This document shows positions 1-57,870 of a stretch of 57,870 bases of DNA, piece by piece; the stretch's first letter is position 1, and every line of letters begins with the position of its first letter. The notes beneath the pieces were generated by a model that was not told the origin of the DNA, made no database searches, and saw nothing but the letters and a program-made list of their open reading frames with translations. Origin of the DNA: Streptosporangiaceae bacterium (lineage in GTDB: Bacteria; Actinomycetota; Actinomycetes; Streptosporangiales; JBOHCT01); NCBI GenBank assembly GCA_050699055.1, contig JBOHCT010000001.1, positions 1 through 57,870 on the forward strand, read 5' to 3'. The position numbers were made by a program, and so were the translations under genes.

Positions 1-22
1 GAGAAGCGAACGGGGTAAGACT

Positions 23-832
23 GTGAGCGACGCGCGCGAGGGTTCGCCGAGCGGGCGGAGAAGCGAACGGGGTAAGACTGTGGTGCTGGAGGTGCGGGGG
101 CTCGGCCGGAGATTCGGCGGGCTCGAGGCCCTCACCGGCGTGTCGTTCAGCGTCCCCGAGGGCGAGGTCCTCGGCGTGATCGGGCCGAACGGCGCGGGCA
201 AGAGTACATTCGTCAACCTGGTGACCGGCCACCTCAAGCCGACGGCCGGCCGGATCCTCGTCGACGGCAGGGACCTCACCGGCGCCAAGCCCTGGCGGGT
301 GGCGGGGGCGCGGGTGGCGCGGACGTTCCAGATCGTGAAGCCGTTCCGCGGGATGACCGTACGCGAGAACGTGGCGGTCGGCGCGCTCTACGGTCCGGGC
401 GGGGCGAAGACGACCACGCACGCCCTCTCCGCCGCCGACGGGGTGCTCGAGCGGGTGGGCCTCGCCGACAAGGCCGGGCAGTCGCCGGGGGAGCTCACCG
501 TCGCCGACGCGCGCCGGCTGGAGCTGGCGAAGGCGCTGGCACTGCGGCCGCGTCTGCTGCTGCTCGACGAGGTGATGGCGGGCCTTCGGCCCGGTGAGAT
601 CGAGCCGAGCCTGGAGCTGGTCCGGGGCCTCAGGGACGAGGGCGTGACGATCCTCGTCATCGAGCATGTGATGCGGGCGATCGTCGCGGTCAGCGACCGG
701 ATCCTGGTGCTGCACGAGGGCCGGGTGCTCACCGCGGGCCCGCCGCGCGAGGTGCTCGCCGACCAGCGGGTGGTCGAGGCGTACCTCGGGCACCGCTACG
801 CGAAGGGCGAGGAGACCGGCAATGATTCTTGA
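23..832 (+). CDS. livG: ABC transporter ATP-binding protein, LivG family (branched-chain amino acid/amide-type uptake)
   Basis: 269-aa ORF. LEVRGLGRRFGGLEAL N-terminus, Walker A GPNGAGKST, Walker B LLLLDEVMAGL, LivG-like C-terminal tail. True start may be GTG at 80/83 rather than 23. Confidence 0.85.
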   Translation: MSDAREGSPSGRRSERGKTVVLEVRGLGRRFGGLEALTGVSFSVPEGEVLGVIGPNGAGKSTFVNLVTGHLKPTAGRILVDGRDLTGAKPWRVAGARVARTFQIVKPFRGMTVRENVAVGALYGPGGAKTTTHALSAADGVLERVGLADKAGQSPGELTVADARRLELAKALALRPRLLLLDEVMAGLRPGEIEPSLELVRGLRDEGVTILVIEHVMRAIVAVSDRILVLHEGRVLTAGPPREVLADQRVVEAYLGHRYAKGEETGNDS

Positions 833-843
833 GGTGCGTTGGG

Positions 844-1536
844 ATGCTTGAGGTCCGCGGGCTCGAGGCGGCGTACGGCCGGGTCCAGGTGCTGTGGGGT
901 ATCGATCTGGACGTCGGCGCGGGCGAGGTCGTCGCGCTCGTGGGCCCCAACGGCGCGGGCAAGTCGACGACGCTGCGCGCGCTGTCCGGGATGATCCCGC
1001 TCCGCGGTGGCGCGGCCACGTTCGACGGCCGCGCCCTCAGCGGTCGCTCGATCGAGCGGATCGCCGCGATGGGCGTCGCGCACGTGCCGGAGGGGCGGCG
1101 CCTGTTCCCCGGCCTGTCCGTGCGTGACAACCTGCGTCTGGGGGGATGGCGCAACCGCGGCGGCGACGTCGACCGGGTGCTGGAGCTGTTCCCGCAGCTC
1201 CGGGAGAGGCTCGGGCAGCTCGCCGGCAGCCTGTCCGGCGGGGAGCAGCAGATGTGCGCGATCGCACGCGGGCTGATGGGCCGTCCCCGGCTGATGATGA
1301 TCGACGAGCTGTCGCTCGGCCTCGCGCCGGTGATCATCGAGGAGATCATGGCCAGGCTGCCGCGGATCACCGCCGACGGCACGGCCGTCCTGCTCGTGGA
1401 GCAGGACGTCGACGTCGCGCTGTCTGTGGCGTCGCACGCGTACGTGCTGGAGACAGGGCGCGTCGTGCTCAGCGGGAACGCCGCCGAACTGCGCAGCGAC
1501 CGGCGCGTGCGGGAGTCCTACCTGGGGCTCGCCTGA
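844..1536 (+). CDS. livF: ABC transporter ATP-binding protein, LivF family
   Basis: MLEVRGLEAAYGRVQVLWGIDLDV, Walker A GPNGAGKST, VPEGRRLFPGLSVRDNL, LSGGEQQM. Follows the livG stop by 11 nt. The ORF track starts at 829; ATG 844 is preferred. Confidence 0.85.
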   Translation: MLEVRGLEAAYGRVQVLWGIDLDVGAGEVVALVGPNGAGKSTTLRALSGMIPLRGGAATFDGRALSGRSIERIAAMGVAHVPEGRRLFPGLSVRDNLRLGGWRNRGGDVDRVLELFPQLRERLGQLAGSLSGGEQQMCAIARGLMGRPRLMMIDELSLGLAPVIIEEIMARLPRITADGTAVLLVEQDVDVALSVASHAYVLETGRVVLSGNAAELRSDRRVRESYLGLA

Positions 1537-1583
1537 GCGTCGTGCCGTGGTGCCCAGGGTTCGTTCGTCTCATACGTGCCGTA

Positions 1584-1612
1584 TTGACACGGTCTGTGGG
1601 TCCAGTTACTGT
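1584..1612 (+). promoter_or_regulatory. Candidate sigma70-type promoter TTGACA-N17-TACTGT for the 1732-9929 operon
   Basis: TTGACA at 1584-1589, 17-nt spacer, TACTGT at 1607-1612. Lies in an AT-rich island unusual for this GC content, about 120 nt upstream of the MFS start. Confidence 0.5.
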
Positions 1613-1679
1613 ACAAAATATTTCAGGTATTGGATACTTTAAGTACTCGTGTTGTTACGCCTCGGAATGAACGGGTCGC

Positions 1680-1709
1680 GGCCGGGTGATCCTGCGGGAT
1701 CACCCGGCC
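1680..1709 (+). promoter_or_regulatory. Perfect 13-bp stem / 4-nt loop hairpin in the leader of the MFS operon
   Basis: ggccgggtgatcc-tgcg-ggatcacccggcc read directly. 22 nt upstream of ATG 1732. No U-tract. Confidence 0.45.
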
Positions 1710-1731
1710 CACGAGCATCGGAGTACTCGCC

Positions 1732-3192
1732 ATGGCCGCAGAAGGTAACCGTCCTCCCTCCGCCGCCGACCCGGGCGACGGCCGTCGACCCGCGGAATCT
1801 TCTTCTCCGTCCTCCGCTGCGGCGTCTTCTTCCGGGGAGGCCGACGGCGCGCGCCTCCGCGTCAGCCGAAGGGACGTCAGGTACGCGTCGCTGGTGGCGT
1901 TCCTCGCGTGGGTCTTCGCGGTGTACGACTACATCACCTTCGGCACGCTTCTCCCCGCGATCGCCGCGCACTTCGGCTGGTCGACGGCGTACAGCACGTT
2001 CATCGCGACCCTCGTGTCCGTCGTGGTCTTCATCGCGGCGCTGACCGTCGGCCCGATGATCGACTGGCTCGGGCGCGCGAGGTCGCTGGTCGTGGTCACG
2101 ATCGGCGCCGCGATCAGCTCGTTCTTCACGGGTCTCACGTTCTCCGCCTGGTGGCTCGTACTGGTGCGGACCTTCTCCGGATGGGGCTACTCGGAGCAGG
2201 CGGTCAACGCCACCTACCTGAATGAGCTGTACGACAGCGCCGAGGACAGGGAGGAGCGCAGCAAGAGCAAGGGGCGGACCTACAGCTATATCCAGGGCGG
2301 CTGGCCGGTCGGGGTGCTGTTCGCCTCCGGCATGGCGGCGGCCCTGCTGCCGGTCGTCGGGTGGCGCGGGGTGTTCCTTATCGCGACGTTCCCGGCGATC
2401 GTCATCGCGATCATGGGTACCCGCCTGAAGGACACCCCGCAGTTCGCCCGCATGAAGGAGGCCCGCCGGTTGCAGCGCGAGGGCCAGCGCGAGGAGGCCA
2501 GGCGCTTCGCAGCGGAGCACGGTGTCGTCCTCGCGGAGGGCGGGCGCGCCGGGCGGTTCCCGATGCTGCAGCTCTTCGAGCTCGGCCAGCGGAAGCACAC
2601 GGTCTTCCTCTGCCTCGGGTTCCTGCTGAACTGGTTCGGCGTGCAGGTGTTCTCCGTGCTGGGGACGACGGTGCTGCTCGAGTCCCACGGGATCAGCCTC
2701 GGCAGCAGCCTCGTCATCCTGATCGTGTCGAACGCGGTCGCGTTCGTCGGCTACGTCGTCCACGGCGTCGTCGGCGACAAGATCGGGCGCAGGGAGACGA
2801 TCGGCCTTGGCTGGCTGCTCTCCGGCATCTGTTACGCGCTGATGCTGTTCGTGGTCCACGGTTACTTCGGCGTGTTCATCTTCTACACGCTCGGCCTGTT
2901 CTTCCTCATTGGTCCGTACTCCGCTTTGCTGTTCTACATGGGCGAGTCGTACCCGACACGGATGCGCGGCTCCGGCACCGCGCTCGCGAACGCCATGGGG
3001 CCGATCGGCGCGATCTTCGGCAGCGCCGTGCTGACTGCTCTCCTCGACACCGGGTTCGGCATGGCAGTGAGCGCGGCGGTCGCCGGAGCGCTGGCGATCT
3101 TCATCTCCGGCTTCCTGATCTTCGGGGCCCGCAGGGTACGGCCGGGAGCACCGCCTATCGACGACGTCGCGCCGGCGGCCGCGACATCGTGA
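1732..3192 (+). CDS. MFS transporter
   Basis: 486-aa ORF with about 12 hydrophobic segments and a central cytoplasmic loop rich in R/E. Low-complexity N-terminal tail. Confidence 0.8.
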   Translation: MAAEGNRPPSAADPGDGRRPAESSSPSSAAASSSGEADGARLRVSRRDVRYASLVAFLAWVFAVYDYITFGTLLPAIAAHFGWSTAYSTFIATLVSVVVFIAALTVGPMIDWLGRARSLVVVTIGAAISSFFTGLTFSAWWLVLVRTFSGWGYSEQAVNATYLNELYDSAEDREERSKSKGRTYSYIQGGWPVGVLFASGMAAALLPVVGWRGVFLIATFPAIVIAIMGTRLKDTPQFARMKEARRLQREGQREEARRFAAEHGVVLAEGGRAGRFPMLQLFELGQRKHTVFLCLGFLLNWFGVQVFSVLGTTVLLESHGISLGSSLVILIVSNAVAFVGYVVHGVVGDKIGRRETIGLGWLLSGICYALMLFVVHGYFGVFIFYTLGLFFLIGPYSALLFYMGESYPTRMRGSGTALANAMGPIGAIFGSAVLTALLDTGFGMAVSAAVAGALAIFISGFLIFGARRVRPGAPPIDDVAPAAATS

Positions 3193-3197
3193 CGACA

Positions 3198-3881
3198 ATG
3201 GTGAGTGGGGACCACATGGCGGAAGACACGCGGCGGATCTACGAGCGGGCTGGGTTCGGTGGGGCGGTCGAGCCCGGTCGGACGCCGGCCCTGCTCGTCG
3301 TCGACTTCAGTCGCGGCTTCACCGACGCCGATAGCCCGCTGGGCTCGGACATGAGCGCCGAGGTGGAGGCCACCCGACGCGTACTGGGCGCGGCCCGCGA
3401 GGTGGGGACGCTCGTCGCTTTCACCAGCATCGCCTACGAGCAGAGCCTGCGGGACGGCGGCGCTTGGCTGCGCAAGGTGCCGAGCCTCGGCCAGCTGACC
3501 GTGGGCTCGCGCTGGGTGGAGCTGGACCCCCGCCTGGGTCGGCGACCCGACGAGCCGATCGTCTACAAGCGGGGGGCGTCGGCGTTCTTCGGCACCCACC
3601 TCGCGGGCCTGCTGGTCGCGGGGCAGGTGGACACGGTCATCGTCACGGGCGCCACGACGTCCGGCTGCGTCCGCGCCTCGGTGGTCGACGCCGTGCAGCA
3701 CGGCTTCCAGACACTCGTGATCCGCGACTGCGTCGGCGATCGCGCCGTGGGTCCGCACGAGGCCAACCTGTTCGACATGGCCGCGAAGTACGCGGACCTC
3801 GTGTCCGCGGAGGAGGCGATGGGGTACCTCCGCAGTGAGAGGGCAGTCGGCTCGCACGCCAGCGGCAGGACACGGACGTAA
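3198..3881 (+). CDS. Isochorismatase-family cysteine hydrolase (N-carbamoylsarcosine amidase / RutB-like amidase)
   Basis: C-terminal part of ORF 2361-3881. D-K-C catalytic pattern: [40 protein letters not shown]. Start ATG 3198 or 3216, 6 nt after the MFS stop. Confidence 0.8.
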
Positions 3882-3894
3882 GGGAGGACACAGC

Positions 3895-4773
3895 ATGGCG
3901 AAGGACATCAAGGTCGTCTACGGGGTCGACATCGACGCGGTCGGCGGTTGGCTCGGTTCGTACGGCGGGGAGGACTCGCCCAATGACATCCAGCGCGGCA
4001 TGTTCGCCGGTGAGGTCGGTGTGCCGCGGATGCTGGAGATGTTCAAGCGGTACGACATTCCGGCGAGCTGGTTCATCCCCGGCCACTCGGTCGAGACGTT
4101 CCCCGACCAGGTCAAGATGATCGTCGATGCCGGACACGAGATCGGCGCGCACGGCTACTCCCACGAGAACCCGATCGCGATGTCGGCCAAGCAGGAGGAG
4201 GACGTCCTCAACCGCTCGATCGAGCTGATCGAGAAGGCCAGTGGCAGGCGGCCGCGCGGCTACGTCGCGCCGTGGTGGGAGATGTCGGCGAACACCGCCT
4301 CGCTGCTGCTGAAGAACGGCTTCACCTACGACCACAGCCAGAGCTACCACGACTTCCTGCCGTTCTACGCGCGCGTCGGCGACACCTGGACGAAGATCGA
4401 CTACTCCAAGGAGGCCGCCGCGTGGATGAAGCCGCTGGATCGGGGCGAGCCGATCGATCTCGTCGAGATCGGCGCGAACTGGTACGTCGACGACCTCCCG
4501 CCGATGATGTTCATCAAGGGCAACCCGAACAGCCACGGCTTCGTCAACCCGCATGACATCGAGGAGCTGTGGCGCGACCAGTTCGACTGGGTGTACCGCG
4601 AGATGGACTACGCGGTGTTCGCGATGACCGTGCACCCCGACGTCAGCGGCCGCCCGCAGGTGCTGATGATGCACGAGCGGCTCATCCGGTACTTCAGCGG
4701 CTTTCCGGGTGTGAGCTGGGTGACGATGGAAGAGGCCGCCGACGACTTCCGTCGGCGTCATCCCTTCGGGTAG
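3895..4773 (+). CDS. Polysaccharide deacetylase-fold (NodB-like) hydrolase
   Basis: [44 protein letters not shown] metal-binding pattern. ATG 3895 lies within ORF 3835-4773. Confidence 0.7.
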
Positions 4774-4866
4774 CGGCGCTGAACGGGTTATCGGGCCCTC
4801 GGTGCGGGTGCCGCGATCGGTCGGTGCGCGGTACCCGGCCCTGCTCGCGGTTGAAGGGACGTCGGC

Positions 4867-6453
4867 ATGCCTGACCTGTTGATCACCGGTGGCACGGTGG
4901 TGGACGGCACCGGGAGCCCTGGGTATCCGGCGACGGTCGCGGTCGAGGGCGACCGGGTGCGGATCGTCCGGGGCAACGGTGAGCTTCCCCCCGCGGGGCG
5001 GGTCGTCGACGCGAGCGGGCTGGTGGTGGCGCCGGGCTTCATCGATATGCACTCCCATTCGGGGCTGATGATCTTCGACGAGCCGACGCATCTGCCGAAG
5101 GTGTCCCAGGGGGTGACGACGGAGCTGATCGGGGTGGATGGGTGCTCGTACGTTCCGTTCACCGACGCGGGGGAGCTGCGGCGGTTCGTGACGTTCAACG
5201 CCGGGCTGGATGGCTGTCCGGAGCTGGCGTACGACTGGGACACCGTGGAGAGCTTCCTCACCCGGTTCGACGGGGCCGTCTCCGTCAACATCGCGTGCCT
5301 GGTCGGCAACTCCGCGCTGCGGATCGCGGCGCTCGGCTGGGACCAGGTGGCGGCCGACGGGCGGGCCGTGGCGGACATGCGGTCGATGCTGCGGGAGGCG
5401 ATCGAGGAGGGGGCGTTCGGGCTGTCGACCGGGTTGGACTACCCGCCGGGCAGCTACGCGTCCACCGAGGAGCTGGGTGAGCTGTGCAGGGAGCCGGCGC
5501 GGGTCGGTGGGCTGTACCACACGCACGTGCGGTACTGGATGGGCGATAAGTTCCTCGACCCGTTCCGTGAGGCGTTCCAGATCGCCCGGATGGGCGGCTG
5601 CCCGCTGCACATCACGCACTTCTACCGCAAGGCCGCCTACCCGCACGGCTCCGGGGTGATGCTCGACCTGGTGGAGGGGGAGGTCGACCGGGGCGCGGAC
5701 GTGACGTTCGACGGGTACCCGTACGAGTGGAGCAGCACCCGGCTGTCGATCTTCCTGCCGCAGTGGATCCAGGCCGGCGGGCCGGAGGCGACGCTCGAGC
5801 GGCTGGCCGACGCCGGCTGCCGGGAGCGGTTCAAGGCCGAGCTGGCCGACACCGACGCCGACGACACGTGGCGGGCGTTCCACGACTGGGTGCGGGTCGG
5901 CTACTTCGCCAGGTCGGAGAACCGCCGCTACGAGAACATGACCATGGGCGCGATCGCCCGCCAGCGTGGCCAGGACGTGGTCGACGCGTTCTTCGACCTG
6001 CTGGTCGAGGAGAGGCTGCGGATCACCGAGGTCCACCCAGGACCGACCGGGCCGACGCTGGCGAAGTTCTTCCAGCACCGGCTCGGCATGGTCGGCACCG
6101 ACTCGGTGTTCATCGGCGACAGGCCCAGCCCGCGGACGTACGGGTCGTTCCCGCGCATCCTCGGGGAGTTCGTCCGCGAGGAGTCGTTCCTCTCCCTGCC
6201 CGAGGCGGTCCGCAAGTTCACCTCTTTCCCGGCGCAGCGGCTCGGCCTGCCCGACCGTGGCATCCTGCGCGACGGGTTCGCCGCCGACATCACCGTCTTC
6301 GACCCCGAGCGGGTGCGCGCCGTCGCCACCTACGACCGGCCACGCCAGCAGTCCGTCGGCGTCGAGTACGTCATCGTCGGCGGCACCGTCGTCCTCGATC
6401 GCGGCAAGCACACCGGAGCCCTGCCCGGACGATCGCTGCGGCGGGGGCGGTGA
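4867..6453 (+). CDS. N-acyl-D-amino-acid deacylase (D-aminoacylase) family amidohydrolase
   Basis: 528 aa. DLLITGGTVVDGTG...VAPGFIDMHSHS N-terminal amidohydrolase signature. Family-typical length. Confidence 0.75.
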   Translation: MPDLLITGGTVVDGTGSPGYPATVAVEGDRVRIVRGNGELPPAGRVVDASGLVVAPGFIDMHSHSGLMIFDEPTHLPKVSQGVTTELIGVDGCSYVPFTDAGELRRFVTFNAGLDGCPELAYDWDTVESFLTRFDGAVSVNIACLVGNSALRIAALGWDQVAADGRAVADMRSMLREAIEEGAFGLSTGLDYPPGSYASTEELGELCREPARVGGLYHTHVRYWMGDKFLDPFREAFQIARMGGCPLHITHFYRKAAYPHGSGVMLDLVEGEVDRGADVTFDGYPYEWSSTRLSIFLPQWIQAGGPEATLERLADAGCRERFKAELADTDADDTWRAFHDWVRVGYFARSENRRYENMTMGAIARQRGQDVVDAFFDLLVEERLRITEVHPGPTGPTLAKFFQHRLGMVGTDSVFIGDRPSPRTYGSFPRILGEFVREESFLSLPEAVRKFTSFPAQRLGLPDRGILRDGFAADITVFDPERVRAVATYDRPRQQSVGVEYVIVGGTVVLDRGKHTGALPGRSLRRGR

Positions 6454-6459
6454 CGGCCC

Positions 6460-7221
6460 GTGGGTTCGCTCGACGGGAAACTGGCGGGAAAGGCCGCGGT
6501 CGTCACGGGGGCGGCCAGCGGCATCGGGGCGGCGGTCGCCGTCGCGTACGCGGCGGAGGGCGCGACGCTTTTGCTCGCGGACCGCGACCGGGCGAGGGCC
6601 GAGGCGACGGCGGAGCGGTGTCGGGGCACCGGGGCGAAGGCCGTGGCCCGCGAGGTGGACGTCACCGATGAGCGCTCCACCCGCGACATGGTCGGGGATG
6701 CGATCGCGGAGCTGGGCGCCGTCCACGTGCTCGTCAACTGCGCCGGCATCCTCACCGAGGTTCCCCTGGTCGAGATGGACGTGGCGACCTGGGACGAGAT
6801 GATCGCCACCGACCTGCGCAGCGTGTTCCTCTGCTGCCGGTGGGCGGTGCCGCACATGGTCGAGCGGCGGTGGGGCCGGGTGGTCAACATCGCCAGCCAG
6901 CTCGGCATCAAGGGCGGTGAGAGCCTTGTCCACTACTCGGCGGCCAAGGCCGGCGTGATCGGCCTGACCAAGGCGCTCGCCAGGGAGGTGGCGCCCTACG
7001 GCGTGCTGGTCAACGCGATCGCCCCTGGCCCGATCGAGACGCCGCTGACCGCGGGGATCAGCGACGAGTGGCGCGCGGCCAAGCGGGCGGAGCTGCCGCT
7101 CGGCCGGTTCGGCGTCCCCAAGGAGGTCGCGCCTACCGCCGTGCTGTTGGCGAGCGACCCCGGCGGGAACCTCTACGTGGGGCAGACCCTCGGCCCGAAC
7201 AGCGGCGACGTGATGCCGTGA
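6460..7221 (+). CDS. SDR-family oxidoreductase (FabG-like)
   Basis: TGAASGIGAA cofactor motif, NCAG, YSAAK active-site motif. 253 aa. Confidence 0.85.
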   Translation: MGSLDGKLAGKAAVVTGAASGIGAAVAVAYAAEGATLLLADRDRARAEATAERCRGTGAKAVAREVDVTDERSTRDMVGDAIAELGAVHVLVNCAGILTEVPLVEMDVATWDEMIATDLRSVFLCCRWAVPHMVERRWGRVVNIASQLGIKGGESLVHYSAAKAGVIGLTKALAREVAPYGVLVNAIAPGPIETPLTAGISDEWRAAKRAELPLGRFGVPKEVAPTAVLLASDPGGNLYVGQTLGPNSGDVMP

Positions 7222-7234
7222 AGGGGGTGCGGGT

Positions 7235-8497
7235 GTGGCACGGTACGTGAGCATCGACCGGGACCGCAGCGCGGAGCGGATCGGCCGCGACATCGACACG
7301 CTCGGCGGAGCGGCGTACACCTCGTCGCCCCGCGCGATCCGCCGGTACGCCTACATTGGGGAGTACCGGGCCACGCTGGACTTCTTCGTCACGCGGCTCC
7401 GGAGCCTCGGCTTCGGGGTGGACGAGGATCCGGTCGGCAACCTGGTGGCGCGCAACCGGCCGCACGGCGAGCCGGTCTTCGGGATCGGGTCGCACTGCGA
7501 CTCCAACCGCAACGGGGGCAGGTACGACGGCACGATGGGCGTGGTCACCGCGCTCGAGGTGTGCCGGCTGAACGCCGAGCTCGGCCTCGACCTTCCGCTG
7601 CAGCTGATCTCGTTCCTGGAGGAGGAGGCGTCCGGCTTCGGTCAGCTCCTGCTCGGCAGCCGGATCATGGCCGGCCGGGTCGACGAGGCCGAGCTGCGTG
7701 AGCGATCACGTGCGATTGACGACGGCCGGACCTTCTGGGAGCACGCGAAGGAGGCTGGGTACGAACCGGCGCGGTGGCGGGAGTCCGCGCGGGCGCTGGA
7801 CGACCTCGTCGGCTGGATCGAACTGCACATCGAGCAGGGCAGGGTGCTGCAGGACACCGGGGACCGCATCGGGATCGTCGGCTCGATCGCGGGGTGCCGG
7901 CACGGTGACGTCGAGGTACGCGGGCGCGCCGACCACGCCGGCGCCACCCCGATGGATGCCCGGCAAGATGCGAGCACGGTCGTGGCTGAATGCGTCCTGG
8001 AGCTCGAGCGGCTGGCCCGCGAGGCGTCGCGTACCGCCCCGACCGTCGGGACGGTCGGCGACATCGCGCTGGACCCGGGCATCATCAACGTCGTCCCAGG
8101 GCGGGCGGGCTTCACAATGGACATCCGCGGGGTCGCCGACGAGGTGTTCCGCGGCGTGTTCGACGACATCGCGGCCTTCGCCCGCGGCGCCGCGCGGCGG
8201 CGGGGGATGACCGCCGAGGTCCGCGAGCGGCAGCTCGTCCCGGCCACCCCCATGGACGAGCGGGTCATGGGCGCGATCGAGGACGCGGTACACACGGCCG
8301 GCGAACCGTACCGCACCATGCATTCAGGCGCGGCTCACGACACGATGTGCGTCGCCGACCGCGTTCCGACCGGCATGATCTTCGTGCCGTGCAGGGACGG
8401 GCTCAGCCATGTGCCGGAGGAGGACGCCGACCCCGCCGACGCGGCCGTCGGCGCGGAGGTGATGCTGAACGCCATCGCCGCGCTCACCGGCGGGTGA
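7235..8497 (+). CDS. M20-family amidase (N-carbamoyl-L-amino-acid hydrolase / allantoate amidohydrolase type)
   Basis: 420 aa. GSHCDSNRNGGRYDGTMGVVTALEV, ELHIEQG, GAAHD motifs typical of AmaB/AllC-type Zn hydrolases. Confidence 0.8.
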   Translation: MARYVSIDRDRSAERIGRDIDTLGGAAYTSSPRAIRRYAYIGEYRATLDFFVTRLRSLGFGVDEDPVGNLVARNRPHGEPVFGIGSHCDSNRNGGRYDGTMGVVTALEVCRLNAELGLDLPLQLISFLEEEASGFGQLLLGSRIMAGRVDEAELRERSRAIDDGRTFWEHAKEAGYEPARWRESARALDDLVGWIELHIEQGRVLQDTGDRIGIVGSIAGCRHGDVEVRGRADHAGATPMDARQDASTVVAECVLELERLAREASRTAPTVGTVGDIALDPGIINVVPGRAGFTMDIRGVADEVFRGVFDDIAAFARGAARRRGMTAEVRERQLVPATPMDERVMGAIEDAVHTAGEPYRTMHSGAAHDTMCVADRVPTGMIFVPCRDGLSHVPEEDADPADAAVGAEVMLNAIAALTGG

Positions 8498-8528
8498 CCG
8501 CGAGGTCGAGACACGAGGAGGCACCGAC

Positions 8529-9929
8529 ATGTCCGTACTCATCAAGGGCGGCCGCATCATCACCGCCTCCGACGACTACGTCGCCGACATCTACATCGAG
8601 GACGAGGTCGTCTCCGCCGTCGGCAGCGACCTCGACGTCACCGCCGACGCGGTCGTCGACGCGTCGGGCAAGTACGTCCTGCCGGGGATGGTCGACCCGC
8701 ACACGCACATGGAGATGCCGTTCGGCGGCACGGTCACCTGCGACGACTTCACCTCGGGCACGACGTCGGCGGTCTTCGGCGGCACGACCGCGATCGTCGA
8801 CTTCTGCATGCAGCAGTCCGGGCAGACCCTGCCCGAGGCGCTGGAGACGTGGCACGAGAGGCTGCGGCGCGCTCCCGCGGTCGGCGACGTGGGCTTCCAC
8901 CTGGCCGTCACGAACCTCGACTACCCCGGCGCGCTCGACGACCTCGCGGCCATGCCCGAGCAGGGGGTGACGAGCTACAAGTTCTTCATGGCCTACAAGG
9001 GCACGATCATGGTCGAGGACGAGACGCTGTTCAAGGCCATGCAGGTCGTCGCCAGGTCCGGGTCGCTCGCGATGGTCCACGCCGAGAACGGCGACGTCGT
9101 CGACGTCCTCGTCAAGGAGGCTCTCGCCGAAGGCAAGACCGAGCCGAAGTGGCACGCCGCGACCCGCCCGCCCACCGTCGAGGGCGAGGCGACGAGCCGC
9201 GCGATCCAGCTCGCCCACCTCGCCGGCTGCCCGCTGTACGTCGTCCACGTCTCCTGCCGGGAAGCGATCGACCCGATCGGCGCGGCGCGGCGGCAGGAGT
9301 GGCTCACGTGGGGCGAGACCTGTCCGCAGTACCTCTTCCTGGACAGCGGTGCGCTGGACCAGCCGAACTTCGAGGGCGCGAAGTACGTCTACACCCCGCC
9401 GTCGCGGACCAAGGCAGATCAGGAGGCGCTCTGGCGGGCGCTGTCGACGGACGTGCTCTCAGTCGTGTCGACCGACCACTGCCCGTTCAACTGGGACGGC
9501 CAGAAGAGCCTCGGCGCCGACGACTTCTCGAAGATCCCGAACGGCGGTCCAGGCATCGAGGATCGGTTGCACCTCATCCACGACCGCGGTGTACGGGCCG
9601 GCCGCATCTCGCTGAACCGGATGGTCGAGCTGTTGTCGACGAACCCCGCCAGGCTGTTCGGCCTCTATCCGCGCAAGGGCACGATCGCCGCGGGTTCCGA
9701 CGGCGACATCGTGATCTTCGACCCGGAGCGGCCGCATCGCATCTCAGCGAGCACGCACCATTCCAGGGTTGACTACAGCCTGTTCGAGGGCGAGGAGGTC
9801 GTCGGGACTCCCGAGGTGGTCCTGGTACGCGGGCGTATCGTCGTCTCCGGCGGGGAGCTGCGGGTCGAGCCGGGCCACGGGCGGTTCGTGCACCGCGGCG
9901 TTCCCGCGGTGAGCCTCGCGCCCGCCTGA
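8529..9929 (+). CDS. hydA: Dihydropyrimidinase / D-hydantoinase
   Basis: 466 aa. PGMVDPHTHMEMPFGGT, GGTTAIVDF, carbamylated-Lys context SYKFFMAYKG, VSTDHCPF. Confidence 0.9.
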   Translation: MSVLIKGGRIITASDDYVADIYIEDEVVSAVGSDLDVTADAVVDASGKYVLPGMVDPHTHMEMPFGGTVTCDDFTSGTTSAVFGGTTAIVDFCMQQSGQTLPEALETWHERLRRAPAVGDVGFHLAVTNLDYPGALDDLAAMPEQGVTSYKFFMAYKGTIMVEDETLFKAMQVVARSGSLAMVHAENGDVVDVLVKEALAEGKTEPKWHAATRPPTVEGEATSRAIQLAHLAGCPLYVVHVSCREAIDPIGAARRQEWLTWGETCPQYLFLDSGALDQPNFEGAKYVYTPPSRTKADQEALWRALSTDVLSVVSTDHCPFNWDGQKSLGADDFSKIPNGGPGIEDRLHLIHDRGVRAGRISLNRMVELLSTNPARLFGLYPRKGTIAAGSDGDIVIFDPERPHRISASTHHSRVDYSLFEGEEVVGTPEVVLVRGRIVVSGGELRVEPGHGRFVHRGVPAVSLAPA

Positions 9930-9963
9930 GCTTCGGCCGTGTACAGCCTGAGCGGGTCAGGGA

Positions 9964-10791
9964 TCAGGGCTTGCGGCCGACCGCCGCGTAGAACCACGAC
10001 CCGGCGCGGCTCTCGGGCCCTGGCGGCGTGTCGGGGCGCCAGTCCTGCAGGACGACCAGGCCGGGGTCGACGAGCTCGAAGCCGTCGAACAGGCGCAGGA
10101 GCTGGTCCCGGCTGCGCAGTGTTATCGAGGACGTAGCGCGATCGTAGACCTGGGTAAGTCCGCCCGCTTTCTCCTCGACGAAGGTCGTTCCGTGGGATAG
10201 GACCAGGTAGCTGCCAGGCGCGATGGCGTCCCGGATTGTCGCGATGATTCGCGCGGCGTCCGCGTCGTCGGGGACGAAGTGCAGCACGGACACGAGCAGC
10301 ACGGCGACCGGCTGGTCGAGGTCGATGTGGGCCCGCAGGCCGGGCTCGGCGAGGATCTCCGCCGGGTCGCGCATGTCGCCCTCGACCACGACGGTCTGGC
10401 TGTCGGTGGCCAGCAGGGCCCGGGCGTGGATGAGGACGACGCCGTCGTTGTCGACGTAGACGACCCGGGAATCCGGGCGGGCCGCCTGCGCGACCTCGTG
10501 GGTGTTCTCCTGGGTGGGCAGGCCGGTGCCGATGTCGACGAACTGCCGGATGCCCGCCTCACCCGCCAGGAACCGCACCGCCCGGCCGAGGAACGCCCGG
10601 TTCTCCCGCGCGACCACGCGCGCCTCCGGAACCGTCTCCAGCATCTTCGCCGCCGTCTCCCGGTCGGCGGCGAAGTTGTCCTTGCCGCCGAGGTAGTAGT
10701 CGTACATGCGGGCCACGTTGGGCGTGCGTACGTCGACCCTGTCGCGGGGGGCTGCGTTGCCTGGGGAGGACGGCCTGCCGTCGTCGGTCAT
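9964..10791 (-). CDS. SAM-dependent methyltransferase (DUF574 family)
   Basis: ARMYDYYLGGKDNFAADRE...FVDIGTGLPT, typical of the actinomycete S-adenosyl methyltransferase family. Confidence 0.8.
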   Translation of the reverse strand: MTDDGRPSSPGNAAPRDRVDVRTPNVARMYDYYLGGKDNFAADRETAAKMLETVPEARVVARENRAFLGRAVRFLAGEAGIRQFVDIGTGLPTQENTHEVAQAARPDSRVVYVDNDGVVLIHARALLATDSQTVVVEGDMRDPAEILAEPGLRAHIDLDQPVAVLLVSVLHFVPDDADAARIIATIRDAIAPGSYLVLSHGTTFVEEKAGGLTQVYDRATSSITLRSRDQLLRLFDGFELVDPGLVVLQDWRPDTPPGPESRAGSWFYAAVGRKP

Positions 10792-10918
10792 GACCGGAAT
10801 GCTACGCTCCGTGTCGGCCTCGCGGGCCCGGACCGGCCGAATGGGACCGCCAACCGTCGAACTCGGTTCCTCAGAGGCCGGCGGCGCGGCGCGCTCCTCA
10901 TGGGCGCCGGGAGCGCTC

Positions 10919-11914
10919 TCAGCCGCGGCCGCCGAAACCGACAGCCGCGAAGGCGTCGTCGATCCGATCCCGGTCCGCGCCGCGGGTGAGCAAAAGGGTG
11001 AGCAGCAGCCGCGCCTTGAGCCCGTCGAGAGTTCCGGCGCTCACCAGCCCGCGGGACAGCAGGTCGAGCTCGCCGCCCGGGAAGCCGTAGGTCTCCCGCA
11101 GCATCTCCCCTGACCCGGTGCGCGAGGCGAGCACTACCGGCATGCGCGCGGCCAGGTCCGCCAGCGGCGCGACGAACCGCTCGGGTACGTGGCCGCCGCC
11201 GTACGCCTCGACGACGACCCCGTCGTACCCGCCTGACGCGGCGCAGTCGAGCAGGCGGGGGTCGTCGCCGAGGACCAGCCTCACCAGCGCGACCGTGGCG
11301 GGCGGCGCGTCCTCGGCCACCGGCAGCCGCGGGTACGGCGCCGGACGGGCCGCGAGTCGGACCCGACCCTCGCTCACCCATCCGATCGGCCCGGTCGGTG
11401 CGGAGCGGAACGTCGCGGGGTTCGACGTGTGCGTCTTCCGCACGAACCGCGCGGCGTGGATCTCGTCGTTGAACACCACGAGCACGCCGACCCCCCGCGC
11501 TGCCTCGCTCGCCGCCACCTGGACGGCGGCGAGAAGGTTCGCGGGCCCGTCGGCCCCCGGCAGGCTGGGGTTGCGCATCGCGCCGGTGATCACGACCGGG
11601 GGGTCGAGGTCGTACAGCAGGTCCAGGGCGAACGCCGTCTCCTCCAGCGTGTCGGTGCCCTGGGTGACGACGATCCCTCGGGCGCCCGCGTCGACCTGGC
11701 GACGTGCCTCGGCCGCGAGGGCGAACAGGTCGCTCAGGGTGAGCTCGGGCGAGGGAAACTGCCGAAACGACAGCCCTCGGACGTCCGCGACCTTGTCCAG
11801 GCCGGGTACGGCGGCGACGAGGTCATCGGCGGTCAGGGTGGGCTTGGCGCCGGGGCCGGACGCGTCGGGGACCGACGCGATCGTTCCACCCATCGTCAGC
11901 ACGGCCACGCGCAT
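10919..11914 (-). CDS. L-asparaginase (type I-like)
   Basis: VLTMGGTIAS, VVTQGTDTLEETA, ITGAMRNP motifs. 331 aa. Confidence 0.85.
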   Translation of the reverse strand: MRVAVLTMGGTIASVPDASGPGAKPTLTADDLVAAVPGLDKVADVRGLSFRQFPSPELTLSDLFALAAEARRQVDAGARGIVVTQGTDTLEETAFALDLLYDLDPPVVITGAMRNPSLPGADGPANLLAAVQVAASEAARGVGVLVVFNDEIHAARFVRKTHTSNPATFRSAPTGPIGWVSEGRVRLAARPAPYPRLPVAEDAPPATVALVRLVLGDDPRLLDCAASGGYDGVVVEAYGGGHVPERFVAPLADLAARMPVVLASRTGSGEMLRETYGFPGGELDLLSRGLVSAGTLDGLKARLLLTLLLTRGADRDRIDDAFAAVGFGGRG

Positions 11915-12009
11915 CAGGCTCGCCCCCAGGCATGGGAAGGACCGCGTCCGAGTGTTTCGAATACGATATACAAAACCTAGGCGGCGGCGGTGGCGACCGT
12001 CAAGCGTCC

Positions 12010-12789
12010 CTACCGCTCGCCCCGAACCGGCGGCTGGAACTGATGGCGGACTCCCGCCGCCGGTTCGTCGTCGTCGGCCGCCCAGGCCTCGGCCAGGACC
12101 TCCTTCTCCAGGTGCGCGACGAGCAGCGTGCCGGCGTGCATGATGTGCTCACGCATGGCCTTGCGTACGTGTTCGGGGTCGCGGGCCTCGAGGCCGTCGA
12201 GGATCGCGGCGTGGTCGGCGACGGACGCCTCCACCCACCCGTGGATGGTGCCCCAGAACCGTCGTGGCGCGTAGCGGGTCGCCACCCGCAGCAGCCACGC
12301 GAGCTTCGGCGAGTGCGCCAGCAGGTTGATCCGCCGGTGGATGAGGAAGTTGAGCTGCTCGATGTCCGCGGCCCCGTCTCGCTCGGACGCCGCCTCCAGC
12401 TGCGTCTGCAGCGTGCGAAGCTCGCCTACCTCCGCGTCGGTGATGTGCGCGGCGGCCCGCGCGGCGAGCTCGCCCGCGATCTCGCTCTGTACCCAGAACA
12501 GGTCCACCACGTCGGCCTTCGACAGCGGCGCCACGACGAACCCCCGGCGCGGCTCCAGCTGGACGAACCCCTCGCCGCGCAGCAGGACGAGCGCCTCGCG
12601 TACGGGTGTCACGCTCATCTCCAGCATGTCCGCCATGTGGTCGAGGCGGATGAAGGTGCCGCTGGGCAGCTGCCCAGACATGATCATGTCCCGGATGTAG
12701 GAGGCCGCCTCATCGCTGAGCTGAGCGCGGTGCATCCGTGTACCCAAGCCCGCACCACGGTCAGGCGACCCCGTCCACTGATCGTTCAT
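12010..12789 (-). CDS. GntR-family transcriptional regulator with FCD domain (FadR subfamily)
   Basis: wHTH MADMLEMSVTPVREALVLLRGEGFV followed by an all-helical C-terminal domain. Divergent from the acyl-CoA dehydrogenase gene. Confidence 0.8.
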   Translation of the reverse strand: MNDQWTGSPDRGAGLGTRMHRAQLSDEAASYIRDMIMSGQLPSGTFIRLDHMADMLEMSVTPVREALVLLRGEGFVQLEPRRGFVVAPLSKADVVDLFWVQSEIAGELAARAAAHITDAEVGELRTLQTQLEAASERDGAADIEQLNFLIHRRINLLAHSPKLAWLLRVATRYAPRRFWGTIHGWVEASVADHAAILDGLEARDPEHVRKAMREHIMHAGTLLVAHLEKEVLAEAWAADDDEPAAGVRHQFQPPVRGER

Positions 12790-12969
12790 GGCAATCCGCT
12801 CCGCTCACTGGCGACCGGAGACCCTGCCGTCGCCGTGCCGCCACCGTGCCGCCATAGGGCCGCCATAGGGCCATGTCACGCCTTCGGCACGCACCCGGAA
12901 GCGTACTGAAGCGTACGGTGACATTTTCCCACCCGGCGGGGTAGTCCTCCTACAGACTGAAGGGTAGGC

Positions 12970-12986
12970 TCATATAAGTTATATGA
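12970..12986. promoter_or_regulatory. 17-bp AT-rich perfect palindrome TCATATAAgTTATATGA (operator/promoter candidate)
   Basis: Read directly. 60 nt upstream of the ATG at 13046, in the divergent GntR/ACAD intergenic region. Confidence 0.4.
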
Positions 12987-13045
12987 AACCACGCTGCGGA
13001 TTCAAGAGAGGCGGATGCTCGCGCAGCACAGCCTAAGGAGGCGCC

Positions 13046-14197
13046 ATGCCGCACCTCAGCGATGAGGAGCGGGCCGTCATCGGTGTGGTCACGGAGTTCG
13101 TGGACGAGAAGGTCCGTCCGGCGGTCGGCGAGCTCGAGCATTCCGACACCTACCCGGGCGAGCTGATCGACCAGATGAAGGACCTGGGGGTGTTCGGGCT
13201 CGCCATCCCCGAGCCGTACAGCCCGGCCGCGGTGTCCACGTCGTGCTTCGCGCTGGTGACCGCCGAGCTGGCACGCGGCTGGATGAGCCTGGCCGGCGCG
13301 ATGGGTGGGCACTCGGTGGTCGGCCGGCTCATCGCCGCCTTCGGCACCCAGCCGCAGAAGGACGGCTACCTGGCGGCGATGGCGGCCGGGGAGATCCGCG
13401 CGACGATGGCGCTGACCGAGCCCGGCGGCGGGTCCGACCTGCAGGCGATGCGGACCGTCGCCCGAAGAGAGGGCGACGCGTACGTCGTCGACGGCACCAA
13501 GATGTGGATCACGAACGCCCAGCACGCAGACGTGGTCGCGCTGCTGTGCAAGACCGACCCGGCCGCGGACCCGCCGCACGAGGGGATCAGCATCCTCCTC
13601 GTGGAGCGGGGGCACGGTTTCACCGTGTCGCGGAAGCTGTCCAAGCTGGGCTACAAGGGCGTGGAGAGCTGCGAGCTGTCGTTCGACGACTGCCGCGTAC
13701 CCACGGACGCGTTGCTCGGCGGTATCGAGGGCCAGGGCTTCGCGCAGATGATGGAAGGCCTGGAGACAGGCCGGGTCCAGGTGGCGGCCCGTGCCGTCGG
13801 CGTCGCCCAGGCGGCCTTCGACGACGCCCTGCGCTACGCACAGGAGCGGGAGGCATTCGGCAAGCCGATCTGGCGGCACCAATCCATCGGCAACTACCTC
13901 GCCGACATGGCCACCGACCTGCACGCCGCCCGGCTGCTGCTGCTCGACGCCGCCGACAAGCTCGACACCGGCGCCCGCTGCGACCTCGAGGCCGGCATGG
14001 CCAAGCTGTTCGCCTCCGAGGCGTGCATGCGGATCAGCCTCGACGCGATGCGCATCCACGGCGGCTACGGGTACTCCACCGAGTTCGACGTCGAGCGCTA
14101 CTTCCGCGACGCACCGCTCATGATCATCGGGGAGGGGACGAACGAGATCCAGCGAAACGTCATCGCCAAGCGACTGATCGAACGAAACGGCCTGTGA
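13046..14197 (+). CDS. Acyl-CoA dehydrogenase
   Basis: 383 aa. ALTEPGGGSDL, KMWITNA, RIHGGYGY, IGEGTNEIQR motifs. Good SD (aaggagg) upstream. Confidence 0.9.
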   Translation: MPHLSDEERAVIGVVTEFVDEKVRPAVGELEHSDTYPGELIDQMKDLGVFGLAIPEPYSPAAVSTSCFALVTAELARGWMSLAGAMGGHSVVGRLIAAFGTQPQKDGYLAAMAAGEIRATMALTEPGGGSDLQAMRTVARREGDAYVVDGTKMWITNAQHADVVALLCKTDPAADPPHEGISILLVERGHGFTVSRKLSKLGYKGVESCELSFDDCRVPTDALLGGIEGQGFAQMMEGLETGRVQVAARAVGVAQAAFDDALRYAQEREAFGKPIWRHQSIGNYLADMATDLHAARLLLLDAADKLDTGARCDLEAGMAKLFASEACMRISLDAMRIHGGYGYSTEFDVERYFRDAPLMIIGEGTNEIQRNVIAKRLIERNGL

Positions 14198-14270
14198 CCG
14201 CCCCCTCTTTGCCGATCTCGAGGCCCGGCTCGCAGGCTTCGGCGGGATGGGGTCGAGAGAGGGAGTAGAT

Positions 14271-15110
14271 ATGACGGTCGTACGTGCGGCCCTGGTCCAG
14301 AGCGCATGGACCGGCGACAAGGACTCGGTGATCAAGAAGAGCGTCGACCACGCGAGGCAGGCGGCGTCGCGGGGTGCGAAGGTGCTGTGTTTCCAGGAGC
14401 TGTTCTACGGGCCGTACTTCTGCCAGGTCCAGGACCCGGCGTATTTCGACTACGTCGAGGCGGTCCCCGACGGCCCCACAACCCGGCTGATGTGCGACCT
14501 GGCCCGGGAGACCGGGATGGTGTTGACCGTGCCCGTCTACGAGGTGGAGCAGCCGGGCGTGTACTACAACACCGCGGCGGTCATCGACGCCGACGGCACG
14601 TACCTCGGTAAGCACCGCAAGAACCACATCCCGCAGTTGCCGGGCTTCTGGGAGAAGTTCTACTTCCGTCCGGGCAACCTCGGCTACCCGGTCTTCGACA
14701 CGGCGGTGGGCCGGATCGGCGTGTACATCTGCTACGAGCGCCACTTCCCCGAGGGCTGGCGCGCGCTCGGGCTGGCCGGCGCACGGATCGTCTTCAACCC
14801 GTCCGCCACGAGCCGCGGGCTGTCCTCGCACCTGTGGCGGCTGGAGCAGCCGGCGGCCGCCGTCGCGAACGGCTACTACGTCGGCACGATCAACCGGGTC
14901 GGCGTCGAGCCGTTGGGCGACGACGACTTCTACGGCACGTCGTACTTCGCCGACCCGCGCGGGCAGCTCGTCGGGGAGGCGGCGTCGGACGCTAGCGACG
15001 AGGTGATCGTCCGCGACCTCGAGATGGACCTGATCGACGAGGTCCGCAAGGAGTGGCAGTTCTACCGCGACCGCAGGCCGGACACCTACGCCCCGCTGAC
15101 GGTCCCGTGA
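14271..15110 (+). CDS. Carbon-nitrogen hydrolase, beta-ureidopropionase / N-carbamoyl-amide hydrolase type
   Basis: Nitrilase-superfamily E-K-C pattern: CFQELF, GKHRKNHIP, GVYICYERHFPE. ATG 14271 lies within ORF 14247-15110. Confidence 0.8.
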   Translation: MTVVRAALVQSAWTGDKDSVIKKSVDHARQAASRGAKVLCFQELFYGPYFCQVQDPAYFDYVEAVPDGPTTRLMCDLARETGMVLTVPVYEVEQPGVYYNTAAVIDADGTYLGKHRKNHIPQLPGFWEKFYFRPGNLGYPVFDTAVGRIGVYICYERHFPEGWRALGLAGARIVFNPSATSRGLSSHLWRLEQPAAAVANGYYVGTINRVGVEPLGDDDFYGTSYFADPRGQLVGEAASDASDEVIVRDLEMDLIDEVRKEWQFYRDRRPDTYAPLTVP

Positions 15111-15157
15111 TCGCGAACGCTTTCCCCTGCTATAGGGCGGAAGAGTGTTCGCGATCA
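15108..15157 (+). terminator. Stem-loop (11-bp perfect arms tgatcgcgaac / gttcgcgatca, 28-nt loop) overlapping the stop codon of the C-N hydrolase
   Basis: Arms at 15108-15118 and 15147-15157, read directly. No clear U-tract. Confidence 0.35.
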
Positions 15158-15236
15158 TGGGGCGGGGCCGTGTGGTGGTGTACTCCGAGGTCGCCCCGCC
15201 GGCCCACGTGGTGATCGCGCTCGCCGTGCCCCGCGG

Positions 15237-15294
15237 TTGTATGGGCCCTGGTTAGGTTGTACATTACTGGAGTAGTGAACCATCTAACCAGGGC
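15237..15294 (+). promoter_or_regulatory. Candidate promoter TTGTAT-N17-TACATT embedded in an 11-bp perfect inverted repeat (gccctggttag ... ctaaccagggc)
   Basis: IR arms at 15245-15255 and 15284-15294. -10-like TACATT at 15260-15265. Ends 12 nt upstream of the YtrA-type GntR start. Confidence 0.45.
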
Positions 15295-15306
15295 GGTGGG
15301 GCGGAG

Positions 15307-15690
15307 GTGTTCGTGCTCGACGAGGGAACGCCCCTGTTCGCGCAGATCGCGGAGCAGCTCGCCGACGACATCGCCGACGGGAGCCTGGCCGAGAGTGCGC
15401 GTGTCCCTTCGAGCAACGAGTTCGCCGCTTTCTACCGGATCAACCCGGCCACCGCGGCGAAGGGCATCAACGTGTTGATCGACGACGGGCTGCTGGAGAA
15501 GCACCGCGGCATCGGCATGTTCGTCGCCGCCGGCGCACGCGAGCGGTTGCTCGCCGACCGCCGCAAGCGGTTCGCCGAGCAGTACCTCGACCCGATGCTC
15601 GCCGAGGCCAAACGGCTCGGCATCGACACCGACACCCTGGTCTCCCTGGTCCGGGGATCCAGCCACACGGGCGGAGGCAGCACACCATGA
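15307..15690 (+). CDS. GntR-family transcriptional regulator (YtrA subfamily, short C-terminus)
   Basis: 127 aa. PLFAQIAEQLADDIADGSL...VPSSNEFAAFYRINPATAAKGINVL. Overlaps the downstream ABC ATPase by 4 nt. Confidence 0.85.
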   Translation: MFVLDEGTPLFAQIAEQLADDIADGSLAESARVPSSNEFAAFYRINPATAAKGINVLIDDGLLEKHRGIGMFVAAGARERLLADRRKRFAEQYLDPMLAEAKRLGIDTDTLVSLVRGSSHTGGGSTP

Positions 15691-16574
15691 CCCCGACGAT
15701 CTCCGCGGTGGGCCTGACCCGCAGGTACCGCGACCAGCTCGCCCTCGACGACGTCACGGTCGACATCGAACCTGACACCATCACCGGGCTGCTGGGCCGC
15801 AACGGCGCGGGCAAGAGCACCCTCATGCGCGTCGTCACCGCGCAGGAGTTCGCCACCGCCGGCACGGTGCGGGTCTTCGGCGAGGACCCCGTGGAGAACG
15901 ACGCCGTGCTGCGCCGGATGGTCTTCGTCCGCGAGGACCAGGTGTTCCCCGACTTCAAGGTCAGGCACGCCATCCAGGCCGCCTCATGGTTCTATCCGAA
16001 CTGGAGCGCCGAGCTCGCCGACACGCTGCTCGCGGACTTCGACCTGCCGTCGAACCGGGCCATCAAGAAGCTCTCCCGCGGGATGCGCTCCGCGCTGTCC
16101 ATCGTCATCGGCCTGGCGGGCAGGGCCGAGCTGACGTTGTTTGACGAGCCCTACGCGGGTCTGGACGCGGTGGCGCGACACCTGTTCTACGACCGGCTGC
16201 TCGCCGACTACGTCCAGCACCCGCGAACGGTGCTGCTGTCCACCCACCTGATCGACGAGGTCGCCGGCCTGCTGGAGCACGTGGTGATGATCGACCGGGG
16301 ACGGATCGTGCTGGACGCGCCCGCCGACGAGGTACGCGGGAGTGCGGCCACCGTCAGCGGGCCCGCGGCGGCGGTCGAGGAGTTCATCGCCGGGCGCCGC
16401 GTCTGGCATCGCCAGACGATCGGGTCGCGGACCTCGGTGACCGTCGCCGGGTCCTTGGACGACAGCGACCGGGCCAGGGCGCGCGAGCTGCGCCTGAGCC
16501 TGGAGCCGCTGTCGCTGCAGCAGCTGATGGTGCACACCTCCGGCCGACCGATGAACGAGAGGGTGAGCGCATGA
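15687..16574 (+). CDS. ABC transporter ATP-binding protein (ABC-2 type)
   Basis: Walker A GRNGAGKST, signature LSRGMRS, Walker B LTLFDEPYAGLD. Confidence 0.85.
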   Translation: MTPTISAVGLTRRYRDQLALDDVTVDIEPDTITGLLGRNGAGKSTLMRVVTAQEFATAGTVRVFGEDPVENDAVLRRMVFVREDQVFPDFKVRHAIQAASWFYPNWSAELADTLLADFDLPSNRAIKKLSRGMRSALSIVIGLAGRAELTLFDEPYAGLDAVARHLFYDRLLADYVQHPRTVLLSTHLIDEVAGLLEHVVMIDRGRIVLDAPADEVRGSAATVSGPAAAVEEFIAGRRVWHRQTIGSRTSVTVAGSLDDSDRARARELRLSLEPLSLQQLMVHTSGRPMNERVSA

Positions 16575-17260
16575 GCACGCTCGTCAACGTGGCCCGCTAC
16601 CACCTGGTGGACCGGATACCGTACCTGCTGCTGCCCTGGGGTGCCACCGCGTTCGCCTTCTTGGTGAACCTGGTCGTCTTCGCGGCGGTCGCCACCCCAT
16701 CCGACGGTGCGTACAGCGGCGGGCTGATAACGCTCTACGTCATCCTGTTCGTTCTTGGCGTGCTCAGCGTCGCCAGGTCGCTGCCGTTCGGGTTCGCCCT
16801 GGGGCTGAGCCGCCGCTCCTACTACCTCGGGACCGTCCTGCTGGTGGGCGGGCTCGGGGCGGTCTACGGCCTGGCCGTGGCCGTGCTGCAGGTCGTCGAA
16901 CGCGTCACCGGCGGGTGGGGGCTCACTATGCACTTCTTCCGGGTCCCGTGGATCCTCGACGGGCCGTGGTATCTGACCTGGCTGACGTCCTTCGTGGTGC
17001 TGGCACTCCTGTTCGTCTACGGCATGTGGTACGGCCTGGCGTACCGGCGGTGGGGCATCATCGGCCTCGCGGTGTTCATCGCCACCCAGGTGATCGTGCT
17101 GGTCGCGGTGGCACTGGTCCTGACCTGGGCGGGCGCCTGGCCCGAGGTCGGGCGCTTCTTCGCCACCCTGAGCGCGGCCGGGCTGACCGGGGTGCTGGCG
17201 GCGATCGTGGCCCTGCTGGCGTTCGGTGGGTTCACCACGATGCGTCGGGTCACCGTCTGA
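16571..17260 (+). CDS. Integral membrane protein, probable permease partner of the ABC ATPase
   Basis: 229 aa, about 6 hydrophobic segments. 4-nt overlap with the upstream ATPase. Confidence 0.65.
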   Translation: MSTLVNVARYHLVDRIPYLLLPWGATAFAFLVNLVVFAAVATPSDGAYSGGLITLYVILFVLGVLSVARSLPFGFALGLSRRSYYLGTVLLVGGLGAVYGLAVAVLQVVERVTGGWGLTMHFFRVPWILDGPWYLTWLTSFVVLALLFVYGMWYGLAYRRWGIIGLAVFIATQVIVLVAVALVLTWAGAWPEVGRFFATLSAAGLTGVLAAIVALLAFGGFTTMRRVTV

Positions 17261-17301
17261 CCCGCCGCGCGATCACGGAGGCCCTGGGGTCGACCGTGCG
17301 G

Positions 17302-17649
17302 TCACGCCCCGGCGATGTGCTCGGGTCGTACGGGTACGCGGGTGAGAGGGTGGCCGGTCGCCGCGCGGACGGCGGCGACGATCGCGGGGGTCGAGGAGAT
17401 CGTCGGCGGCTCGCCGACGCCGCGCACGCCGTACGGCGCGTGCGGGTCGGCGAGCTCCAGTACGTCGAGCGTCATCGGCGGCATGTCGAGGATCGTCGGG
17501 ATGAGGTAGTCGACGCCCGCCAGCGCGGTACTCACGGTGAGGTCACTGATCTCATGCCGCGGGGTGTCGCGGGCGACGTGCACGAGGCGGACCTCCGCCT
17601 TCCCGTACTGGTTGGGGCCGAGGGCGACGCCACGTCCCACCGGAGCCAC
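17302..17649 (-). pseudogene. Chimeric remnant: uricase N-terminus (~36 codons) fused in frame to the C-terminus (~78 codons) of a xanthine dehydrogenase/aldehyde oxidase Mo-binding subunit
   Basis: LGPNQYGKAEVRLVHVARDTPRHEISDLTVSTALAG matches the uricase N-terminal signature. DYLIPTILDMPP...YGVRGVGEPPTISSTPAIVAAVRAATGHPLTRVPVRPEHI matches the XDH large-subunit C-terminus. Starts 5 nt after the uraH stop. Confidence 0.75.
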
Positions 17650-17654
17650 GGTCC

Positions 17655-17978
17655 TCAGCTCCCTCGGTAGATGGTATAGCCGTACGGGCTGAGCAACAGT
17701 GGCACGTGGTAGTGCTCGCCCTCCCCGGCGGAGAAGGAGATGGCTACCTCGGGGAAGAAGGCCCCTTCCCCGAGGTACCGCGCGGTGGCGAAGACGAGCC
17801 GGCAGGTCGCGGGCGCCTCGGGCAGCTCGGGGAGACCGCCGCAGCGGCCGTCGACGCCGGTCACCGCGCTCGCGACCCGGCGCCAGCCGTCTCCGTCACG
17901 TACCTCGAGGGTGACGGAGACACCGGCGGCCGGGCAGCCCCGCGCGGTGTCGAGGACGTGGGTCGACACGCTGGTCAT
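17655..17978 (-). CDS. uraH: 5-hydroxyisourate hydrolase (transthyretin-like)
   Basis: 107 aa. STHVLDTARGCPAAGV...HYHVPLLLSPYGYTIYRGS C-terminal signature. Confidence 0.9.
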   Translation of the reverse strand: MTSVSTHVLDTARGCPAAGVSVTLEVRDGDGWRRVASAVTGVDGRCGGLPELPEAPATCRLVFATARYLGEGAFFPEVAISFSAGEGEHYHVPLLLSPYGYTIYRGS

Positions 17979-18502
17979 TCGCTTGCCAGTCCCTCCAGCC
18001 GGAGGCGGTTGATCGTGCGTAGCTCCTCGCGTGCGACCTCCCGCTCGGTGGCGGGATCATGGTCGAGACGCGCCCGCAGGGCGGCGAGCATCTCCTCGGC
18101 CGAGCGGCCACTCGCGCGGATGAGGAACACGTGCCCGAACCGCGCCTCGTACCGGCGGTTCGCCTCCCGCAGCGCGGCCCGTACGCCCTCGCCGGTCTCG
18201 ACGGCGCCCGCCTGCTCTCGCCGCGACCTCTCGTGGTCGGCGGGCTCGCCGATGCGGGCGTGTCTGGCCAGCGCCTCGGCGAGCCCCCGCGCGTCCAGTC
18301 TGGCCACCGCCGCGTCCGACGCGGCACAAAGATCACCGGCCGATGTGTACGGCCGGGCCTCGACAAGCGTACGGACCCAGGACTCGGCCGCACACACGGC
18401 GCGCAGCGTGGCCGCCGCCTCGGCCGCCTCCGCGTCGTTCAGCGCCGACAGGCCGGGGGTGCCGGAGCTTCCCGGCCGCGGGTGGCGCGTTTCCCCTGAC
18501 AC
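17975..18502 (-). CDS. uraD: 2-oxo-4-hydroxy-4-carboxy-5-ureidoimidazoline (OHCU) decarboxylase
   Basis: HARIGEP, FGHVFLIRASGRS motifs. 4-nt overlap with uraH. Confidence 0.85.
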   Translation of the reverse strand: MSGETRHPRPGSSGTPGLSALNDAEAAEAAATLRAVCAAESWVRTLVEARPYTSAGDLCAASDAAVARLDARGLAEALARHARIGEPADHERSRREQAGAVETGEGVRAALREANRRYEARFGHVFLIRASGRSAEEMLAALRARLDHDPATEREVAREELRTINRLRLEGLASE

Positions 18503-18508
18503 CGTGCG

Positions 18509-19321
18509 TCAGCCGGCGTCGCTGGTCAGGGCGTCCGCGAGGCGCGCCGCGGTGGACTTCATCACCGGCGCGATCTGCTCCCACGTGGTCTCCGTGAGGC
18601 GGGTCGCCGGCCCGGACACGGAGATCGCCGCCATCGTCGGCGCGCCGAGCACGGGTACGGCCACGCACCGAACGCCGACCTCCTGCTCGCCGTCGTCGAG
18701 GGCGAACCCGCGCCCCCGAACGTGCTCGAGCTCACCGAGCAGGGCGTCCATATCGGCGATGGTGTGCGGCGTCTGGGACGGCATCCCGGTACGGCGCAGC
18801 AACTCCCGCACCTCCGCGTCCGGGAGCTGGGACAGCAAGGCCTTGCCGACACCTGTGCAGTGGGGCATCACCCTGCGTCCGACCTCCGTGAACATCCGCA
18901 TCGCGTGCCTTGAAGGCGCCTGGGCGACGTAGACGGCCTCGTCGCCGTCGAACATGGCGAGGTTCGCGGTCTCGCCGGTGGCCTCGACGAGCTCCGCGAG
19001 GTACGGCTTGGCCCAGTCGCCCAACATCCGGCCCGCCGCCTCACCGAGACGGATCAGTCTCGGGCCGAGCGCGTAGTTGCGGGACGACGGCTCCCTGCGG
19101 GCGAGACCCCGGCTGGTCAGCGTCCGCATGAGACGGTGGGTCGTCGGCAGCGGCAGGCCCGAGGCCGCGGACAGCTCGCTCAAGCCCATCTCGCCGCCCA
19201 CGTCGCACATCAGCTCCAGCAGATCGATGGCGCGGTCGACGGTGCGTACGGTGTGGGTGCCTGAGGTCCCCCGTCGGGCCGTGCCCTCACTGCCTCCGCG
19301 TGGGGCACCGCCTCGTGGCAT
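18509..19321 (-). CDS. IclR-family transcriptional regulator
   Basis: N-terminal wHTH VDRAIDLLELM...LSELSAASGLPLPTTHRLMRTL and a C-terminal IclR effector domain. Confidence 0.85.
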   Translation of the reverse strand: MPRGGAPRGGSEGTARRGTSGTHTVRTVDRAIDLLELMCDVGGEMGLSELSAASGLPLPTTHRLMRTLTSRGLARREPSSRNYALGPRLIRLGEAAGRMLGDWAKPYLAELVEATGETANLAMFDGDEAVYVAQAPSRHAMRMFTEVGRRVMPHCTGVGKALLSQLPDAEVRELLRRTGMPSQTPHTIADMDALLGELEHVRGRGFALDDGEQEVGVRCVAVPVLGAPTMAAISVSGPATRLTETTWEQIAPVMKSTAARLADALTSDAG

Positions 19322-19563
19322 CGTGATCCCTCCGCTGCCCGCACATCCCCTCCAAGGGACGCCGTGCGAGCCTGGAGGGAGGCCTCGGGCCGTGATCTAT
19401 CCGCTGTACGGAATCGTACTATCGCCGCTCCGGATCGCTCCGCCGAAGCGACCTGTGCAGAATCGGTAAGGGGGGAGCGCTACCTGGTGCGGGTGCCGAG
19501 GTCGGCGACGACTCGCGGGGACGCCCGCCCTCGATCGGGCGACGGAGAGGACAGGCCGGTGCG

Positions 19564-20010
19564 CTGACATTCCCCGGTGCCTTGATCGACCTCGCCGCCC
19601 GCGCGCTCGGCGGGAGCGTCGTCGCCGCGAACGACGCGTTCTTCGCCGAGAAGGAGAACCTGCTGAAGCCGCAGGCGCCCGTCTTCGACCCGTACTCCTA
19701 CGGGCACAAGGGCAAGGTCATTGACGGCTGGGAGACCCGCCGCAGACGTGCGCCGGGCCACGACTGGGTGATCGTCCGCCTCGGCGCGGCCGGTGTGGTG
19801 CGCCGGGTCGTCGTGGACACGTCGTTCTTCACGGGCAACTACCCCGAGTTCTTCACGGGCAACTACCCCGAGGAGTGCACGGTCGAGGCGTGCGCGGTGG
19901 AGGGGTACCCGAGCCCGGCCGAGCTGTCCGGCGACCGCGTCGAGTGGGTCGAGCTGATGCCCCCCTCACCCCTCGAGGGGGACGCACACAACGAGTTCGC
20001 CATCGAGGTC
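19564..20010 (+). pseudogene. Allantoicase, N-terminal fragment only (first repeat domain), with an internal 24-bp tandem duplication
   Basis: LIDLAARALGGSVVAANDAFFAEKENLLKP...DGWETRRRR...VVVDTSFFTGNYPE matches the allantoicase N-terminal half. Homology stops at about 20010. No canonical ATG/GTG start (CTG 19564 / TTG 19582). Confidence 0.7.
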
Positions 20011-20095
20011 GCGCGTCCCACAGCTCCGTCGCGGTCGGGGTGGACGAGAGCGTCGCCGTGGCCTCGCCGTCGGGCCAGGACAGTCGTACGCGCAT
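20011..20095 (-). pseudogene. N-terminal fragment (~28 codons) of a cyclophilin-like-fold protein
   Basis: MRVRLSWPDGEATATLSSTPTATELWDA resembles the start of cyclophilin-like (DUF3830 / Cyclophil_like) proteins. The rest of ORF 19853-20095 is antisense to the allantoicase fragment. Confidence 0.4.
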
Positions 20096-20169
20096 GTGGC
20101 TGCTCCTTCCCGCGCTCTTCGTTGTTTCCCTATTGTTCTCGCGATGGCCCGGCTCGGGAGGGGAAGCCG

Positions 20170-20547
20170 ATGAGCATACGGACGTTCATCAACGGCACGA
20201 CGATGTCCGGCGGCGCGACCCATCACTACCTGCGGGGCGCCCCTCTGCTCGCCCGCATCCGGACAGCGCCCAAGTACCGCCTCTATGCCGTGCGGGACTC
20301 CTTCCCCGGGCTCGTACGAGACGACGACGTGGGCGTCGCCGTGGAGGGGGAGCTCTACGAGCTGTCGTACGAGGTCATGCGGGACTCTCTGATGCCCAGC
20401 GAGCCCGCGGATCTGGAGCTCGGTCTGATCGAGGTGGAGGACGGGCGCGGGGCGTTCGCGATGTTCCTGCGTCCTGGGGTGGCGGACCGCCCGGACGTCG
20501 TCGAGATCTCCCACTTCGGCGGATGGCGAGCGTACGAGCGGCGTTAG
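20170..20547 (+). CDS. Gamma-glutamylcyclotransferase-like protein (allophanate-hydrolase C-terminal-domain family)
   Basis: [21 protein letters not shown]...[14 protein letters not shown]...GELYEL pattern. ATG 20170 lies inside the composite ORF 19582-20547. Confidence 0.6.
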
Positions 20548-20557
20548 TGTCCTGTCC

Positions 20558-21862
20558 ATGCCCACCGAGCCCGGACCCGACGCCGGCTGGGACGCGCTGC
20601 TCGACCTCGACCGGCGACACGTGTGGCATCCATACGGCCCGATGCCGTCCCCAGCCCCGGCGCTGCCCGTGACCTCCGCCCGTGGCGTGCGGCTGCGGCT
20701 CGCCGACGGGCGGGAGCTCATCGACGGCATGTCCTCATGGTGGTGCGCGATCCACGGCCACGGCCATCCGGCGATCAACGCGGCCGTGCGGGAGCAGCTG
20801 GACACGATGGCGCATGTGATGTTCGGCGGGCTCACCCACGAGCCGGCGGTCCGGATGGCCGCCCGCCTGGTGGACATGACCCCGGAGCCGTTGCGGCATG
20901 TCTTCTTCGCGGACTCCGGCTCGGTCTCGGTCGAGGTCGCGATCAAGATGTGCCTGCAGTACTGGCGCTCAAGGGGCAGTCCGGGCAAGGCGCGACTGCT
21001 GACGGTTCGCGGCGGCTACCACGGCGACACGTTCGGCGCGATGGCCGTCTGCGACCCGGTGGGCGGCATGCATCACCTCTTCACCGACACGCTTCCCCGG
21101 CACGTCTTCGCCGACCGGCCGCCGCCCGGCTTCACCGCGCCGCTGGACGACGCGTACCTCGCCCACCTCGCGGGCCTGGTCGAACGGCACTCGGACGAGC
21201 TCGCCGCCGTGATCGTCGAGCCCGTCGTCCAGGGGGCCGGGGGCATGCACTTCTACTCGCCCGCGTACGTCCGCGCGCTCCGGGATCTGTGCGACCGTCA
21301 CGACATCCTGCTCGTGCTCGACGAGATCGCGACCGGATTCGGTCGTACGGGGGCGCTCTTCGCCTGTGAGCACGCCGGCATCGCCCCGGACGTCATGTGC
21401 GTCGGCAAGGCGCTGACGGGCGGCGCGTTGACGCTCGCCGCGACGCTGTGCACGAGCCGCGTCGCCGAAGGCATCGCGGCTGGAGAGGCGGCCGCGCTGA
21501 TGCACGGGCCGACATACATGGCCAACCCGCTCGCCTGCGCCACCGCGCTCGCGAGCACCGCGCTGATCGCGGCCGGCGGCTGGCGCGTGGACGTGGCCCG
21601 CATCGAGAGCCGGCTGGCCGAGCATCTCGCGCCAGCGCGTGCGGTGCCGCACGTCACGGACGTACGGGTGCTCGGGGCGATCGGCGTGGTCCAGCTGTCG
21701 CGGCCGGTGGACGTCGCGGCTGCGACGCGGGCGTCGGTGGAACGCGGGGTGTGGCTGCGCCCGTTCCGCGATCTCGTGTACACCATGCCGCCGTACGTCA
21801 CCCCCGACGAGGATCTCGCACGGATCGGTGCGGCGGCCGTGGCCGCCGCCGGTGTCGGCTGA
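20558..21862 (+). CDS. bioA: Adenosylmethionine-8-amino-7-oxononanoate aminotransferase
   Basis: [57 protein letters not shown] (PLP lysine). Confidence 0.9.
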
Positions 21863-21981
21863 GACAGCGTCCGGGAATCGCGTGGGGGAAGTTCACAACA
21901 GGCTCTGAGACGTGGGCCGCTCGCGAGCCTCGGGTGGGGAGTAGCGTCGTGCCTCAAGGAGGACGCCGAGGGAGGACGCCG

Positions 21982-22425
21982 ATGGCCCAGGTCCGTATGG
22001 TCACAGTCCGCCGGGTGCCGGCCCCGCCCGACGACGTCTACCGGCTGGTGGCCGACTACCAACGCAGGAGGGACTACCTCACGGACAACTTCACCGACTA
22101 CGCGGTGGAGGAGGGGGGGCAGGGCGCGGGCACACGCATGCGGTATCGGCTCCACGCGGGCCGGCGGGTCCGCGACTGCCGGATGTCGGTGAGCGAGCCG
22201 GACCCCGGCCGGGTGATCGTGGAGGAGGACGCGAACTCCTCGCTGCGGACCCGCTGGGCCGTGACCGCACAGGGCGGGAGATCGAGTGTCGAGGTCGAGG
22301 TGACGTGGGACGGCGCGGGAGGCGTCGCCGGCTTCTTCGAGTCGATGTTCGCGCCGCTGGGCCTGCGACGCATCTACGACCAGGTCCTCGACAGGCTGGC
22401 CCGGGTGGCGGCGCGTTCGAGCTGA
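21982..22425 (+). CDS. SRPBCC-family (polyketide cyclase/dehydrase-like) protein
   Basis: 147 aa. Typical V.RRVPAPPDDVYRLVADY start. ATG 21982 lies within ORF 21397-22425. Confidence 0.6.
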   Translation: MAQVRMVTVRRVPAPPDDVYRLVADYQRRRDYLTDNFTDYAVEEGGQGAGTRMRYRLHAGRRVRDCRMSVSEPDPGRVIVEEDANSSLRTRWAVTAQGGRSSVEVEVTWDGAGGVAGFFESMFAPLGLRRIYDQVLDRLARVAARSS

Positions 22426-22511
22426 TCGCGGGTCGCCGCCGTGACCGGCTGGGACACGAGGTTCACAGACAGGCCCTGGGCGATGATGAGGGGGCGGGGG
22501 GGGGGCACATC

Positions 22512-23891
22512 GTGAGCTCGTCCGAGTCACGACGCGGAGGCCGTATCTGGCGTACCGTCATGCTCGTCAGCATCGCGGTCGTCACGATGGCGGCGTCCGT
22601 CGTGCCCGCCGCCGCCGACGTCGACGGCCCCAGCTCACGCGACGTCAAGAGGGCCAAGGAGCACGCCCAGCAGCGCGCCGACGACCTCGCGAGGACCCAA
22701 CACCAGGCGGAGCGGCGCGCCGAGGACGTCGGCCGCATCAAGGCGAGGCTCGCCGACGCCGACGCCCACCTGCGGGACCTCCGCGACAAGGTCGAGACGC
22801 TCGTCGAGAAGTACAACGGCGAGCGGGTCAAGCTCCAGCGGGCGAAGCACGAGTACCAGCGCACGAAGCACCGTCTGCGACGAGCCGAGTCCAACGTCGC
22901 CAAGGCGAAGCGGAGCGCGGGCCAGCTCGCCGCCGAGGCCTACCGTACGGGCGGCGCGGCGTCCAGCGTCCCCTTCCTGTTCGGCGCCAAGGGTCCGCAG
23001 GGCGTGGTCGACCGGATGAACACCCTGCGGCTGCTCGGTCAGGAACGGTCGGCCACGCTCGCGCATGTGCGGTCGACAGAGATCGTGGCGACGGTCCTCC
23101 GCGAGCAGGCCAGGGAGGCGCTCGGCGAACAGCGTGCGGCGACCCGGAGGGTCGCGCGCGCCAAGCGGGCCGCGGACGACGCCGTCGCCGCGCAGCGGGA
23201 CCAGGTCGAGAAGGCCCAGGCCACCAAGCAGAAGCTCGAGGAGAGGCTTGCGGACGCCCGCGGGCATGCCGGCACCCTCGAGGACAAGGTGACGGCGGCC
23301 CGGGCAAGGGCGAAAGATCTCGAACAGCGGCGTCAGGCGGCCATCCAGCGGGCCAAGGAACTGCGCGCGCAGCGCATCGCTGCCAAGCGAGCTGCCGAGC
23401 GAGCTGCCGAGCGGGCGGCAGAGCGGGACGCTAACGCGGAGAGCTCCTCCGGCGGATCGGGCGCGGTCCCCGCCCCCGTCGCCGGCAGCGCCGGCAGCGT
23501 CGGCGACGGGGGCACGGCGTCGGTGAGCGCGGGGGCCATCGCCGCCAACTGGGCTCTCACCCAGCTCGGAAAGCCGTACGTCTGGGCCGCGGCCGGCCCG
23601 TCCGCCTACGACTGTTCGGGCCTCACGACGCGAGCCTGGCAGCGGGTCGGGACCTACCTGCCGCACTACAGCGTCGCGCAGTACGCGTCCGGGCCCCACA
23701 TACCGCTGGACGCCCTGCGCAGGGGCGACCTCGTCTTCTTCGCAGGCGACACGTCGGATCCCTCGACCATCCACCACGTCGGCATCTACATCGGCGACGG
23801 ACAGATGGTCGAGGCGCCATACACGGGGGCCTACGTACGGGTCTCGAGCATCTGGCGGTCCGACCTGATCGGCGCCACCCGTCCCGGCTGA
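22512..23891 (+). CDS. Secreted coiled-coil NlpC/P60 peptidoglycan endopeptidase (RipA-like architecture)
   Basis: Signal peptide RIWRTVMLVSIAVVTMAASVVPAAA, long K/R/E/A coiled coil, C-terminal GKPYVWAAAGPSAYDCSGL...HHVGIYIGDG catalytic Cys/His. Confidence 0.85.
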   Translation: MSSSESRRGGRIWRTVMLVSIAVVTMAASVVPAAADVDGPSSRDVKRAKEHAQQRADDLARTQHQAERRAEDVGRIKARLADADAHLRDLRDKVETLVEKYNGERVKLQRAKHEYQRTKHRLRRAESNVAKAKRSAGQLAAEAYRTGGAASSVPFLFGAKGPQGVVDRMNTLRLLGQERSATLAHVRSTEIVATVLREQAREALGEQRAATRRVARAKRAADDAVAAQRDQVEKAQATKQKLEERLADARGHAGTLEDKVTAARARAKDLEQRRQAAIQRAKELRAQRIAAKRAAERAAERAAERDANAESSSGGSGAVPAPVAGSAGSVGDGGTASVSAGAIAANWALTQLGKPYVWAAAGPSAYDCSGLTTRAWQRVGTYLPHYSVAQYASGPHIPLDALRRGDLVFFAGDTSDPSTIHHVGIYIGDGQMVEAPYTGAYVRVSSIWRSDLIGATRPG

Positions 23892-23940
23892 TGCGCGGTG
23901 CCCTCCGCGTCGGCTGGTTGGGGGCCTGTCGCGGCACCGG

Positions 23941-24453
23941 TCAGTGCGGGCGCCCCGCGATGTGCTTGGTGCCGGATCGGCGGAGACGGTCGTACGCCGC
24001 GTGAACCTCCTTCTCGGCCTCCGCGCGTCCGACCCATGAGCCGGTCTCGACGGCCTTACCGGGCTCGAGGTCCTTGTAGGCCTCGAAGAAGTGGTGAATC
24101 TCCTGGCGGTCGAAGGCCGAGAGATCGTCGATGTCCTGGATGGCGCTCATCCGCGGGTCGGTGGCGGGCACGCAGATGACCTTGTCGTCCTGACCCTTCT
24201 CGTCGGTCATGCGGAACATCCCGATCCCACGGCACCGGATCAGGCAGCCGGGGAACGTGGGCGCGTTCAGCACGACGAGGGCGTCGAGGGGATCATCGTC
24301 GGGTGCGAGCGTGTCCTCGATGAACCCGTAGTCGGCGGGGTAGTGCATCGAGGTGAACAGCATCCTGTCGAGCCGGATGCGGCCGGTGTCGTGGTCCATC
24401 TCGTACTTGTTCCGCTGGCCCTGCGGAATCTCGACCGTGACGTCGAAGTCCAC
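23941..24453 (-). CDS. ppa: Inorganic pyrophosphatase
   Basis: 170 aa. [32 protein letters not shown]. Confidence 0.95.
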
Positions 24454-24561
24454 CTCGACCTCCCCTCATTTGCTACCAAATCACCGCCCCGATAACTGCC
24501 TGGATAACTGCTCTGCATCGGCGGGCGGGTGGTCGGCTCATGACCCGATCTCCATCCTCTA

Positions 24562-26118
24562 GTGTCCCGTACGAGCGGGAGCGGCATTCCTCCGGAGGGC
24601 TGTGGCGTGGCGCACGGGCGGCGAGCTGTGGTGATCGTTCTTGCGCTGCTCAACGTGTTCGCGGTTGGCGCAAGCGTCGCCGTCGCCGTGCTGGCGCCCG
24701 CACCACCGCCTCCCCCACCGCGGCTCGCACAGCGCCGCGTGGTGACCCCGGCGCCTGCGCTGCGGCCCGTCGGCGAGAGCGCGCCCGTGCCGGACCCGAA
24801 GCGGCTCGCGGACGCCATGGCCGGGCCCATCGTCGACCACGCGCTCGGCTCTCCCCCCGCCGCTGTCGTGGTGGACGTCGCGACGGGACGCAGGTTGTAC
24901 GCCCACCACGCGGAGCATCCGTCCACGCCGGCCTCCACGACGAAACTCACGACCGCCACGGCCGTCCTGCGCGCGGTCGGGCCCGCCGAGCGGCTCGCCA
25001 CACGCGTGGTGCGCGGCACTGGCCCACACACGGTCATCCTGGTGGGCGGGGGAGACCCGACGCTGACGAGGACCCGCGATCCTGGCGCTTACCCGCGCTT
25101 CGCCAGCCTCGACCGGCTCGCGGCTCGGACCGTGCACGCGCTGAAGGGGACCCACACGACGACCGTGCGGCTAGGCTACGACGCGTCGCTCTACACGGGA
25201 CCGTCGACCCCGCCGACGTGGAAGCACTCCTACGTCTCCGGGGGCAACGTGGCGCCGGTCAGCGCGCTGGAACTGGATGAGGGACGGGTGCGGCCAGACG
25301 GCGACGCACGGGTCGGCAAGCCACCGAAAGCCGCGGCGGAGGCGTTCGCGGAGCTGCTCGACAAGCGAGGCATCACCGTCCGGCCGGGCATCCGGGAGCG
25401 GCACGCGCGAAGAAACGCGAAGGTCCTCGCCAAGGTGTCCTCACCTCCCGTGGCGACCCTCGTCGAGCACATGCTCACGTTCAGCGACAACGACCTCGCC
25501 GAGGCACTCGGCCGGCGCGTCGCCCTCGCCGAGGGGGAGCCGCCGTCCTTCGCCGGCGCCGCGCGGGCGATCACCTCCGTCCTCGGCGGGCTCGGCGTAC
25601 GCCGCGGCGTCGAGCTGCATGACGCCAGCGGCCTGTCACCCAAGAACGCGATCACGCCGCGCGCGCTCGTCACGCTGCTCAGGCTCGCCGCGTCGGCGCG
25701 GCATCCGAACCTGCGCCCGCTGGTCACCGGCCTTCCTGTCGCCGGCTTCTCAGGGACCCTCCGCTACCGGTACGACAGCGGCTCGGCGAAGGCCTCGCTG
25801 GGCCTGGTCCACGCGAAGACCGGCACGCTGAACGGGGTCAGCGCCCTCGCCGGGTACGCCTACGACGCCGACGGGCGGCTGCTGGCCTTCGCCTTCCTCG
25901 CGAACCACGTACAGAACGGAGGGACGTGGGCGGCCGAGGCCGCTCTCGACACGATGGCCGCCACGGTCGCGCGCTGCGGCTGCCGCGGCCACGCCTCTCG
26001 CACGCCCTCCGCTCCATCCCACGCGCCACGGTCTGAGCATCCGCGTCCTCCCTGGCGCGGTCTTTCAGACGTCTTTCCGGGTGAGATCGGGGTGTCTGCT
26101 TGTTCGCGGCACGGCTAG
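24562..26118 (+). CDS. dacB: D-alanyl-D-alanine carboxypeptidase/endopeptidase (PBP4 family)
   Basis: PASTTKL (SxxK), SDN motif FSDNDLAE, KTGTL. The C-terminal ~45 aa look like read-through into intergenic repeat DNA. Start is uncertain (24562 or GTG about 24606). Confidence 0.8.
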   Translation: MSRTSGSGIPPEGCGVAHGRRAVVIVLALLNVFAVGASVAVAVLAPAPPPPPPRLAQRRVVTPAPALRPVGESAPVPDPKRLADAMAGPIVDHALGSPPAAVVVDVATGRRLYAHHAEHPSTPASTTKLTTATAVLRAVGPAERLATRVVRGTGPHTVILVGGGDPTLTRTRDPGAYPRFASLDRLAARTVHALKGTHTTTVRLGYDASLYTGPSTPPTWKHSYVSGGNVAPVSALELDEGRVRPDGDARVGKPPKAAAEAFAELLDKRGITVRPGIRERHARRNAKVLAKVSSPPVATLVEHMLTFSDNDLAEALGRRVALAEGEPPSFAGAARAITSVLGGLGVRRGVELHDASGLSPKNAITPRALVTLLRLAASARHPNLRPLVTGLPVAGFSGTLRYRYDSGSAKASLGLVHAKTGTLNGVSALAGYAYDADGRLLAFAFLANHVQNGGTWAAEAALDTMAATVARCGCRGHASRTPSAPSHAPRSEHPRPPWRGLSDVFPGEIGVSACSRHG

Positions 26119-26220
26119 CGCGGTCTTTCAGACGCCACCCCCGGTAGTGGTACGTGTCCATGTCTGGCCGACGGGGACATACCGTGGACCAATGAGCCAG
26201 CCAGGAGACGAGGGCGACCG

Positions 26221-27318
26221 ATGACACAAATGATCGACTGGGACCTCGCCGTGTCCGCGGGCGCCCGGCTGTGCCGGCCCGGCCCGCCGGTGAGCCTCGC
26301 CGAGGCGCGGCAGGCCGTGGGCGAGCTGCGGAGCCTTTCGCGGGACGCGGCGCGGCACGTACGCGACTTCACCGGTATGGCCGGCACAGTTCCCGGTGAG
26401 GAGGCGATGGTCGTCGATCGCCCTGGCTGGATCAAGGCGAACGTCGACGGTTTCCGCGTTGTCCTGGAGCCGCTCGTGCAGAAGATGGCCGAGCGCAGGG
26501 ACGCGATGCCGGGCGGCGGCCTGGTCACCGCGGTGGGCTCGCGCGTCACTGGCGTGCAGGTGGGGACGATTCTCGCGTACATGGCGAGCCGGGTGCTCGG
26601 GCAGTACGAGCTGTTCCTTCCCCCCGACCCGACCGGACGCTCTCCCGCGGGCCGCCTCACTCTGGTCGCTCCGAACATCGTGAGCGTCGAGCGGGAGCTG
26701 CTCGTCGACCCCCACGATTTCCGGCTGTGGGTTTGCCTGCACGAGGAGACCCACCGCACGCAGTTCACGACCGTTCCCTGGTTGCGCGATCATGTGCAGA
26801 GCGAGATGACGGCGTTCCTGCTCGCCTCCGATCTCGATCCCGCGGCCATCCTCGATCGGCTGCGTGCCGCCGCCGACGCGGTCACCGACGTCGTACGCGG
26901 AGGGGACGCGAATCTCCTCGACGCGATCCAGACGCCCGAGCAGCGGGTGATCCTCGACCGGCTCACAGCCGTCATGACGCTCATCGAGGGACACGGCGAC
27001 TACGTGATGGACGGCGTCGGCCCGGACGTGGTCCCGAGCGTCGCCTACATCAGGGAGAGGTTCCAGAGGCGCCGCGAAGGCGGCAGTCGCCTGGACCGGG
27101 CGATCCGCCGTGTCCTCGGTATCGACCTCAAGATGAAGCAGTACGCGGAGGGTCGCCGCTTCGTGCAGACCGTGATCGAGCGTGCGGGCATGGAGGGCTT
27201 CAACCGCGTGTGGGCCTCGTCGCGGACCCTCCCGACCCGCGAGGAGATCCTGCGCCCCGAGGAGTGGCTCGCCCGCGTCGTCGGCGACGGCCAGGCGAGC
27301 GGCACGCACGGGACGTGA
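26221..27318 (+). CDS. Zinc-dependent metalloprotease, DUF2342 family
   Basis: 365 aa. IDWDLAVSAGARL start, HEETHRTQF zinc motif. Confidence 0.75.
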   Translation: MTQMIDWDLAVSAGARLCRPGPPVSLAEARQAVGELRSLSRDAARHVRDFTGMAGTVPGEEAMVVDRPGWIKANVDGFRVVLEPLVQKMAERRDAMPGGGLVTAVGSRVTGVQVGTILAYMASRVLGQYELFLPPDPTGRSPAGRLTLVAPNIVSVERELLVDPHDFRLWVCLHEETHRTQFTTVPWLRDHVQSEMTAFLLASDLDPAAILDRLRAAADAVTDVVRGGDANLLDAIQTPEQRVILDRLTAVMTLIEGHGDYVMDGVGPDVVPSVAYIRERFQRRREGGSRLDRAIRRVLGIDLKMKQYAEGRRFVQTVIERAGMEGFNRVWASSRTLPTREEILRPEEWLARVVGDGQASGTHGT

Positions 27319-27324
27319 GGCCGC

Positions 27325-28320
27325 ATGGGTCCCGCGCCCGCCGTCGCAGCGGTCCGCCGGGCCGTCCGCGTGCGCCTCGCCGACCTGCCCCGTGACGCGC
27401 TGGTGGTGGCGGCGTGCAGCGGCGGGCCTGACTCGCTCGCGCTCGCCGACGGGCTCGCCTTCGAAGCGCCGCGCACGGGTCTACGGGCCGCGGGCGTCAC
27501 CGTGGATCATGGCCTACAGCGCGGTTCCGCCGAGCGGGCGGACACCGTCGTCCGCGCGATGCGCGAACTCGGCCTCGACCCGGCCGAGAGTGTGCGCGTA
27601 CACGTGGGCGTGGTCGGCGGGCCCGAGGCCGCCGCCAGGGAGGCTCGTTACGCGGCGCTGGACGCCGCCGCCGAGCGTCTCGGTGCGGCGGCCATCCTGC
27701 TCGGACACACGCTCGACGACCAGGCGGAGACAGTCCTCCTCGGGCTGGCCCGTGGCTCCGGGGCGCGGTCGCTCGCCGGGATGCCCGCGGCATCCGGACG
27801 TTACCTGCGGCCGTTCCTAGGGCTCCCCCGTTCCACCACCCGGGCGGCCTGCCGCGCGCGTGGCCTGGAGCCCTGGGACGATCCGCAGAACGCAGACCCT
27901 TCCTTCGCCCGCGCCCGCGTGCGGTACGACGCGCTGCCCGTACTGGAGCGGACGCTCGGTCCCGGCGTCGCCGACGCCCTGGCTCGCAGCGCGCGGCTGC
28001 TCCGCGACGACGCGGACGCTCTGGACGCGTGGGCTGAACGCGCGGGCGAAGCGGCCCGCGACGCGGAGGACCCCGTGGAAGAGAGCCTCGACGTCAAGGT
28101 GCTCGCGGAGCTACCCGCCGCGGTCCGTCGGCGGGTGCTGCGTCGGGCCGCCCTCGCGGCGGGATGCCCGGCCGGTTCCCTCGGCGCCGTACATCTGGCG
28201 GCCGCAGAGGCGCTCGTCCTGCGTTGGCGAGGTCAAAAGGGCGTCGATCTGCCGGGCGGGGTGAGCGTGCTACGCCGATGTGGCAGGCTGGCGTTCCGTC
28301 GGGAGTGGCCGCGCAAGTAG
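27325..28320 (+). CDS. tilS: tRNA(Ile)-lysidine synthetase
   Basis: PP-loop [31 protein letters not shown]. Confidence 0.9.
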
Positions 28321-28486
28321 GGCGGTGGATCGAGGAGCCGGTCAGCTGAGCGAGCATGGCAAGGCGGAGGAAGGAGTCGCAGCGGGCCTGCGTCGACTGA
28401 CGACAACGGAGCCAGGCGAAGCTCAGGGGCCGGCGAGTCCAGCGGCCCTACTTGCGCGGCCACTGAATAGGTACCGGAGGGCCCCA

Positions 28487-29041
28487 GTGGACGACAACGA
28501 CGTCGCCGGCGACATCGCGAAGATCCTCGTCTCCGAGGAGGATATCCAGGCCAGGATCGCGGAGTTGGCCGGGCGGATCGACGCCGACTACGAAGGACGC
28601 GACCTGCTCCTTGTGGGGGTGCTCAAGGGCGCGATCATGGTGATGGCCGACCTCGCCCGCGCGCTGCACCTGCCCGTCGAGATGGACTGGATGGCGGTGT
28701 CGTCGTATGGCTCGGGCACGCGCTCGTCCGGCGTGGTGCGGATCCTCATGGACCTCGACCAAGACATCGCCGGCCGCGACGTGCTGGTCGTCGAGGACAT
28801 CATCGACTCCGGGCTGACGCTCTCGTGGCTGCTCGGCAACCTCCGGTCGCGCGGGCCGGCCTCGGTCGAGGTGTGCGCGCTGCTGCGCAAGCCGGAGACC
28901 GCGCGGATGAACACCGAGGTCCGCTACGTGGGCTTCGACATCCCGAGCGAGTTCGTCGTGGGCTACGGTCTCGACTACGCGCAGAAGTACCGCAACCTCC
29001 CGTTCGTCGCCACCCTTGCTCCGCACGTCTACGCTGGGTGA
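28487..29041 (+). CDS. hpt: Hypoxanthine phosphoribosyltransferase
   Basis: [21 protein letters not shown] loop [24 protein letters not shown] 28487 lies within ORF 28280-29041. Confidence 0.9.
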
Positions 29042-29251
29042 ACCAGGGAACATCTGAGATGGGCGGGGCGTTGGATCGGACGCGTACTGAGCACGAAGCG
29101 CACACCCGGCGAGGCTGCGGCAGCGCCGGGTGCCGGTGTACCGTCTAGTGCGAATCATCGGGCTGGGCACGCACGACGTCCTTGACGCCGAAGCGGGTGT
29201 CGAGGCAGGGAGCTGATCAGGAGGCGACGGACCCACCAGGGTTCCTCATCG

Positions 29252-31306
29252 ATGGATCTCAAGCGCTATCTCCGCGGGCCGCTGCTCTGGATCCTGGCGA
29301 TCGGGCTGTTGGTCGTCATCCTGCTGCAGCTGTTCAGTCCCGGCGACTCGTACAAGAGCGTCGACACCTCGACCGTCGTTCAGGACATCAAGCAGAACAA
29401 GGTCGTGTCCGCCAAGGTCACGGACAAGGATCAAAAGATCCAGGTCACGCTGCAGAACGGCAAGAAGCTGCAGGCGTACTGGGTTCAGGGTCAGGGTGTC
29501 CAGCTGGTCAACCTGCTGGAGAAGAAGGTCGAGGCTGGCAACCTCGCGAAGGGTTACCAGGTCGAGGTCCCGCAGCAGAGCGTTCTCGTCCAGCTGCTGT
29601 TCAGCTTCCTACCCGTCGTCATCCTCATCCTGATCTTCCTGTGGATCATGAGCCAGATGCAGGGCGGCGGCTCCCGGGTGATGAACTTCGGCAAGTCCAA
29701 GGCCAAGCTGATCACCAAGGACACGCCCAAGACAACCTTCTCCGACGTCGCCGGGGCGGACGAGGCGATCGAGGAGCTGCAGGAGATCAAGGAGTTCCTG
29801 GAGGCGCCCGCTAAGTTCCAGGCGATCGGCGCCAAGATCCCCAAGGGCGTCCTGCTGTTCGGCCCCCCGGGCACCGGCAAGACCCTGCTCGCCCGCGCGG
29901 TCGCCGGTGAGGCGGGCGTACCGTTCTACTCCATCTCCGGCTCCGACTTCGTCGAGATGTTCGTCGGTGTCGGTGCCTCACGCGTCCGCGACCTGTTCGA
30001 ACAGGCCAAGGCCAACGCGCCGGCCATCGTGTTCATCGATGAGATCGACGCGGTCGGCCGGCACCGCGGCGCCGGGCTCGGCGGCGGCCACGACGAGCGC
30101 GAGCAGACGCTGAACCAGCTGCTCGTCGAGATGGACGGCTTCGACGTCAAGGGCGGCATCATCCTGATCGCCGCGACCAACCGTCCCGACATCCTCGACC
30201 CCGCGCTGCTGCGTCCCGGCCGGTTCGACCGCCAGATCGTCGTCGACAGGCCCGACCTCGAGGGCCGCAAGGGCATCCTGCGGGTGCACGCGCGCGGCAA
30301 GCCGCTGGCCAAGGACGTCGACCTCACGACCGTCGCCCGTCGCACGCCCGGCTTCACCGGGGCCGACCTGTCCAACGTCATCAACGAGGCGGCGCTGCTC
30401 ACCGCCCGGGGCAACCAGCGCCAGGTCACCATGGCCACGCTCGAAGAGGCCATCGACCGGGTGATCGCCGGCCCGGAGCGCAAGACCAGGGTGATGAGCG
30501 AGAAGGAGAAGAAGATCACCGCCTACCACGAGGGCGGTCACGCGCTCGTGGCCCACGCGCTGCCGAACTCCGACCCCGTCCACAAGGTGTCCATCGTGTC
30601 GCGGGGGCGCTCACTCGGGCACACGCTCGTGCTGCCGACCGAGGACAAGTACACCCAGACCCGCTCGGAGATGACCGACCAGCTCGCGTACCTGCTCGGG
30701 GGACGTGCGGCGGAGGAGCTCGTCTTCCACGAGCCCACGACCGGCGCGGCCAACGACATCGAGAAGGCCACGGAGATCGCCCGGCGCATGGTCACCGAGT
30801 ACGGCATGAGCGAGCGGCTCGGCGCCCGCAAGTTCGGGGCCGGCGACAGCGAGCCGTTCATCGGCCGCGAGTACGGCCACCAGCGTGACTACTCCGAGGA
30901 GATCGCGTCCGCGATCGACGCTGAGGTGCGGCGCCTGATCGAGGCCGCGCACGACGAGGCGTGGGAGATCCTCACCGAGTACCGCGATGTCCTCGACAAC
31001 CTCGTTCTCCGGATGGTCGACAAGGAGACCCTGGACAAGAACGAACTGCTCGAGATCTTCACCCCGGTCCGGAAGCGGGAGGCCCACCCCTCCTACACTG
31101 GCTACGGTAAGCGGCTGCCCTCGGCCAGGCCGCCGGTCACGACCCCGGAGGAGGTGGCTGTCGTACAGACCGGTGACTTGCAGGGCCTCGGCAACGGCAG
31201 CGGGCGCAGCGACGGCCGGCGTCAGCACGACGGCACTGCGCAGGCCGATACCGTTCAGGAGCAGGATGAGGAGCAGCAGTCGCCCCGTTACGACGCGGGG
31301 GACTGA
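29252..31306 (+). CDS. ftsH: ATP-dependent zinc metalloprotease FtsH
   Basis: Two N-terminal TM segments, AAA Walker [17 protein letters not shown] zinc site. Acidic/Q-rich C-terminal tail. Confidence 0.97.
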
Positions 31307-31313
31307 GGCAGAC

Positions 31314-31928
31314 GTGGCCGGCGAGCACGCCGGTTTCGCCGGGCCTCGCGGCACGAGCGGCTTCGACCTTCCGCGGATCGAGCGTGCCGTGCGGGAGATC
31401 CTGATCGCGATCGGTGAGGACCCGGACCGTTCGGGGCTTCGTGCCACACCCACCCGCGTCGCCCGCGCGTACGCCGAGCAGTTCGCTGGCCTGCACCAGC
31501 GTCCCGAGGACATCCTGACGTCCATCCTCGACGCGGACCACGACGAGATGGTCCTCGTGAAGGACATCGAGGTGGCGTCCAGCTGCGAACACCACCTCAC
31601 CCCTTTTTACGGCCTCGCCCACGTCGGTTACATCCCGAACGAGAAAGGCCAGATCACCGGCCTGTCGAAGCTCGCCCGCCTGGTCGACCTGTACGCCCGA
31701 CGCCCACAGGTACAGGAGCGGATGACCGCGCAGGTCGCCGACGCGCTCGAAAGCGTGCTGGAGCCGCGCGGGGTGATCGTGATCGTCGAGGCCGAGCACC
31801 TTTGCATGACGATGCGTGGCGTACGCAAGCCCGGCGCCAAGACCGTTACCTCGGCCGTACGGGGGGAGTTCCGCGACTCCGACCGCACCCGCGCCGAGGC
31901 GATGAGCCTCATCCTCGGCCACGGCTGA
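31314..31928 (+). CDS. folE: GTP cyclohydrolase I
   Basis: [40 protein letters not shown]. Confidence 0.95.
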
Positions 31929-31940
31929 CCCCGCGACTCG

Positions 31941-32004
31941 CGCCGATCTTGAACTTATCGGGGGGTTACTCGTGAGTAAGAGCCCGACAACTTCAAGATC
32001 GGCG
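31941..32004. repeat. 64-nt hairpin repeat, family 1, copy A
   Basis: cgccgatcttgaacttatcggggggttactcgtgagtaagagcccgacaacttcaagatcggcg. 22-bp outer stem (2 mismatches) plus inner palindrome ttactc-gt-gagtaa. 56/64 identical to copy B at 44030-44093. Extra caagatcggcga at 32027-32038. Confidence 0.85.
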
Positions 32005-32072
32005 ACTGAGGGGGTGGGGCGCGCCGCAAGATCGGCGATTGGGAGGCGCCCGGGCGTCGTTAGGGTGACTCT

Positions 32073-32999
32073 ATGACCGACGCCGCCACCCCGAGCGCGC
32101 AGACGCCGGCACCGGAGCCGGCGCCCGCCGTGCGGGGTATGCCGGCGCCCGGCCGCTGTCTGGTCATGGGCGTCGTGAACGTCACCCCCGACTCCTTCTC
32201 CGACGGCGGCCGGTGGTTCGACCGCGGTGCCGCGATCCGCCGCGGCCTCGACCTGCGCGACGAGGGCGCGGACATCGTCGACGTCGGCGGCGAGTCGACC
32301 AGGCCCGGTGCCGTGCGCGTCGACGAGGAGGAGGAGATGCGGCGGGTCGTCCCCGTCGTCGCCGAGTTGTCGGATGCCGCGGTCACGGTGAGCGTCGACA
32401 CCATGCGGGTGCGCGTGGCCGAGGCCGCGGTCGAAGCCGGAGCGCGCATGGTCAACGACGTGAGCGGCGGCCTGTCCGACCCGGAGATGCCGCGCGCCGT
32501 CGCCGACGCCGACGTGTCGTACGTCGTCATGCACTGGCGTGGCTACGGTCACGAGATGCAGCGCCGGGCGGTCTACCGGAATGTGGTGCGGGAGGTGGTC
32601 GACGAGCTGAGCGGGCGTATGGACGCCGTGACGGGTTGCGGGGTCGACCCGGAGCGCATCGTGCTCGACCCGGGCCTCGGCTTCGCCAAGACGGCGGAGC
32701 ACAACTGGACGCTGCTCGCCCACCTCGACCATGTGCGCGGGCTCGGCCGGCCGGTCCTCCTCGCGGCGTCGAGAAAGACATTCCTCGGCCGGCTCCTTGC
32801 CGCCCCCGACGGTACGCTCCGGCCGGTCACCGACCGCGAGGACGCCACCGTCGCGGCGACCGCGCTCGCCGCTTTCGCTGGAACGTGGGCGGTCCGCGTG
32901 CACGAGGTGCGCCCGAGCGCCGACGCCGTCCGGGTCGCCGCGGCCTGGCGGGCGGCGGAACAGGTAGCGGAGCAGGCGACAGAGCGGGCGGCGCGGTGA
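32073..32999 (+). CDS. folP: Dihydropteroate synthase
   Basis: VMGVVNVTPDSFSDGG, DIVDVGGESTRPG, SVDT, NDVSGG, DPGLGFAK. Confidence 0.95.
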   Translation: MTDAATPSAQTPAPEPAPAVRGMPAPGRCLVMGVVNVTPDSFSDGGRWFDRGAAIRRGLDLRDEGADIVDVGGESTRPGAVRVDEEEEMRRVVPVVAELSDAAVTVSVDTMRVRVAEAAVEAGARMVNDVSGGLSDPEMPRAVADADVSYVVMHWRGYGHEMQRRAVYRNVVREVVDELSGRMDAVTGCGVDPERIVLDPGLGFAKTAEHNWTLLAHLDHVRGLGRPVLLAASRKTFLGRLLAAPDGTLRPVTDREDATVAATALAAFAGTWAVRVHEVRPSADAVRVAAAWRAAEQVAEQATERAAR

Positions 33000-33442
33000 G
33001 TCGGCTCGGTCCCCAGCCGGAGGGCCCGGGGCCCGACGCCCGGGCGGTCGAGGCCGCGAACGCGGAGCTGTACGCCGCCTTCGAGGAAGGTGATCTCGAT
33101 CGCATGGAGGAACTGTGGGTGGGCGGACCCTTCGCCGATAGCGCCGTGTGCGTCCATCCCGGTTCGCCTCCGCTGCGGGGACGAGAGGAGGTTCTCCGCT
33201 CCTGGACCCTCCTGATGGCCAATTTCCCCTACGTCCAGGTCGTGCTGACCGACGTCGACGTCTCCGTGGCCGGCGACGTCGCCGTGGTGACCTGCGCCGA
33301 AAACACGCTCGCCGGTGAGGGTGACCGGGAGATCAGCTTCGACTACGGGGGAAGGGTCGCCGTGACGAATGTGTTCCGACGTACGGAAGAAGGGTGGCGA
33401 CTGTGGATCCACCACGGATCGCCCGTGCTGAGCGATCCGTGA
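32996..33442 (+). CDS. NTF2-like (SnoaL/DUF4440) protein within the fol operon
   Basis: AANAELYAAFEEGDLDRMEELW...WRLWIHHGSP. GTGA overlap with the folP stop. Confidence 0.65.
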   Translation: MSRLGPQPEGPGPDARAVEAANAELYAAFEEGDLDRMEELWVGGPFADSAVCVHPGSPPLRGREEVLRSWTLLMANFPYVQVVLTDVDVSVAGDVAVVTCAENTLAGEGDREISFDYGGRVAVTNVFRRTEEGWRLWIHHGSPVLSDP

Positions 33443-33828
33443 GACTCGACCGGCTGGCGATCTGCGGCCTTCGTGCGCACGGGCGGCACGGCGTCCTCCC
33501 CTGGGAGCGAGAGAAGGGACAGACGTTCGTGGTCGATGTGGTACTCGGCCTGGACACCGAAGTGGCGGCCGAGTCCGACGATGTCGCCCGCACCGTCGAC
33601 TACGGTGCCTTGGCGGGACGCGTGGTCGCCGCCGTCGAGGGCGAGCCTGTGCTGCTCATCGAGACGCTCGCGGGACGTCTGGCCGGGCTCTGCCTCGCCG
33701 AGGCCCCCGTCGAGGAGGCCGAGGTCACCGTGCACAAGCCGGAGGCGCCGATCACCGTGCCGTTCGACGACGTGTCCGTAACGATCGTACGGAGCGATCG
33801 AGGGAGGCCCCAAAGGAGGGAATTGTGA
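33439..33828 (+). CDS. folB: Dihydroneopterin aldolase
   Basis: DRLAICGLRAHGRHGVLPWEREKGQTFVVDV...TVDYG...HKPEAPI. Confidence 0.9.
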   Translation: MRLDRLAICGLRAHGRHGVLPWEREKGQTFVVDVVLGLDTEVAAESDDVARTVDYGALAGRVVAAVEGEPVLLIETLAGRLAGLCLAEAPVEEAEVTVHKPEAPITVPFDDVSVTIVRSDRGRPQRREL

Positions 33829-34367
33829 CGACTGACGATACACCGCTGCACGCGACCGGTCAGGCACGTCGGGCCAGGCTCGGGCTTGGCAGCAACCTCG
33901 GCGATCGGCGGGCCATGCTGCAAGGTGCCGTTGACGCGCTGGGTGACACCCCCGGTGTGGACGTCGTCGCAGTCTCCCCTGTCTATGAGAGCGCACCCCT
34001 TGGCGGTATGGACCAGCCCGACTACCTCAATGCCGTTGTCGTGATCGACACGACCCTGTCCGGCGAGCTGCTGCTGGAACGCGCGCACGCGATCGAGGAC
34101 GCGTTCGGCCGGGCGCGGGCGGAGCGCTGGGGGGCCCGGACCCTCGACGTCGACATCCTGACCTACGCCGAGCACGTGAGCGAGGACCCTGAGCTCACCC
34201 TTCCCCACCCCGGCGCGCATGAGCGTTCCTTCGTGCTCGTCCCGTGGCATGACGTCGAGCCCGAGGCAGAGGTCCCCGGCCGCGGCCGGGTGAGGGAACT
34301 GGTCAACTCGGTCGGCCCCGCGGGCGTGCGACGCCGCGACGACCTGGAGCTTCGGCCGTCGTCATGA
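33825..34367 (+). CDS. folK: 2-amino-4-hydroxy-6-hydroxymethyldihydropteridine diphosphokinase
   Basis: LGLGSNLGDR, RWGARTLDVDIL, LTLPHPGAHERSFVLVPW. Confidence 0.9.
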   Translation: MTTDDTPLHATGQARRARLGLGSNLGDRRAMLQGAVDALGDTPGVDVVAVSPVYESAPLGGMDQPDYLNAVVVIDTTLSGELLLERAHAIEDAFGRARAERWGARTLDVDILTYAEHVSEDPELTLPHPGAHERSFVLVPWHDVEPEAEVPGRGRVRELVNSVGPAGVRRRDDLELRPSS

Positions 34368-34855
34368 GTGCTACGCGGATCTCCACCCTGGTCGCCGTCG
34401 CTGTGTCCGTGGGGGCGATCGTGTGGTACCTCCTGCGCCTCGCCTACGAGGATCTCCCTCCGCTGCCCTGGACGATGGTGCCGACCCTGCTCCTCCTCGG
34501 CGCCGTCGAGCTGATGAGCGCCATGAACATCCGCGCGCGTGTCCGCAGGCAGCGGGGCGCCCCTCCGATCGAGCCGCTGCGCGTCGCCCGCATGGTGTCG
34601 GTCGCGAAAGCGAGCGCCTACGCCGCGGCGTTGTTCGCGGGCGGTTTCGCGGGGGTGCTCGCCTACGTCCTCCCGTCCCTCGACATAGAGGCGTTTCAGC
34701 GGGACGCGTTCGTGAGCGGGTCGACGCTCGGCTCGGCCGTCCTCTTCGGTGCGGCGGCCCTGTTCCTCGAGCACGCGTGCCGGGTCCCTCGCCCGCCGGA
34801 CGAGGGGGAACGCGGCTGGGACCGACGCGGCGGTGATCCTCTGCGACGGCCCTGA
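34364..34855 (+). CDS. DUF3180 membrane protein (conserved partner of actinobacterial fol operons)
   Basis: 163 aa, 4 hydrophobic segments. ATGA overlap with folK. Confidence 0.65.
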   Translation: MSATRISTLVAVAVSVGAIVWYLLRLAYEDLPPLPWTMVPTLLLLGAVELMSAMNIRARVRRQRGAPPIEPLRVARMVSVAKASAYAAALFAGGFAGVLAYVLPSLDIEAFQRDAFVSGSTLGSAVLFGAAALFLEHACRVPRPPDEGERGWDRRGGDPLRRP

Positions 34856-34881
34856 CCCACTCATCCGCTGTGACGGAGACC

Positions 34882-34911
34882 GCGGCGTGTACAACCTGAG
34901 GTGTACGCCGC
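34882..34911 (+). terminator. Hairpin (11 bp incl. 2 G-U, 8-nt loop) downstream of the fol operon
   Basis: gcggcgtgtac-aacctgag-gtgtacgccgc read directly. 27 nt after the DUF3180 stop. No U-tract. Confidence 0.35.
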
Positions 34912-34964
34912 CATCGACCCGGCGACGGACGTTCCCGTAGAGGTCAGGCACGTACCCTTGTGGC

Positions 34965-36161
34965 GTGCTGTGGGGTCCGGTGCGCGCCTGGCGAGGGGGA
35001 CGGGCGTGGCTGCGGGCGCACCCGCGCCTGGCCGACGGTCTGGGCATCGCCCCGGTCTTCCTGATCAACACGGTCTTCGCTGTCAGCTCTCTCCGGTACC
35101 CGGCGTTCGTGTACGTCGCCGTGGCGTTCGCCCTGTGCGCGCCGATCGTGGTCCGGCGGCAGTGGCCGCGCGCGGCCTTCGCGGCGGTGGCGCTCGTCGC
35201 GTTCGCGCAGTGGGCGCTTGGCATCACGCTCATGCCGGCCGATCTCGCGCTGTTCGTCGCGCAGTACACGGTGGCCACACGCTGCGAGCGTCCGTACGCG
35301 GCCGTCGCGGCGTGCACGATGGGAATCGGCGCGGTGCTCGCCGTAGGGCGCTGGACCCCTGTCTTCTGGCCGCAGAACCTCATCCCGTCCGCGATCTTCA
35401 TCGGTGCGGTCTGGGTCCTCGGGCACAGCGTGCGGACACGGCGGGCCTATCTCGCCGGCCTGGTCGAACGGGCCGTCCGAGCCGAGCGCGAACGTGACGC
35501 GAACGCGCAGGTCGCGGCGGCCGAGGAGCGCGCGCGGATCGCGCGCGAGCTGCACGACGTCATCGCGCACAGCATGAGCGTCATGGTCGTGCAGTCCGAC
35601 GGTGCGGCGTACGCGATCGACGGCGACCCCGCGCGGGCCAAGGAGGCCTTGCGGACGATATCGTCGACCGGCAGGCAGGCGCTCACGGAGATGCGCCGCA
35701 TGCTCGGGGTGCTCCGCGCAGGCGAGGGTGAAGGCGACACGTACGCTCCACAGCCGGGGGTCGCCCAGCTGAGGGAGCTGATCGACCAGGTGCGGCGGTC
35801 GGGGATCGTGGTCGACCTGGCCGTCGAGGGCGCGCCGAAGTCGGTGCCGAAGGGTCTGGAGCTGGCCGCCTACCGCGTCGTGCAGGAGGCGTTGACGAAC
35901 ACGCTCAAGCACGCCGGGCCGCAAGCGAGCGCGGCGGTGCGGCTGCGGTACGGCGATGACACGCTCGACGTGTCGGTCGTCGATGACGGCCGGGGTGCGG
36001 CCGCGCCTGCGCCGGACGGCCAGGGGCACGGGCTGAACGGGATGAGGGAGCGGGTGGAGATGTACGGCGGTGCGGTCCGGGCGGGCCCGCGTCCAGGCGG
36101 CGGCTACGAGGTGGCGGCGCGGATGCCGCTCGAGGAGTCGGACCGGACGGTGATGTCATGA
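34965..36161 (+). CDS. Sensor histidine kinase (HisKA_3 / NarX-LiaS type)
   Basis: Multi-TM N-terminus, H-box ERARIARELHDVIAHSMS, HATPase N/G boxes (QEALTNTLKHAG, GHGLNGMRERV). Confidence 0.9.
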   Translation: MLWGPVRAWRGGRAWLRAHPRLADGLGIAPVFLINTVFAVSSLRYPAFVYVAVAFALCAPIVVRRQWPRAAFAAVALVAFAQWALGITLMPADLALFVAQYTVATRCERPYAAVAACTMGIGAVLAVGRWTPVFWPQNLIPSAIFIGAVWVLGHSVRTRRAYLAGLVERAVRAERERDANAQVAAAEERARIARELHDVIAHSMSVMVVQSDGAAYAIDGDPARAKEALRTISSTGRQALTEMRRMLGVLRAGEGEGDTYAPQPGVAQLRELIDQVRRSGIVVDLAVEGAPKSVPKGLELAAYRVVQEALTNTLKHAGPQASAAVRLRYGDDTLDVSVVDDGRGAAAPAPDGQGHGLNGMRERVEMYGGAVRAGPRPGGGYEVAARMPLEESDRTVMS

Positions 36162-36868
36162 CGGAACCTGTTCCCGAGCCTGCCGGGGAGACGATCCGCG
36201 TCGTGCTCGTCGACGATCAGGAGCTCGTACGCGCCGGGTTCCGGATGGTGCTCGACGCCCAGCCCGACCTGACCGTCGTCGCGGAGGCCGGTGACGGCGC
36301 CGAGGCGTTGCGGGAGTTGTCCGCGCACAATGCCGGTCATGATGCCGATGTCGTCCTCATGGACATCCGCATGCCCGGCATGGACGGTGTGGAAGCCACG
36401 CGGCGCATCTGCGCGGCGGACGGGGCGTCGCGGGTGCTCATCCTCACGACGTTCGACCTCGACGAGTACGCCTTCGCGGCACTGAAGGCGGGGGCGAGCG
36501 GTTTCATGCTGAAGGACGCGCCCCCGCCCGACCTGCTGTCCGCGATCCGGGCGGTGCATTCAGGGGACGCGGTCGTCGCGCCCAGTACGACCCGCAGGCT
36601 TCTCGACCATGTCGTGGTTCACCTGCCAACCGAGCAGCGACCGAGCCCCGCGGGGCTGGAGGTGCTGACGCCTCGCGAGCGGGAGGTGCTTGAGCTCGTC
36701 GCCCGCGGCCTGACCAACACCGAGATCGCCGAACGGCTGTACGTCTCCGAGGCCACCGTGAAGACCCACGTCGGCCGCATCCTGACCAAGCTCGACCTTC
36801 GGGATCGGGTGCAGGCGGTGGTCCTCGCGTACGAGTCCGGCCTGGTCGGGACCAGCCGAGCCGGGTAA
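36158..36868 (+). CDS. Response regulator, NarL/LuxR family
   Basis: REC domain IRVVLVDDQELVRAG...VLMDIRMPGMDG, C-terminal HTH LTPREREVLELVARGLTNTEIAERLYVSEATVKTHV. 4-nt overlap with the kinase. Confidence 0.92.
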   Translation: MTEPVPEPAGETIRVVLVDDQELVRAGFRMVLDAQPDLTVVAEAGDGAEALRELSAHNAGHDADVVLMDIRMPGMDGVEATRRICAADGASRVLILTTFDLDEYAFAALKAGASGFMLKDAPPPDLLSAIRAVHSGDAVVAPSTTRRLLDHVVVHLPTEQRPSPAGLEVLTPREREVLELVARGLTNTEIAERLYVSEATVKTHVGRILTKLDLRDRVQAVVLAYESGLVGTSRAG

Positions 36869-37258
36869 GGCGAACCTTCCTTCTTCACCACACTTCCGCG
36901 CGCGAAGTGTAGGTGATCCACTTCTCTGGGTAATCAGCGCTGGTGAGGAAAGATCGCGGGGTTTGCCCTTCCTGGTCCTGGGTCACGTACGGGGGCTGAC
37001 CCAGGGCCTCCGGGATTCCATCCGCTGAGACGCTCACCGTGCGGGGCGCTGGGCCGAACCGGTCCTGCGCCCTCGCGCGTTCCCGTGCCGGTTCAAGATC
37101 CGCGTTTGTGGTCGAAACGCGCAGAGTGCTCCCTTCCGGACCACGGATCGAGATCTTCGGTGGCCCGGCCTAGTGTCTGCGCACCAGACTGGGGGGAAAG
37201 GACTCGGGCGATGGCTCGTGCCCGACCGAGTCGATCACGAGAGCGAAAGGAGGTGCCC

Positions 37259-37801
37259 GTGAGCCAGCCGGCCAGGGCCCCGCTTCCGTACGACTTCCTT
37301 CCCCAGGTGTCGTCGTTCACCGTCGCGAGCGACGACGTCGCCCACGGCCAGCCGCTCCCGAACGGCCAGGTGTTCAACGGCATGGGAGCCGGGGGCGAGA
37401 ACGTGTCGCCGCACCTGCGTTGGGAAGGATCCCCCGGACAGCCGAGAAGTTTCGCCGTCACCTGCTTCGACCCGGACGCGCCGACCGGTAGCGGGTTTTG
37501 GCACTGGGTGCTGTTCGACATCCCGGCGGACGTGACCGAGCTGCCGAGGGGCGCGGGCAGCGGCGACATGCGCGGCCTGCCGGCGGGCGCCACGCACGGC
37601 CGCAACGACTTCGGTACCAAGGATTTTGGCGGTGCCGCGCCTCCTCCGGGTGATCCGCCGCACAGGTACGTCTTCGCCGTACACGCCCTCGACACCGACA
37701 GGCTGGGCGTCGACGACTCCGTCCCGCCCGCTCAGGTGGGTTTCAACCTGACCCCGCATACCGTCTCGCGGGGCATGATCATCCCCGTGTACGGCCGCTG
37801 A
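37259..37801 (+). CDS. YbhB/YbcL-family PEBP (Raf-kinase-inhibitor-like) protein
   Basis: GENVSPHLRWEG, CFDPDAPTGSGFWHWVLFDIP, GAAPPPGDPPHRYVFAVHAL. Start GTG 37259 (SD aaaggagg) or ATG 37211. Confidence 0.85.
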   Translation: MSQPARAPLPYDFLPQVSSFTVASDDVAHGQPLPNGQVFNGMGAGGENVSPHLRWEGSPGQPRSFAVTCFDPDAPTGSGFWHWVLFDIPADVTELPRGAGSGDMRGLPAGATHGRNDFGTKDFGGAAPPPGDPPHRYVFAVHALDTDRLGVDDSVPPAQVGFNLTPHTVSRGMIIPVYGR

Positions 37802-38089
37802 TCCCCTCGGGCCGGTCCCCTCGGGCGGCTGGTTGGCGGCGTCTGAGGGTTCGGGCCGCGGGTGGCGCGGTTGTTCGGACGCCGGCCGGCCGCGCTCCGC
37901 CTCGGGGCGGCGCCTGGCACTCGTTTCCTCCTCGAGGCTGACACCGACGATCGTCCGGCGGGTGGACGGGCCGCCGTCCGTCGGCGTCCCGGTGTACTTC
38001 GAAGATCGCACCTGGGGACGATGATGCGCACCCCGCGGCGCCCATAGCGTCGATGCGTTCCCCAATCGCGGACTCTCCGAGGAGGACAC

Positions 38090-38851
38090 TTGTCGACGCT
38101 CACAACGACGCACAGTGCCGTCACGGCCCGAGATGTCGTCAAGGTGTACGGGAGCGACGTCGCCGACGACACCGCCGAGACCGCGGTGACGGCCCTCGAC
38201 CACGTATCCGTCGCGTTCGCGGCGAGGACCTTCACCGCGATCATGGGACCGTCCGGGTCGGGCAAGTCCACATTGATGCACTGCCTCGCCGGTCTCGACA
38301 CCCTGACCTCCGGCTCCGTACGACTCGGCGACACCGAGCTCGCCGGCCTGCGGGACAAGCAACTCACCCTGCTGCGCCGCAGAAGGGTGGGCTTCGTGTT
38401 CCAAACGTTCAACCTCCTGCCGACACTGACCGCCGAGGAGAACATCCGACTGCCGCTCGACCTCGCGGGCGTGCGCGGGGACCGGCAATGGGTCGACCGC
38501 GTCATCGACACCCTCGGCCTGCGGGACCGGCTCACCCACAGGCCCGCCGAGCTCTCCGGCGGCCAGCAGCAGCGGGTCGCCTGCGCCAGGGCACTGGTCA
38601 CCCGCCCGGAGGTTGTCTTCGCGGACGAGCCCACGGGGAACCTCGACTCGAGGTCGAGCGCCGAGGTCCTTTCCTTCCTGCGGCTGTCCGTGCGCGAGCT
38701 CGGCCAGACGGTCGTCATGGTCACCCACGACGCGGTGTCGGCCAGCTACGCCGACCGGGTCGTCTTCCTTCGCGACGGCAGGCTGGTCAGCGAACTCCTC
38801 GAGCCGACCCCTGAGGACGTTCTGGACCGGCTGAAGAGGCTGGAGGTCTGA
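38090..38851 (+). CDS. ABC transporter ATP-binding protein (MacB/LolD-like)
   Basis: GPSGSGKST, LSGGQQQRVACARAL, VVFADEPTGNLD. TTG start with SD gaggagga. Confidence 0.9.
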   Translation: MSTLTTTHSAVTARDVVKVYGSDVADDTAETAVTALDHVSVAFAARTFTAIMGPSGSGKSTLMHCLAGLDTLTSGSVRLGDTELAGLRDKQLTLLRRRRVGFVFQTFNLLPTLTAEENIRLPLDLAGVRGDRQWVDRVIDTLGLRDRLTHRPAELSGGQQQRVACARALVTRPEVVFADEPTGNLDSRSSAEVLSFLRLSVRELGQTVVMVTHDAVSASYADRVVFLRDGRLVSELLEPTPEDVLDRLKRLEV

Positions 38852-38855
38852 GGGC

Positions 38856-41353
38856 GTGCTGCGGACCACACTCGCGAACCTGGGTGCCCACAAGGGTCGC
38901 CTGCTGCTGTCGTCGCTCGCGATCGCGCTCGGCGTCGCCTTCGTCGCGGGGACTCTGGTGTTCACCGGCGCGCTCAAGAACGCGTTCTTCGGCGCGTTCG
39001 CGGCCGACGTCGGCAAGGCGTCCGTCGTGGTCACCTCCACCGATCACGGGGACGTACCGTCCCGCATGCTGGACGACGTAGGAAAGGTGAATGGGGTGGC
39101 CGCGGCCGACGGCCAGGTCAGCGGCGGGGCGATGCTTGTCGATCCGCGCGGTCATCCGCTGGGCGGGCCCGCCGAAGCGCACGTGGTGAGCGTCCCGCGA
39201 TCCCCCGATCTGCGGTGGGAAGACGTCGTGCGAGGTCACCCGCCGCGGACGGCCGGTCAGGCCGTGCTCGACCTCGACACGGCGAAACGCGCCGGTCTGC
39301 ACGTCGGCGATCCCGTACGGGTGGCGACCGGGCCGCGCGAGAGCCGCACGCTCCGACTCGTCGGGCTGTCGACCTCGGCAACTCCCCGACATACGCGGGT
39401 GCGCCCTTCCTCGGTGTCACGGCCTCGCGCGCGAAGACGCTCACCGGGCAGCACGGGTACGTCCATGTCTCCGCGGCCGCCACTCCCGGCGTCTCCGACT
39501 CCTCACTCCGTGACCGGGTTGACGAGGCGCTCGGGTCCCGCTACACGGTGCGTACGGGGGACGAGCAGGCTCGCGTCGAGGTGCGTGACGCCTCGACGGC
39601 GCTCACCGGGGTGACGACCGCACTGCTGGCCTTCGCCGCGGTCGCGATGTTCGTCGCCGCGATCGTCATCGCCAACACGTTCGCGATCCTGCTCGCGGGG
39701 CGCACCCGCGAGCTCGCTCTGCTGCGCTGCGTCGGAGCGACCCGTGAGCAGGTGTTCCGCTCGGTGCTGCTGGAGTCGGCGGTCCTCGGGCTCGTGGGTT
39801 CCGTCGTCGGGGTGCTCCTGGGCTTCGGTTTCGCCGAGGGCGCTGGACTCGTCCTGTCCGCGGTGGTCGGAGGCTTTCCTATCGACGCGGTGCGCCCGTC
39901 TGTCGCCGCTGTCGTCGTGCCGCTCGTCGTCGGCGTCGTCGTCACCGTCGCCGCGGCGGTCCTGCCGGCACGGGCGGCGACGAGGGTGGCGCCGATCGCC
40001 GCGCTCCGGCAGCGCTCGGAGCGTACGGGTTCTCGCCGCGTCGGACTGATCCGCCTCATCGTCGCCACGATCGCTATCGCGGCCGGCACGGTGGCCCTGC
40101 TGCTCGGCACGCTGGTGGTGTCGTCCAACGGCGGGTTTATCGTCGCGTTCGTCGGTGGGGCCCTCGCGTTCGGCGGCATTCTGCTCGCCGGCCCCGTCGT
40201 CATCCCCCGGGCGATCCGGCTCGTCGGCTGGCTGCCGGGCCGGGTCTCGGGCGTGCCGGCACGGCTCGCGAGCCGAAACGCCGTGCGCAATCCCAGGCGC
40301 GCCGCGGCCACTACCTCCGCGTTGCTCGTCGGGGCGACACTGATCAGCCTGTTGACGGTCGCGTCCGTCACGCTGCGGACCAGCGTGACGACGACGCTCG
40401 ACGAGACGTACCCCGTGGACTATGTCGTGGGCACGCGTTCGGGACCGGTGCCACGCGACGTGGTCGAGGCGCTGCGGGACGAGCCGCGACTCGCGGCCGT
40501 CGCCACCCTCCACGAGGCCAAGGGACGGGTGGACGGCCACCGTGTCGGTATCGCGGGCGTCGACCCGAGCGCGCTCAGGAGAGTGACGGACGGCTACGCG
40601 ACGCTGCGCCACCTCCGCCCCGGCGAGGCGATCCTCGCGGAGGATCTCGCGCGGGAGCTGGGCGCCCATCCGGGCGACACCGTACGGGTCGACGGCGGAG
40701 GAGGCGCGAAGACGCTGACGGTTCGAGCGGTCGGCGACCTGCTGAACCGGAACAGCGCGCTCGCGACCACCCAACGCGACTTTGCTGGGCTGTTCGCGCA
40801 TCCATCGATCGCCACCGTCCTGGCGAAGGAGCGCGGCGATGTCGAGACGTCGGGCGTGACCGCGGCGATCGACCGCGCGACCGCGGGGTCCCCCAATGTC
40901 GTGGTGACCGGCGCCGCGGAGCTCAAGGCGTCGTATGAGAAGGTGCTCGACACCATGCTGCTCATCGTCAGCGCGTTGCTCGGCGTGGCTGTCCTGATCG
41001 CGTTCGTGGGCATCGCGAACACGCTCGCCCTCTCCGTCATCGAGCGCCGCCGCGAGTCCGCGCTGCTCCGGGCGCTGGGTCTCACCGGAGGACAGCTTCG
41101 GGCCATGTTCTCGGGCGAGGCGGTGCTGATGGCCGGTGTCGGCGGAGCACTGGGAGTGTGTCTCGGCGTCGTGTTCGGCTGGGCCGCGGTCGCGTCGCTG
41201 TTCCCGTCGTCGGTCGACGTCGTGCTGAGCGTGCCTGTGGCGCGGATGGTCCTGTTCGTGGTCGTGGCAGGCCTCGCCGGACTGATCGCCTCAGTCCTGC
41301 CCGCGCGTCGGGCGACACAGGCCCCGGTCGCGGCCGGGCTCGCCGAGGAGTAG
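38856..41353 (+). pseudogene. FtsX-family (MacB-like, two FtsX domains) ABC permease interrupted by an apparent 1-nt frameshift near 39365
   Basis: ORF 38856-39614 (N-terminus, TM1, extracytoplasmic domain) continues in ORF 39215-41353. Restoring one G in the run at 39364-39366 gives LRLVGAVDLGNSPTYAGAPF. FtsX motifs IANTFAILLAGRTRELALLRCVGAT and IANTLALSVIERRRESALLRALGLT. Confidence 0.7.
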
Positions 41354-41405
41354 GGCGCGGTACGCTGGCCAGCGTCCGGTACCCCAGTGGACTGGAACAC
41401 CGCAC

Positions 41406-42344
41406 ATGCGACACGAAGGCGGGGCGGGGGCGGGAGCCCGCGACGGGACGACGCATGACACGACCGACCGGCCGGGCCGGCTGGCCGTCGGGGTCGTGGG
41501 CGCTGGCCGGGCGGGCGCGATCCTCGGAGCCGCGCTCGCCCGGGCGGGTCACACGGTCGTCGCCGCTTCCGGCGACTCCGACAGATCCCGCCGATTGGCT
41601 GGGGAACATCTCCCCGACGTGCCGCTTGTCGAGCCGCGCGAGGTCGCGGCGCGCTCCCGGCTGGTGCTGCTCACCGTCCCCGACGACGTGCTCCCCGAGG
41701 TGGCCGCCGATCTCGCCGACCATCTTGCGGCCGGTACGCTCGTCGTCCACGCGGCGGGCCGGTACGGCATCGACGTCCTCGAGCCGGCCACGCGGCGCGG
41801 CGGCCTTCCGCTGGCGCTGCACCCGGTGATGACCTTCACCGGCCGGCCCGACGACCTCGCTCGTCTGGCCGGGTGTTTCTTCGGCGTGACCGCCCCCGAT
41901 CCGCTGCGCCCGATCGCGGAGGCGCTCGTCGTCGAGATGGGCGGCGAGCCGATGTGGGTGCCGGAGGGGCGCAGGGGTCTCTACCACGCCGCACTCGCGA
42001 ACGCCGCCAATCATCTGGTCACGCTCGTCGCCGACTCGGTCGAGCTGTTGCGCGAGGCCGGGGTCGCCGACCCCGCCCGGATGGTCGGGCCACTGCTCGG
42101 CGCGTCGCTCGACAACTCCCTGCGTTTCGGCATGGGCGCCCTCACCGGCCCCGTCGCGCGTGGCGACGCCGCCACCGTGGCCCGGCACGTCGAAGAGCTG
42201 CGGCGGGTGTCGACAGAGGCGACGGCCGCGTACGTCGCGATGGCCAGGTTGACCGCCGACCGAGCCCTCCAGGTAGGCCTGCTCGCACCGGAGGACGCGG
42301 AGCGACTGCTCGACGTGCTCGCCGGACCGGGGGCCCGGGCATGA
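41406..42344 (+). CDS. Rossmann-fold DUF2520 protein (conserved upstream partner of panC in actinobacteria)
   Basis: VGVVGAGRAGAILGAALARAGH dinucleotide-binding motif. ATGA overlap with panC. Confidence 0.7.
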   Translation: MRHEGGAGAGARDGTTHDTTDRPGRLAVGVVGAGRAGAILGAALARAGHTVVAASGDSDRSRRLAGEHLPDVPLVEPREVAARSRLVLLTVPDDVLPEVAADLADHLAAGTLVVHAAGRYGIDVLEPATRRGGLPLALHPVMTFTGRPDDLARLAGCFFGVTAPDPLRPIAEALVVEMGGEPMWVPEGRRGLYHAALANAANHLVTLVADSVELLREAGVADPARMVGPLLGASLDNSLRFGMGALTGPVARGDAATVARHVEELRRVSTEATAAYVAMARLTADRALQVGLLAPEDAERLLDVLAGPGARA

Positions 42345-43231
42345 TGGAGGTCGCCCGGACACGAGAAGAGCTGGCCAAGGCCCTCGTCATGCTGCGCTGC
42401 GGCTCGGACGGGGCGAACGCGTCGGTCGCGCTCGTGCCGACGATGGGCGCCCTGCACGCCGGGCACGTCTCGCTGATCCGCCTGGCCCGCGAGCTTGCCG
42501 ACCACGTGATCGTGAGCGTCTTCGTCAACCCGCTGCAGTTCGGACCGGGGGAGGACTACGAGCGGTACCCGCGCGCGTTCGACGCCGACCTGCGCACCTG
42601 CCGCGACGAGAAGGTGTCGCTGGTCTTCGCGCCTTCTGCCGAGGTCGTGTACCCCGAGCCGCAGCTGGTCGGTGTCGACCCCGGGCCGATGGGCGAGGCG
42701 TACGAGGGCGCGAGCAGGTCCGGCCACTTCAGTGGCGTGCTCACCGTGGTGATGAAGCTGTTCCAGCTCACCCGGCCGGACCTCGCCGTGTTCGGGCAGA
42801 AGGACGCCCAGCAGCTCGCACTCGTCCGCCGCATGGTTCGCGACCTGGACCTGCCTGTCCATGTCGTGGCGGGCGCAACCGTCCGCGACCCCGACGGACT
42901 TGCGGTCTCCAGCCGGAACGTGTACCTGTCCGCCGAGGAGCGTACGGCGGCACTCGCGCTGTCCCGCGCGCTGCGGGCCGGCGAGCGCGTGAGCGGCGGG
43001 GGGGCGTCGGCGGTCCGCGAGGCCGCGCTGTCGGTGCTTCGCGCCGAGCCGCGGCTGCTTCTCGACTACCTCGCGCTGGTCGAGCCGGAGACATTCGCCG
43101 ACGTCTCGGACGGTTACGAGGGGGAGGCGGTCTTGGCGGTCGCGGCCACTGTGGGTACGACCCATCTCATCGACAACGTTCCGGTCCGGGTCGACCGCCG
43201 ACCGGACCCTGACCCACCCTCGGTGGCCTGA
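42341..43231 (+). CDS. panC: Pantoate--beta-alanine ligase
   Basis: VPTMGALHAGHVSLI, VSVFVNPLQFGP, FGQKDAQQL, SSRN. Confidence 0.95.
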   Translation: MMEVARTREELAKALVMLRCGSDGANASVALVPTMGALHAGHVSLIRLARELADHVIVSVFVNPLQFGPGEDYERYPRAFDADLRTCRDEKVSLVFAPSAEVVYPEPQLVGVDPGPMGEAYEGASRSGHFSGVLTVVMKLFQLTRPDLAVFGQKDAQQLALVRRMVRDLDLPVHVVAGATVRDPDGLAVSSRNVYLSAEERTAALALSRALRAGERVSGGGASAVREAALSVLRAEPRLLLDYLALVEPETFADVSDGYEGEAVLAVAATVGTTHLIDNVPVRVDRRPDPDPPSVA

Positions 43232-44064
43232 TGCTGCTCACGATCGATGTCGGCAATACCCAAACCGTCCTCGGCCTTTTCGAGGGCGAGGAGCTCATCC
43301 GGTCGTGGCGGGTCAAGACCGATGCTCGCGACACCGCGGACGAGCTCGCGTTCCTCTGGCGGGGCCTGCTCGACGGCTACAAGGTCACGGGGATCTCGGC
43401 CTGCTCGACAGTCCCCGCGGTACTGCACGAGGTGCGTGCGCTCATCGAGCGCTACTACGTCGACCTGCCGGCCCTCATCGTCGAGCCGGGGGTCCGTACG
43501 GGCGTCCCGCTGCACTACGACAACCCGAAGGAGGTCGGCGCCGATCGCCTGATGAACACCCTCGCCGCCTACCATCTCTACGGCGGCCCGGCGATCGTCG
43601 TCGACTTCGGGACGTCGACGAACTTCGACGTCGTGTCGGCGAAGGGGGAGTTCCTCGGCGGGGCGCTCGCCCCTGGCATCGAGATCTCCGTCGACGCGCT
43701 GGCCCGCCGCGCGGCGCGGCTGCTCAAGGTCGAGGTCGCTCGACCGCGTTCCGTCATCGGAAAGAACACGGTCGAGGCCCTGCAGTCCGGCCTGCTGTAC
43801 GGCTTCGCGGGGCAGGTCGACGGCGTCGTGCGCCGGATCGTCGCGGAGCTCGGGGTGCCGGCGCGCGTGGTCGCTACCGGCGGGTTGGCTCCGATGGTCG
43901 TCGAGGAGAGCGAGACGATCGAGGGTCACGAGCCCGACCTCACGCTGATCGGCCTGCGCCTGGTCTACGAGCGCAACACCGCCCCCGCCCCCACCTCCGA
44001 CGCGGGACGCCCAGGACGCCCCCACCTCCCGCCGATCTTGAGGAAATCGGGGGGTTACTCGTGA
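43231..44064 (+). CDS. coaX: Type III pantothenate kinase
   Basis: MLLTIDVGNTQTV, GADR, VVDFGTSTNFDVV, ATGG. The last ~30 aa are non-conserved, and the final 11 codons plus the stop lie inside repeat copy B. Confidence 0.9.
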   Translation: MLLTIDVGNTQTVLGLFEGEELIRSWRVKTDARDTADELAFLWRGLLDGYKVTGISACSTVPAVLHEVRALIERYYVDLPALIVEPGVRTGVPLHYDNPKEVGADRLMNTLAAYHLYGGPAIVVDFGTSTNFDVVSAKGEFLGGALAPGIEISVDALARRAARLLKVEVARPRSVIGKNTVEALQSGLLYGFAGQVDGVVRRIVAELGVPARVVATGGLAPMVVEESETIEGHEPDLTLIGLRLVYERNTAPAPTSDAGRPGRPHLPPILRKSGGYS

Positions 44065-44093
44065 GTTAGCACCCGATAACTTCAAGATCGGCG
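44030..44093. repeat. 64-nt hairpin repeat, family 1, copy B
   Basis: cgccgatcttgaggaaatcggggggttactcgtgagttagcacccgataacttcaagatcggcg. Same length and architecture as copy A. The coaX stop TGA lies in its central palindrome. Confidence 0.85.
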
Positions 44094-44146
44094 AGGTACG
44101 GCGACACTAGGGTGGACACAGGAGTCATTCCGAAAGGAGGTGCGTC

Positions 44147-44431
44147 GTGGAGCTCTTGGATGACGCCGCGATCGAGGGTGGTGTGGCTAAGCTGCGGGGC
44201 TGGGCGCGCAGCGGCGACGCCATTGTCAAGGTCTACGAGCACAAGGACTTCCGCGAGGCGATCGGCTTCGTGGACAAGGTCGCGGATGCCGCGGAGGAGG
44301 CCGGTCATCACCCGGACATCGACATCCGGTGGAACAAGGTGACGATGTCGTTCACCACCCACGCGGCGGGCGGGCTCACCAAGAACGACTTCGCCATGGC
44401 GGGCAAGGTCGAGGAGATCGCGAAGGGCTGA
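44147..44431 (+). CDS. 4a-hydroxytetrahydrobiopterin dehydratase (pterin-4-alpha-carbinolamine dehydratase)
   Basis: 94 aa. F.EAIGFVDKVADAAEEAGHHPDIDIRWNKV. Confidence 0.85.
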   Translation: MELLDDAAIEGGVAKLRGWARSGDAIVKVYEHKDFREAIGFVDKVADAAEEAGHHPDIDIRWNKVTMSFTTHAAGGLTKNDFAMAGKVEEIAKG

Positions 44432-44453
44432 CGCGGCCCGGTAACCTCGGGGC

Positions 44454-45947
44454 GTGACCGATCACCCCTCGTACGACGATCTCCCGGAGCAGGCGCGCGT
44501 ACGGCGGGAGAAGCTCGATCGACTGCGTGCCGCCGGCGTCGATCCCTACCCCGTAGGCTTTCCACGTACAGTCTCGATCGGCGGCCTCAGGGAGCGGTAC
44601 CGGAGCCTGCCCGCGGACACCGGTACGGGCGAGCGGGTCGGCGTCGTCGGACGGGTCATGCTGTCACGCACCTCGGGGAAGCTGTGCTTCGCCACGATCC
44701 GCGACGGCACGGGCGACCTCCAGGTGATGGTCTCCCTCGACAGGATCGGGGCCGAGCACCTGGCTGCCTGGAAGCACGACGTCGACCTGGGCGACCACAT
44801 CGGCGTCGAGGGGGAAGTGATCACCTCACGCCGCGGCGAGCTGTCGGTCCTGGCCGAGCGGTACGCGATCATCTCCAAGGGCCTGCGTCCGCTGCCGGAG
44901 AAGCACAGAGGCCTCGCCGACCTCGAGGCGCGGGTGCGCCAGCGCTACGTCGACCTGATCGTCAACCCGGAGTCTCGCCGCATGCTGGAGATCCGCAGCG
45001 CGTCCGTACGGGCCCTGCGGGACTCCATGGAGGGCCGCGGCTTCCTCGAGGTGGAGACGCCGATGCTCCAGGCGATCCACGGCGGGGCGAACGCCAGGCC
45101 GTTCGCCACCCATATCAACGCCTACGACATGCCGCTCTACCTGCGCATCGCCGTCGAGCTGTATCTCAAGCGGCTCGTCGTCGGCGGCGTCGAGCGGGTC
45201 TTCGAGATCGGCCGCGACTTCCGCAACGAGGGCGTCGACTCGAGCCACAACCCCGAGTTCACCATGCTCGAGTGCTACCAGGCGTACGCCGACTACGACG
45301 TCATGCAGACCCTCACCCGGGAGCTGATCCAGGAAGCGGCGCGGAAGGCGTACGGCTCGACCGTCGTGCGCCACGCCGACGGGACCGAGCACGACCTCGG
45401 CGGACAGTGGCGGACCCGCCCGGTCCACGAGGCGGTCGGCGATGCCCTCGGTGAGGAGGTCACCCCCGACACGCCCGCCGAGCGGCTGCGCGAGTTGTCC
45501 GCGAAGGCCGACGTCCCGCTCGACCCGTCGTGGGGCCGCGGCGACGTCCTGCTGGAGATGTACGAGCGGCTCGTTGAGGAGCGCACCGTCGAGCCGACGT
45601 TCTACCGCGACTTCCCGACCGAGGTCTCCCCGCTCACTCGACAGCACCGTAAGGACCCGCGGCTCGCGGAGCGTTGGGACCTGGTGGCCTTCGGCGCGGA
45701 GATCGGCACGGCGTACTCCGAGCTGGTCGACCCGGTCGAGCAGCGTCGCCGGCTCACCGAGCAGTCGCTGCGCGCCGCGGGCGGCGACGCCGAGGCCATG
45801 CAGCTCGACGAGGATTTCCTGCGGGCACTCGAGTACGGCATGCCGCCGACCGGCGGCATGGGCATGGGGGTCGAGCGGATGCTGATGATGTTCACCGGAG
45901 CGAACATCCGCGAGACGATCCTCTTCCCGCTCGTCCGCCCGGAGTAG
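44454..45947 (+). CDS. lysS: Lysine--tRNA ligase (class II)
   Basis: OB-fold N-domain, class II motifs FLEVETPMLQ, FEIGRDFRNEG, GGMGMGVERMLM. Confidence 0.95.
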   Translation: MTDHPSYDDLPEQARVRREKLDRLRAAGVDPYPVGFPRTVSIGGLRERYRSLPADTGTGERVGVVGRVMLSRTSGKLCFATIRDGTGDLQVMVSLDRIGAEHLAAWKHDVDLGDHIGVEGEVITSRRGELSVLAERYAIISKGLRPLPEKHRGLADLEARVRQRYVDLIVNPESRRMLEIRSASVRALRDSMEGRGFLEVETPMLQAIHGGANARPFATHINAYDMPLYLRIAVELYLKRLVVGGVERVFEIGRDFRNEGVDSSHNPEFTMLECYQAYADYDVMQTLTRELIQEAARKAYGSTVVRHADGTEHDLGGQWRTRPVHEAVGDALGEEVTPDTPAERLRELSAKADVPLDPSWGRGDVLLEMYERLVEERTVEPTFYRDFPTEVSPLTRQHRKDPRLAERWDLVAFGAEIGTAYSELVDPVEQRRRLTEQSLRAAGGDAEAMQLDEDFLRALEYGMPPTGGMGMGVERMLMMFTGANIRETILFPLVRPE

Positions 45948-46002
45948 ATCCCCTCTGCTATCGGTCCCGAGTGTCCCTCCTCTCGCGCCGACGGGGTGGG
46001 GG

Positions 46003-47037
46003 TCAGGTGGACTCGCGGACGATGAGCTCAGGCTGGAAGACCACGTGCCGATGCGTGTGGTGGCCGGTGTCCTCGGCTTCGTTCAGGGCGGGCTCGGCCG
46101 CCGTCTGGCCGAGCAGCAGTCGCGGCTGGCGTACGGACGTCATGGGCACGGCGGCCGATGCCGCGAACTCGATGTCGTCGTAGCCGACCACCGCGGTGTC
46201 CTTGGGGATACCGACCCCGTCTTCCAGCAGGGTACGCATCACGCCGAGGGCGAGGAGATCGTTGGCGCAGAACACAGCCGTCGGCGGGGAGCCCGACGCG
46301 AGGAGGCGCCTGCCGGCGTCCCTGCCCGCGCCAGCGTTCATCGCGGGCTGCTCGACGGCGGCGAGCGCGTCCTCGCTCAGGCTGGCCCGGCGCAGCGCGC
46401 GCACCGCACCCTCGCGCCGGTCGCGGCACTGCTTGATTGCCAGCGGCCCGGTGACGTAGGTGAAGGCCCGGTGCCCCTTCCGGAGCAGATGGCTGGCCGC
46501 GAGGTCGCCGCCGGCGATGTCATCGATGGAGACCGAGCACTGGTCGGACCTGCTCGACTGACGGTCGAGCAGGACGACGGCCATGCCGCGGCGATGCAGC
46601 TGGACGAGTCGCTCGTGCGAAACATCGATCGGGGTGATGAGGAGCGCCTGTACCCGCTGCTCCTCGAGCAGAGCAAGGTAACGCCGCTCGCTTTCGCCGG
46701 AGTCGTCGCTGCTGCAGAGAATGACGGCGAGCCCCTCATTGCCGGCCGTGACGCTGACCCCACGGGCTACGTCGGTGAAGAAGGGGTTGGCCACGTCCAG
46801 GACGACCAGGCCGATGGTACGACTGCGACCAGCCCTCAGCTGGCGTGCCGACTCGTTTCGCACGAACCCGAGGTCATCGATGGCCGCGAGAACTCTGCCC
46901 CGGGTGCCTTCGGACACGAGATCAGGGTGGTTGAGGACATTGGAGACCGTGCCAACGGACACTCCCGCCCGCGCCGCGACTTCGCGGATGCTGGTGGAAC
47001 GACCCAAGGCCCCCTGCACTATCCCCGTTTGCGTCAT
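46003..47037 (-). CDS. LacI-family transcriptional regulator
   Basis: SIREVAARAGVSVGTVSNVLN HTH plus a periplasmic-binding-protein-like effector domain. 344 aa. Confidence 0.9.
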   Translation of the reverse strand: MTQTGIVQGALGRSTSIREVAARAGVSVGTVSNVLNHPDLVSEGTRGRVLAAIDDLGFVRNESARQLRAGRSRTIGLVVLDVANPFFTDVARGVSVTAGNEGLAVILCSSDDSGESERRYLALLEEQRVQALLITPIDVSHERLVQLHRRGMAVVLLDRQSSRSDQCSVSIDDIAGGDLAASHLLRKGHRAFTYVTGPLAIKQCRDRREGAVRALRRASLSEDALAAVEQPAMNAGAGRDAGRRLLASGSPPTAVFCANDLLALGVMRTLLEDGVGIPKDTAVVGYDDIEFAASAAVPMTSVRQPRLLLGQTAAEPALNEAEDTGHHTHRHVVFQPELIVREST

Positions 47038-47085
47038 TGTGGCACGAAGATCCTGTCCCGCTACGTCACATTCCGCTTAAGGCCC

Positions 47086-47144
47086 TTGACGCACCGTCAG
47101 ACTGGTCCTAGCGTCACCGCAAGCGTCTATCTTGAAACGATTCA
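47086..47144 (+). promoter_or_regulatory. Candidate rightward promoter TTGACG-N17-TAGCGT followed by a LacI-type half-palindrome TGAAACGATTCA
   Basis: -35 at 47086-47091, -10 at 47109-47114, operator-like site at 47133-47144. Read directly. Confidence 0.35.
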
Positions 47145-47391
47145 CGGGTCGGCTACGTGACCCGGGGAGGCCAGGTGGAGGGTGCGAGCACCGGAGCGGC
47201 CCATGGCCCGGAACTGGGTGTACTGGGCCCGGCGGTGGCGCTCCACCCTGCCTCCGTCCCTGGCGCTGTCATCCTCGCGCCCGTTCGCCCAGACTCTACG
47301 TCGCGGCCCGTCGAGCCACGGCCAGACACTCGCCGTCTGCCCGGTCGCATGGGGTCGATTATTGGCATGGCGCCGGAACTGGGTCTGGGTG

Positions 47392-47411
47392 GTACGACAA
47401 CGTTGTCGTAC
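47392..47411. promoter_or_regulatory. 20-bp perfect palindrome GTACGACAACGTTGTCGTAC (operator candidate, CG-centred as in LacI-family sites)
   Basis: Read directly. Lies in the 490-bp non-coding region between the LacI and LuxR genes. Confidence 0.45.
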
Positions 47412-47530
47412 ACAGTAGACATGTATCCCGAGGGATCAGTCCGTCACGGTTCCCGTTTCCGGGGCCAGGTCGTGTTGCCCACGTACACACGTGTGAGGTG
47501 GGGTGTTTCGGAGGAGCAGGGAGGTCAGGA

Positions 47531-47758
47531 GTGAAGCAGGCAGTTCTGGAGCGACAGCTCCTCTCGCCGCAGCTCGGCGAGGAGGAGATCGAGCTCCTTT
47601 CTCACCTAGCGAGTGGCATGACAGCCGACGTCGCGGCCCGTCGCCTGGATCTGAGCTCGCGGACGCTTCGCCGCAGGGTACGGGCGATCTGCGACAAGCT
47701 CGATGTCAACACTCCGATTGAGGCGGTGGTCTGGGCGGCCAAACGCGGCTTCATCTAG
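47531..47758 (+). CDS. LuxR/GerE-family HTH protein (75 aa, DNA-binding domain only)
   Basis: EEIELLSHLASGMTADVAARRLDLSSRTLRRRVRAICDKLDVNTPIEAVVWAAKRGFI. GTG 47531 preceded by ggagcagggagg. The rest of ORF 47132-47758 is not protein-like. Confidence 0.7.
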   Translation: MKQAVLERQLLSPQLGEEEIELLSHLASGMTADVAARRLDLSSRTLRRRVRAICDKLDVNTPIEAVVWAAKRGFI

Positions 47759-48069
47759 TGGGCGTGGTCGAACTGAGCGGCGCGCCGACGAGCCTGGCGG
47801 TCTCGGACCCCGCCCCGTCGCCAAGATCCCCGCAGGACGGCCCCGACAGGAGCGACTCGCACACCGGGCGCGATGGGTACCCCCTCCACCCACCGTCCGC
47901 GGCCCACGCGAGAGCGTTCTTGGGCGCCGACCCGGTGAAGGGCACCCGACACGCGACCGTGTGCCCTTCACCGGGCCCCAGACACAATTCGCCGCAGGAG
48001 CAACGGAGCCGCGATCGTTCTTCTAACATGACCCCCCGCAGGCTCCGCGACCGCGTGGATGGCAAACAC

Positions 48070-48465
48070 ATGATGATGCTGAGCTGGGATGAGCGCGGTA
48101 GCCTCGCGCCCGTCTCGTCGAAAGAGGAGCTCGACCGCCTGCTCGATGACGTCAGCGGTCAGGCGGCCGATGGCGGCAGCCCGTGCATGGCGACGATGCT
48201 CGACGCCGACGACCCCGAGGGACCCGCGCTGTCGATCGGTTGCGGTGCCTCCGTGAGCGTGGCGGTGTGGCAGTTGCCGTCCGCTCCGACATCCCTTGTC
48301 AGCCACGGCGAGGCCGAACGGGAGCCGCTCGTCTTCTCCTACTGCGGCGAGGACGCGACGTATGACCCGCCGGCCGCGATCCCCAACGCCCAGGCGCGGG
48401 AAGCGATGCGCGCCTTCTACGCAACCGGTACCCGTCCCGACACCTTCGCCTGGCGGGAGCCCTAG
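48070..48465 (+). CDS. Imm1-family immunity protein (polymorphic-toxin immunity), orphan
   Basis: LSWDERGSLAPVSSKEELDRLLDDV...LSIGCGASVSVAVW...VSHGEAEREPLVFSYCGEDATYDPPAAIPNAQAREAMRAFYATGTRPDTFAWRE follows the Imm1 pattern as I recall it. Alternative start ATG 48028. Confidence 0.6.
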   Translation: MMMLSWDERGSLAPVSSKEELDRLLDDVSGQAADGGSPCMATMLDADDPEGPALSIGCGASVSVAVWQLPSAPTSLVSHGEAEREPLVFSYCGEDATYDPPAAIPNAQAREAMRAFYATGTRPDTFAWREP

Positions 48466-48795
48466 TGTCGCGTGTCGGAGGTCCTTTGCCAGTGGCGGTG
48501 ATCCAGGCGGATGGATCGCAAGGCGGAGGAAGGAGGCGCAGTGGGCCCTGCGTCGAGTGACGACAACGCGGCGAGGCGCCGCCTGGGCGTCGCCAGGGTG
48601 AAGAAGACTTCCGGCACGCGACACTAGCTCAACACAGTCCAGCCCAGCGGGCCCAGCCGGCGCCTCGTCGGGCTGAATATGCACCCGTGCACGCGACAGC
48701 CGCCACGGAGGCACACTTCAGCCCGCCGCGGGCTGTCCCGCGGCGGGGCGGCGCAGGGCCCCGAGGGGGTGGGCGCCGAAGGCGCGTCCGGGCCC

Positions 48796-49899
48796 CTACG
48801 CCACGCGGACGGCTCCCGAGTAATCTCCCCCGCCGTCAACCGGCTCCACCTGAACCGTGGTCCCCGTGTAGGGCGCGTTGATCATCTTGCCGTTACCGAC
48901 GTAGATGCCGACGTGGTGATGGTCGGGGTAGTAGAACACAAGGTCGCCGGGCTGCAGCTCGCTGCGGGAGACGTGCGGCCCAGCGGTCCACAGCGCGCCC
49001 GTGTAGTGGGGAAGGCTGATACCCACCTGTTTGTACGACCAGACCACCAGCCCGGAGCAGTCGAACGAGTCGGGCCCCGCGGCGCCCCATACGTAAGGAG
49101 TCCCGATCTTGCTGAGCGCGGCCTGCGCCGCCGCCGCCCCCTTGCCCGACCCCGGGACGCTCGGGCCTGAGGAGGCAGACGACGGGTCGGTCGTCGCGGC
49201 CGTCGCGGTCGTCGCGCTCCGGCTGGCGCGCTCCTGCTGACGCTCCTCGATCCGCTGCTGACGCTGGCGTTCAAGTGCCTTCAGGTGAGCGAGCTCCTGC
49301 TGGGACTCGCCCAGCAGGTGCTTGATGCGCCGTTTCTTCGCGCCGAGGTCGCTGGTGATCTTCTTGACCTTCGCGGCCCGGTGCCTGGCCTCGGCCGCCA
49401 CCTGCTTGCTGCGTGCGAGCTCATCGCGCAGTTCCCGCAGCTTGGCGGAGTTCTGCCGGCTCAGCTGCCCGAACGTGGCCGCGCGGTCGACGAGGTCTTG
49501 CGGGCTGTCGACGGACGACAGCATCTGAACAGCCGGACTTACCGAGCCCGCCTTGTACTGCGCGGCGGCGATACGACCGACCTGCGCCCGTGCTTTCTCC
49601 GCCCGCTTCCGCAGGTCCTCGGCCCGCTGCCGGGTCCTGCGCGCTTCGCGTCTCGCCCTGGCGAGCTTGAGCTTCTGACCGTTGTACCGCTCAGTGACCA
49701 CTTCCGCCTTGTTCGCGAGCTTCTCGACCTTCGCGCGGAGGTCGTGAATGCTCGGCTTTGGCTCCGCCCGTACCGCACCGCCCGGGACGAGGGCGATCAC
49801 CAGACCGGCGACGCACGCGCCGACGCCGAGATGTCGGGCGAGCCGAGTGGGGTGGTACCAGGGACTGCGCGACTCCGAGCTTTGGCTCGAACGCTGCAC
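48796..49899 (-). CDS. Secreted coiled-coil NlpC/P60 peptidoglycan endopeptidase
   Basis: Signal/TM HLGVGACVAGLVIALVPGGAV, coiled coil, C-terminal GTPYVWGAAGPDSFDCSGL...HHVGIYVGNG. GTG start preceded by gaaggagaggag. Confidence 0.88.
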   Translation of the reverse strand: MQRSSQSSESRSPWYHPTRLARHLGVGACVAGLVIALVPGGAVRAEPKPSIHDLRAKVEKLANKAEVVTERYNGQKLKLARARREARRTRQRAEDLRKRAEKARAQVGRIAAAQYKAGSVSPAVQMLSSVDSPQDLVDRAATFGQLSRQNSAKLRELRDELARSKQVAAEARHRAAKVKKITSDLGAKKRRIKHLLGESQQELAHLKALERQRQQRIEERQQERASRSATTATAATTDPSSASSGPSVPGSGKGAAAAQAALSKIGTPYVWGAAGPDSFDCSGLVVWSYKQVGISLPHYTGALWTAGPHVSRSELQPGDLVFYYPDHHHVGIYVGNGKMINAPYTGTTVQVEPVDGGGDYSGAVRVA

Positions 49900-49917
49900 G
49901 GACGCTCCTCTCCTTCG

Positions 49918-50042
49918 CGCCTACCGGGTTAGCTGACGGGTTCGGGCCGGAGATCGCCCTACCGCACGGCTGAACCGCGCGGACTCACCCCAGGGAACTG
50001 GGTCCCCGGCTCCCCGGAGCCTTGGCCTCCAGGGACTCGGCG
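49918..50042 (-). promoter_or_regulatory. ydaO/yuaA-type cyclic-di-AMP riboswitch in the 5' leader of the NlpC/P60 gene
   Basis: The minus-strand RNA contains CGCCGAGUCC...GAGCCGGGGACCCA...CUGGGGUGAGUCC...CCCGAACCCGUCAGCUAACCCGGUAGGCG. These match the conserved ydaO cores (GGGGACCCA, UGGGGUGA, CCGAACCCGnCAGCUAACC) and P1 closing CGCC/GGCG. The SD follows immediately. Confidence 0.8.
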
Positions 50043-50301
50043 TTGTCCTTTCTCGATCAATAGCCTGTCGCACGTTAGTGGAGCGGTGTGGGGCGCTCAA
50101 CCGAAACGGCCTTTTACGGACATGACATGTTCGCGTTCGCCCGATAATTCACTTAGTGTCGTTTTCGCCGCGTTTCCGCGGTCGCACGACGCACTTCTCC
50201 TTGGCCCCGCGGGCCGTCCGCCTGGCTCACGGGGGCACAGAGCACGTCCCGACGCGACACTTGAGACTCGCCGCCGTGAGCTCCGATAGGCTGCGCGTTC
50301 C

Positions 50302-50799
50302 GTGGAGGTGGCCATCCGGCGAGCCCGTACGCGTGATGTCAGGGACGTCCGTCGCCTCATCGACCGGTACGCGCCGCGCGGTGCCCTACTCGATAAGCCC
50401 ACGGTCGCGCTCTATGAGGACGTCCAGGAGTTCTGGGTCGCGGAAGGCGACGGTGACGTCGTGGGCTGCGGGGCCCTGCACGTCCTGTGGGAGGATCTCG
50501 CCGAGGTCCGCACGATCGCCGTGGCTCCCGGTCTCACGCGTCACGGGATCGGGCACCTGCTGCTGGACAGCCTGCTGGATGTCGCGCGCACCCTTGGGGT
50601 CCATCGGATCTTCGTACTCACCTTCGAGGCCGAGTTCTTCGCCCGCCACGGCTTCCGGCCCATCCAGGGCATTCCGATCTCCCCGAGGGTCTACGAGGAG
50701 CTGCTGCGTTCGTACGACGAGGGGGTTGCGGAGTTCCTCGACCTCGAGCGGGTCAAGCCCAACACGCTGGGGAACACCCGCATGCTGCTCCACCTCTGA
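50302..50799 (+). CDS. argA: Short-form amino-acid (glutamate) N-acetyltransferase, GNAT family (M. tuberculosis Rv2747-like)
   Basis: Near-colinear match to my recollection of Rv2747: VRRARTRDV, LYEDVQEFWVAE, VVGCGALHVLWEDLAEVRT, GHGIGH, VFVLTFEAEFFARHGF, GVAEFLDL..VKPN.LGN.RMLL. Confidence 0.8.
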   Translation: MEVAIRRARTRDVRDVRRLIDRYAPRGALLDKPTVALYEDVQEFWVAEGDGDVVGCGALHVLWEDLAEVRTIAVAPGLTRHGIGHLLLDSLLDVARTLGVHRIFVLTFEAEFFARHGFRPIQGIPISPRVYEELLRSYDEGVAEFLDLERVKPNTLGNTRMLLHL

Positions 50800-50891
50800 G
50801 ATCCGGTCTTGTCGTCCAGGTGAGCCAGTATTCGCCGGCTCCGACCACAGACACGGGTCAGGGCCGACGCCCGCGAGGTTCACCAAGAAGC

Positions 50892-53800
50892 TCAGAGCAG
50901 GCGGAGCTGACGGTCTCGCGGACGCCTCGGGCGCGCCGGAGCATCGCGTTCCAGCAGGGAGTCGTCGATGGCCGCGAGAAACGGTGAGGGGCGGCGGTCG
51001 CGGAGCTCTCCCTGGCGGGTGCGACACCGGGCGTGACTCACGAACAGCCGCGACCGTGCCCGCGTCACGCCGACGAAGAACAGCCGGCGCTCCTCGGCCT
51101 CGTCGCCGCTCCGCGTCTCGCCGGGCCAGCGCAGCGGGAGGAGGCCGGCCTCGCAGCCGACGATGAAGACCACGCGGAACTCCAGACCCTTCGCGGCATG
51201 CAGCGTGAGCAGCGAGGCCCGGTCGGCGCGCGGATCGAGGGTGTCGACCTCGGCGCCGAGGGCCAACTCGGTGAGGAAGTGCTCGAGATCCCGGCCGCAC
51301 CGTTCGGCGAGTGGCACCAGCAGTTCCGCCGCGCCCCGGATGTCGGTCGCCAGTTCCTCTTCCGACGCGGGCAGCCGAGCGGCGACCGCCCGGGCCGCGT
51401 CGTGCGGCCGCGTACCGCCGCGCCGCCGCAGCTCCGCCACGACCTCGGCGACTCCGGGGCGGTCGGCGAGACGGTCGTGGGACCGCTTCTGGAACGGCAC
51501 ACCCGCGCGGCCGAACGCCTCCATGATCGGCCTGGCCTGGGCGGCGGTGCGGTAGAGGACGGCGATATCGGAGAACCCGATGACCTCGCTCGGGTCGTCG
51601 CCCGCCCGGCCGCTGTCGAGTGAGTGGAAGGAGGAGCCGCCGAGGAGCTGGTCGATCGTGCGTGCGACGAACGACGCCTCGTCCTGCTCGTCGGCGGCCG
51701 CGTAGACACCGATCGGTCCGGCGTCGGGACGGGTGGGGCGCAGCGCCCTGTCGCGTACGAGCGTCGCGGGCGCGATGATCTGCCGCGCCGCGGTGACGAC
51801 TGTGGGGCTGGAGCGGTAGTTACGGGTGAGCTGGACCGCGGACGCGGTCGGGTAGTCGTCCCGGAACCGCAGGAAGAAGCCGACGTCGGCGCCCCTGAAA
51901 CCGTAGATCGCCTGGTCGGGATCGCCGATCGCGGTGAGGCGAGCCTCGGGGCGGGTGAGCAGCCGCAGCAGCGTGTACTGTCGCTCGTCGATGTCCTGGT
52001 ACTCGTCGACGAACGTCCACGGGAAGCGTTCGCGGTAGTGTTCGGCGAGGCCGGGCTCGGCGGAGAGAAGAGCGACGGGCAGGTCGATCAGGTCGTCGAA
52101 GTCGACAAGGTCCCGTTCCCGTAGCGCCTTGGTGTAGCGGGCCCGAAGCTCGGCGTCGCCGCCGAGCTCGGAAAGCATCCGTCGGGCTTCTCGCGGTGAG
52201 GCGGCGAGCTCCTCGGCCACCGCGAGACGGTCGTCGTCGCTCGCGACGCGGAAGCGGTCGGTGAGTCCCGTACCCGCGTGCTGCTCGCGCAGGATCCGCA
52301 CGCCCAGCCCGTGGAAGGTGGTGATCGTGAGGCGCTCCACCTGCCGGGGGACGAGGATCGCCAGCCGATCCCGCATCTCCTCGCAGGCCCGCCGGGTGAA
52401 GGTGATCGCGAGACAGTCTTCTGGCGGGGTTCCGCGTTCGGTCAGCAGGTGCGCGATGCGGTGCGCGAGAGTGCGGGTCTTACCGGTGCCCGGACCGGCC
52501 ACGATGAGGAGCGGACCGTCGGCCGCGCCGGCCGCCGCGCGCTGGTCGGGATCGAGGCCGGACAGGAGCGAGTCGCCGCCTATAGGGAAAACATCGCCGC
52601 CCGCCCCCTGGCCGGAGCCCGGCACGGGCTTCTCCTCGTCCTCTTTCGCGGATCTTGAACTCATCGGGGTGTTGTGACCGTTTGGGCGCCAGGCAACCTC
52701 GAGCTCGGCAGGGTAGGGGCGCTCGGTGGCGGCCGGGGGTCCCGGCGCCTGCGCGGCCGGCTCGACGAGCTCGAACAGTGTGGGGGCCGCTCCCCGGCGC
52801 CGCAGCTCACCGGGACGGAAAAGCCGGATGACCCCGTACTCACCGTCGAAGCCGGCCTCGCGAGTGACCTGACCCCTGCGCAGCCGGCCGATCGCCTCGG
52901 CGAGTACGGCCGAGTCCGCCGCCGCGATGTCGTCGAGCGGTGCGTGCTCGAGGATCGAGAGCTCAGGTCCCAGGCGCGCGACGAGGTCGGCGACCTGTCC
53001 CGCGACGCGCTTGCTCTTGGCCCCCACCCCGCGGATCTCGCCGATGATCTCGGCGAGTGGCACAAGGTTGCGGAAGCTTCCCGCGCCTTCCTGGCGAGCG
53101 CCGGTGGGGCGGTCGGCCAGCTCCTCCACGCGGTGGAGGACCCCGACGGTGAGCGGCTTGGCGCAGGCGGGACAGCGCGCGTCGCGCGCACGGGTCTCGG
53201 CGGGCTCGAGGCGTACGCCGCACTTGCGGTGACCGTCCAGGTGATACTTGCCTTCCTGGGGAAAGAACTCCACGGTTCCGAGAAGACCGTCGCCGGTCTC
53301 CACCGCGCGACGGATCGCGAAGTAATCGAGGGATGTTTCGAAGATCGTCGCTTCTCGTCCGAGCATGGGCGGGGAGTGGGCATCGGAGTTGCTCACGAGG
53401 CGGTATCGGTCGAGAGCGGAGAGCCGCCAGTTCATCGGCGGGTCGGACGACAGCCCCGTTTCGACAGCCGAGATGTGGTCGGCAAGATCGGCATAACAGT
53501 GAGCGACGGCGTCGAATCCGGACTTGGAGCCCAGCGCGGAGAACCACGGTGTCCAAATGTGTGCGGGGACGAGGTAGGAGCCCGGGTCGCTCTCCAGGGT
53601 GATCTCGAGAAGGTCGCGCGAGTCGAGCCCGAGGATCGGACGGCCGTCGGAGGCGAGGTTCCCGATCTTCGCGAGGGCACGGGTGATGGCGTCCGCCGCC
53701 TCGAAGTGAGGGGCATAGAGGAGATGGTGGACCTTGCGTGTCCTGTCGTCGCGTTTGTAGATCGTCGAGATCTCGACAGACAGCATGAAGCGTACGGGCT

Positions 53801-54152
53801 CCCGGCAGTTCGGCGGGAGCCGGCGCGATACGTCCGCCTCCAGGTCGTCGCGTAGCCGAAAGAGCCCCGGCTCCGCGGGTACGAGCGTGTCGCGGAGATG
53901 GTCGCACCACGCGGGATGGGTGAAGTCACCGGTCCCGAGTACATGGAGACCCTTGCGGCTCGCCCACCAGGCGAGGTGTTCGACGTCACAGTCCTTACTG
54001 CAGGCACGGGAGTACTTCGAGTGGATGTGGAGGTCGGCATAGAGCGGCACGTGCCGGATCCTTCCACGGACCGCCGCATTCGACGGGCAAAACGCGGGTT
54101 CGGGCGGGGGTGTCGTCCTCGGGTCCGCTCGCCGAGCCACCATCTGATCCAC
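50892..54152 (-). CDS. Fusion protein: EndoQ-like PHP-domain nuclease (TIGR00375-type) + UvrD/PcrA-type SF1 helicase
   Basis: N-terminal half: YADLHIHSKYSRACS, GTGDFTHP, PAHIWTPW, SNSDAHS, DGHRKCG...CPAC, GFDGEYGVIRLF. C-terminal half: AGPGTGKT, FVDEYQD, GDPDQAIYGFRGA, TRNYRS, TLHAAKGLEF, FFVGVTRAR. One uninterrupted 1086-codon ORF. Confidence 0.8.
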   Translation of the reverse strand: MDQMVARRADPRTTPPPEPAFCPSNAAVRGRIRHVPLYADLHIHSKYSRACSKDCDVEHLAWWASRKGLHVLGTGDFTHPAWCDHLRDTLVPAEPGLFRLRDDLEADVSRRLPPNCREPVRFMLSVEISTIYKRDDRTRKVHHLLYAPHFEAADAITRALAKIGNLASDGRPILGLDSRDLLEITLESDPGSYLVPAHIWTPWFSALGSKSGFDAVAHCYADLADHISAVETGLSSDPPMNWRLSALDRYRLVSNSDAHSPPMLGREATIFETSLDYFAIRRAVETGDGLLGTVEFFPQEGKYHLDGHRKCGVRLEPAETRARDARCPACAKPLTVGVLHRVEELADRPTGARQEGAGSFRNLVPLAEIIGEIRGVGAKSKRVAGQVADLVARLGPELSILEHAPLDDIAAADSAVLAEAIGRLRRGQVTREAGFDGEYGVIRLFRPGELRRRGAAPTLFELVEPAAQAPGPPAATERPYPAELEVAWRPNGHNTPMSSRSAKEDEEKPVPGSGQGAGGDVFPIGGDSLLSGLDPDQRAAAGAADGPLLIVAGPGTGKTRTLAHRIAHLLTERGTPPEDCLAITFTRRACEEMRDRLAILVPRQVERLTITTFHGLGVRILREQHAGTGLTDRFRVASDDDRLAVAEELAASPREARRMLSELGGDAELRARYTKALRERDLVDFDDLIDLPVALLSAEPGLAEHYRERFPWTFVDEYQDIDERQYTLLRLLTRPEARLTAIGDPDQAIYGFRGADVGFFLRFRDDYPTASAVQLTRNYRSSPTVVTAARQIIAPATLVRDRALRPTRPDAGPIGVYAAADEQDEASFVARTIDQLLGGSSFHSLDSGRAGDDPSEVIGFSDIAVLYRTAAQARPIMEAFGRAGVPFQKRSHDRLADRPGVAEVVAELRRRGGTRPHDAARAVAARLPASEEELATDIRGAAELLVPLAERCGRDLEHFLTELALGAEVDTLDPRADRASLLTLHAAKGLEFRVVFIVGCEAGLLPLRWPGETRSGDEAEERRLFFVGVTRARSRLFVSHARCRTRQGELRDRRPSPFLAAIDDSLLERDAPARPRRPRDRQLRLL
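52648..52673. repeat. Family 1 repeat, half copy (5' arm + core start), embedded in the nuclease-helicase linker coding sequence
   Basis: gcggatcttgaactcatcggggtgtt versus copy A gccgatcttgaacttatcggggggtt (23/26 identical). Confidence 0.6.
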
Positions 54153-54571
54153 GGGTGAGTCCTATGCCCGGTTTGTTCTGGTCTGGACCGAGTGCCTTTC
54201 TGTCTCGCGGAGCGCGCGCGATCCTGCACTCAGGAGGCCGGCTGGCGGGGGGCAGGACTGCGCTCCCCGCCTTACGCTAGTCGCGGATCGCGCGGATAGG
54301 CGCCGGCCAAGGGAGCCGGTCAGCTGAGGAGCCGGCGATCCCGGCAGTTCCGTCTTCACGAACTGTCACAATGGCTTCGTCCCGCCGATCCCCGGCCGGC
54401 GACTTGGGGCCCGCGAGTAGGCCCTCGAGTAGGGCCCGCGTGTTGGAGCCGAAGCCGCCACGGTGGCACAACGACGACCATCCGGGGACTAACCATAGAA
54501 GTGGGTGAATCGTTTCGGGCTGGTTACGTCCGGTTACACACCGTATCCGGCGACTTGAGGCGCGCGGCTAA

Positions 54572-54601
54572 TTGGCAATGGGCGTGAAAGGGGTATATGT
54601 T
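54572..54601 (+). promoter_or_regulatory. Candidate lsr2 promoter TTGGCA-N18-TATGTT
   Basis: Read directly in the relatively AT-rich segment about 45 nt upstream of ATG 54646. Confidence 0.3.
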
Positions 54602-54645
54602 TGTTCTCCAACTAAGGGTGTCTCTCGGCGTTCGAAAGGATTCCC

Positions 54646-54999
54646 ATGGCGCAGAAGGTTAAGGTCCTGCTGCTCTGCGACCTTCACCAGGACGAGACCG
54701 AAGGTCACGAGACGATTCAGTTCTCCATCGATGGCACCTCCTACGAAGTCGATCTGTGTTCTGACCACGCGCAGGAGATGCGCGATGCGCTTACGCCTTT
54801 CGTCGACCACGCCCGCAAGGCCGCCACCCGTGGCGCTGGCACCCGTGGCGGCGGCACCCGTGGTCGGCGTACCCGCGGCGGTTCCAGCCGTGAGCGCAGC
54901 GCGGAGATCCGCTCTTGGGCCAAGGCGAACGGCATCGACGTCAACGAGCGCGGTCGGATCCCCGGGTGGATCGTGGAGAAGTACGAAGCCGCGCACTGA
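54646..54999 (+). CDS. lsr2: Nucleoid-associated protein Lsr2
   Basis: MAQKVKVLLLCDL...DGTSYEVDLCSDHAQEMRDAL, RG-rich linker, C-terminal AEIRSWAKANGIDVNERGRIPGWIVEKYEAAH. Confidence 0.95.
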   Translation: MAQKVKVLLLCDLHQDETEGHETIQFSIDGTSYEVDLCSDHAQEMRDALTPFVDHARKAATRGAGTRGGGTRGRRTRGGSSRERSAEIRSWAKANGIDVNERGRIPGWIVEKYEAAH

Positions 55000-55016
55000 C
55001 GAATGGGGTCTCTCCC

Positions 55017-55053
55017 TGCGGCCCGCGGTCCACGGTGCTGACAGCGGGCCGCA
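55017..55053 (+). terminator. 10-bp GC-rich hairpin downstream of lsr2
   Basis: tgcggcccgc-(17 nt)-gcgggccgca read directly. 18 nt after the stop. Confidence 0.4.
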
Positions 55054-55140
55054 TGTGTCGCGTGAGCGAACCCGCGCGTCCAGGTGCCGCCCGCGGGCGG
55101 CCGACGGTCACCGGCCCGGCACCGGGTGCGGCGACGAGTC

Positions 55141-55154
55141 GTTCGCTCGCGGCG
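55141..55154 (+). promoter_or_regulatory. ClgR-box-like sequence GTTCGC-N5-GCG upstream of clpC1
   Basis: gttcgctcgcggcg read directly. It matches the Streptomyces/Corynebacterium ClgR operator pattern as I recall it. 187 nt upstream of the ATG. Confidence 0.35.
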
Positions 55155-55340
55155 TAGAGGGAACACCTACCCCCGTAGAGATAGTTGGATGGAGGTGTAT
55201 GGCCATCGGTCGAGGGAGGTGTCCACAGTGTCCACAGCGCGGACACGCTGCGAGACGCCTGCCAGGTGCGGGGCTAGCATGCGGAGAGACAGGACCGGAC
55301 GCCCCGGGCCTTGCCCGACCGCTCTGTGAGGAGCGACGAG

Positions 55341-57845
<2,505 letters not shown>

Positions 57846-57870
57846 GTGGCGGCCCCGCCCCCATACGAAA

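Follow-up and report, generated by a model that had tools for sequence, protein, structure and literature searches.

The window considered here, that is, the whole stretch of DNA that was analysed, is 57,870 nt long and constitutes an entire contig (C1) of a Streptosporangiaceae MAG of 4.18 Mb, 332 contigs, ~90% completeness and 4.9% contamination. Its minus strand carries a string of four reading frames that begins with an IclR-family regulator gene (18509-19321), continues with uraD (OHCU decarboxylase; 17975-18502) and uraH (5-hydroxyisourate hydrolase; 17655-17978), and ends with a chimeric ORF of 115 codons (17302-17649). The uraD and uraH products both give full-length Pfam and NCBIfam matches above the curated cut-offs, and the C-terminal YRGS of UraH is present. 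The ORF opens with a GTG codon 5 nt past the uraH stop, with Shine-Dalgarno-like bases (GGGAG/GAGGA) upstream. Converging on it from the other side is a plus-strand operon (15307-17260) for a GntR regulator, an ABC ATPase and a 229-aa membrane protein without a Pfam match, with 41 nt between the stops of the operon and the ORF. A promoter and terminator scan was uninformative in this 70% GC DNA.

The ORF consists of a uricase remnant (codons 1-45; 17515-17649), in which the native start region and the LGPNxYGKAE motif are kept, a junction codon, and the last 69 codons and native stop of a xanthine dehydrogenase (XDH) Mo subunit (17302-17511), which begin with DYLIPTILDMPP and include the GVGEPP motif. 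When the two halves were scored separately against NCBIfam, residues 11-45 aligned with positions 3-38 of 283 in the urate_oxi model TIGR03383 (E 4e-7), and residues 46-112 with positions 689-754 of 763 in the pucD model TIGR03196 (E 7e-20); the tail half also matches other XDH-family models, at their extreme C-termini. Judged by these profile scores, both matches are far above chance, and each is a terminal piece of its family model only. The tail ends on the native XDH stop, reading PEHIAGA before the stop codon where relatives read PEHISCG or PEHITGSS. The stub shares 51-74% identity (mean 60%) with the uricase N-termini of relatives; for the tail, identity is 75-82% to the XDHs syntenic with uricase in order-level relatives and reaches at most 91% to metagenomic XDH tails. 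The first-pass annotation, made from the letters of the window, had taken the N-terminus for uricase, the rest for the extreme C-terminus of an XDH large subunit, and the start, 5 nt after uraH, for the place where uricase belongs; the profile alignments bear out the two identifications, and the coordinates, together with the gene order of relatives, bear out the third.

By score, the ORF falls outside both families. It reaches 27.6 bits with TIGR03383 against a cut-off of 168.4, 13.3 bits with the Pfam Uricase model (PF01014) against 25, and 69.9 bits with TIGR03196 against 783.65, and none of the Pfam XDH domains PF01315, PF02738 and PF20256 is found on it at E<=1, all three of which are seen in intact relatives. 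Like the factor-independent urate oxidases (TIGR03383, PF01014), it has a genuine uricase N-terminus in its native place after uraH; unlike them, it lacks both complete T-fold domains and all later active-site parts, the stub amounting to only about the first two beta-strands of the T-fold. Its last 69 codons are likewise a genuine C-terminus with a native stop, as in the pucD/XdhA-type XDH Mo subunits (TIGR03196, NF043082), but the ORF has lost the a/b hammerhead, MoCoBD_1 and nearly all of MoCoBD_2; of the XDH Mo domain it retains the closing segment, and the entire molybdopterin-binding body is gone.

The position that the ORF occupies, directly after uraD and uraH, is that of uricase in two relatives' genomes (G031 and G005) and at more than 20 metagenome loci. 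The genes of G031 run uraD-uraH-uricase (288 aa)-xdh Mo subunit (764 aa)-permease, and the uricase stop overlaps the xdh start. G005 and 15 metagenome loci share the arrangement uraD-uraH-uricase-FAD subunit-(FeS subunit)-Mo subunit, tightly packed on a single strand. Relatives thus carry the intact, co-oriented uraD-uraH-uricase...xdh arrangement that the first-pass annotation had proposed as a point of comparison. Among the 20 loci that hold both genes, the ortholog of the XDH tail lies downstream of uricase and in the same orientation in 18, so that the two halves of the ORF are terminal pieces of collinear, co-oriented genes, as in deletion-derived chimeric pseudogenes. Recreating the ORF from such loci would mean removing 2,828-9,338 nt, with a median of 4,209 nt. 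As the nearest whole-genome relatives stand at the level of the order, the exact ancestral operon and the size of the deletion are given as a range; a metagenome scan with UraD found no closer relative, its best match being 53% identical. In one relative (G003), the syntenic xdh Mo-subunit gene (L025, G003:C158) carries an in-frame TGA at about 8885-8887, ~178 codons before its end, possibly an independent inactivation or else a sequencing error.

Since uricase and the xdh Mo-subunit gene are co-oriented and collinear at 18 of the 20 loci, a single deletion of ~2.8-5.9 kb would suffice to explain the ORF. The ancestor would have carried, on one strand, iclR-uraD-uraH-uricase-(xdh FAD subunit-xdh FeS subunit)-xdh Mo subunit, and a deletion of roughly that size would have taken uricase from codon 46 onward, any xdh small-subunit genes between, and the Mo-subunit gene up to about codon 690. 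The ends would have been joined in frame by chance (1 in 3), such that the uricase start signals now lead via 45 uricase codons and the junction codon into 69 XDH codons and the native stop. The loss presumably took place in one event that then went to fixation in the population.

Alignment with six relatives places the joint at G45 (17517-17515)/V46 (17514-17512)/D47 (17511-17509). Here, the uricases of relatives read ...ALxG-D-[FLM]... and their XDHs ...NPSFT-DYLIPTILDMPP..., where the window has ...STALAG-V-DYLIPTILDMPP...; the peptide across the junction is ...STALAGVDYLIPT.... The V46 codon (GTC) is like neither parent, for the corresponding position is D in 49 of 50 uricases and E in the other, and T in all 113 of 113 XDH tails. 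A plain join of the two parental sequences leaves V46 unaccounted for, a small point against the reading of the ORF as a deletion scar, and the codon could represent filler bases or a later point change. No repeats, IS elements or microhomology were found at the junction as it now stands, the ancestral sequences being gone. The first-pass annotation had put the junction at about 17515-17525 and from about codon 37. The lower edge of that range fits the alignment; the codon number does not, having been counted from L10 and not from the start of the ORF.

If most of uricase and the body of an XDH were deleted, the missing parts should not reside elsewhere in the genome, and in this MAG they do not. 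With the proviso that ~90% completeness makes no absence absolute, the 332 contigs hold no other uricase match, no uricase fragment past codon 45 and no orthologous XDH body, as expected of a pseudogene that has lost its internal parts. No full-length uricase is encoded at the locus or elsewhere in the MAG; one at the locus would have undone the first-pass reading. Neither a PuuD-type urate oxidase nor a pucD-type Mo or FAD subunit ortholog was found in the MAG, where the best matches to these subunits are 30-33% identical; an ortholog of the xanthine/uracil permease is kept on another contig. Seven other XDH-family Mo subunits are encoded in the MAG, and these are only 34-42% identical to the tail of the ORF. 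A resident paralog was considered as the source of the tail, through recombination or misassembly, and was rejected on the grounds that the best candidate reaches 42% identity at the protein level and 70% at the DNA level. That the tail is closest to the XDHs syntenic with uricase and far from the seven paralogs marks it as what is left of a separate gene since lost.

A second broken gene of the pathway lies 2 kb from the chimeric ORF. On the plus strand, an allantoicase remnant (19582-20013) retains repeat 1 only (profile positions 1-126 of 155); the second allantoicase repeat is absent in all frames, and the MAG has no other allantoicase match. The frame of this remnant extends over 156 nt without homology and then enters an intact AH_C-domain gene (allophanate-hydrolase C-terminal/GGACT-like; 20170-20547, plus strand, ATG at 20170). 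Within the remnant, a perfect 24-nt head-to-tail duplication (19824-19871) doubles the conserved FFTGNYPE motif. A short minus-strand frame (20014-20095; MRVRLSWPDGEATATLSSTPTATELWDA...) adjoins the allantoicase breakpoint; a cyclophilin-like identity was entertained for it and set aside, there being no relevant Pfam match and no tblastn hit in relatives or the MAG, although the frame is too short to decide. With no other uricase, no orthologous XDH and half an allantoicase, the purine pathway of this organism is therefore decaying, and uraD and uraH, though still intact, appear to be orphaned.

Because the source is a fragmented MAG and the junction is known from assemblies, the possibility that the whole junction arose as an assembly or sequencing artefact, through a chimeric read or a graph misjoin in an organism with intact uricase and xdh genes, deserves consideration. 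An exact-protein look-up with UraH retrieved a Logan contig of 3,532 nt (SRR27067734_82234) that is collinear and gapless with window positions 20967-17436, and shows zero differences from 20967 to 17472, i.e. across the junction and 43 nt beyond. The junction is thus very probably no scaffolding artefact and is known here from two assemblies; where the first-pass annotation had envisaged that a corrected assembly might restore a full-length uricase, the independent assembly instead repeats the junction base for base. Logan contigs are built as a k=31 graph of the reads of run SRR27067734, in which uricase and XDH could be falsely joined only over a common 30-nt overlap. No such repeat or common k-mer flanks the junction, which argues against an artefact in this assembly as well. 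The absence of uricase past codon 45 and of the orthologous XDH body from the 332 contigs, the fact that the join follows the gene order of the ancestor, as a random misjoin would not, and the independent truncation of a second pathway gene nearby all speak in the same direction, and render an artefactual junction a highly improbable account of the locus.

A subtler concern attaches to the sequence just beyond the junction. All 7 differences between the Logan contig and the window fall in a 19-nt patch, 17471-17453 (minus strand; L111 3497-3515), within the last 36 nt of the Logan contig and inside a motif conserved among XDHs, which reads KIEVLEY in the Logan contig vs TLDVLEL in the window. 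At least one assembler's path through this conserved motif is wrong or mixed, and the patch probably reflects a second pucD-type XDH allele in the sample that forms a bubble in the graph. One might suppose, then, that the junction is real and contig C1 is mis-joined just downstream, the uricase stub being linked in reality to the KIEVLEY allele; in that event, the last ~57 codons of the tail and positions 1-17470 would come from a different strain or organism, one with the 43-nt conserved stretch in its own XDH. The pattern of the Logan contig, identical through the junction, then divergent in 17471-17453 and ending at 17436, is in line with such a mis-join, and the three genes directly to the left (15307-17260) were not found in SRR27067734 by exact-protein look-up. 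More broadly, the left-flank membrane protein, ABC ATPase, GntR regulator and CN-hydrolase have no exact-protein match among the contigs of this run. Against it, composition is the same for the left part, the right part and the rest of the MAG: the two sides of the junction have GC contents of 0.700 and 0.701, and their tetranucleotide profiles correlate with that of the remaining MAG at 0.994 and 0.996, where 0.992 ± 0.003 is typical. Genes of both contig flanks, moreover, occur in the run, the left one being represented only by an ACAD gene farther out (13046-14197). MAG assemblers normally use k>43 together with read pairs and so resolve a shared stretch of 43 nt, which the k=31 of Logan does not, and this again weighs against an error on the side of the window. 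On this evidence, a mis-join downstream of the junction is unlikely. Were it true, with the window following the false branch, the 17.4 kb at the left end of the contig would derive from a different genome, and the uricase-XDH deletion scar itself would still stand.

The remnant shows little sign of age. For this comparison, 20 relatives that hold all four segments (uraD, uraH, stub and tail) were used. With the uraD+uraH distance as the yardstick (mean 49% identity for the window), the stub stands at 60% identity where pairs of intact relatives lead one to expect 57%, and the XDH tail at 77% where 74% would be expected at the same distance. At columns that are >=95% invariant in relatives, there are 0 deviations in the stub and 0 in the tail, as compared with 1 in uraD (P82A, in the HPxIG motif) and 1 in uraH (T103I, before YRGS); as many or more such deviations are seen in 22-26% of relatives, which places uraD and uraH within the normal range. 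The two substitutions themselves, A in UraD where 83 of 85 relatives have P in HPxIG, and I in UraH where 75 of 78 have T just before the C-terminal YRGS, are not statistically unusual. That no decay is detectable in stub, tail, uraD or uraH indicates that the deletion was recent relative to the depth of the lineage.

An undecayed open frame also invites the question of whether the hybrid is a functional product. The ORF could well be co-transcribed, and even co-translated, with uraD and uraH, and a case for a functional small protein whose frame is held by selection can be built from the open frame, the native start signals and stop, the 5-nt gap to uraH, and the lack of substitutions at near-invariant columns. 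Such a protein, its translation coupled to uraH, could act on XDH-family paralogs via its C-terminal segment, or could stabilise the uraD-uraH message. However, an in-frame join is expected by chance in 1 of 3 cases, and recency explains the lack of decay equally well, uraD and uraH being likewise unchanged. The tail is only 34-42% identical to the resident paralogs. A single-sequence AlphaFold prediction, itself weak evidence, gave no confident fold (mean pLDDT 38.5; 111 of 115 residues <50). Nor is a similar chimera found elsewhere: among 5.8 billion proteins, all 587 matches cover the tail only, at 57-60% of the chimeric query, and one that reaches 71% (P0014) is likewise a plain tail; an exact-protein look-up of the whole chimera returned no match. 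A selected, functional hybrid is accordingly an extremely improbable explanation, and the missing domains together with the lack of a confidently predicted fold suggest that the ORF is a non-functional remnant.

Short ORFs that consist of the XDH C-terminal tail alone do occur on very long contigs and in complete genomes (P0046, P0048, P0049 and P0061), examples being one of 85 aa in Phytohabitans flavus and one of 81 aa on a 306-kb contig; these may be split or truncated xdh genes. It is also tempting to speculate, though with very little confidence, that a hybrid translated through coupling to uraH and kept open by selection constitutes a 115-residue micro-protein, a uricase beta-hairpin followed by the C-terminal segment of XDH, that has acquired a new role; it might, for instance, dock onto the seven XDH-family enzymes of the organism or interfere with them, or shield the uraD-uraH transcript. 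In a milder form, the conjecture would have uraD and uraH kept for 5-hydroxyisourate that is made without uricase.

The reading that best accommodates these findings, with a probability of roughly 85%, takes the ORF for a deletion scar, a leftover of a purine-catabolic operon that has no function. According to this scheme, uraD and uraH would be intact orphans left behind by a recent event, with the truncated allantoicase gene marking the loss of the pathway as a whole. The first-pass annotation had likewise seen a deletion scar, in which most of uricase and of the xdh operon was lost and the frame stayed open, and that proposal has gained support from homology, synteny, the missing parts and the second assembly. 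In kind, the ORF does not differ from other chimeric (fusion) pseudogenes made by deletion in bacteria, in which loss of the intervening DNA joins the 5' part of one operon gene to the 3' part of another in the same orientation; this one is unusually clean, being in frame, undecayed and accompanied by a second scar 2 kb off. A parallel is offered by the hominoids, in which pseudogenization of uricase relaxed the constraint on the downstream URAH and URAD enzymes (PMC13751858). In both cases, the first enzyme of uricolysis is gone and the HIU hydrolase and OHCU decarboxylase are left without the usual source of their substrate. Unlike the hominoid loss, however, the bacterial one described here came about by a multi-kb deletion that also removed xanthine dehydrogenase, and the downstream genes look intact.

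The case is one of ordinary deletion-driven pathway loss caught early, clean and recent, and holds little surprise. For annotation, it means that the ORF should be recorded as a pseudogene remnant and not as a 'hypothetical protein' or a 'xanthine dehydrogenase family protein'. For metabolic inference, neither oxidation of xanthine by the lost XDH nor oxidation of urate by uricase should be credited to the organism, despite the presence of uraD and uraH. The locus thereby offers a snapshot of the order in which a purine-catabolic pathway is dismantled, with the upstream enzymes XDH and uricase and the downstream enzyme allantoicase already broken, and the middle genes and their regulator intact and undecayed.

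Follow-up and report, generated by a model that had tools for sequence, protein, structure and literature searches.

An EndoQ-like nuclease fused to a UvrD-type helicase: a widespread bacterial protein family and candidate clamp-tethered nick-and-unwind repair enzyme

A gene in a genome of the Streptosporangiaceae probably encodes a housekeeping DNA repair enzyme of about 1052 aa that is tethered to the sliding clamp and combines nicking and unwinding at dU, dI and AP lesions in a single polypeptide. It was found in a window of 57,870 nucleotides, the stretch of contig JBOHCT010000001.1 that was analysed as a whole. The protein joins an EndoQ module to a UvrD/PcrA-like motor. The domains of both halves can be identified, their catalytic, lesion-pocket and motor residues are intact, and the family has conserved motifs, a wide distribution, a position in the core genome and no conserved partner gene. 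A literature search found no paper on the experimental characterisation of any member, which agrees with the first-pass annotation of this DNA, where no characterised protein with this architecture was known. The fusion is a widespread but unstudied variant of known enzymes. That it represents a bacterial pathway in which EndoQ, coupled to the clamp, makes the incision and the helicase then directly displaces the strand with the lesion is a more tentative proposal, which we regard as possible.

The ORF list and the translation give one reading frame at 50892-54152 on the minus strand, with 1086 codons counted from the first GTG and zero internal stops. This bears out the claim of the first-pass annotation that a single ORF joins an EndoQ-like nuclease to a UvrD-type helicase, and all of the motifs it had quoted are seen in the translation, both in the N-terminal half (YADLHIHSKYS, GTGDFTHP, AHIWTPW, NSDAHS, DGHRKCG...CPAC and GFDGEYGVIRLF) and in the helicase half (AGPGTGKT, DEYQD, TRNYRS, LHAAKGLEF and VGVTRAR). 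It had overlooked the strand of the ORF and the probable start at 54050. Homologs start at 'M-x-F-Y-A-D-L-H-I-H-S' and align to residues 1-4 of a 1052-aa form, which is also the length of the public gene model on the same contig (P0001), and a putative Shine-Dalgarno-like element, GGAAGGA (54059..54065, minus strand), precedes the GTG at 54050 by 8 nt. Given these three points, the first 34 codons of the 1086-codon frame are probably untranslated. The true start is likely to be the GTG at 54050, and the probable CDS (50892..54050, minus strand) encodes 1052 aa plus the stop. The G+C content of the gene, 0.69-0.70, is that of the window. Neither an SOS box nor a PafBC-type promoter was found upstream, so regulation adds no independent hint of a repair role. 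At present the gene is annotated just as 'UvrD-helicase domain-containing protein'.

By alignment, the N-terminal half is a genuine EndoQ homolog over all three domains of that enzyme, as the first-pass annotation had suggested for this half. A phmmer search of the PDB matches it to full-length PfuEndoQ (5ZB8/7K30) with E=3.1e-42, query residues 39-444 (1086-aa numbering) aligning to chain residues 5-382. The match to TIGR00375 is significant as well (E=9.7e-45), although its 153.5 bits stay below the curated NCBIfam cutoff of 326.6. In a Foldseek comparison 5ZB8 is matched with E=5.8e-16; the TM-score is low since the AlphaFold model is poor in this part (residues 164-270, the PHP barrel). 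The same model is uninformative on communication between the domains.

The PHP catalytic domain covers aa 1-263 (53262..54050, minus strand), as placed by the phmmer alignment. Roles of individual EndoQ residues were taken from PMC5961232 and PMC8307549. In PfuEndoQ numbering the metal ligands are H8, H10, E76, H84, H139, D193 and H195, all of them identical in the query (H8, H10, E93, H108, H164, D223 and H225) and kept in 124/124 representatives of the family, each of these divergent sequences having been drawn from a separate 50%-identity cluster. The damaged-base pocket (T142, W144, E167, G169, L170, S171 and N191) is likewise identical in the query, where the residues are T167, W169, E197, G199, L200, S201 and N221. 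Across the representatives T142, E167, G169, L170 and S171 are kept in all 124, W144 in 114 and N191 in 106. Within this pocket H139, G169 and S171 sterically exclude T and A (PMC8307549). Next comes the Zn-binding domain (aa 264-330, 53061..53261, minus strand). Its site, H274-C277...C293-C296, is an HCCC version of the C4 site of archaeal EndoQ (C249, C252, C268, C271) and preserves three of the Cys; His takes the place of the first ligand in the query and in 121/124 representatives, and Zn binding by this site is plausible. The C-terminal helical domain of the module (aa 331-412, 52815..53060, minus strand) aligns to PfuEndoQ 304-382 and closes with the beta-hairpin motif GFDGEYGVIRLF; near its end G400, D402, G403 and G406 are invariant in the family alignment. 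The module thus shares the PHP, Zn-binding and C-terminal helical domains, the metal ligands and the lesion pocket with the characterised EndoQs (PfuEndoQ, TkoEndoQ, MacEndoQ and those of Bacillus pumilus and B. subtilis; PDB 5ZB8, 7K30-7K33), and in the family a clamp-interaction motif follows it directly, again as in EndoQ (PMC5961232, PMC4858679). It differs from them in an identity of only about 29%, in the TIGR00375 score under the cutoff and in the HCCC site. The characterised enzymes are also stand-alone proteins of about 400-430 aa, whereas the query continues through a linker of about 80 aa into an SF1A helicase of about 550 aa.

The identity of the C-terminal half as an SF1A helicase of UvrD/PcrA type (core aa 496-1035, 50946..52565, minus strand) was equally confirmed by Pfam, NCBIfam, PDB and Foldseek matches and by the motif residues. 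Pfam UvrD-helicase is matched with E=8.7e-63 (213 bits against a cutoff of 23) and UvrD_C with E=1.9e-34 (120 bits against 25.6). PcrA 1PJR is matched with E=1.4e-81, PcrA and UvrD structures in the PDB generally at about 1e-80, and Foldseek finds UvrD, PcrA and Rep at E~1e-34. All motifs are there, namely Q (Q503), I (GPGTGKT, 519-525), Ia, II (DEYQD, 682-686), III (GDPDQ, 709-713), IV (NYRS, 744-747), V (HAAKGLE, 951-957) and VI (VGVTRAR, 993-999), and the main catalytic positions in motifs Q and I-VI vary little or not at all among the 124 representatives. By homology, ATP-dependent 3'->5' translocation and unwinding would be expected. Identity to UvrD, PcrA and Rep, with which the 1A/1B/2A fold is shared, is 28-32%. 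The NCBIfam scores (390.5 bits for PcrA against an equivalog cutoff of 911.2, 297 for UvrD against 1144) are far below what an equivalog would reach. As the TIGR00375 score is also under its cutoff, the query is a relative and not an ortholog of TIGR00375 and of PcrA/UvrD. The earlier description of the helicase as compact is borne out by the distance from motif IV to V, 207 aa in the query compared with 280 aa in PcrA. The alignments indicate that the 2B domain is shortened in the actinobacterial clade of the family, by about 73-84 aa relative to UvrD, PcrA and Rep. In the query a remnant of about 44 aa (aa ~876-919, 51294..51425, minus strand) stands at an alignment gap against the roughly 128 aa of PcrA residues 401-528. 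The distance from motif IV to V is 200-242 aa in 52 actinobacterial homologs, whereas roughly half of the family at large has the 280 aa of PcrA. About 50 aa follow motif VI in the query. Its alignment to PcrA reaches no further than PcrA residue 650, and neither an RNAP-binding tail nor another C-terminal extension of the RNAP- or UvrB-binding kind aligns. The N-terminal nuclease and the C-terminal clamp-binding motif further set the fusion apart from these helicases.

Between the halves lies the low-complexity linker that had been noted before, placed here at aa 413-495 (52566..52814, minus strand) by its gap-rich columns of low conservation; it is rich in Pro and Ala, and pLDDT is below 50 for residues 421-492. 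It contains a position (aa 421-426, 52773..52790, minus strand) where the family consensus is the clamp-binding-like GQxSLF. The query has a degenerate AAPTLF without the Gln. Among the 124 representatives these columns hold Q in 73%, L in 76% and F in 77%, and the strict pattern Qxx[LMIV]F occurs in 59/123. The motif falls at the site equivalent to the PIP box of archaeal EndoQ, a C-terminal box through which PCNA is bound, and PCNA stimulates the activity; clamp motifs have been noted in bacterial EndoQ homologs too (PMC4858679). The family carries a second, canonical beta-clamp-binding motif at its very C-terminus, a predicted DnaN tether, which in the query is formed by the last five residues, QLRLL (50895..50909, minus strand). 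Q[LM]x[LM][FL] is found within the last 10 aa of 83/124 representatives compared with 0.07% of internal 10-aa windows, an enrichment of the QLxLF-type motif at the C-terminus of about 1000-fold, and a relaxed form is present in 106/124. Among the aligned actinobacterial members Q1048 and L1051 never vary, and at least 90% of them keep L1049. The query motif finishes in Leu, the canonical family form QLxLF in Phe. The clamp-binding motifs of the fusion family, having been overlooked in the first-pass annotation, are new here, as are the shortened 2B domain of the actinobacterial clade and the absence of a tail that aligns to PcrA.

The architecture had been presented as if it were rare, and this does not hold. 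At least 549 species-level genomes from more than 10 phyla contain full-length relatives, with matches in Actinomycetes, Sorangium, Gastranaerophilales, Elusimicrobia, Spirochaetota, Desulfobacterota, Planctomycetota, Calditrichia, Chloroflexota, Acidobacteriota and Nitrospinota, and 125 of the 150 closest EndoQ-domain clusters have lengths of at least 900 aa. Judged from these matches, the fusion is ancient and widespread. Nor does the gene sit in an accessory islet, as had been proposed. It is flanked by a GNAT gene, which is convergent, and by lsr2, which is divergent, within the conserved actinobacterial panC-coaX-lysS...lsr2-clpC1 backbone, and the order GNAT-fusion-lsr2-clpC1 is found again in three other genomes; only the adjacent segment at 46.0-49.9 kb is variable. 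No single partner gene accompanies the fusion from phylum to phylum (the largest neighbour cluster in common comprises 6/80 loci), which fits a self-contained nick-and-unwind enzyme.

In the proposed mechanism the EndoQ module would flip the deaminated or missing base (dU, dI or AP site) into its pocket and cut the phosphodiester bond directly 5' to it, so that a 3'-OH and a lesion-carrying 5'-phosphate remain. The motor, kept close by the flexible linker, would engage the nick. By analogy with PcrA behind a Rep nickase and UvrD behind MutH/MutL, we assume that it most likely runs 3'->5' along the intact strand and lifts off the 5' end with the lesion as a flap, which could be trimmed by a 5' nuclease or Pol I before a polymerase fills the gap and ligase seals it. 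The terminal QLRLL, and in many relatives also the internal GQxSLF, may tether the enzyme to the beta sliding clamp and would link its reaction to replication or to repair synthesis, much as PCNA does for archaeal EndoQ. In mismatch repair (MutH or MutL with UvrD) and in rolling-circle replication (RepC/RepD with PcrA) a site-specific nick is likewise the place where an SF1A helicase loads and displaces the nicked strand, and the beta clamp also takes part in mismatch repair. The logic is the same, but those systems use separate interacting proteins where the fusion has one chain, and here the nick site would be set by the damaged base. Another archaeal-type repair endonuclease of Actinobacteria, NucS/EndoMS, works with the beta clamp via a C-terminal motif; its fold is unrelated to the fusion, it cuts both strands at mismatches and no helicase is fused to it.

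Other explanations have to be weighed against a nick-and-unwind enzyme. Since the window derives from a metagenome-assembled genome, two adjacent ordinary genes might have been joined by a sequencing error. The same continuous fusion is encoded by genomes of isolates and by complete chromosomes, among them those of Sorangium, Amycolatopsis and Streptoalloteichus, and by hundreds of metagenome-assembled genomes, so that a frameshift or assembly artefact is refuted. It is unlikely, though less far-fetched, that the helicase half acts mainly as a translocase that scans DNA, removes proteins or recycles tightly product-bound EndoQ and so drives lesion search or enzyme turnover. UvrD-family monomers often serve as translocases or protein-displacement motors, and the shortened 2B domain together with the lack of an alignable RNAP-binding tail marks a motor diverged from canonical UvrD/PcrA. 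The residues for ATP hydrolysis and ssDNA translocation are all kept, which is compatible with both roles, and Rep without its 2B domain is activated for unwinding instead of losing it. A somewhat lower probability is given to a helicase-nuclease for end or fork processing, in which the PHP domain would work as an exonuclease or structure-specific nuclease on unwound strands, in the manner of AddAB, AdnAB and RecBCD or like the 3'-5' exonucleases of PHP type in PolX and DnaE. Elsewhere PHP domains do work as exonucleases, fusions of UvrD-superfamily helicases with nucleases are the classic machines of double-strand break resection, Foldseek also returns AdnB, AddA and RecB for the fusion, and clamp motifs would suit a fork-associated role too. 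The nuclease, however, has all three domains of EndoQ rather than just a PHP domain of the generic kind, and its pocket residues excluding T and A are invariant (PMC8307549). The covalent joining of a UvrD-superfamily motor to a nuclease is shared with AddAB, AdnAB and RecBCD, but these are multi-subunit enzymes acting on double-strand ends with a C-terminal RecB-type PD-(D/E)xK nuclease (in AddA, RecB and AdnB), whereas the fusion has an N-terminal module of lesion-specific PHP/EndoQ type, no Pfam match to a PD-(D/E)xK domain and no conserved partner subunit.

Defence against phages or other foreign DNA, with EndoQ nicking uracil-containing or atypical invading DNA and the helicase unwinding or degrading it, would make the fusion a one-protein analogue of Gabija or Nhi, as the first-pass annotation had suggested; we consider this unlikely. 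A nuclease is paired with an SF1 helicase in those systems as well, and PADLOC models for GajB and for a DRT-associated helicase match the helicase half with up to 264 bits. An Imm1 immunity gene and the variable segment lie about 2.4 kb beyond the 3' end of the gene. An antiviral role has been suggested for bacterial EndoQ, and B. subtilis EndoQ is not blocked by Ugi, an inhibitor from phage PBS1 (PMC8307549). The PADLOC matches, however, are of a kind that UvrD-like helicases give in general, and they fall short of the 390 bits of housekeeping PcrA. The locus has no GajA/OLD-type nuclease, other defence partner or defence-island context, its neighbours being GNAT and Lsr2; no neighbour is conserved across the 80 loci, the syntenic position is conserved elsewhere and the G+C content is native. 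EndoQ-like matches were absent from 50,697 phage records, and the only one among 72,556 plasmids is a stand-alone protein. Clamp-binding motifs such as those conserved here are typical of replication and repair factors. With conserved synteny, no cross-phylum partner, absence from phages and a single plasmid homolog, defence of the Gabija or Nhi type is not supported.

What follows the 5' incision by EndoQ has been inferred rather than shown, according to several EndoQ papers (including PMC4858679). The occurrence, in hundreds of species, of a fusion with intact active sites and clamp motifs is strong comparative evidence that clamp-based displacement by a helicase is the next step, and the fusion offers a single-protein system for testing helicase-driven displacement after an EndoQ nick. 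It also means that EndoQ-type repair is common in bacteria, though it is usually described as archaeal with 'a few' bacterial cases, and within the window a gene labelled only by its helicase domain now has a confident functional annotation. If such a clamp-coupled pathway exists, the fusion would provide a way of excising uracil, hypoxanthine and AP sites that is linked to replication and operates in parallel with glycosylase-initiated BER. This could matter most in high-G+C Actinobacteria without MutS/MutL, and the fusion would be a 'Rosetta stone' for the steps downstream of EndoQ nicks in archaea and Bacillus.

The gene for the EndoQ-UvrD fusion lies on the minus strand. At 50892-54152 the ORF list and the translation give one long open reading frame of 1086 codons, counted from the first GTG, without an internal stop; a plus-strand reading of the same interval was dropped, as that frame is full of stops. 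The first-pass annotation had described this ORF, and the motifs that it quoted are all found in the minus-strand translation (12/12). Translation probably begins at the GTG at 54050, because three observations agree on it: the length of the public protein model for this gene on the same contig (P0001, 1052 aa, labelled 'MAG: Streptosporangiaceae bacterium, UvrD-helicase domain-containing protein'), the homolog N-termini (M-x-F-Y-A-D-L-H-I-H-S), which match a start there, and a GGAAGGA element 8 nt upstream. Residue numbers refer to the 1052-aa protein. The G+C content of the gene is 0.69-0.70, the same as that of the window.

The N-terminal half (aa 1-412) had been read as EndoQ-like, and this identification holds. 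With phmmer against PDB sequences it matches Pyrococcus furiosus endonuclease Q (PfuEndoQ; 5ZB8 and 7K30-33, E~3e-42), of whose 400-aa chain residues 5-382 are aligned, a stretch that takes in the PHP, Zn-binding and C-terminal helical domains. In EndoQ the metal ligands are H8, H10, E76, H84, H139, D193 and H195, and the damaged-base pocket is formed by H139, T142, E167, L168, G169, L170, N191 and D193, with W144 nearby; T and A are sterically kept out by H139, G169 and S171 (PMC5961232; PMC8307549). All of these residues are identical in the phmmer alignment of our protein except L168, which is Thr. Among 124 representatives of the full-length fused homologs (one per 50%-identity cluster), the metal ligands and the pocket T, E, G, L and S are found in every one (124/124), the pocket W in 114/124 and the pocket N in 106/124. 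The zinc site is H-C-C-C in the fusion protein versus C4 in archaeal EndoQ, the first ligand (aa 274, window ~53229-53231, minus strand) being His in 121/124 representatives, and this His may be a signature that divides the fused family from stand-alone EndoQ. The first-pass annotation also pointed to TIGR00375; the NCBIfam model does match clearly (E=9.7e-45), but its 153.5 bits are under the curated cutoff of 326.6. Pfam-A gives no more than a weak PHP_C match here, and a newer family, PF27218, is present in precomputed annotations of homologs. Because the alignment spans the full domains and the ligands and pocket are kept, the nuclease half is read as a genuine relative of EndoQ that is apparently active, but not as an ortholog at the curated threshold.

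For the C-terminal half (aa ~496-1035), the proposed UvrD-type SF1 helicase is borne out by Pfam (UvrD-helicase 8.7e-63, UvrD_C 1.9e-34, AAA_19 3.9e-25) and by the PDB matches to PcrA (1PJR, E=1.4e-81) and to UvrD of D. radiodurans, E. coli and M. tuberculosis (~1e-72 to 1e-80). In motifs Q, I, Ia, II, III, IV, V and VI the key catalytic residues show no or almost no variation among the 124 representatives. With 297-390 bits, the NCBIfam models for PcrA, Rep and UvrD stay far under their equivalog cutoffs, and, judged from these profile scores, each half of the protein is related to a well-known family but does not reach the curated ortholog threshold of that family. The helicase had also been called compact. 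PcrA residues 6-128, 178-400 and 529-650 align to our protein, PcrA 401-528 (most of the 2B domain) is represented by only about 44 aa, and nothing matches the C-terminal tail of PcrA past residue 650. Motifs IV and V are 207 aa apart in our protein and 280 aa apart in PcrA; the distance is 200-242 aa in 52 actinobacterial homologs, in which about 70-80 aa of the 2B region are lost. About half of the wider fused family has the 280-aa spacing of PcrA, and in the fused homologs of about half of the non-actinobacterial lineages (loci L005-L080) the 2B region is full-length and PcrA-like. Compactness is therefore a feature of the clade and not of the family; a truncated 2B as a family-wide trait was rejected, since only actinobacterial and some other members have the shortening. 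The actinobacterial 2B loss suggests clade-specific shifts in helicase regulation.

A full-length structure prediction of the fusion protein, run with 52 homologs, gave a good helicase half, while PHP-barrel residues 164-270 and the linker had pLDDT <50. Foldseek of the AlphaFold model retrieved relatives of both halves, namely UvrD, PcrA and Rep (~1e-34, target-normalised TM-score <=0.69) and PfuEndoQ (E=5.8e-16), and no PDB entry spanning both. The predicted model says nothing reliable about interdomain geometry.

The two halves are joined by a weakly conserved Pro/Ala-rich linker (aa 413-495, pLDDT <50 in the model). Immediately behind the EndoQ module lies a family consensus, G-Q-x-S-L-F, with Q in 73%, L in 76% and F in 77% by column conservation; the strict form Qxx[LMIV]F is found in 59/123 representatives, and the copy in our protein is a degenerate AAPTLF. 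Archaeal EndoQ has a PCNA-binding PIP box at the equivalent position, and beta-clamp consensus sequences have been described in the C-terminal region of bacterial EndoQ homologs (PMC4858679). At the other end of the protein, the canonical clamp-binding pentapeptide Q[LM]x[LM][FL] occurs in the last 10 residues of 83/124 representatives, in 57 of them exactly at the terminus, and in a relaxed form in 106/124, against a background of 0.07% of internal 10-residue windows. Our protein ends in QLRLL, a putative clamp-binding motif; in the actinobacterial alignment its Q1048 and L1051 never vary, and L1049 is conserved to at least 90%. As 46 representatives carry both motifs, one chain could fill both clefts of the clamp dimer. 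These predicted clamp motifs of the fused family are the new point of the analysis, and the terminal pentapeptide is more striking than the internal one.

The EndoQ-UvrD combination is abundant in sequence databases. At least 120 full-length relatives of the whole protein with 59-65% identity come from Streptosporangiales, Pseudonocardiales, Nitriliruptorales and others, under source labels such as 'UvrD-helicase domain-containing protein', 'TIGR00375 family protein' and 'DNA 3'-5' helicase'. A scan with one genome per species gave at least 549 confirmed relatives, and residues 1-1052 were matched in Sorangium, Gastranaerophilales, Elusimicrobia, Spirochaetota, Desulfobacterota and Planctomycetia as well as in Calditrichia/Caldithrix, Caldilineaceae, Acidobacteria, Nitrospinota, Cloacimonas and Poribacteria. 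When the EndoQ half was searched against 1.84 billion cluster representatives, 3764 matches were obtained at E<=1e-3, and 1112 of them reached E<=1e-30. The top 150 include 125 proteins of 900 aa or more, and the EndoQ module is N-terminal throughout. Among the short close relatives, no clear adjacent pair of split genes was found. Most close relatives of <900 aa that were considered as split genes have truncated or out-of-frame-looking ends, and are apparently fragments or frameshifted calls. In agreement with the earlier statement that no characterised protein has this architecture, neither a discussion nor an assay of an EndoQ-helicase fusion was found in the EndoQ papers, reviews and full-text literature searched. 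According to PMC5961232, Shiraishi et al. 2017 (Biosci Biotechnol Biochem 81:931) used 'the domain organization' to sort EndoQ into three families, of which 2 and 3 are bacterial, and going by that summary they may already have noted the EndoQ-UvrD architecture descriptively, for instance as 'family 3'.

The gene had been placed in an accessory islet, a location that the comparison with other genomes contradicts. By Pfam, the order in the window is a DUF2520/Rossmann protein, coaX (pantothenate kinase), LysS, a LacI-family regulator, a GerE-like ORF, an Imm1-domain ORF, an NlpC/P60 hydrolase, a GNAT acetyltransferase, the fusion gene, lsr2 and clpC1, where the GNAT and fusion genes are convergent; the coordinates of panC and coaX were assigned from the ORF list. 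When the neighbours were searched by tblastn against 80 loci with related fusion genes, the order GNAT-fusion-lsr2-clpC1 was also found in L001, L003 (Salinactinospora) and L026, and in the latter two lysS is just 1.2-1.7 kb beyond GNAT. It is therefore the block at 46.0-49.9 kb that is variable, and the fusion gene neighbourhood is conserved actinobacterial backbone. This variable islet (46003-49899, the ~4.4-kb lysS-GNAT block) holds the LacI regulator, the GerE-like ORF, the Imm1 ORF (47758-48465, plus strand), which has no obvious toxin partner nearby, and the NlpC/P60 cell-wall hydrolase ORF (48796-49899, minus strand). Immediately upstream of the latter is a c-di-AMP (ydaO-type) riboswitch (RF00379, 89.9 bits, 49903-50052, minus strand), a known actinobacterial arrangement. 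On the other side, lsr2 is divergent from the fusion gene across an unusually long spacer of ~600 bp (54051-54645). The single sigma-70-like promoter match there (54572-54601, plus strand) faces lsr2, and neither a LexA box (TCGAAC-N4-GTTCGA, <=3 mismatches) nor a PafBC/RecA-NDp promoter (<=2 mismatches) was matched in this upstream region.

It is the genomic context that speaks against a role in defence against phage, which the first-pass annotation had raised by analogy with Gabija and Nhi. PADLOC does report the fusion, but through generic UvrD-like models alone (GajB, DRT helicase) that score below PcrA. The EndoQ half has no tblastn match among 50,697 phage records; the one match among 72,556 plasmids comes from a 733-kb Brevibacillus replicon (megaplasmid), whose 'endonuclease Q family protein' is stand-alone. 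The proposed survey of neighbourhoods, in which ORFs up to 5 kb away from the fusion gene were clustered over the 80 loci, gave no conserved partner gene; no cluster is common to more than 6/80 loci, and shared clusters track taxonomy. A fusion created by assembly or annotation was another rival, and it is excluded by the same continuous fusion in hundreds of other genomes. Two further rivals, both less probable than repair, concern the work of the protein, which might be end resection, or a helicase half serving as a translocase or turnover motor.

The reading preferred here is repair. Comparative grounds show two enzymatic modules with predicted intact catalytic machinery and conserved putative clamp motifs, encoded by a stand-alone core-genome gene. 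The EndoQ module would cut 5' of dU, dI or an AP site, like the archaeal and Bacillus enzymes, and the tethered SF1A motor would load at the nick and move 3'->5' on the intact strand, so that the lesion-bearing 5' end would be displaced as a flap; a 5' nuclease/Pol I and ligase would complete the repair. The beta clamp might recruit or stimulate the enzyme, in parallel to PCNA and EndoQ (PMC4858679). The archaeal model assigns the displacement of the strand after incision to PolB together with Fen1 (PMC4858679), whereas the fusion protein would bring a dedicated built-in motor. The fusion renders the downstream steps of EndoQ-initiated repair directly testable, and a clamp-tethered nick-and-unwind design would be informative for the repair field.
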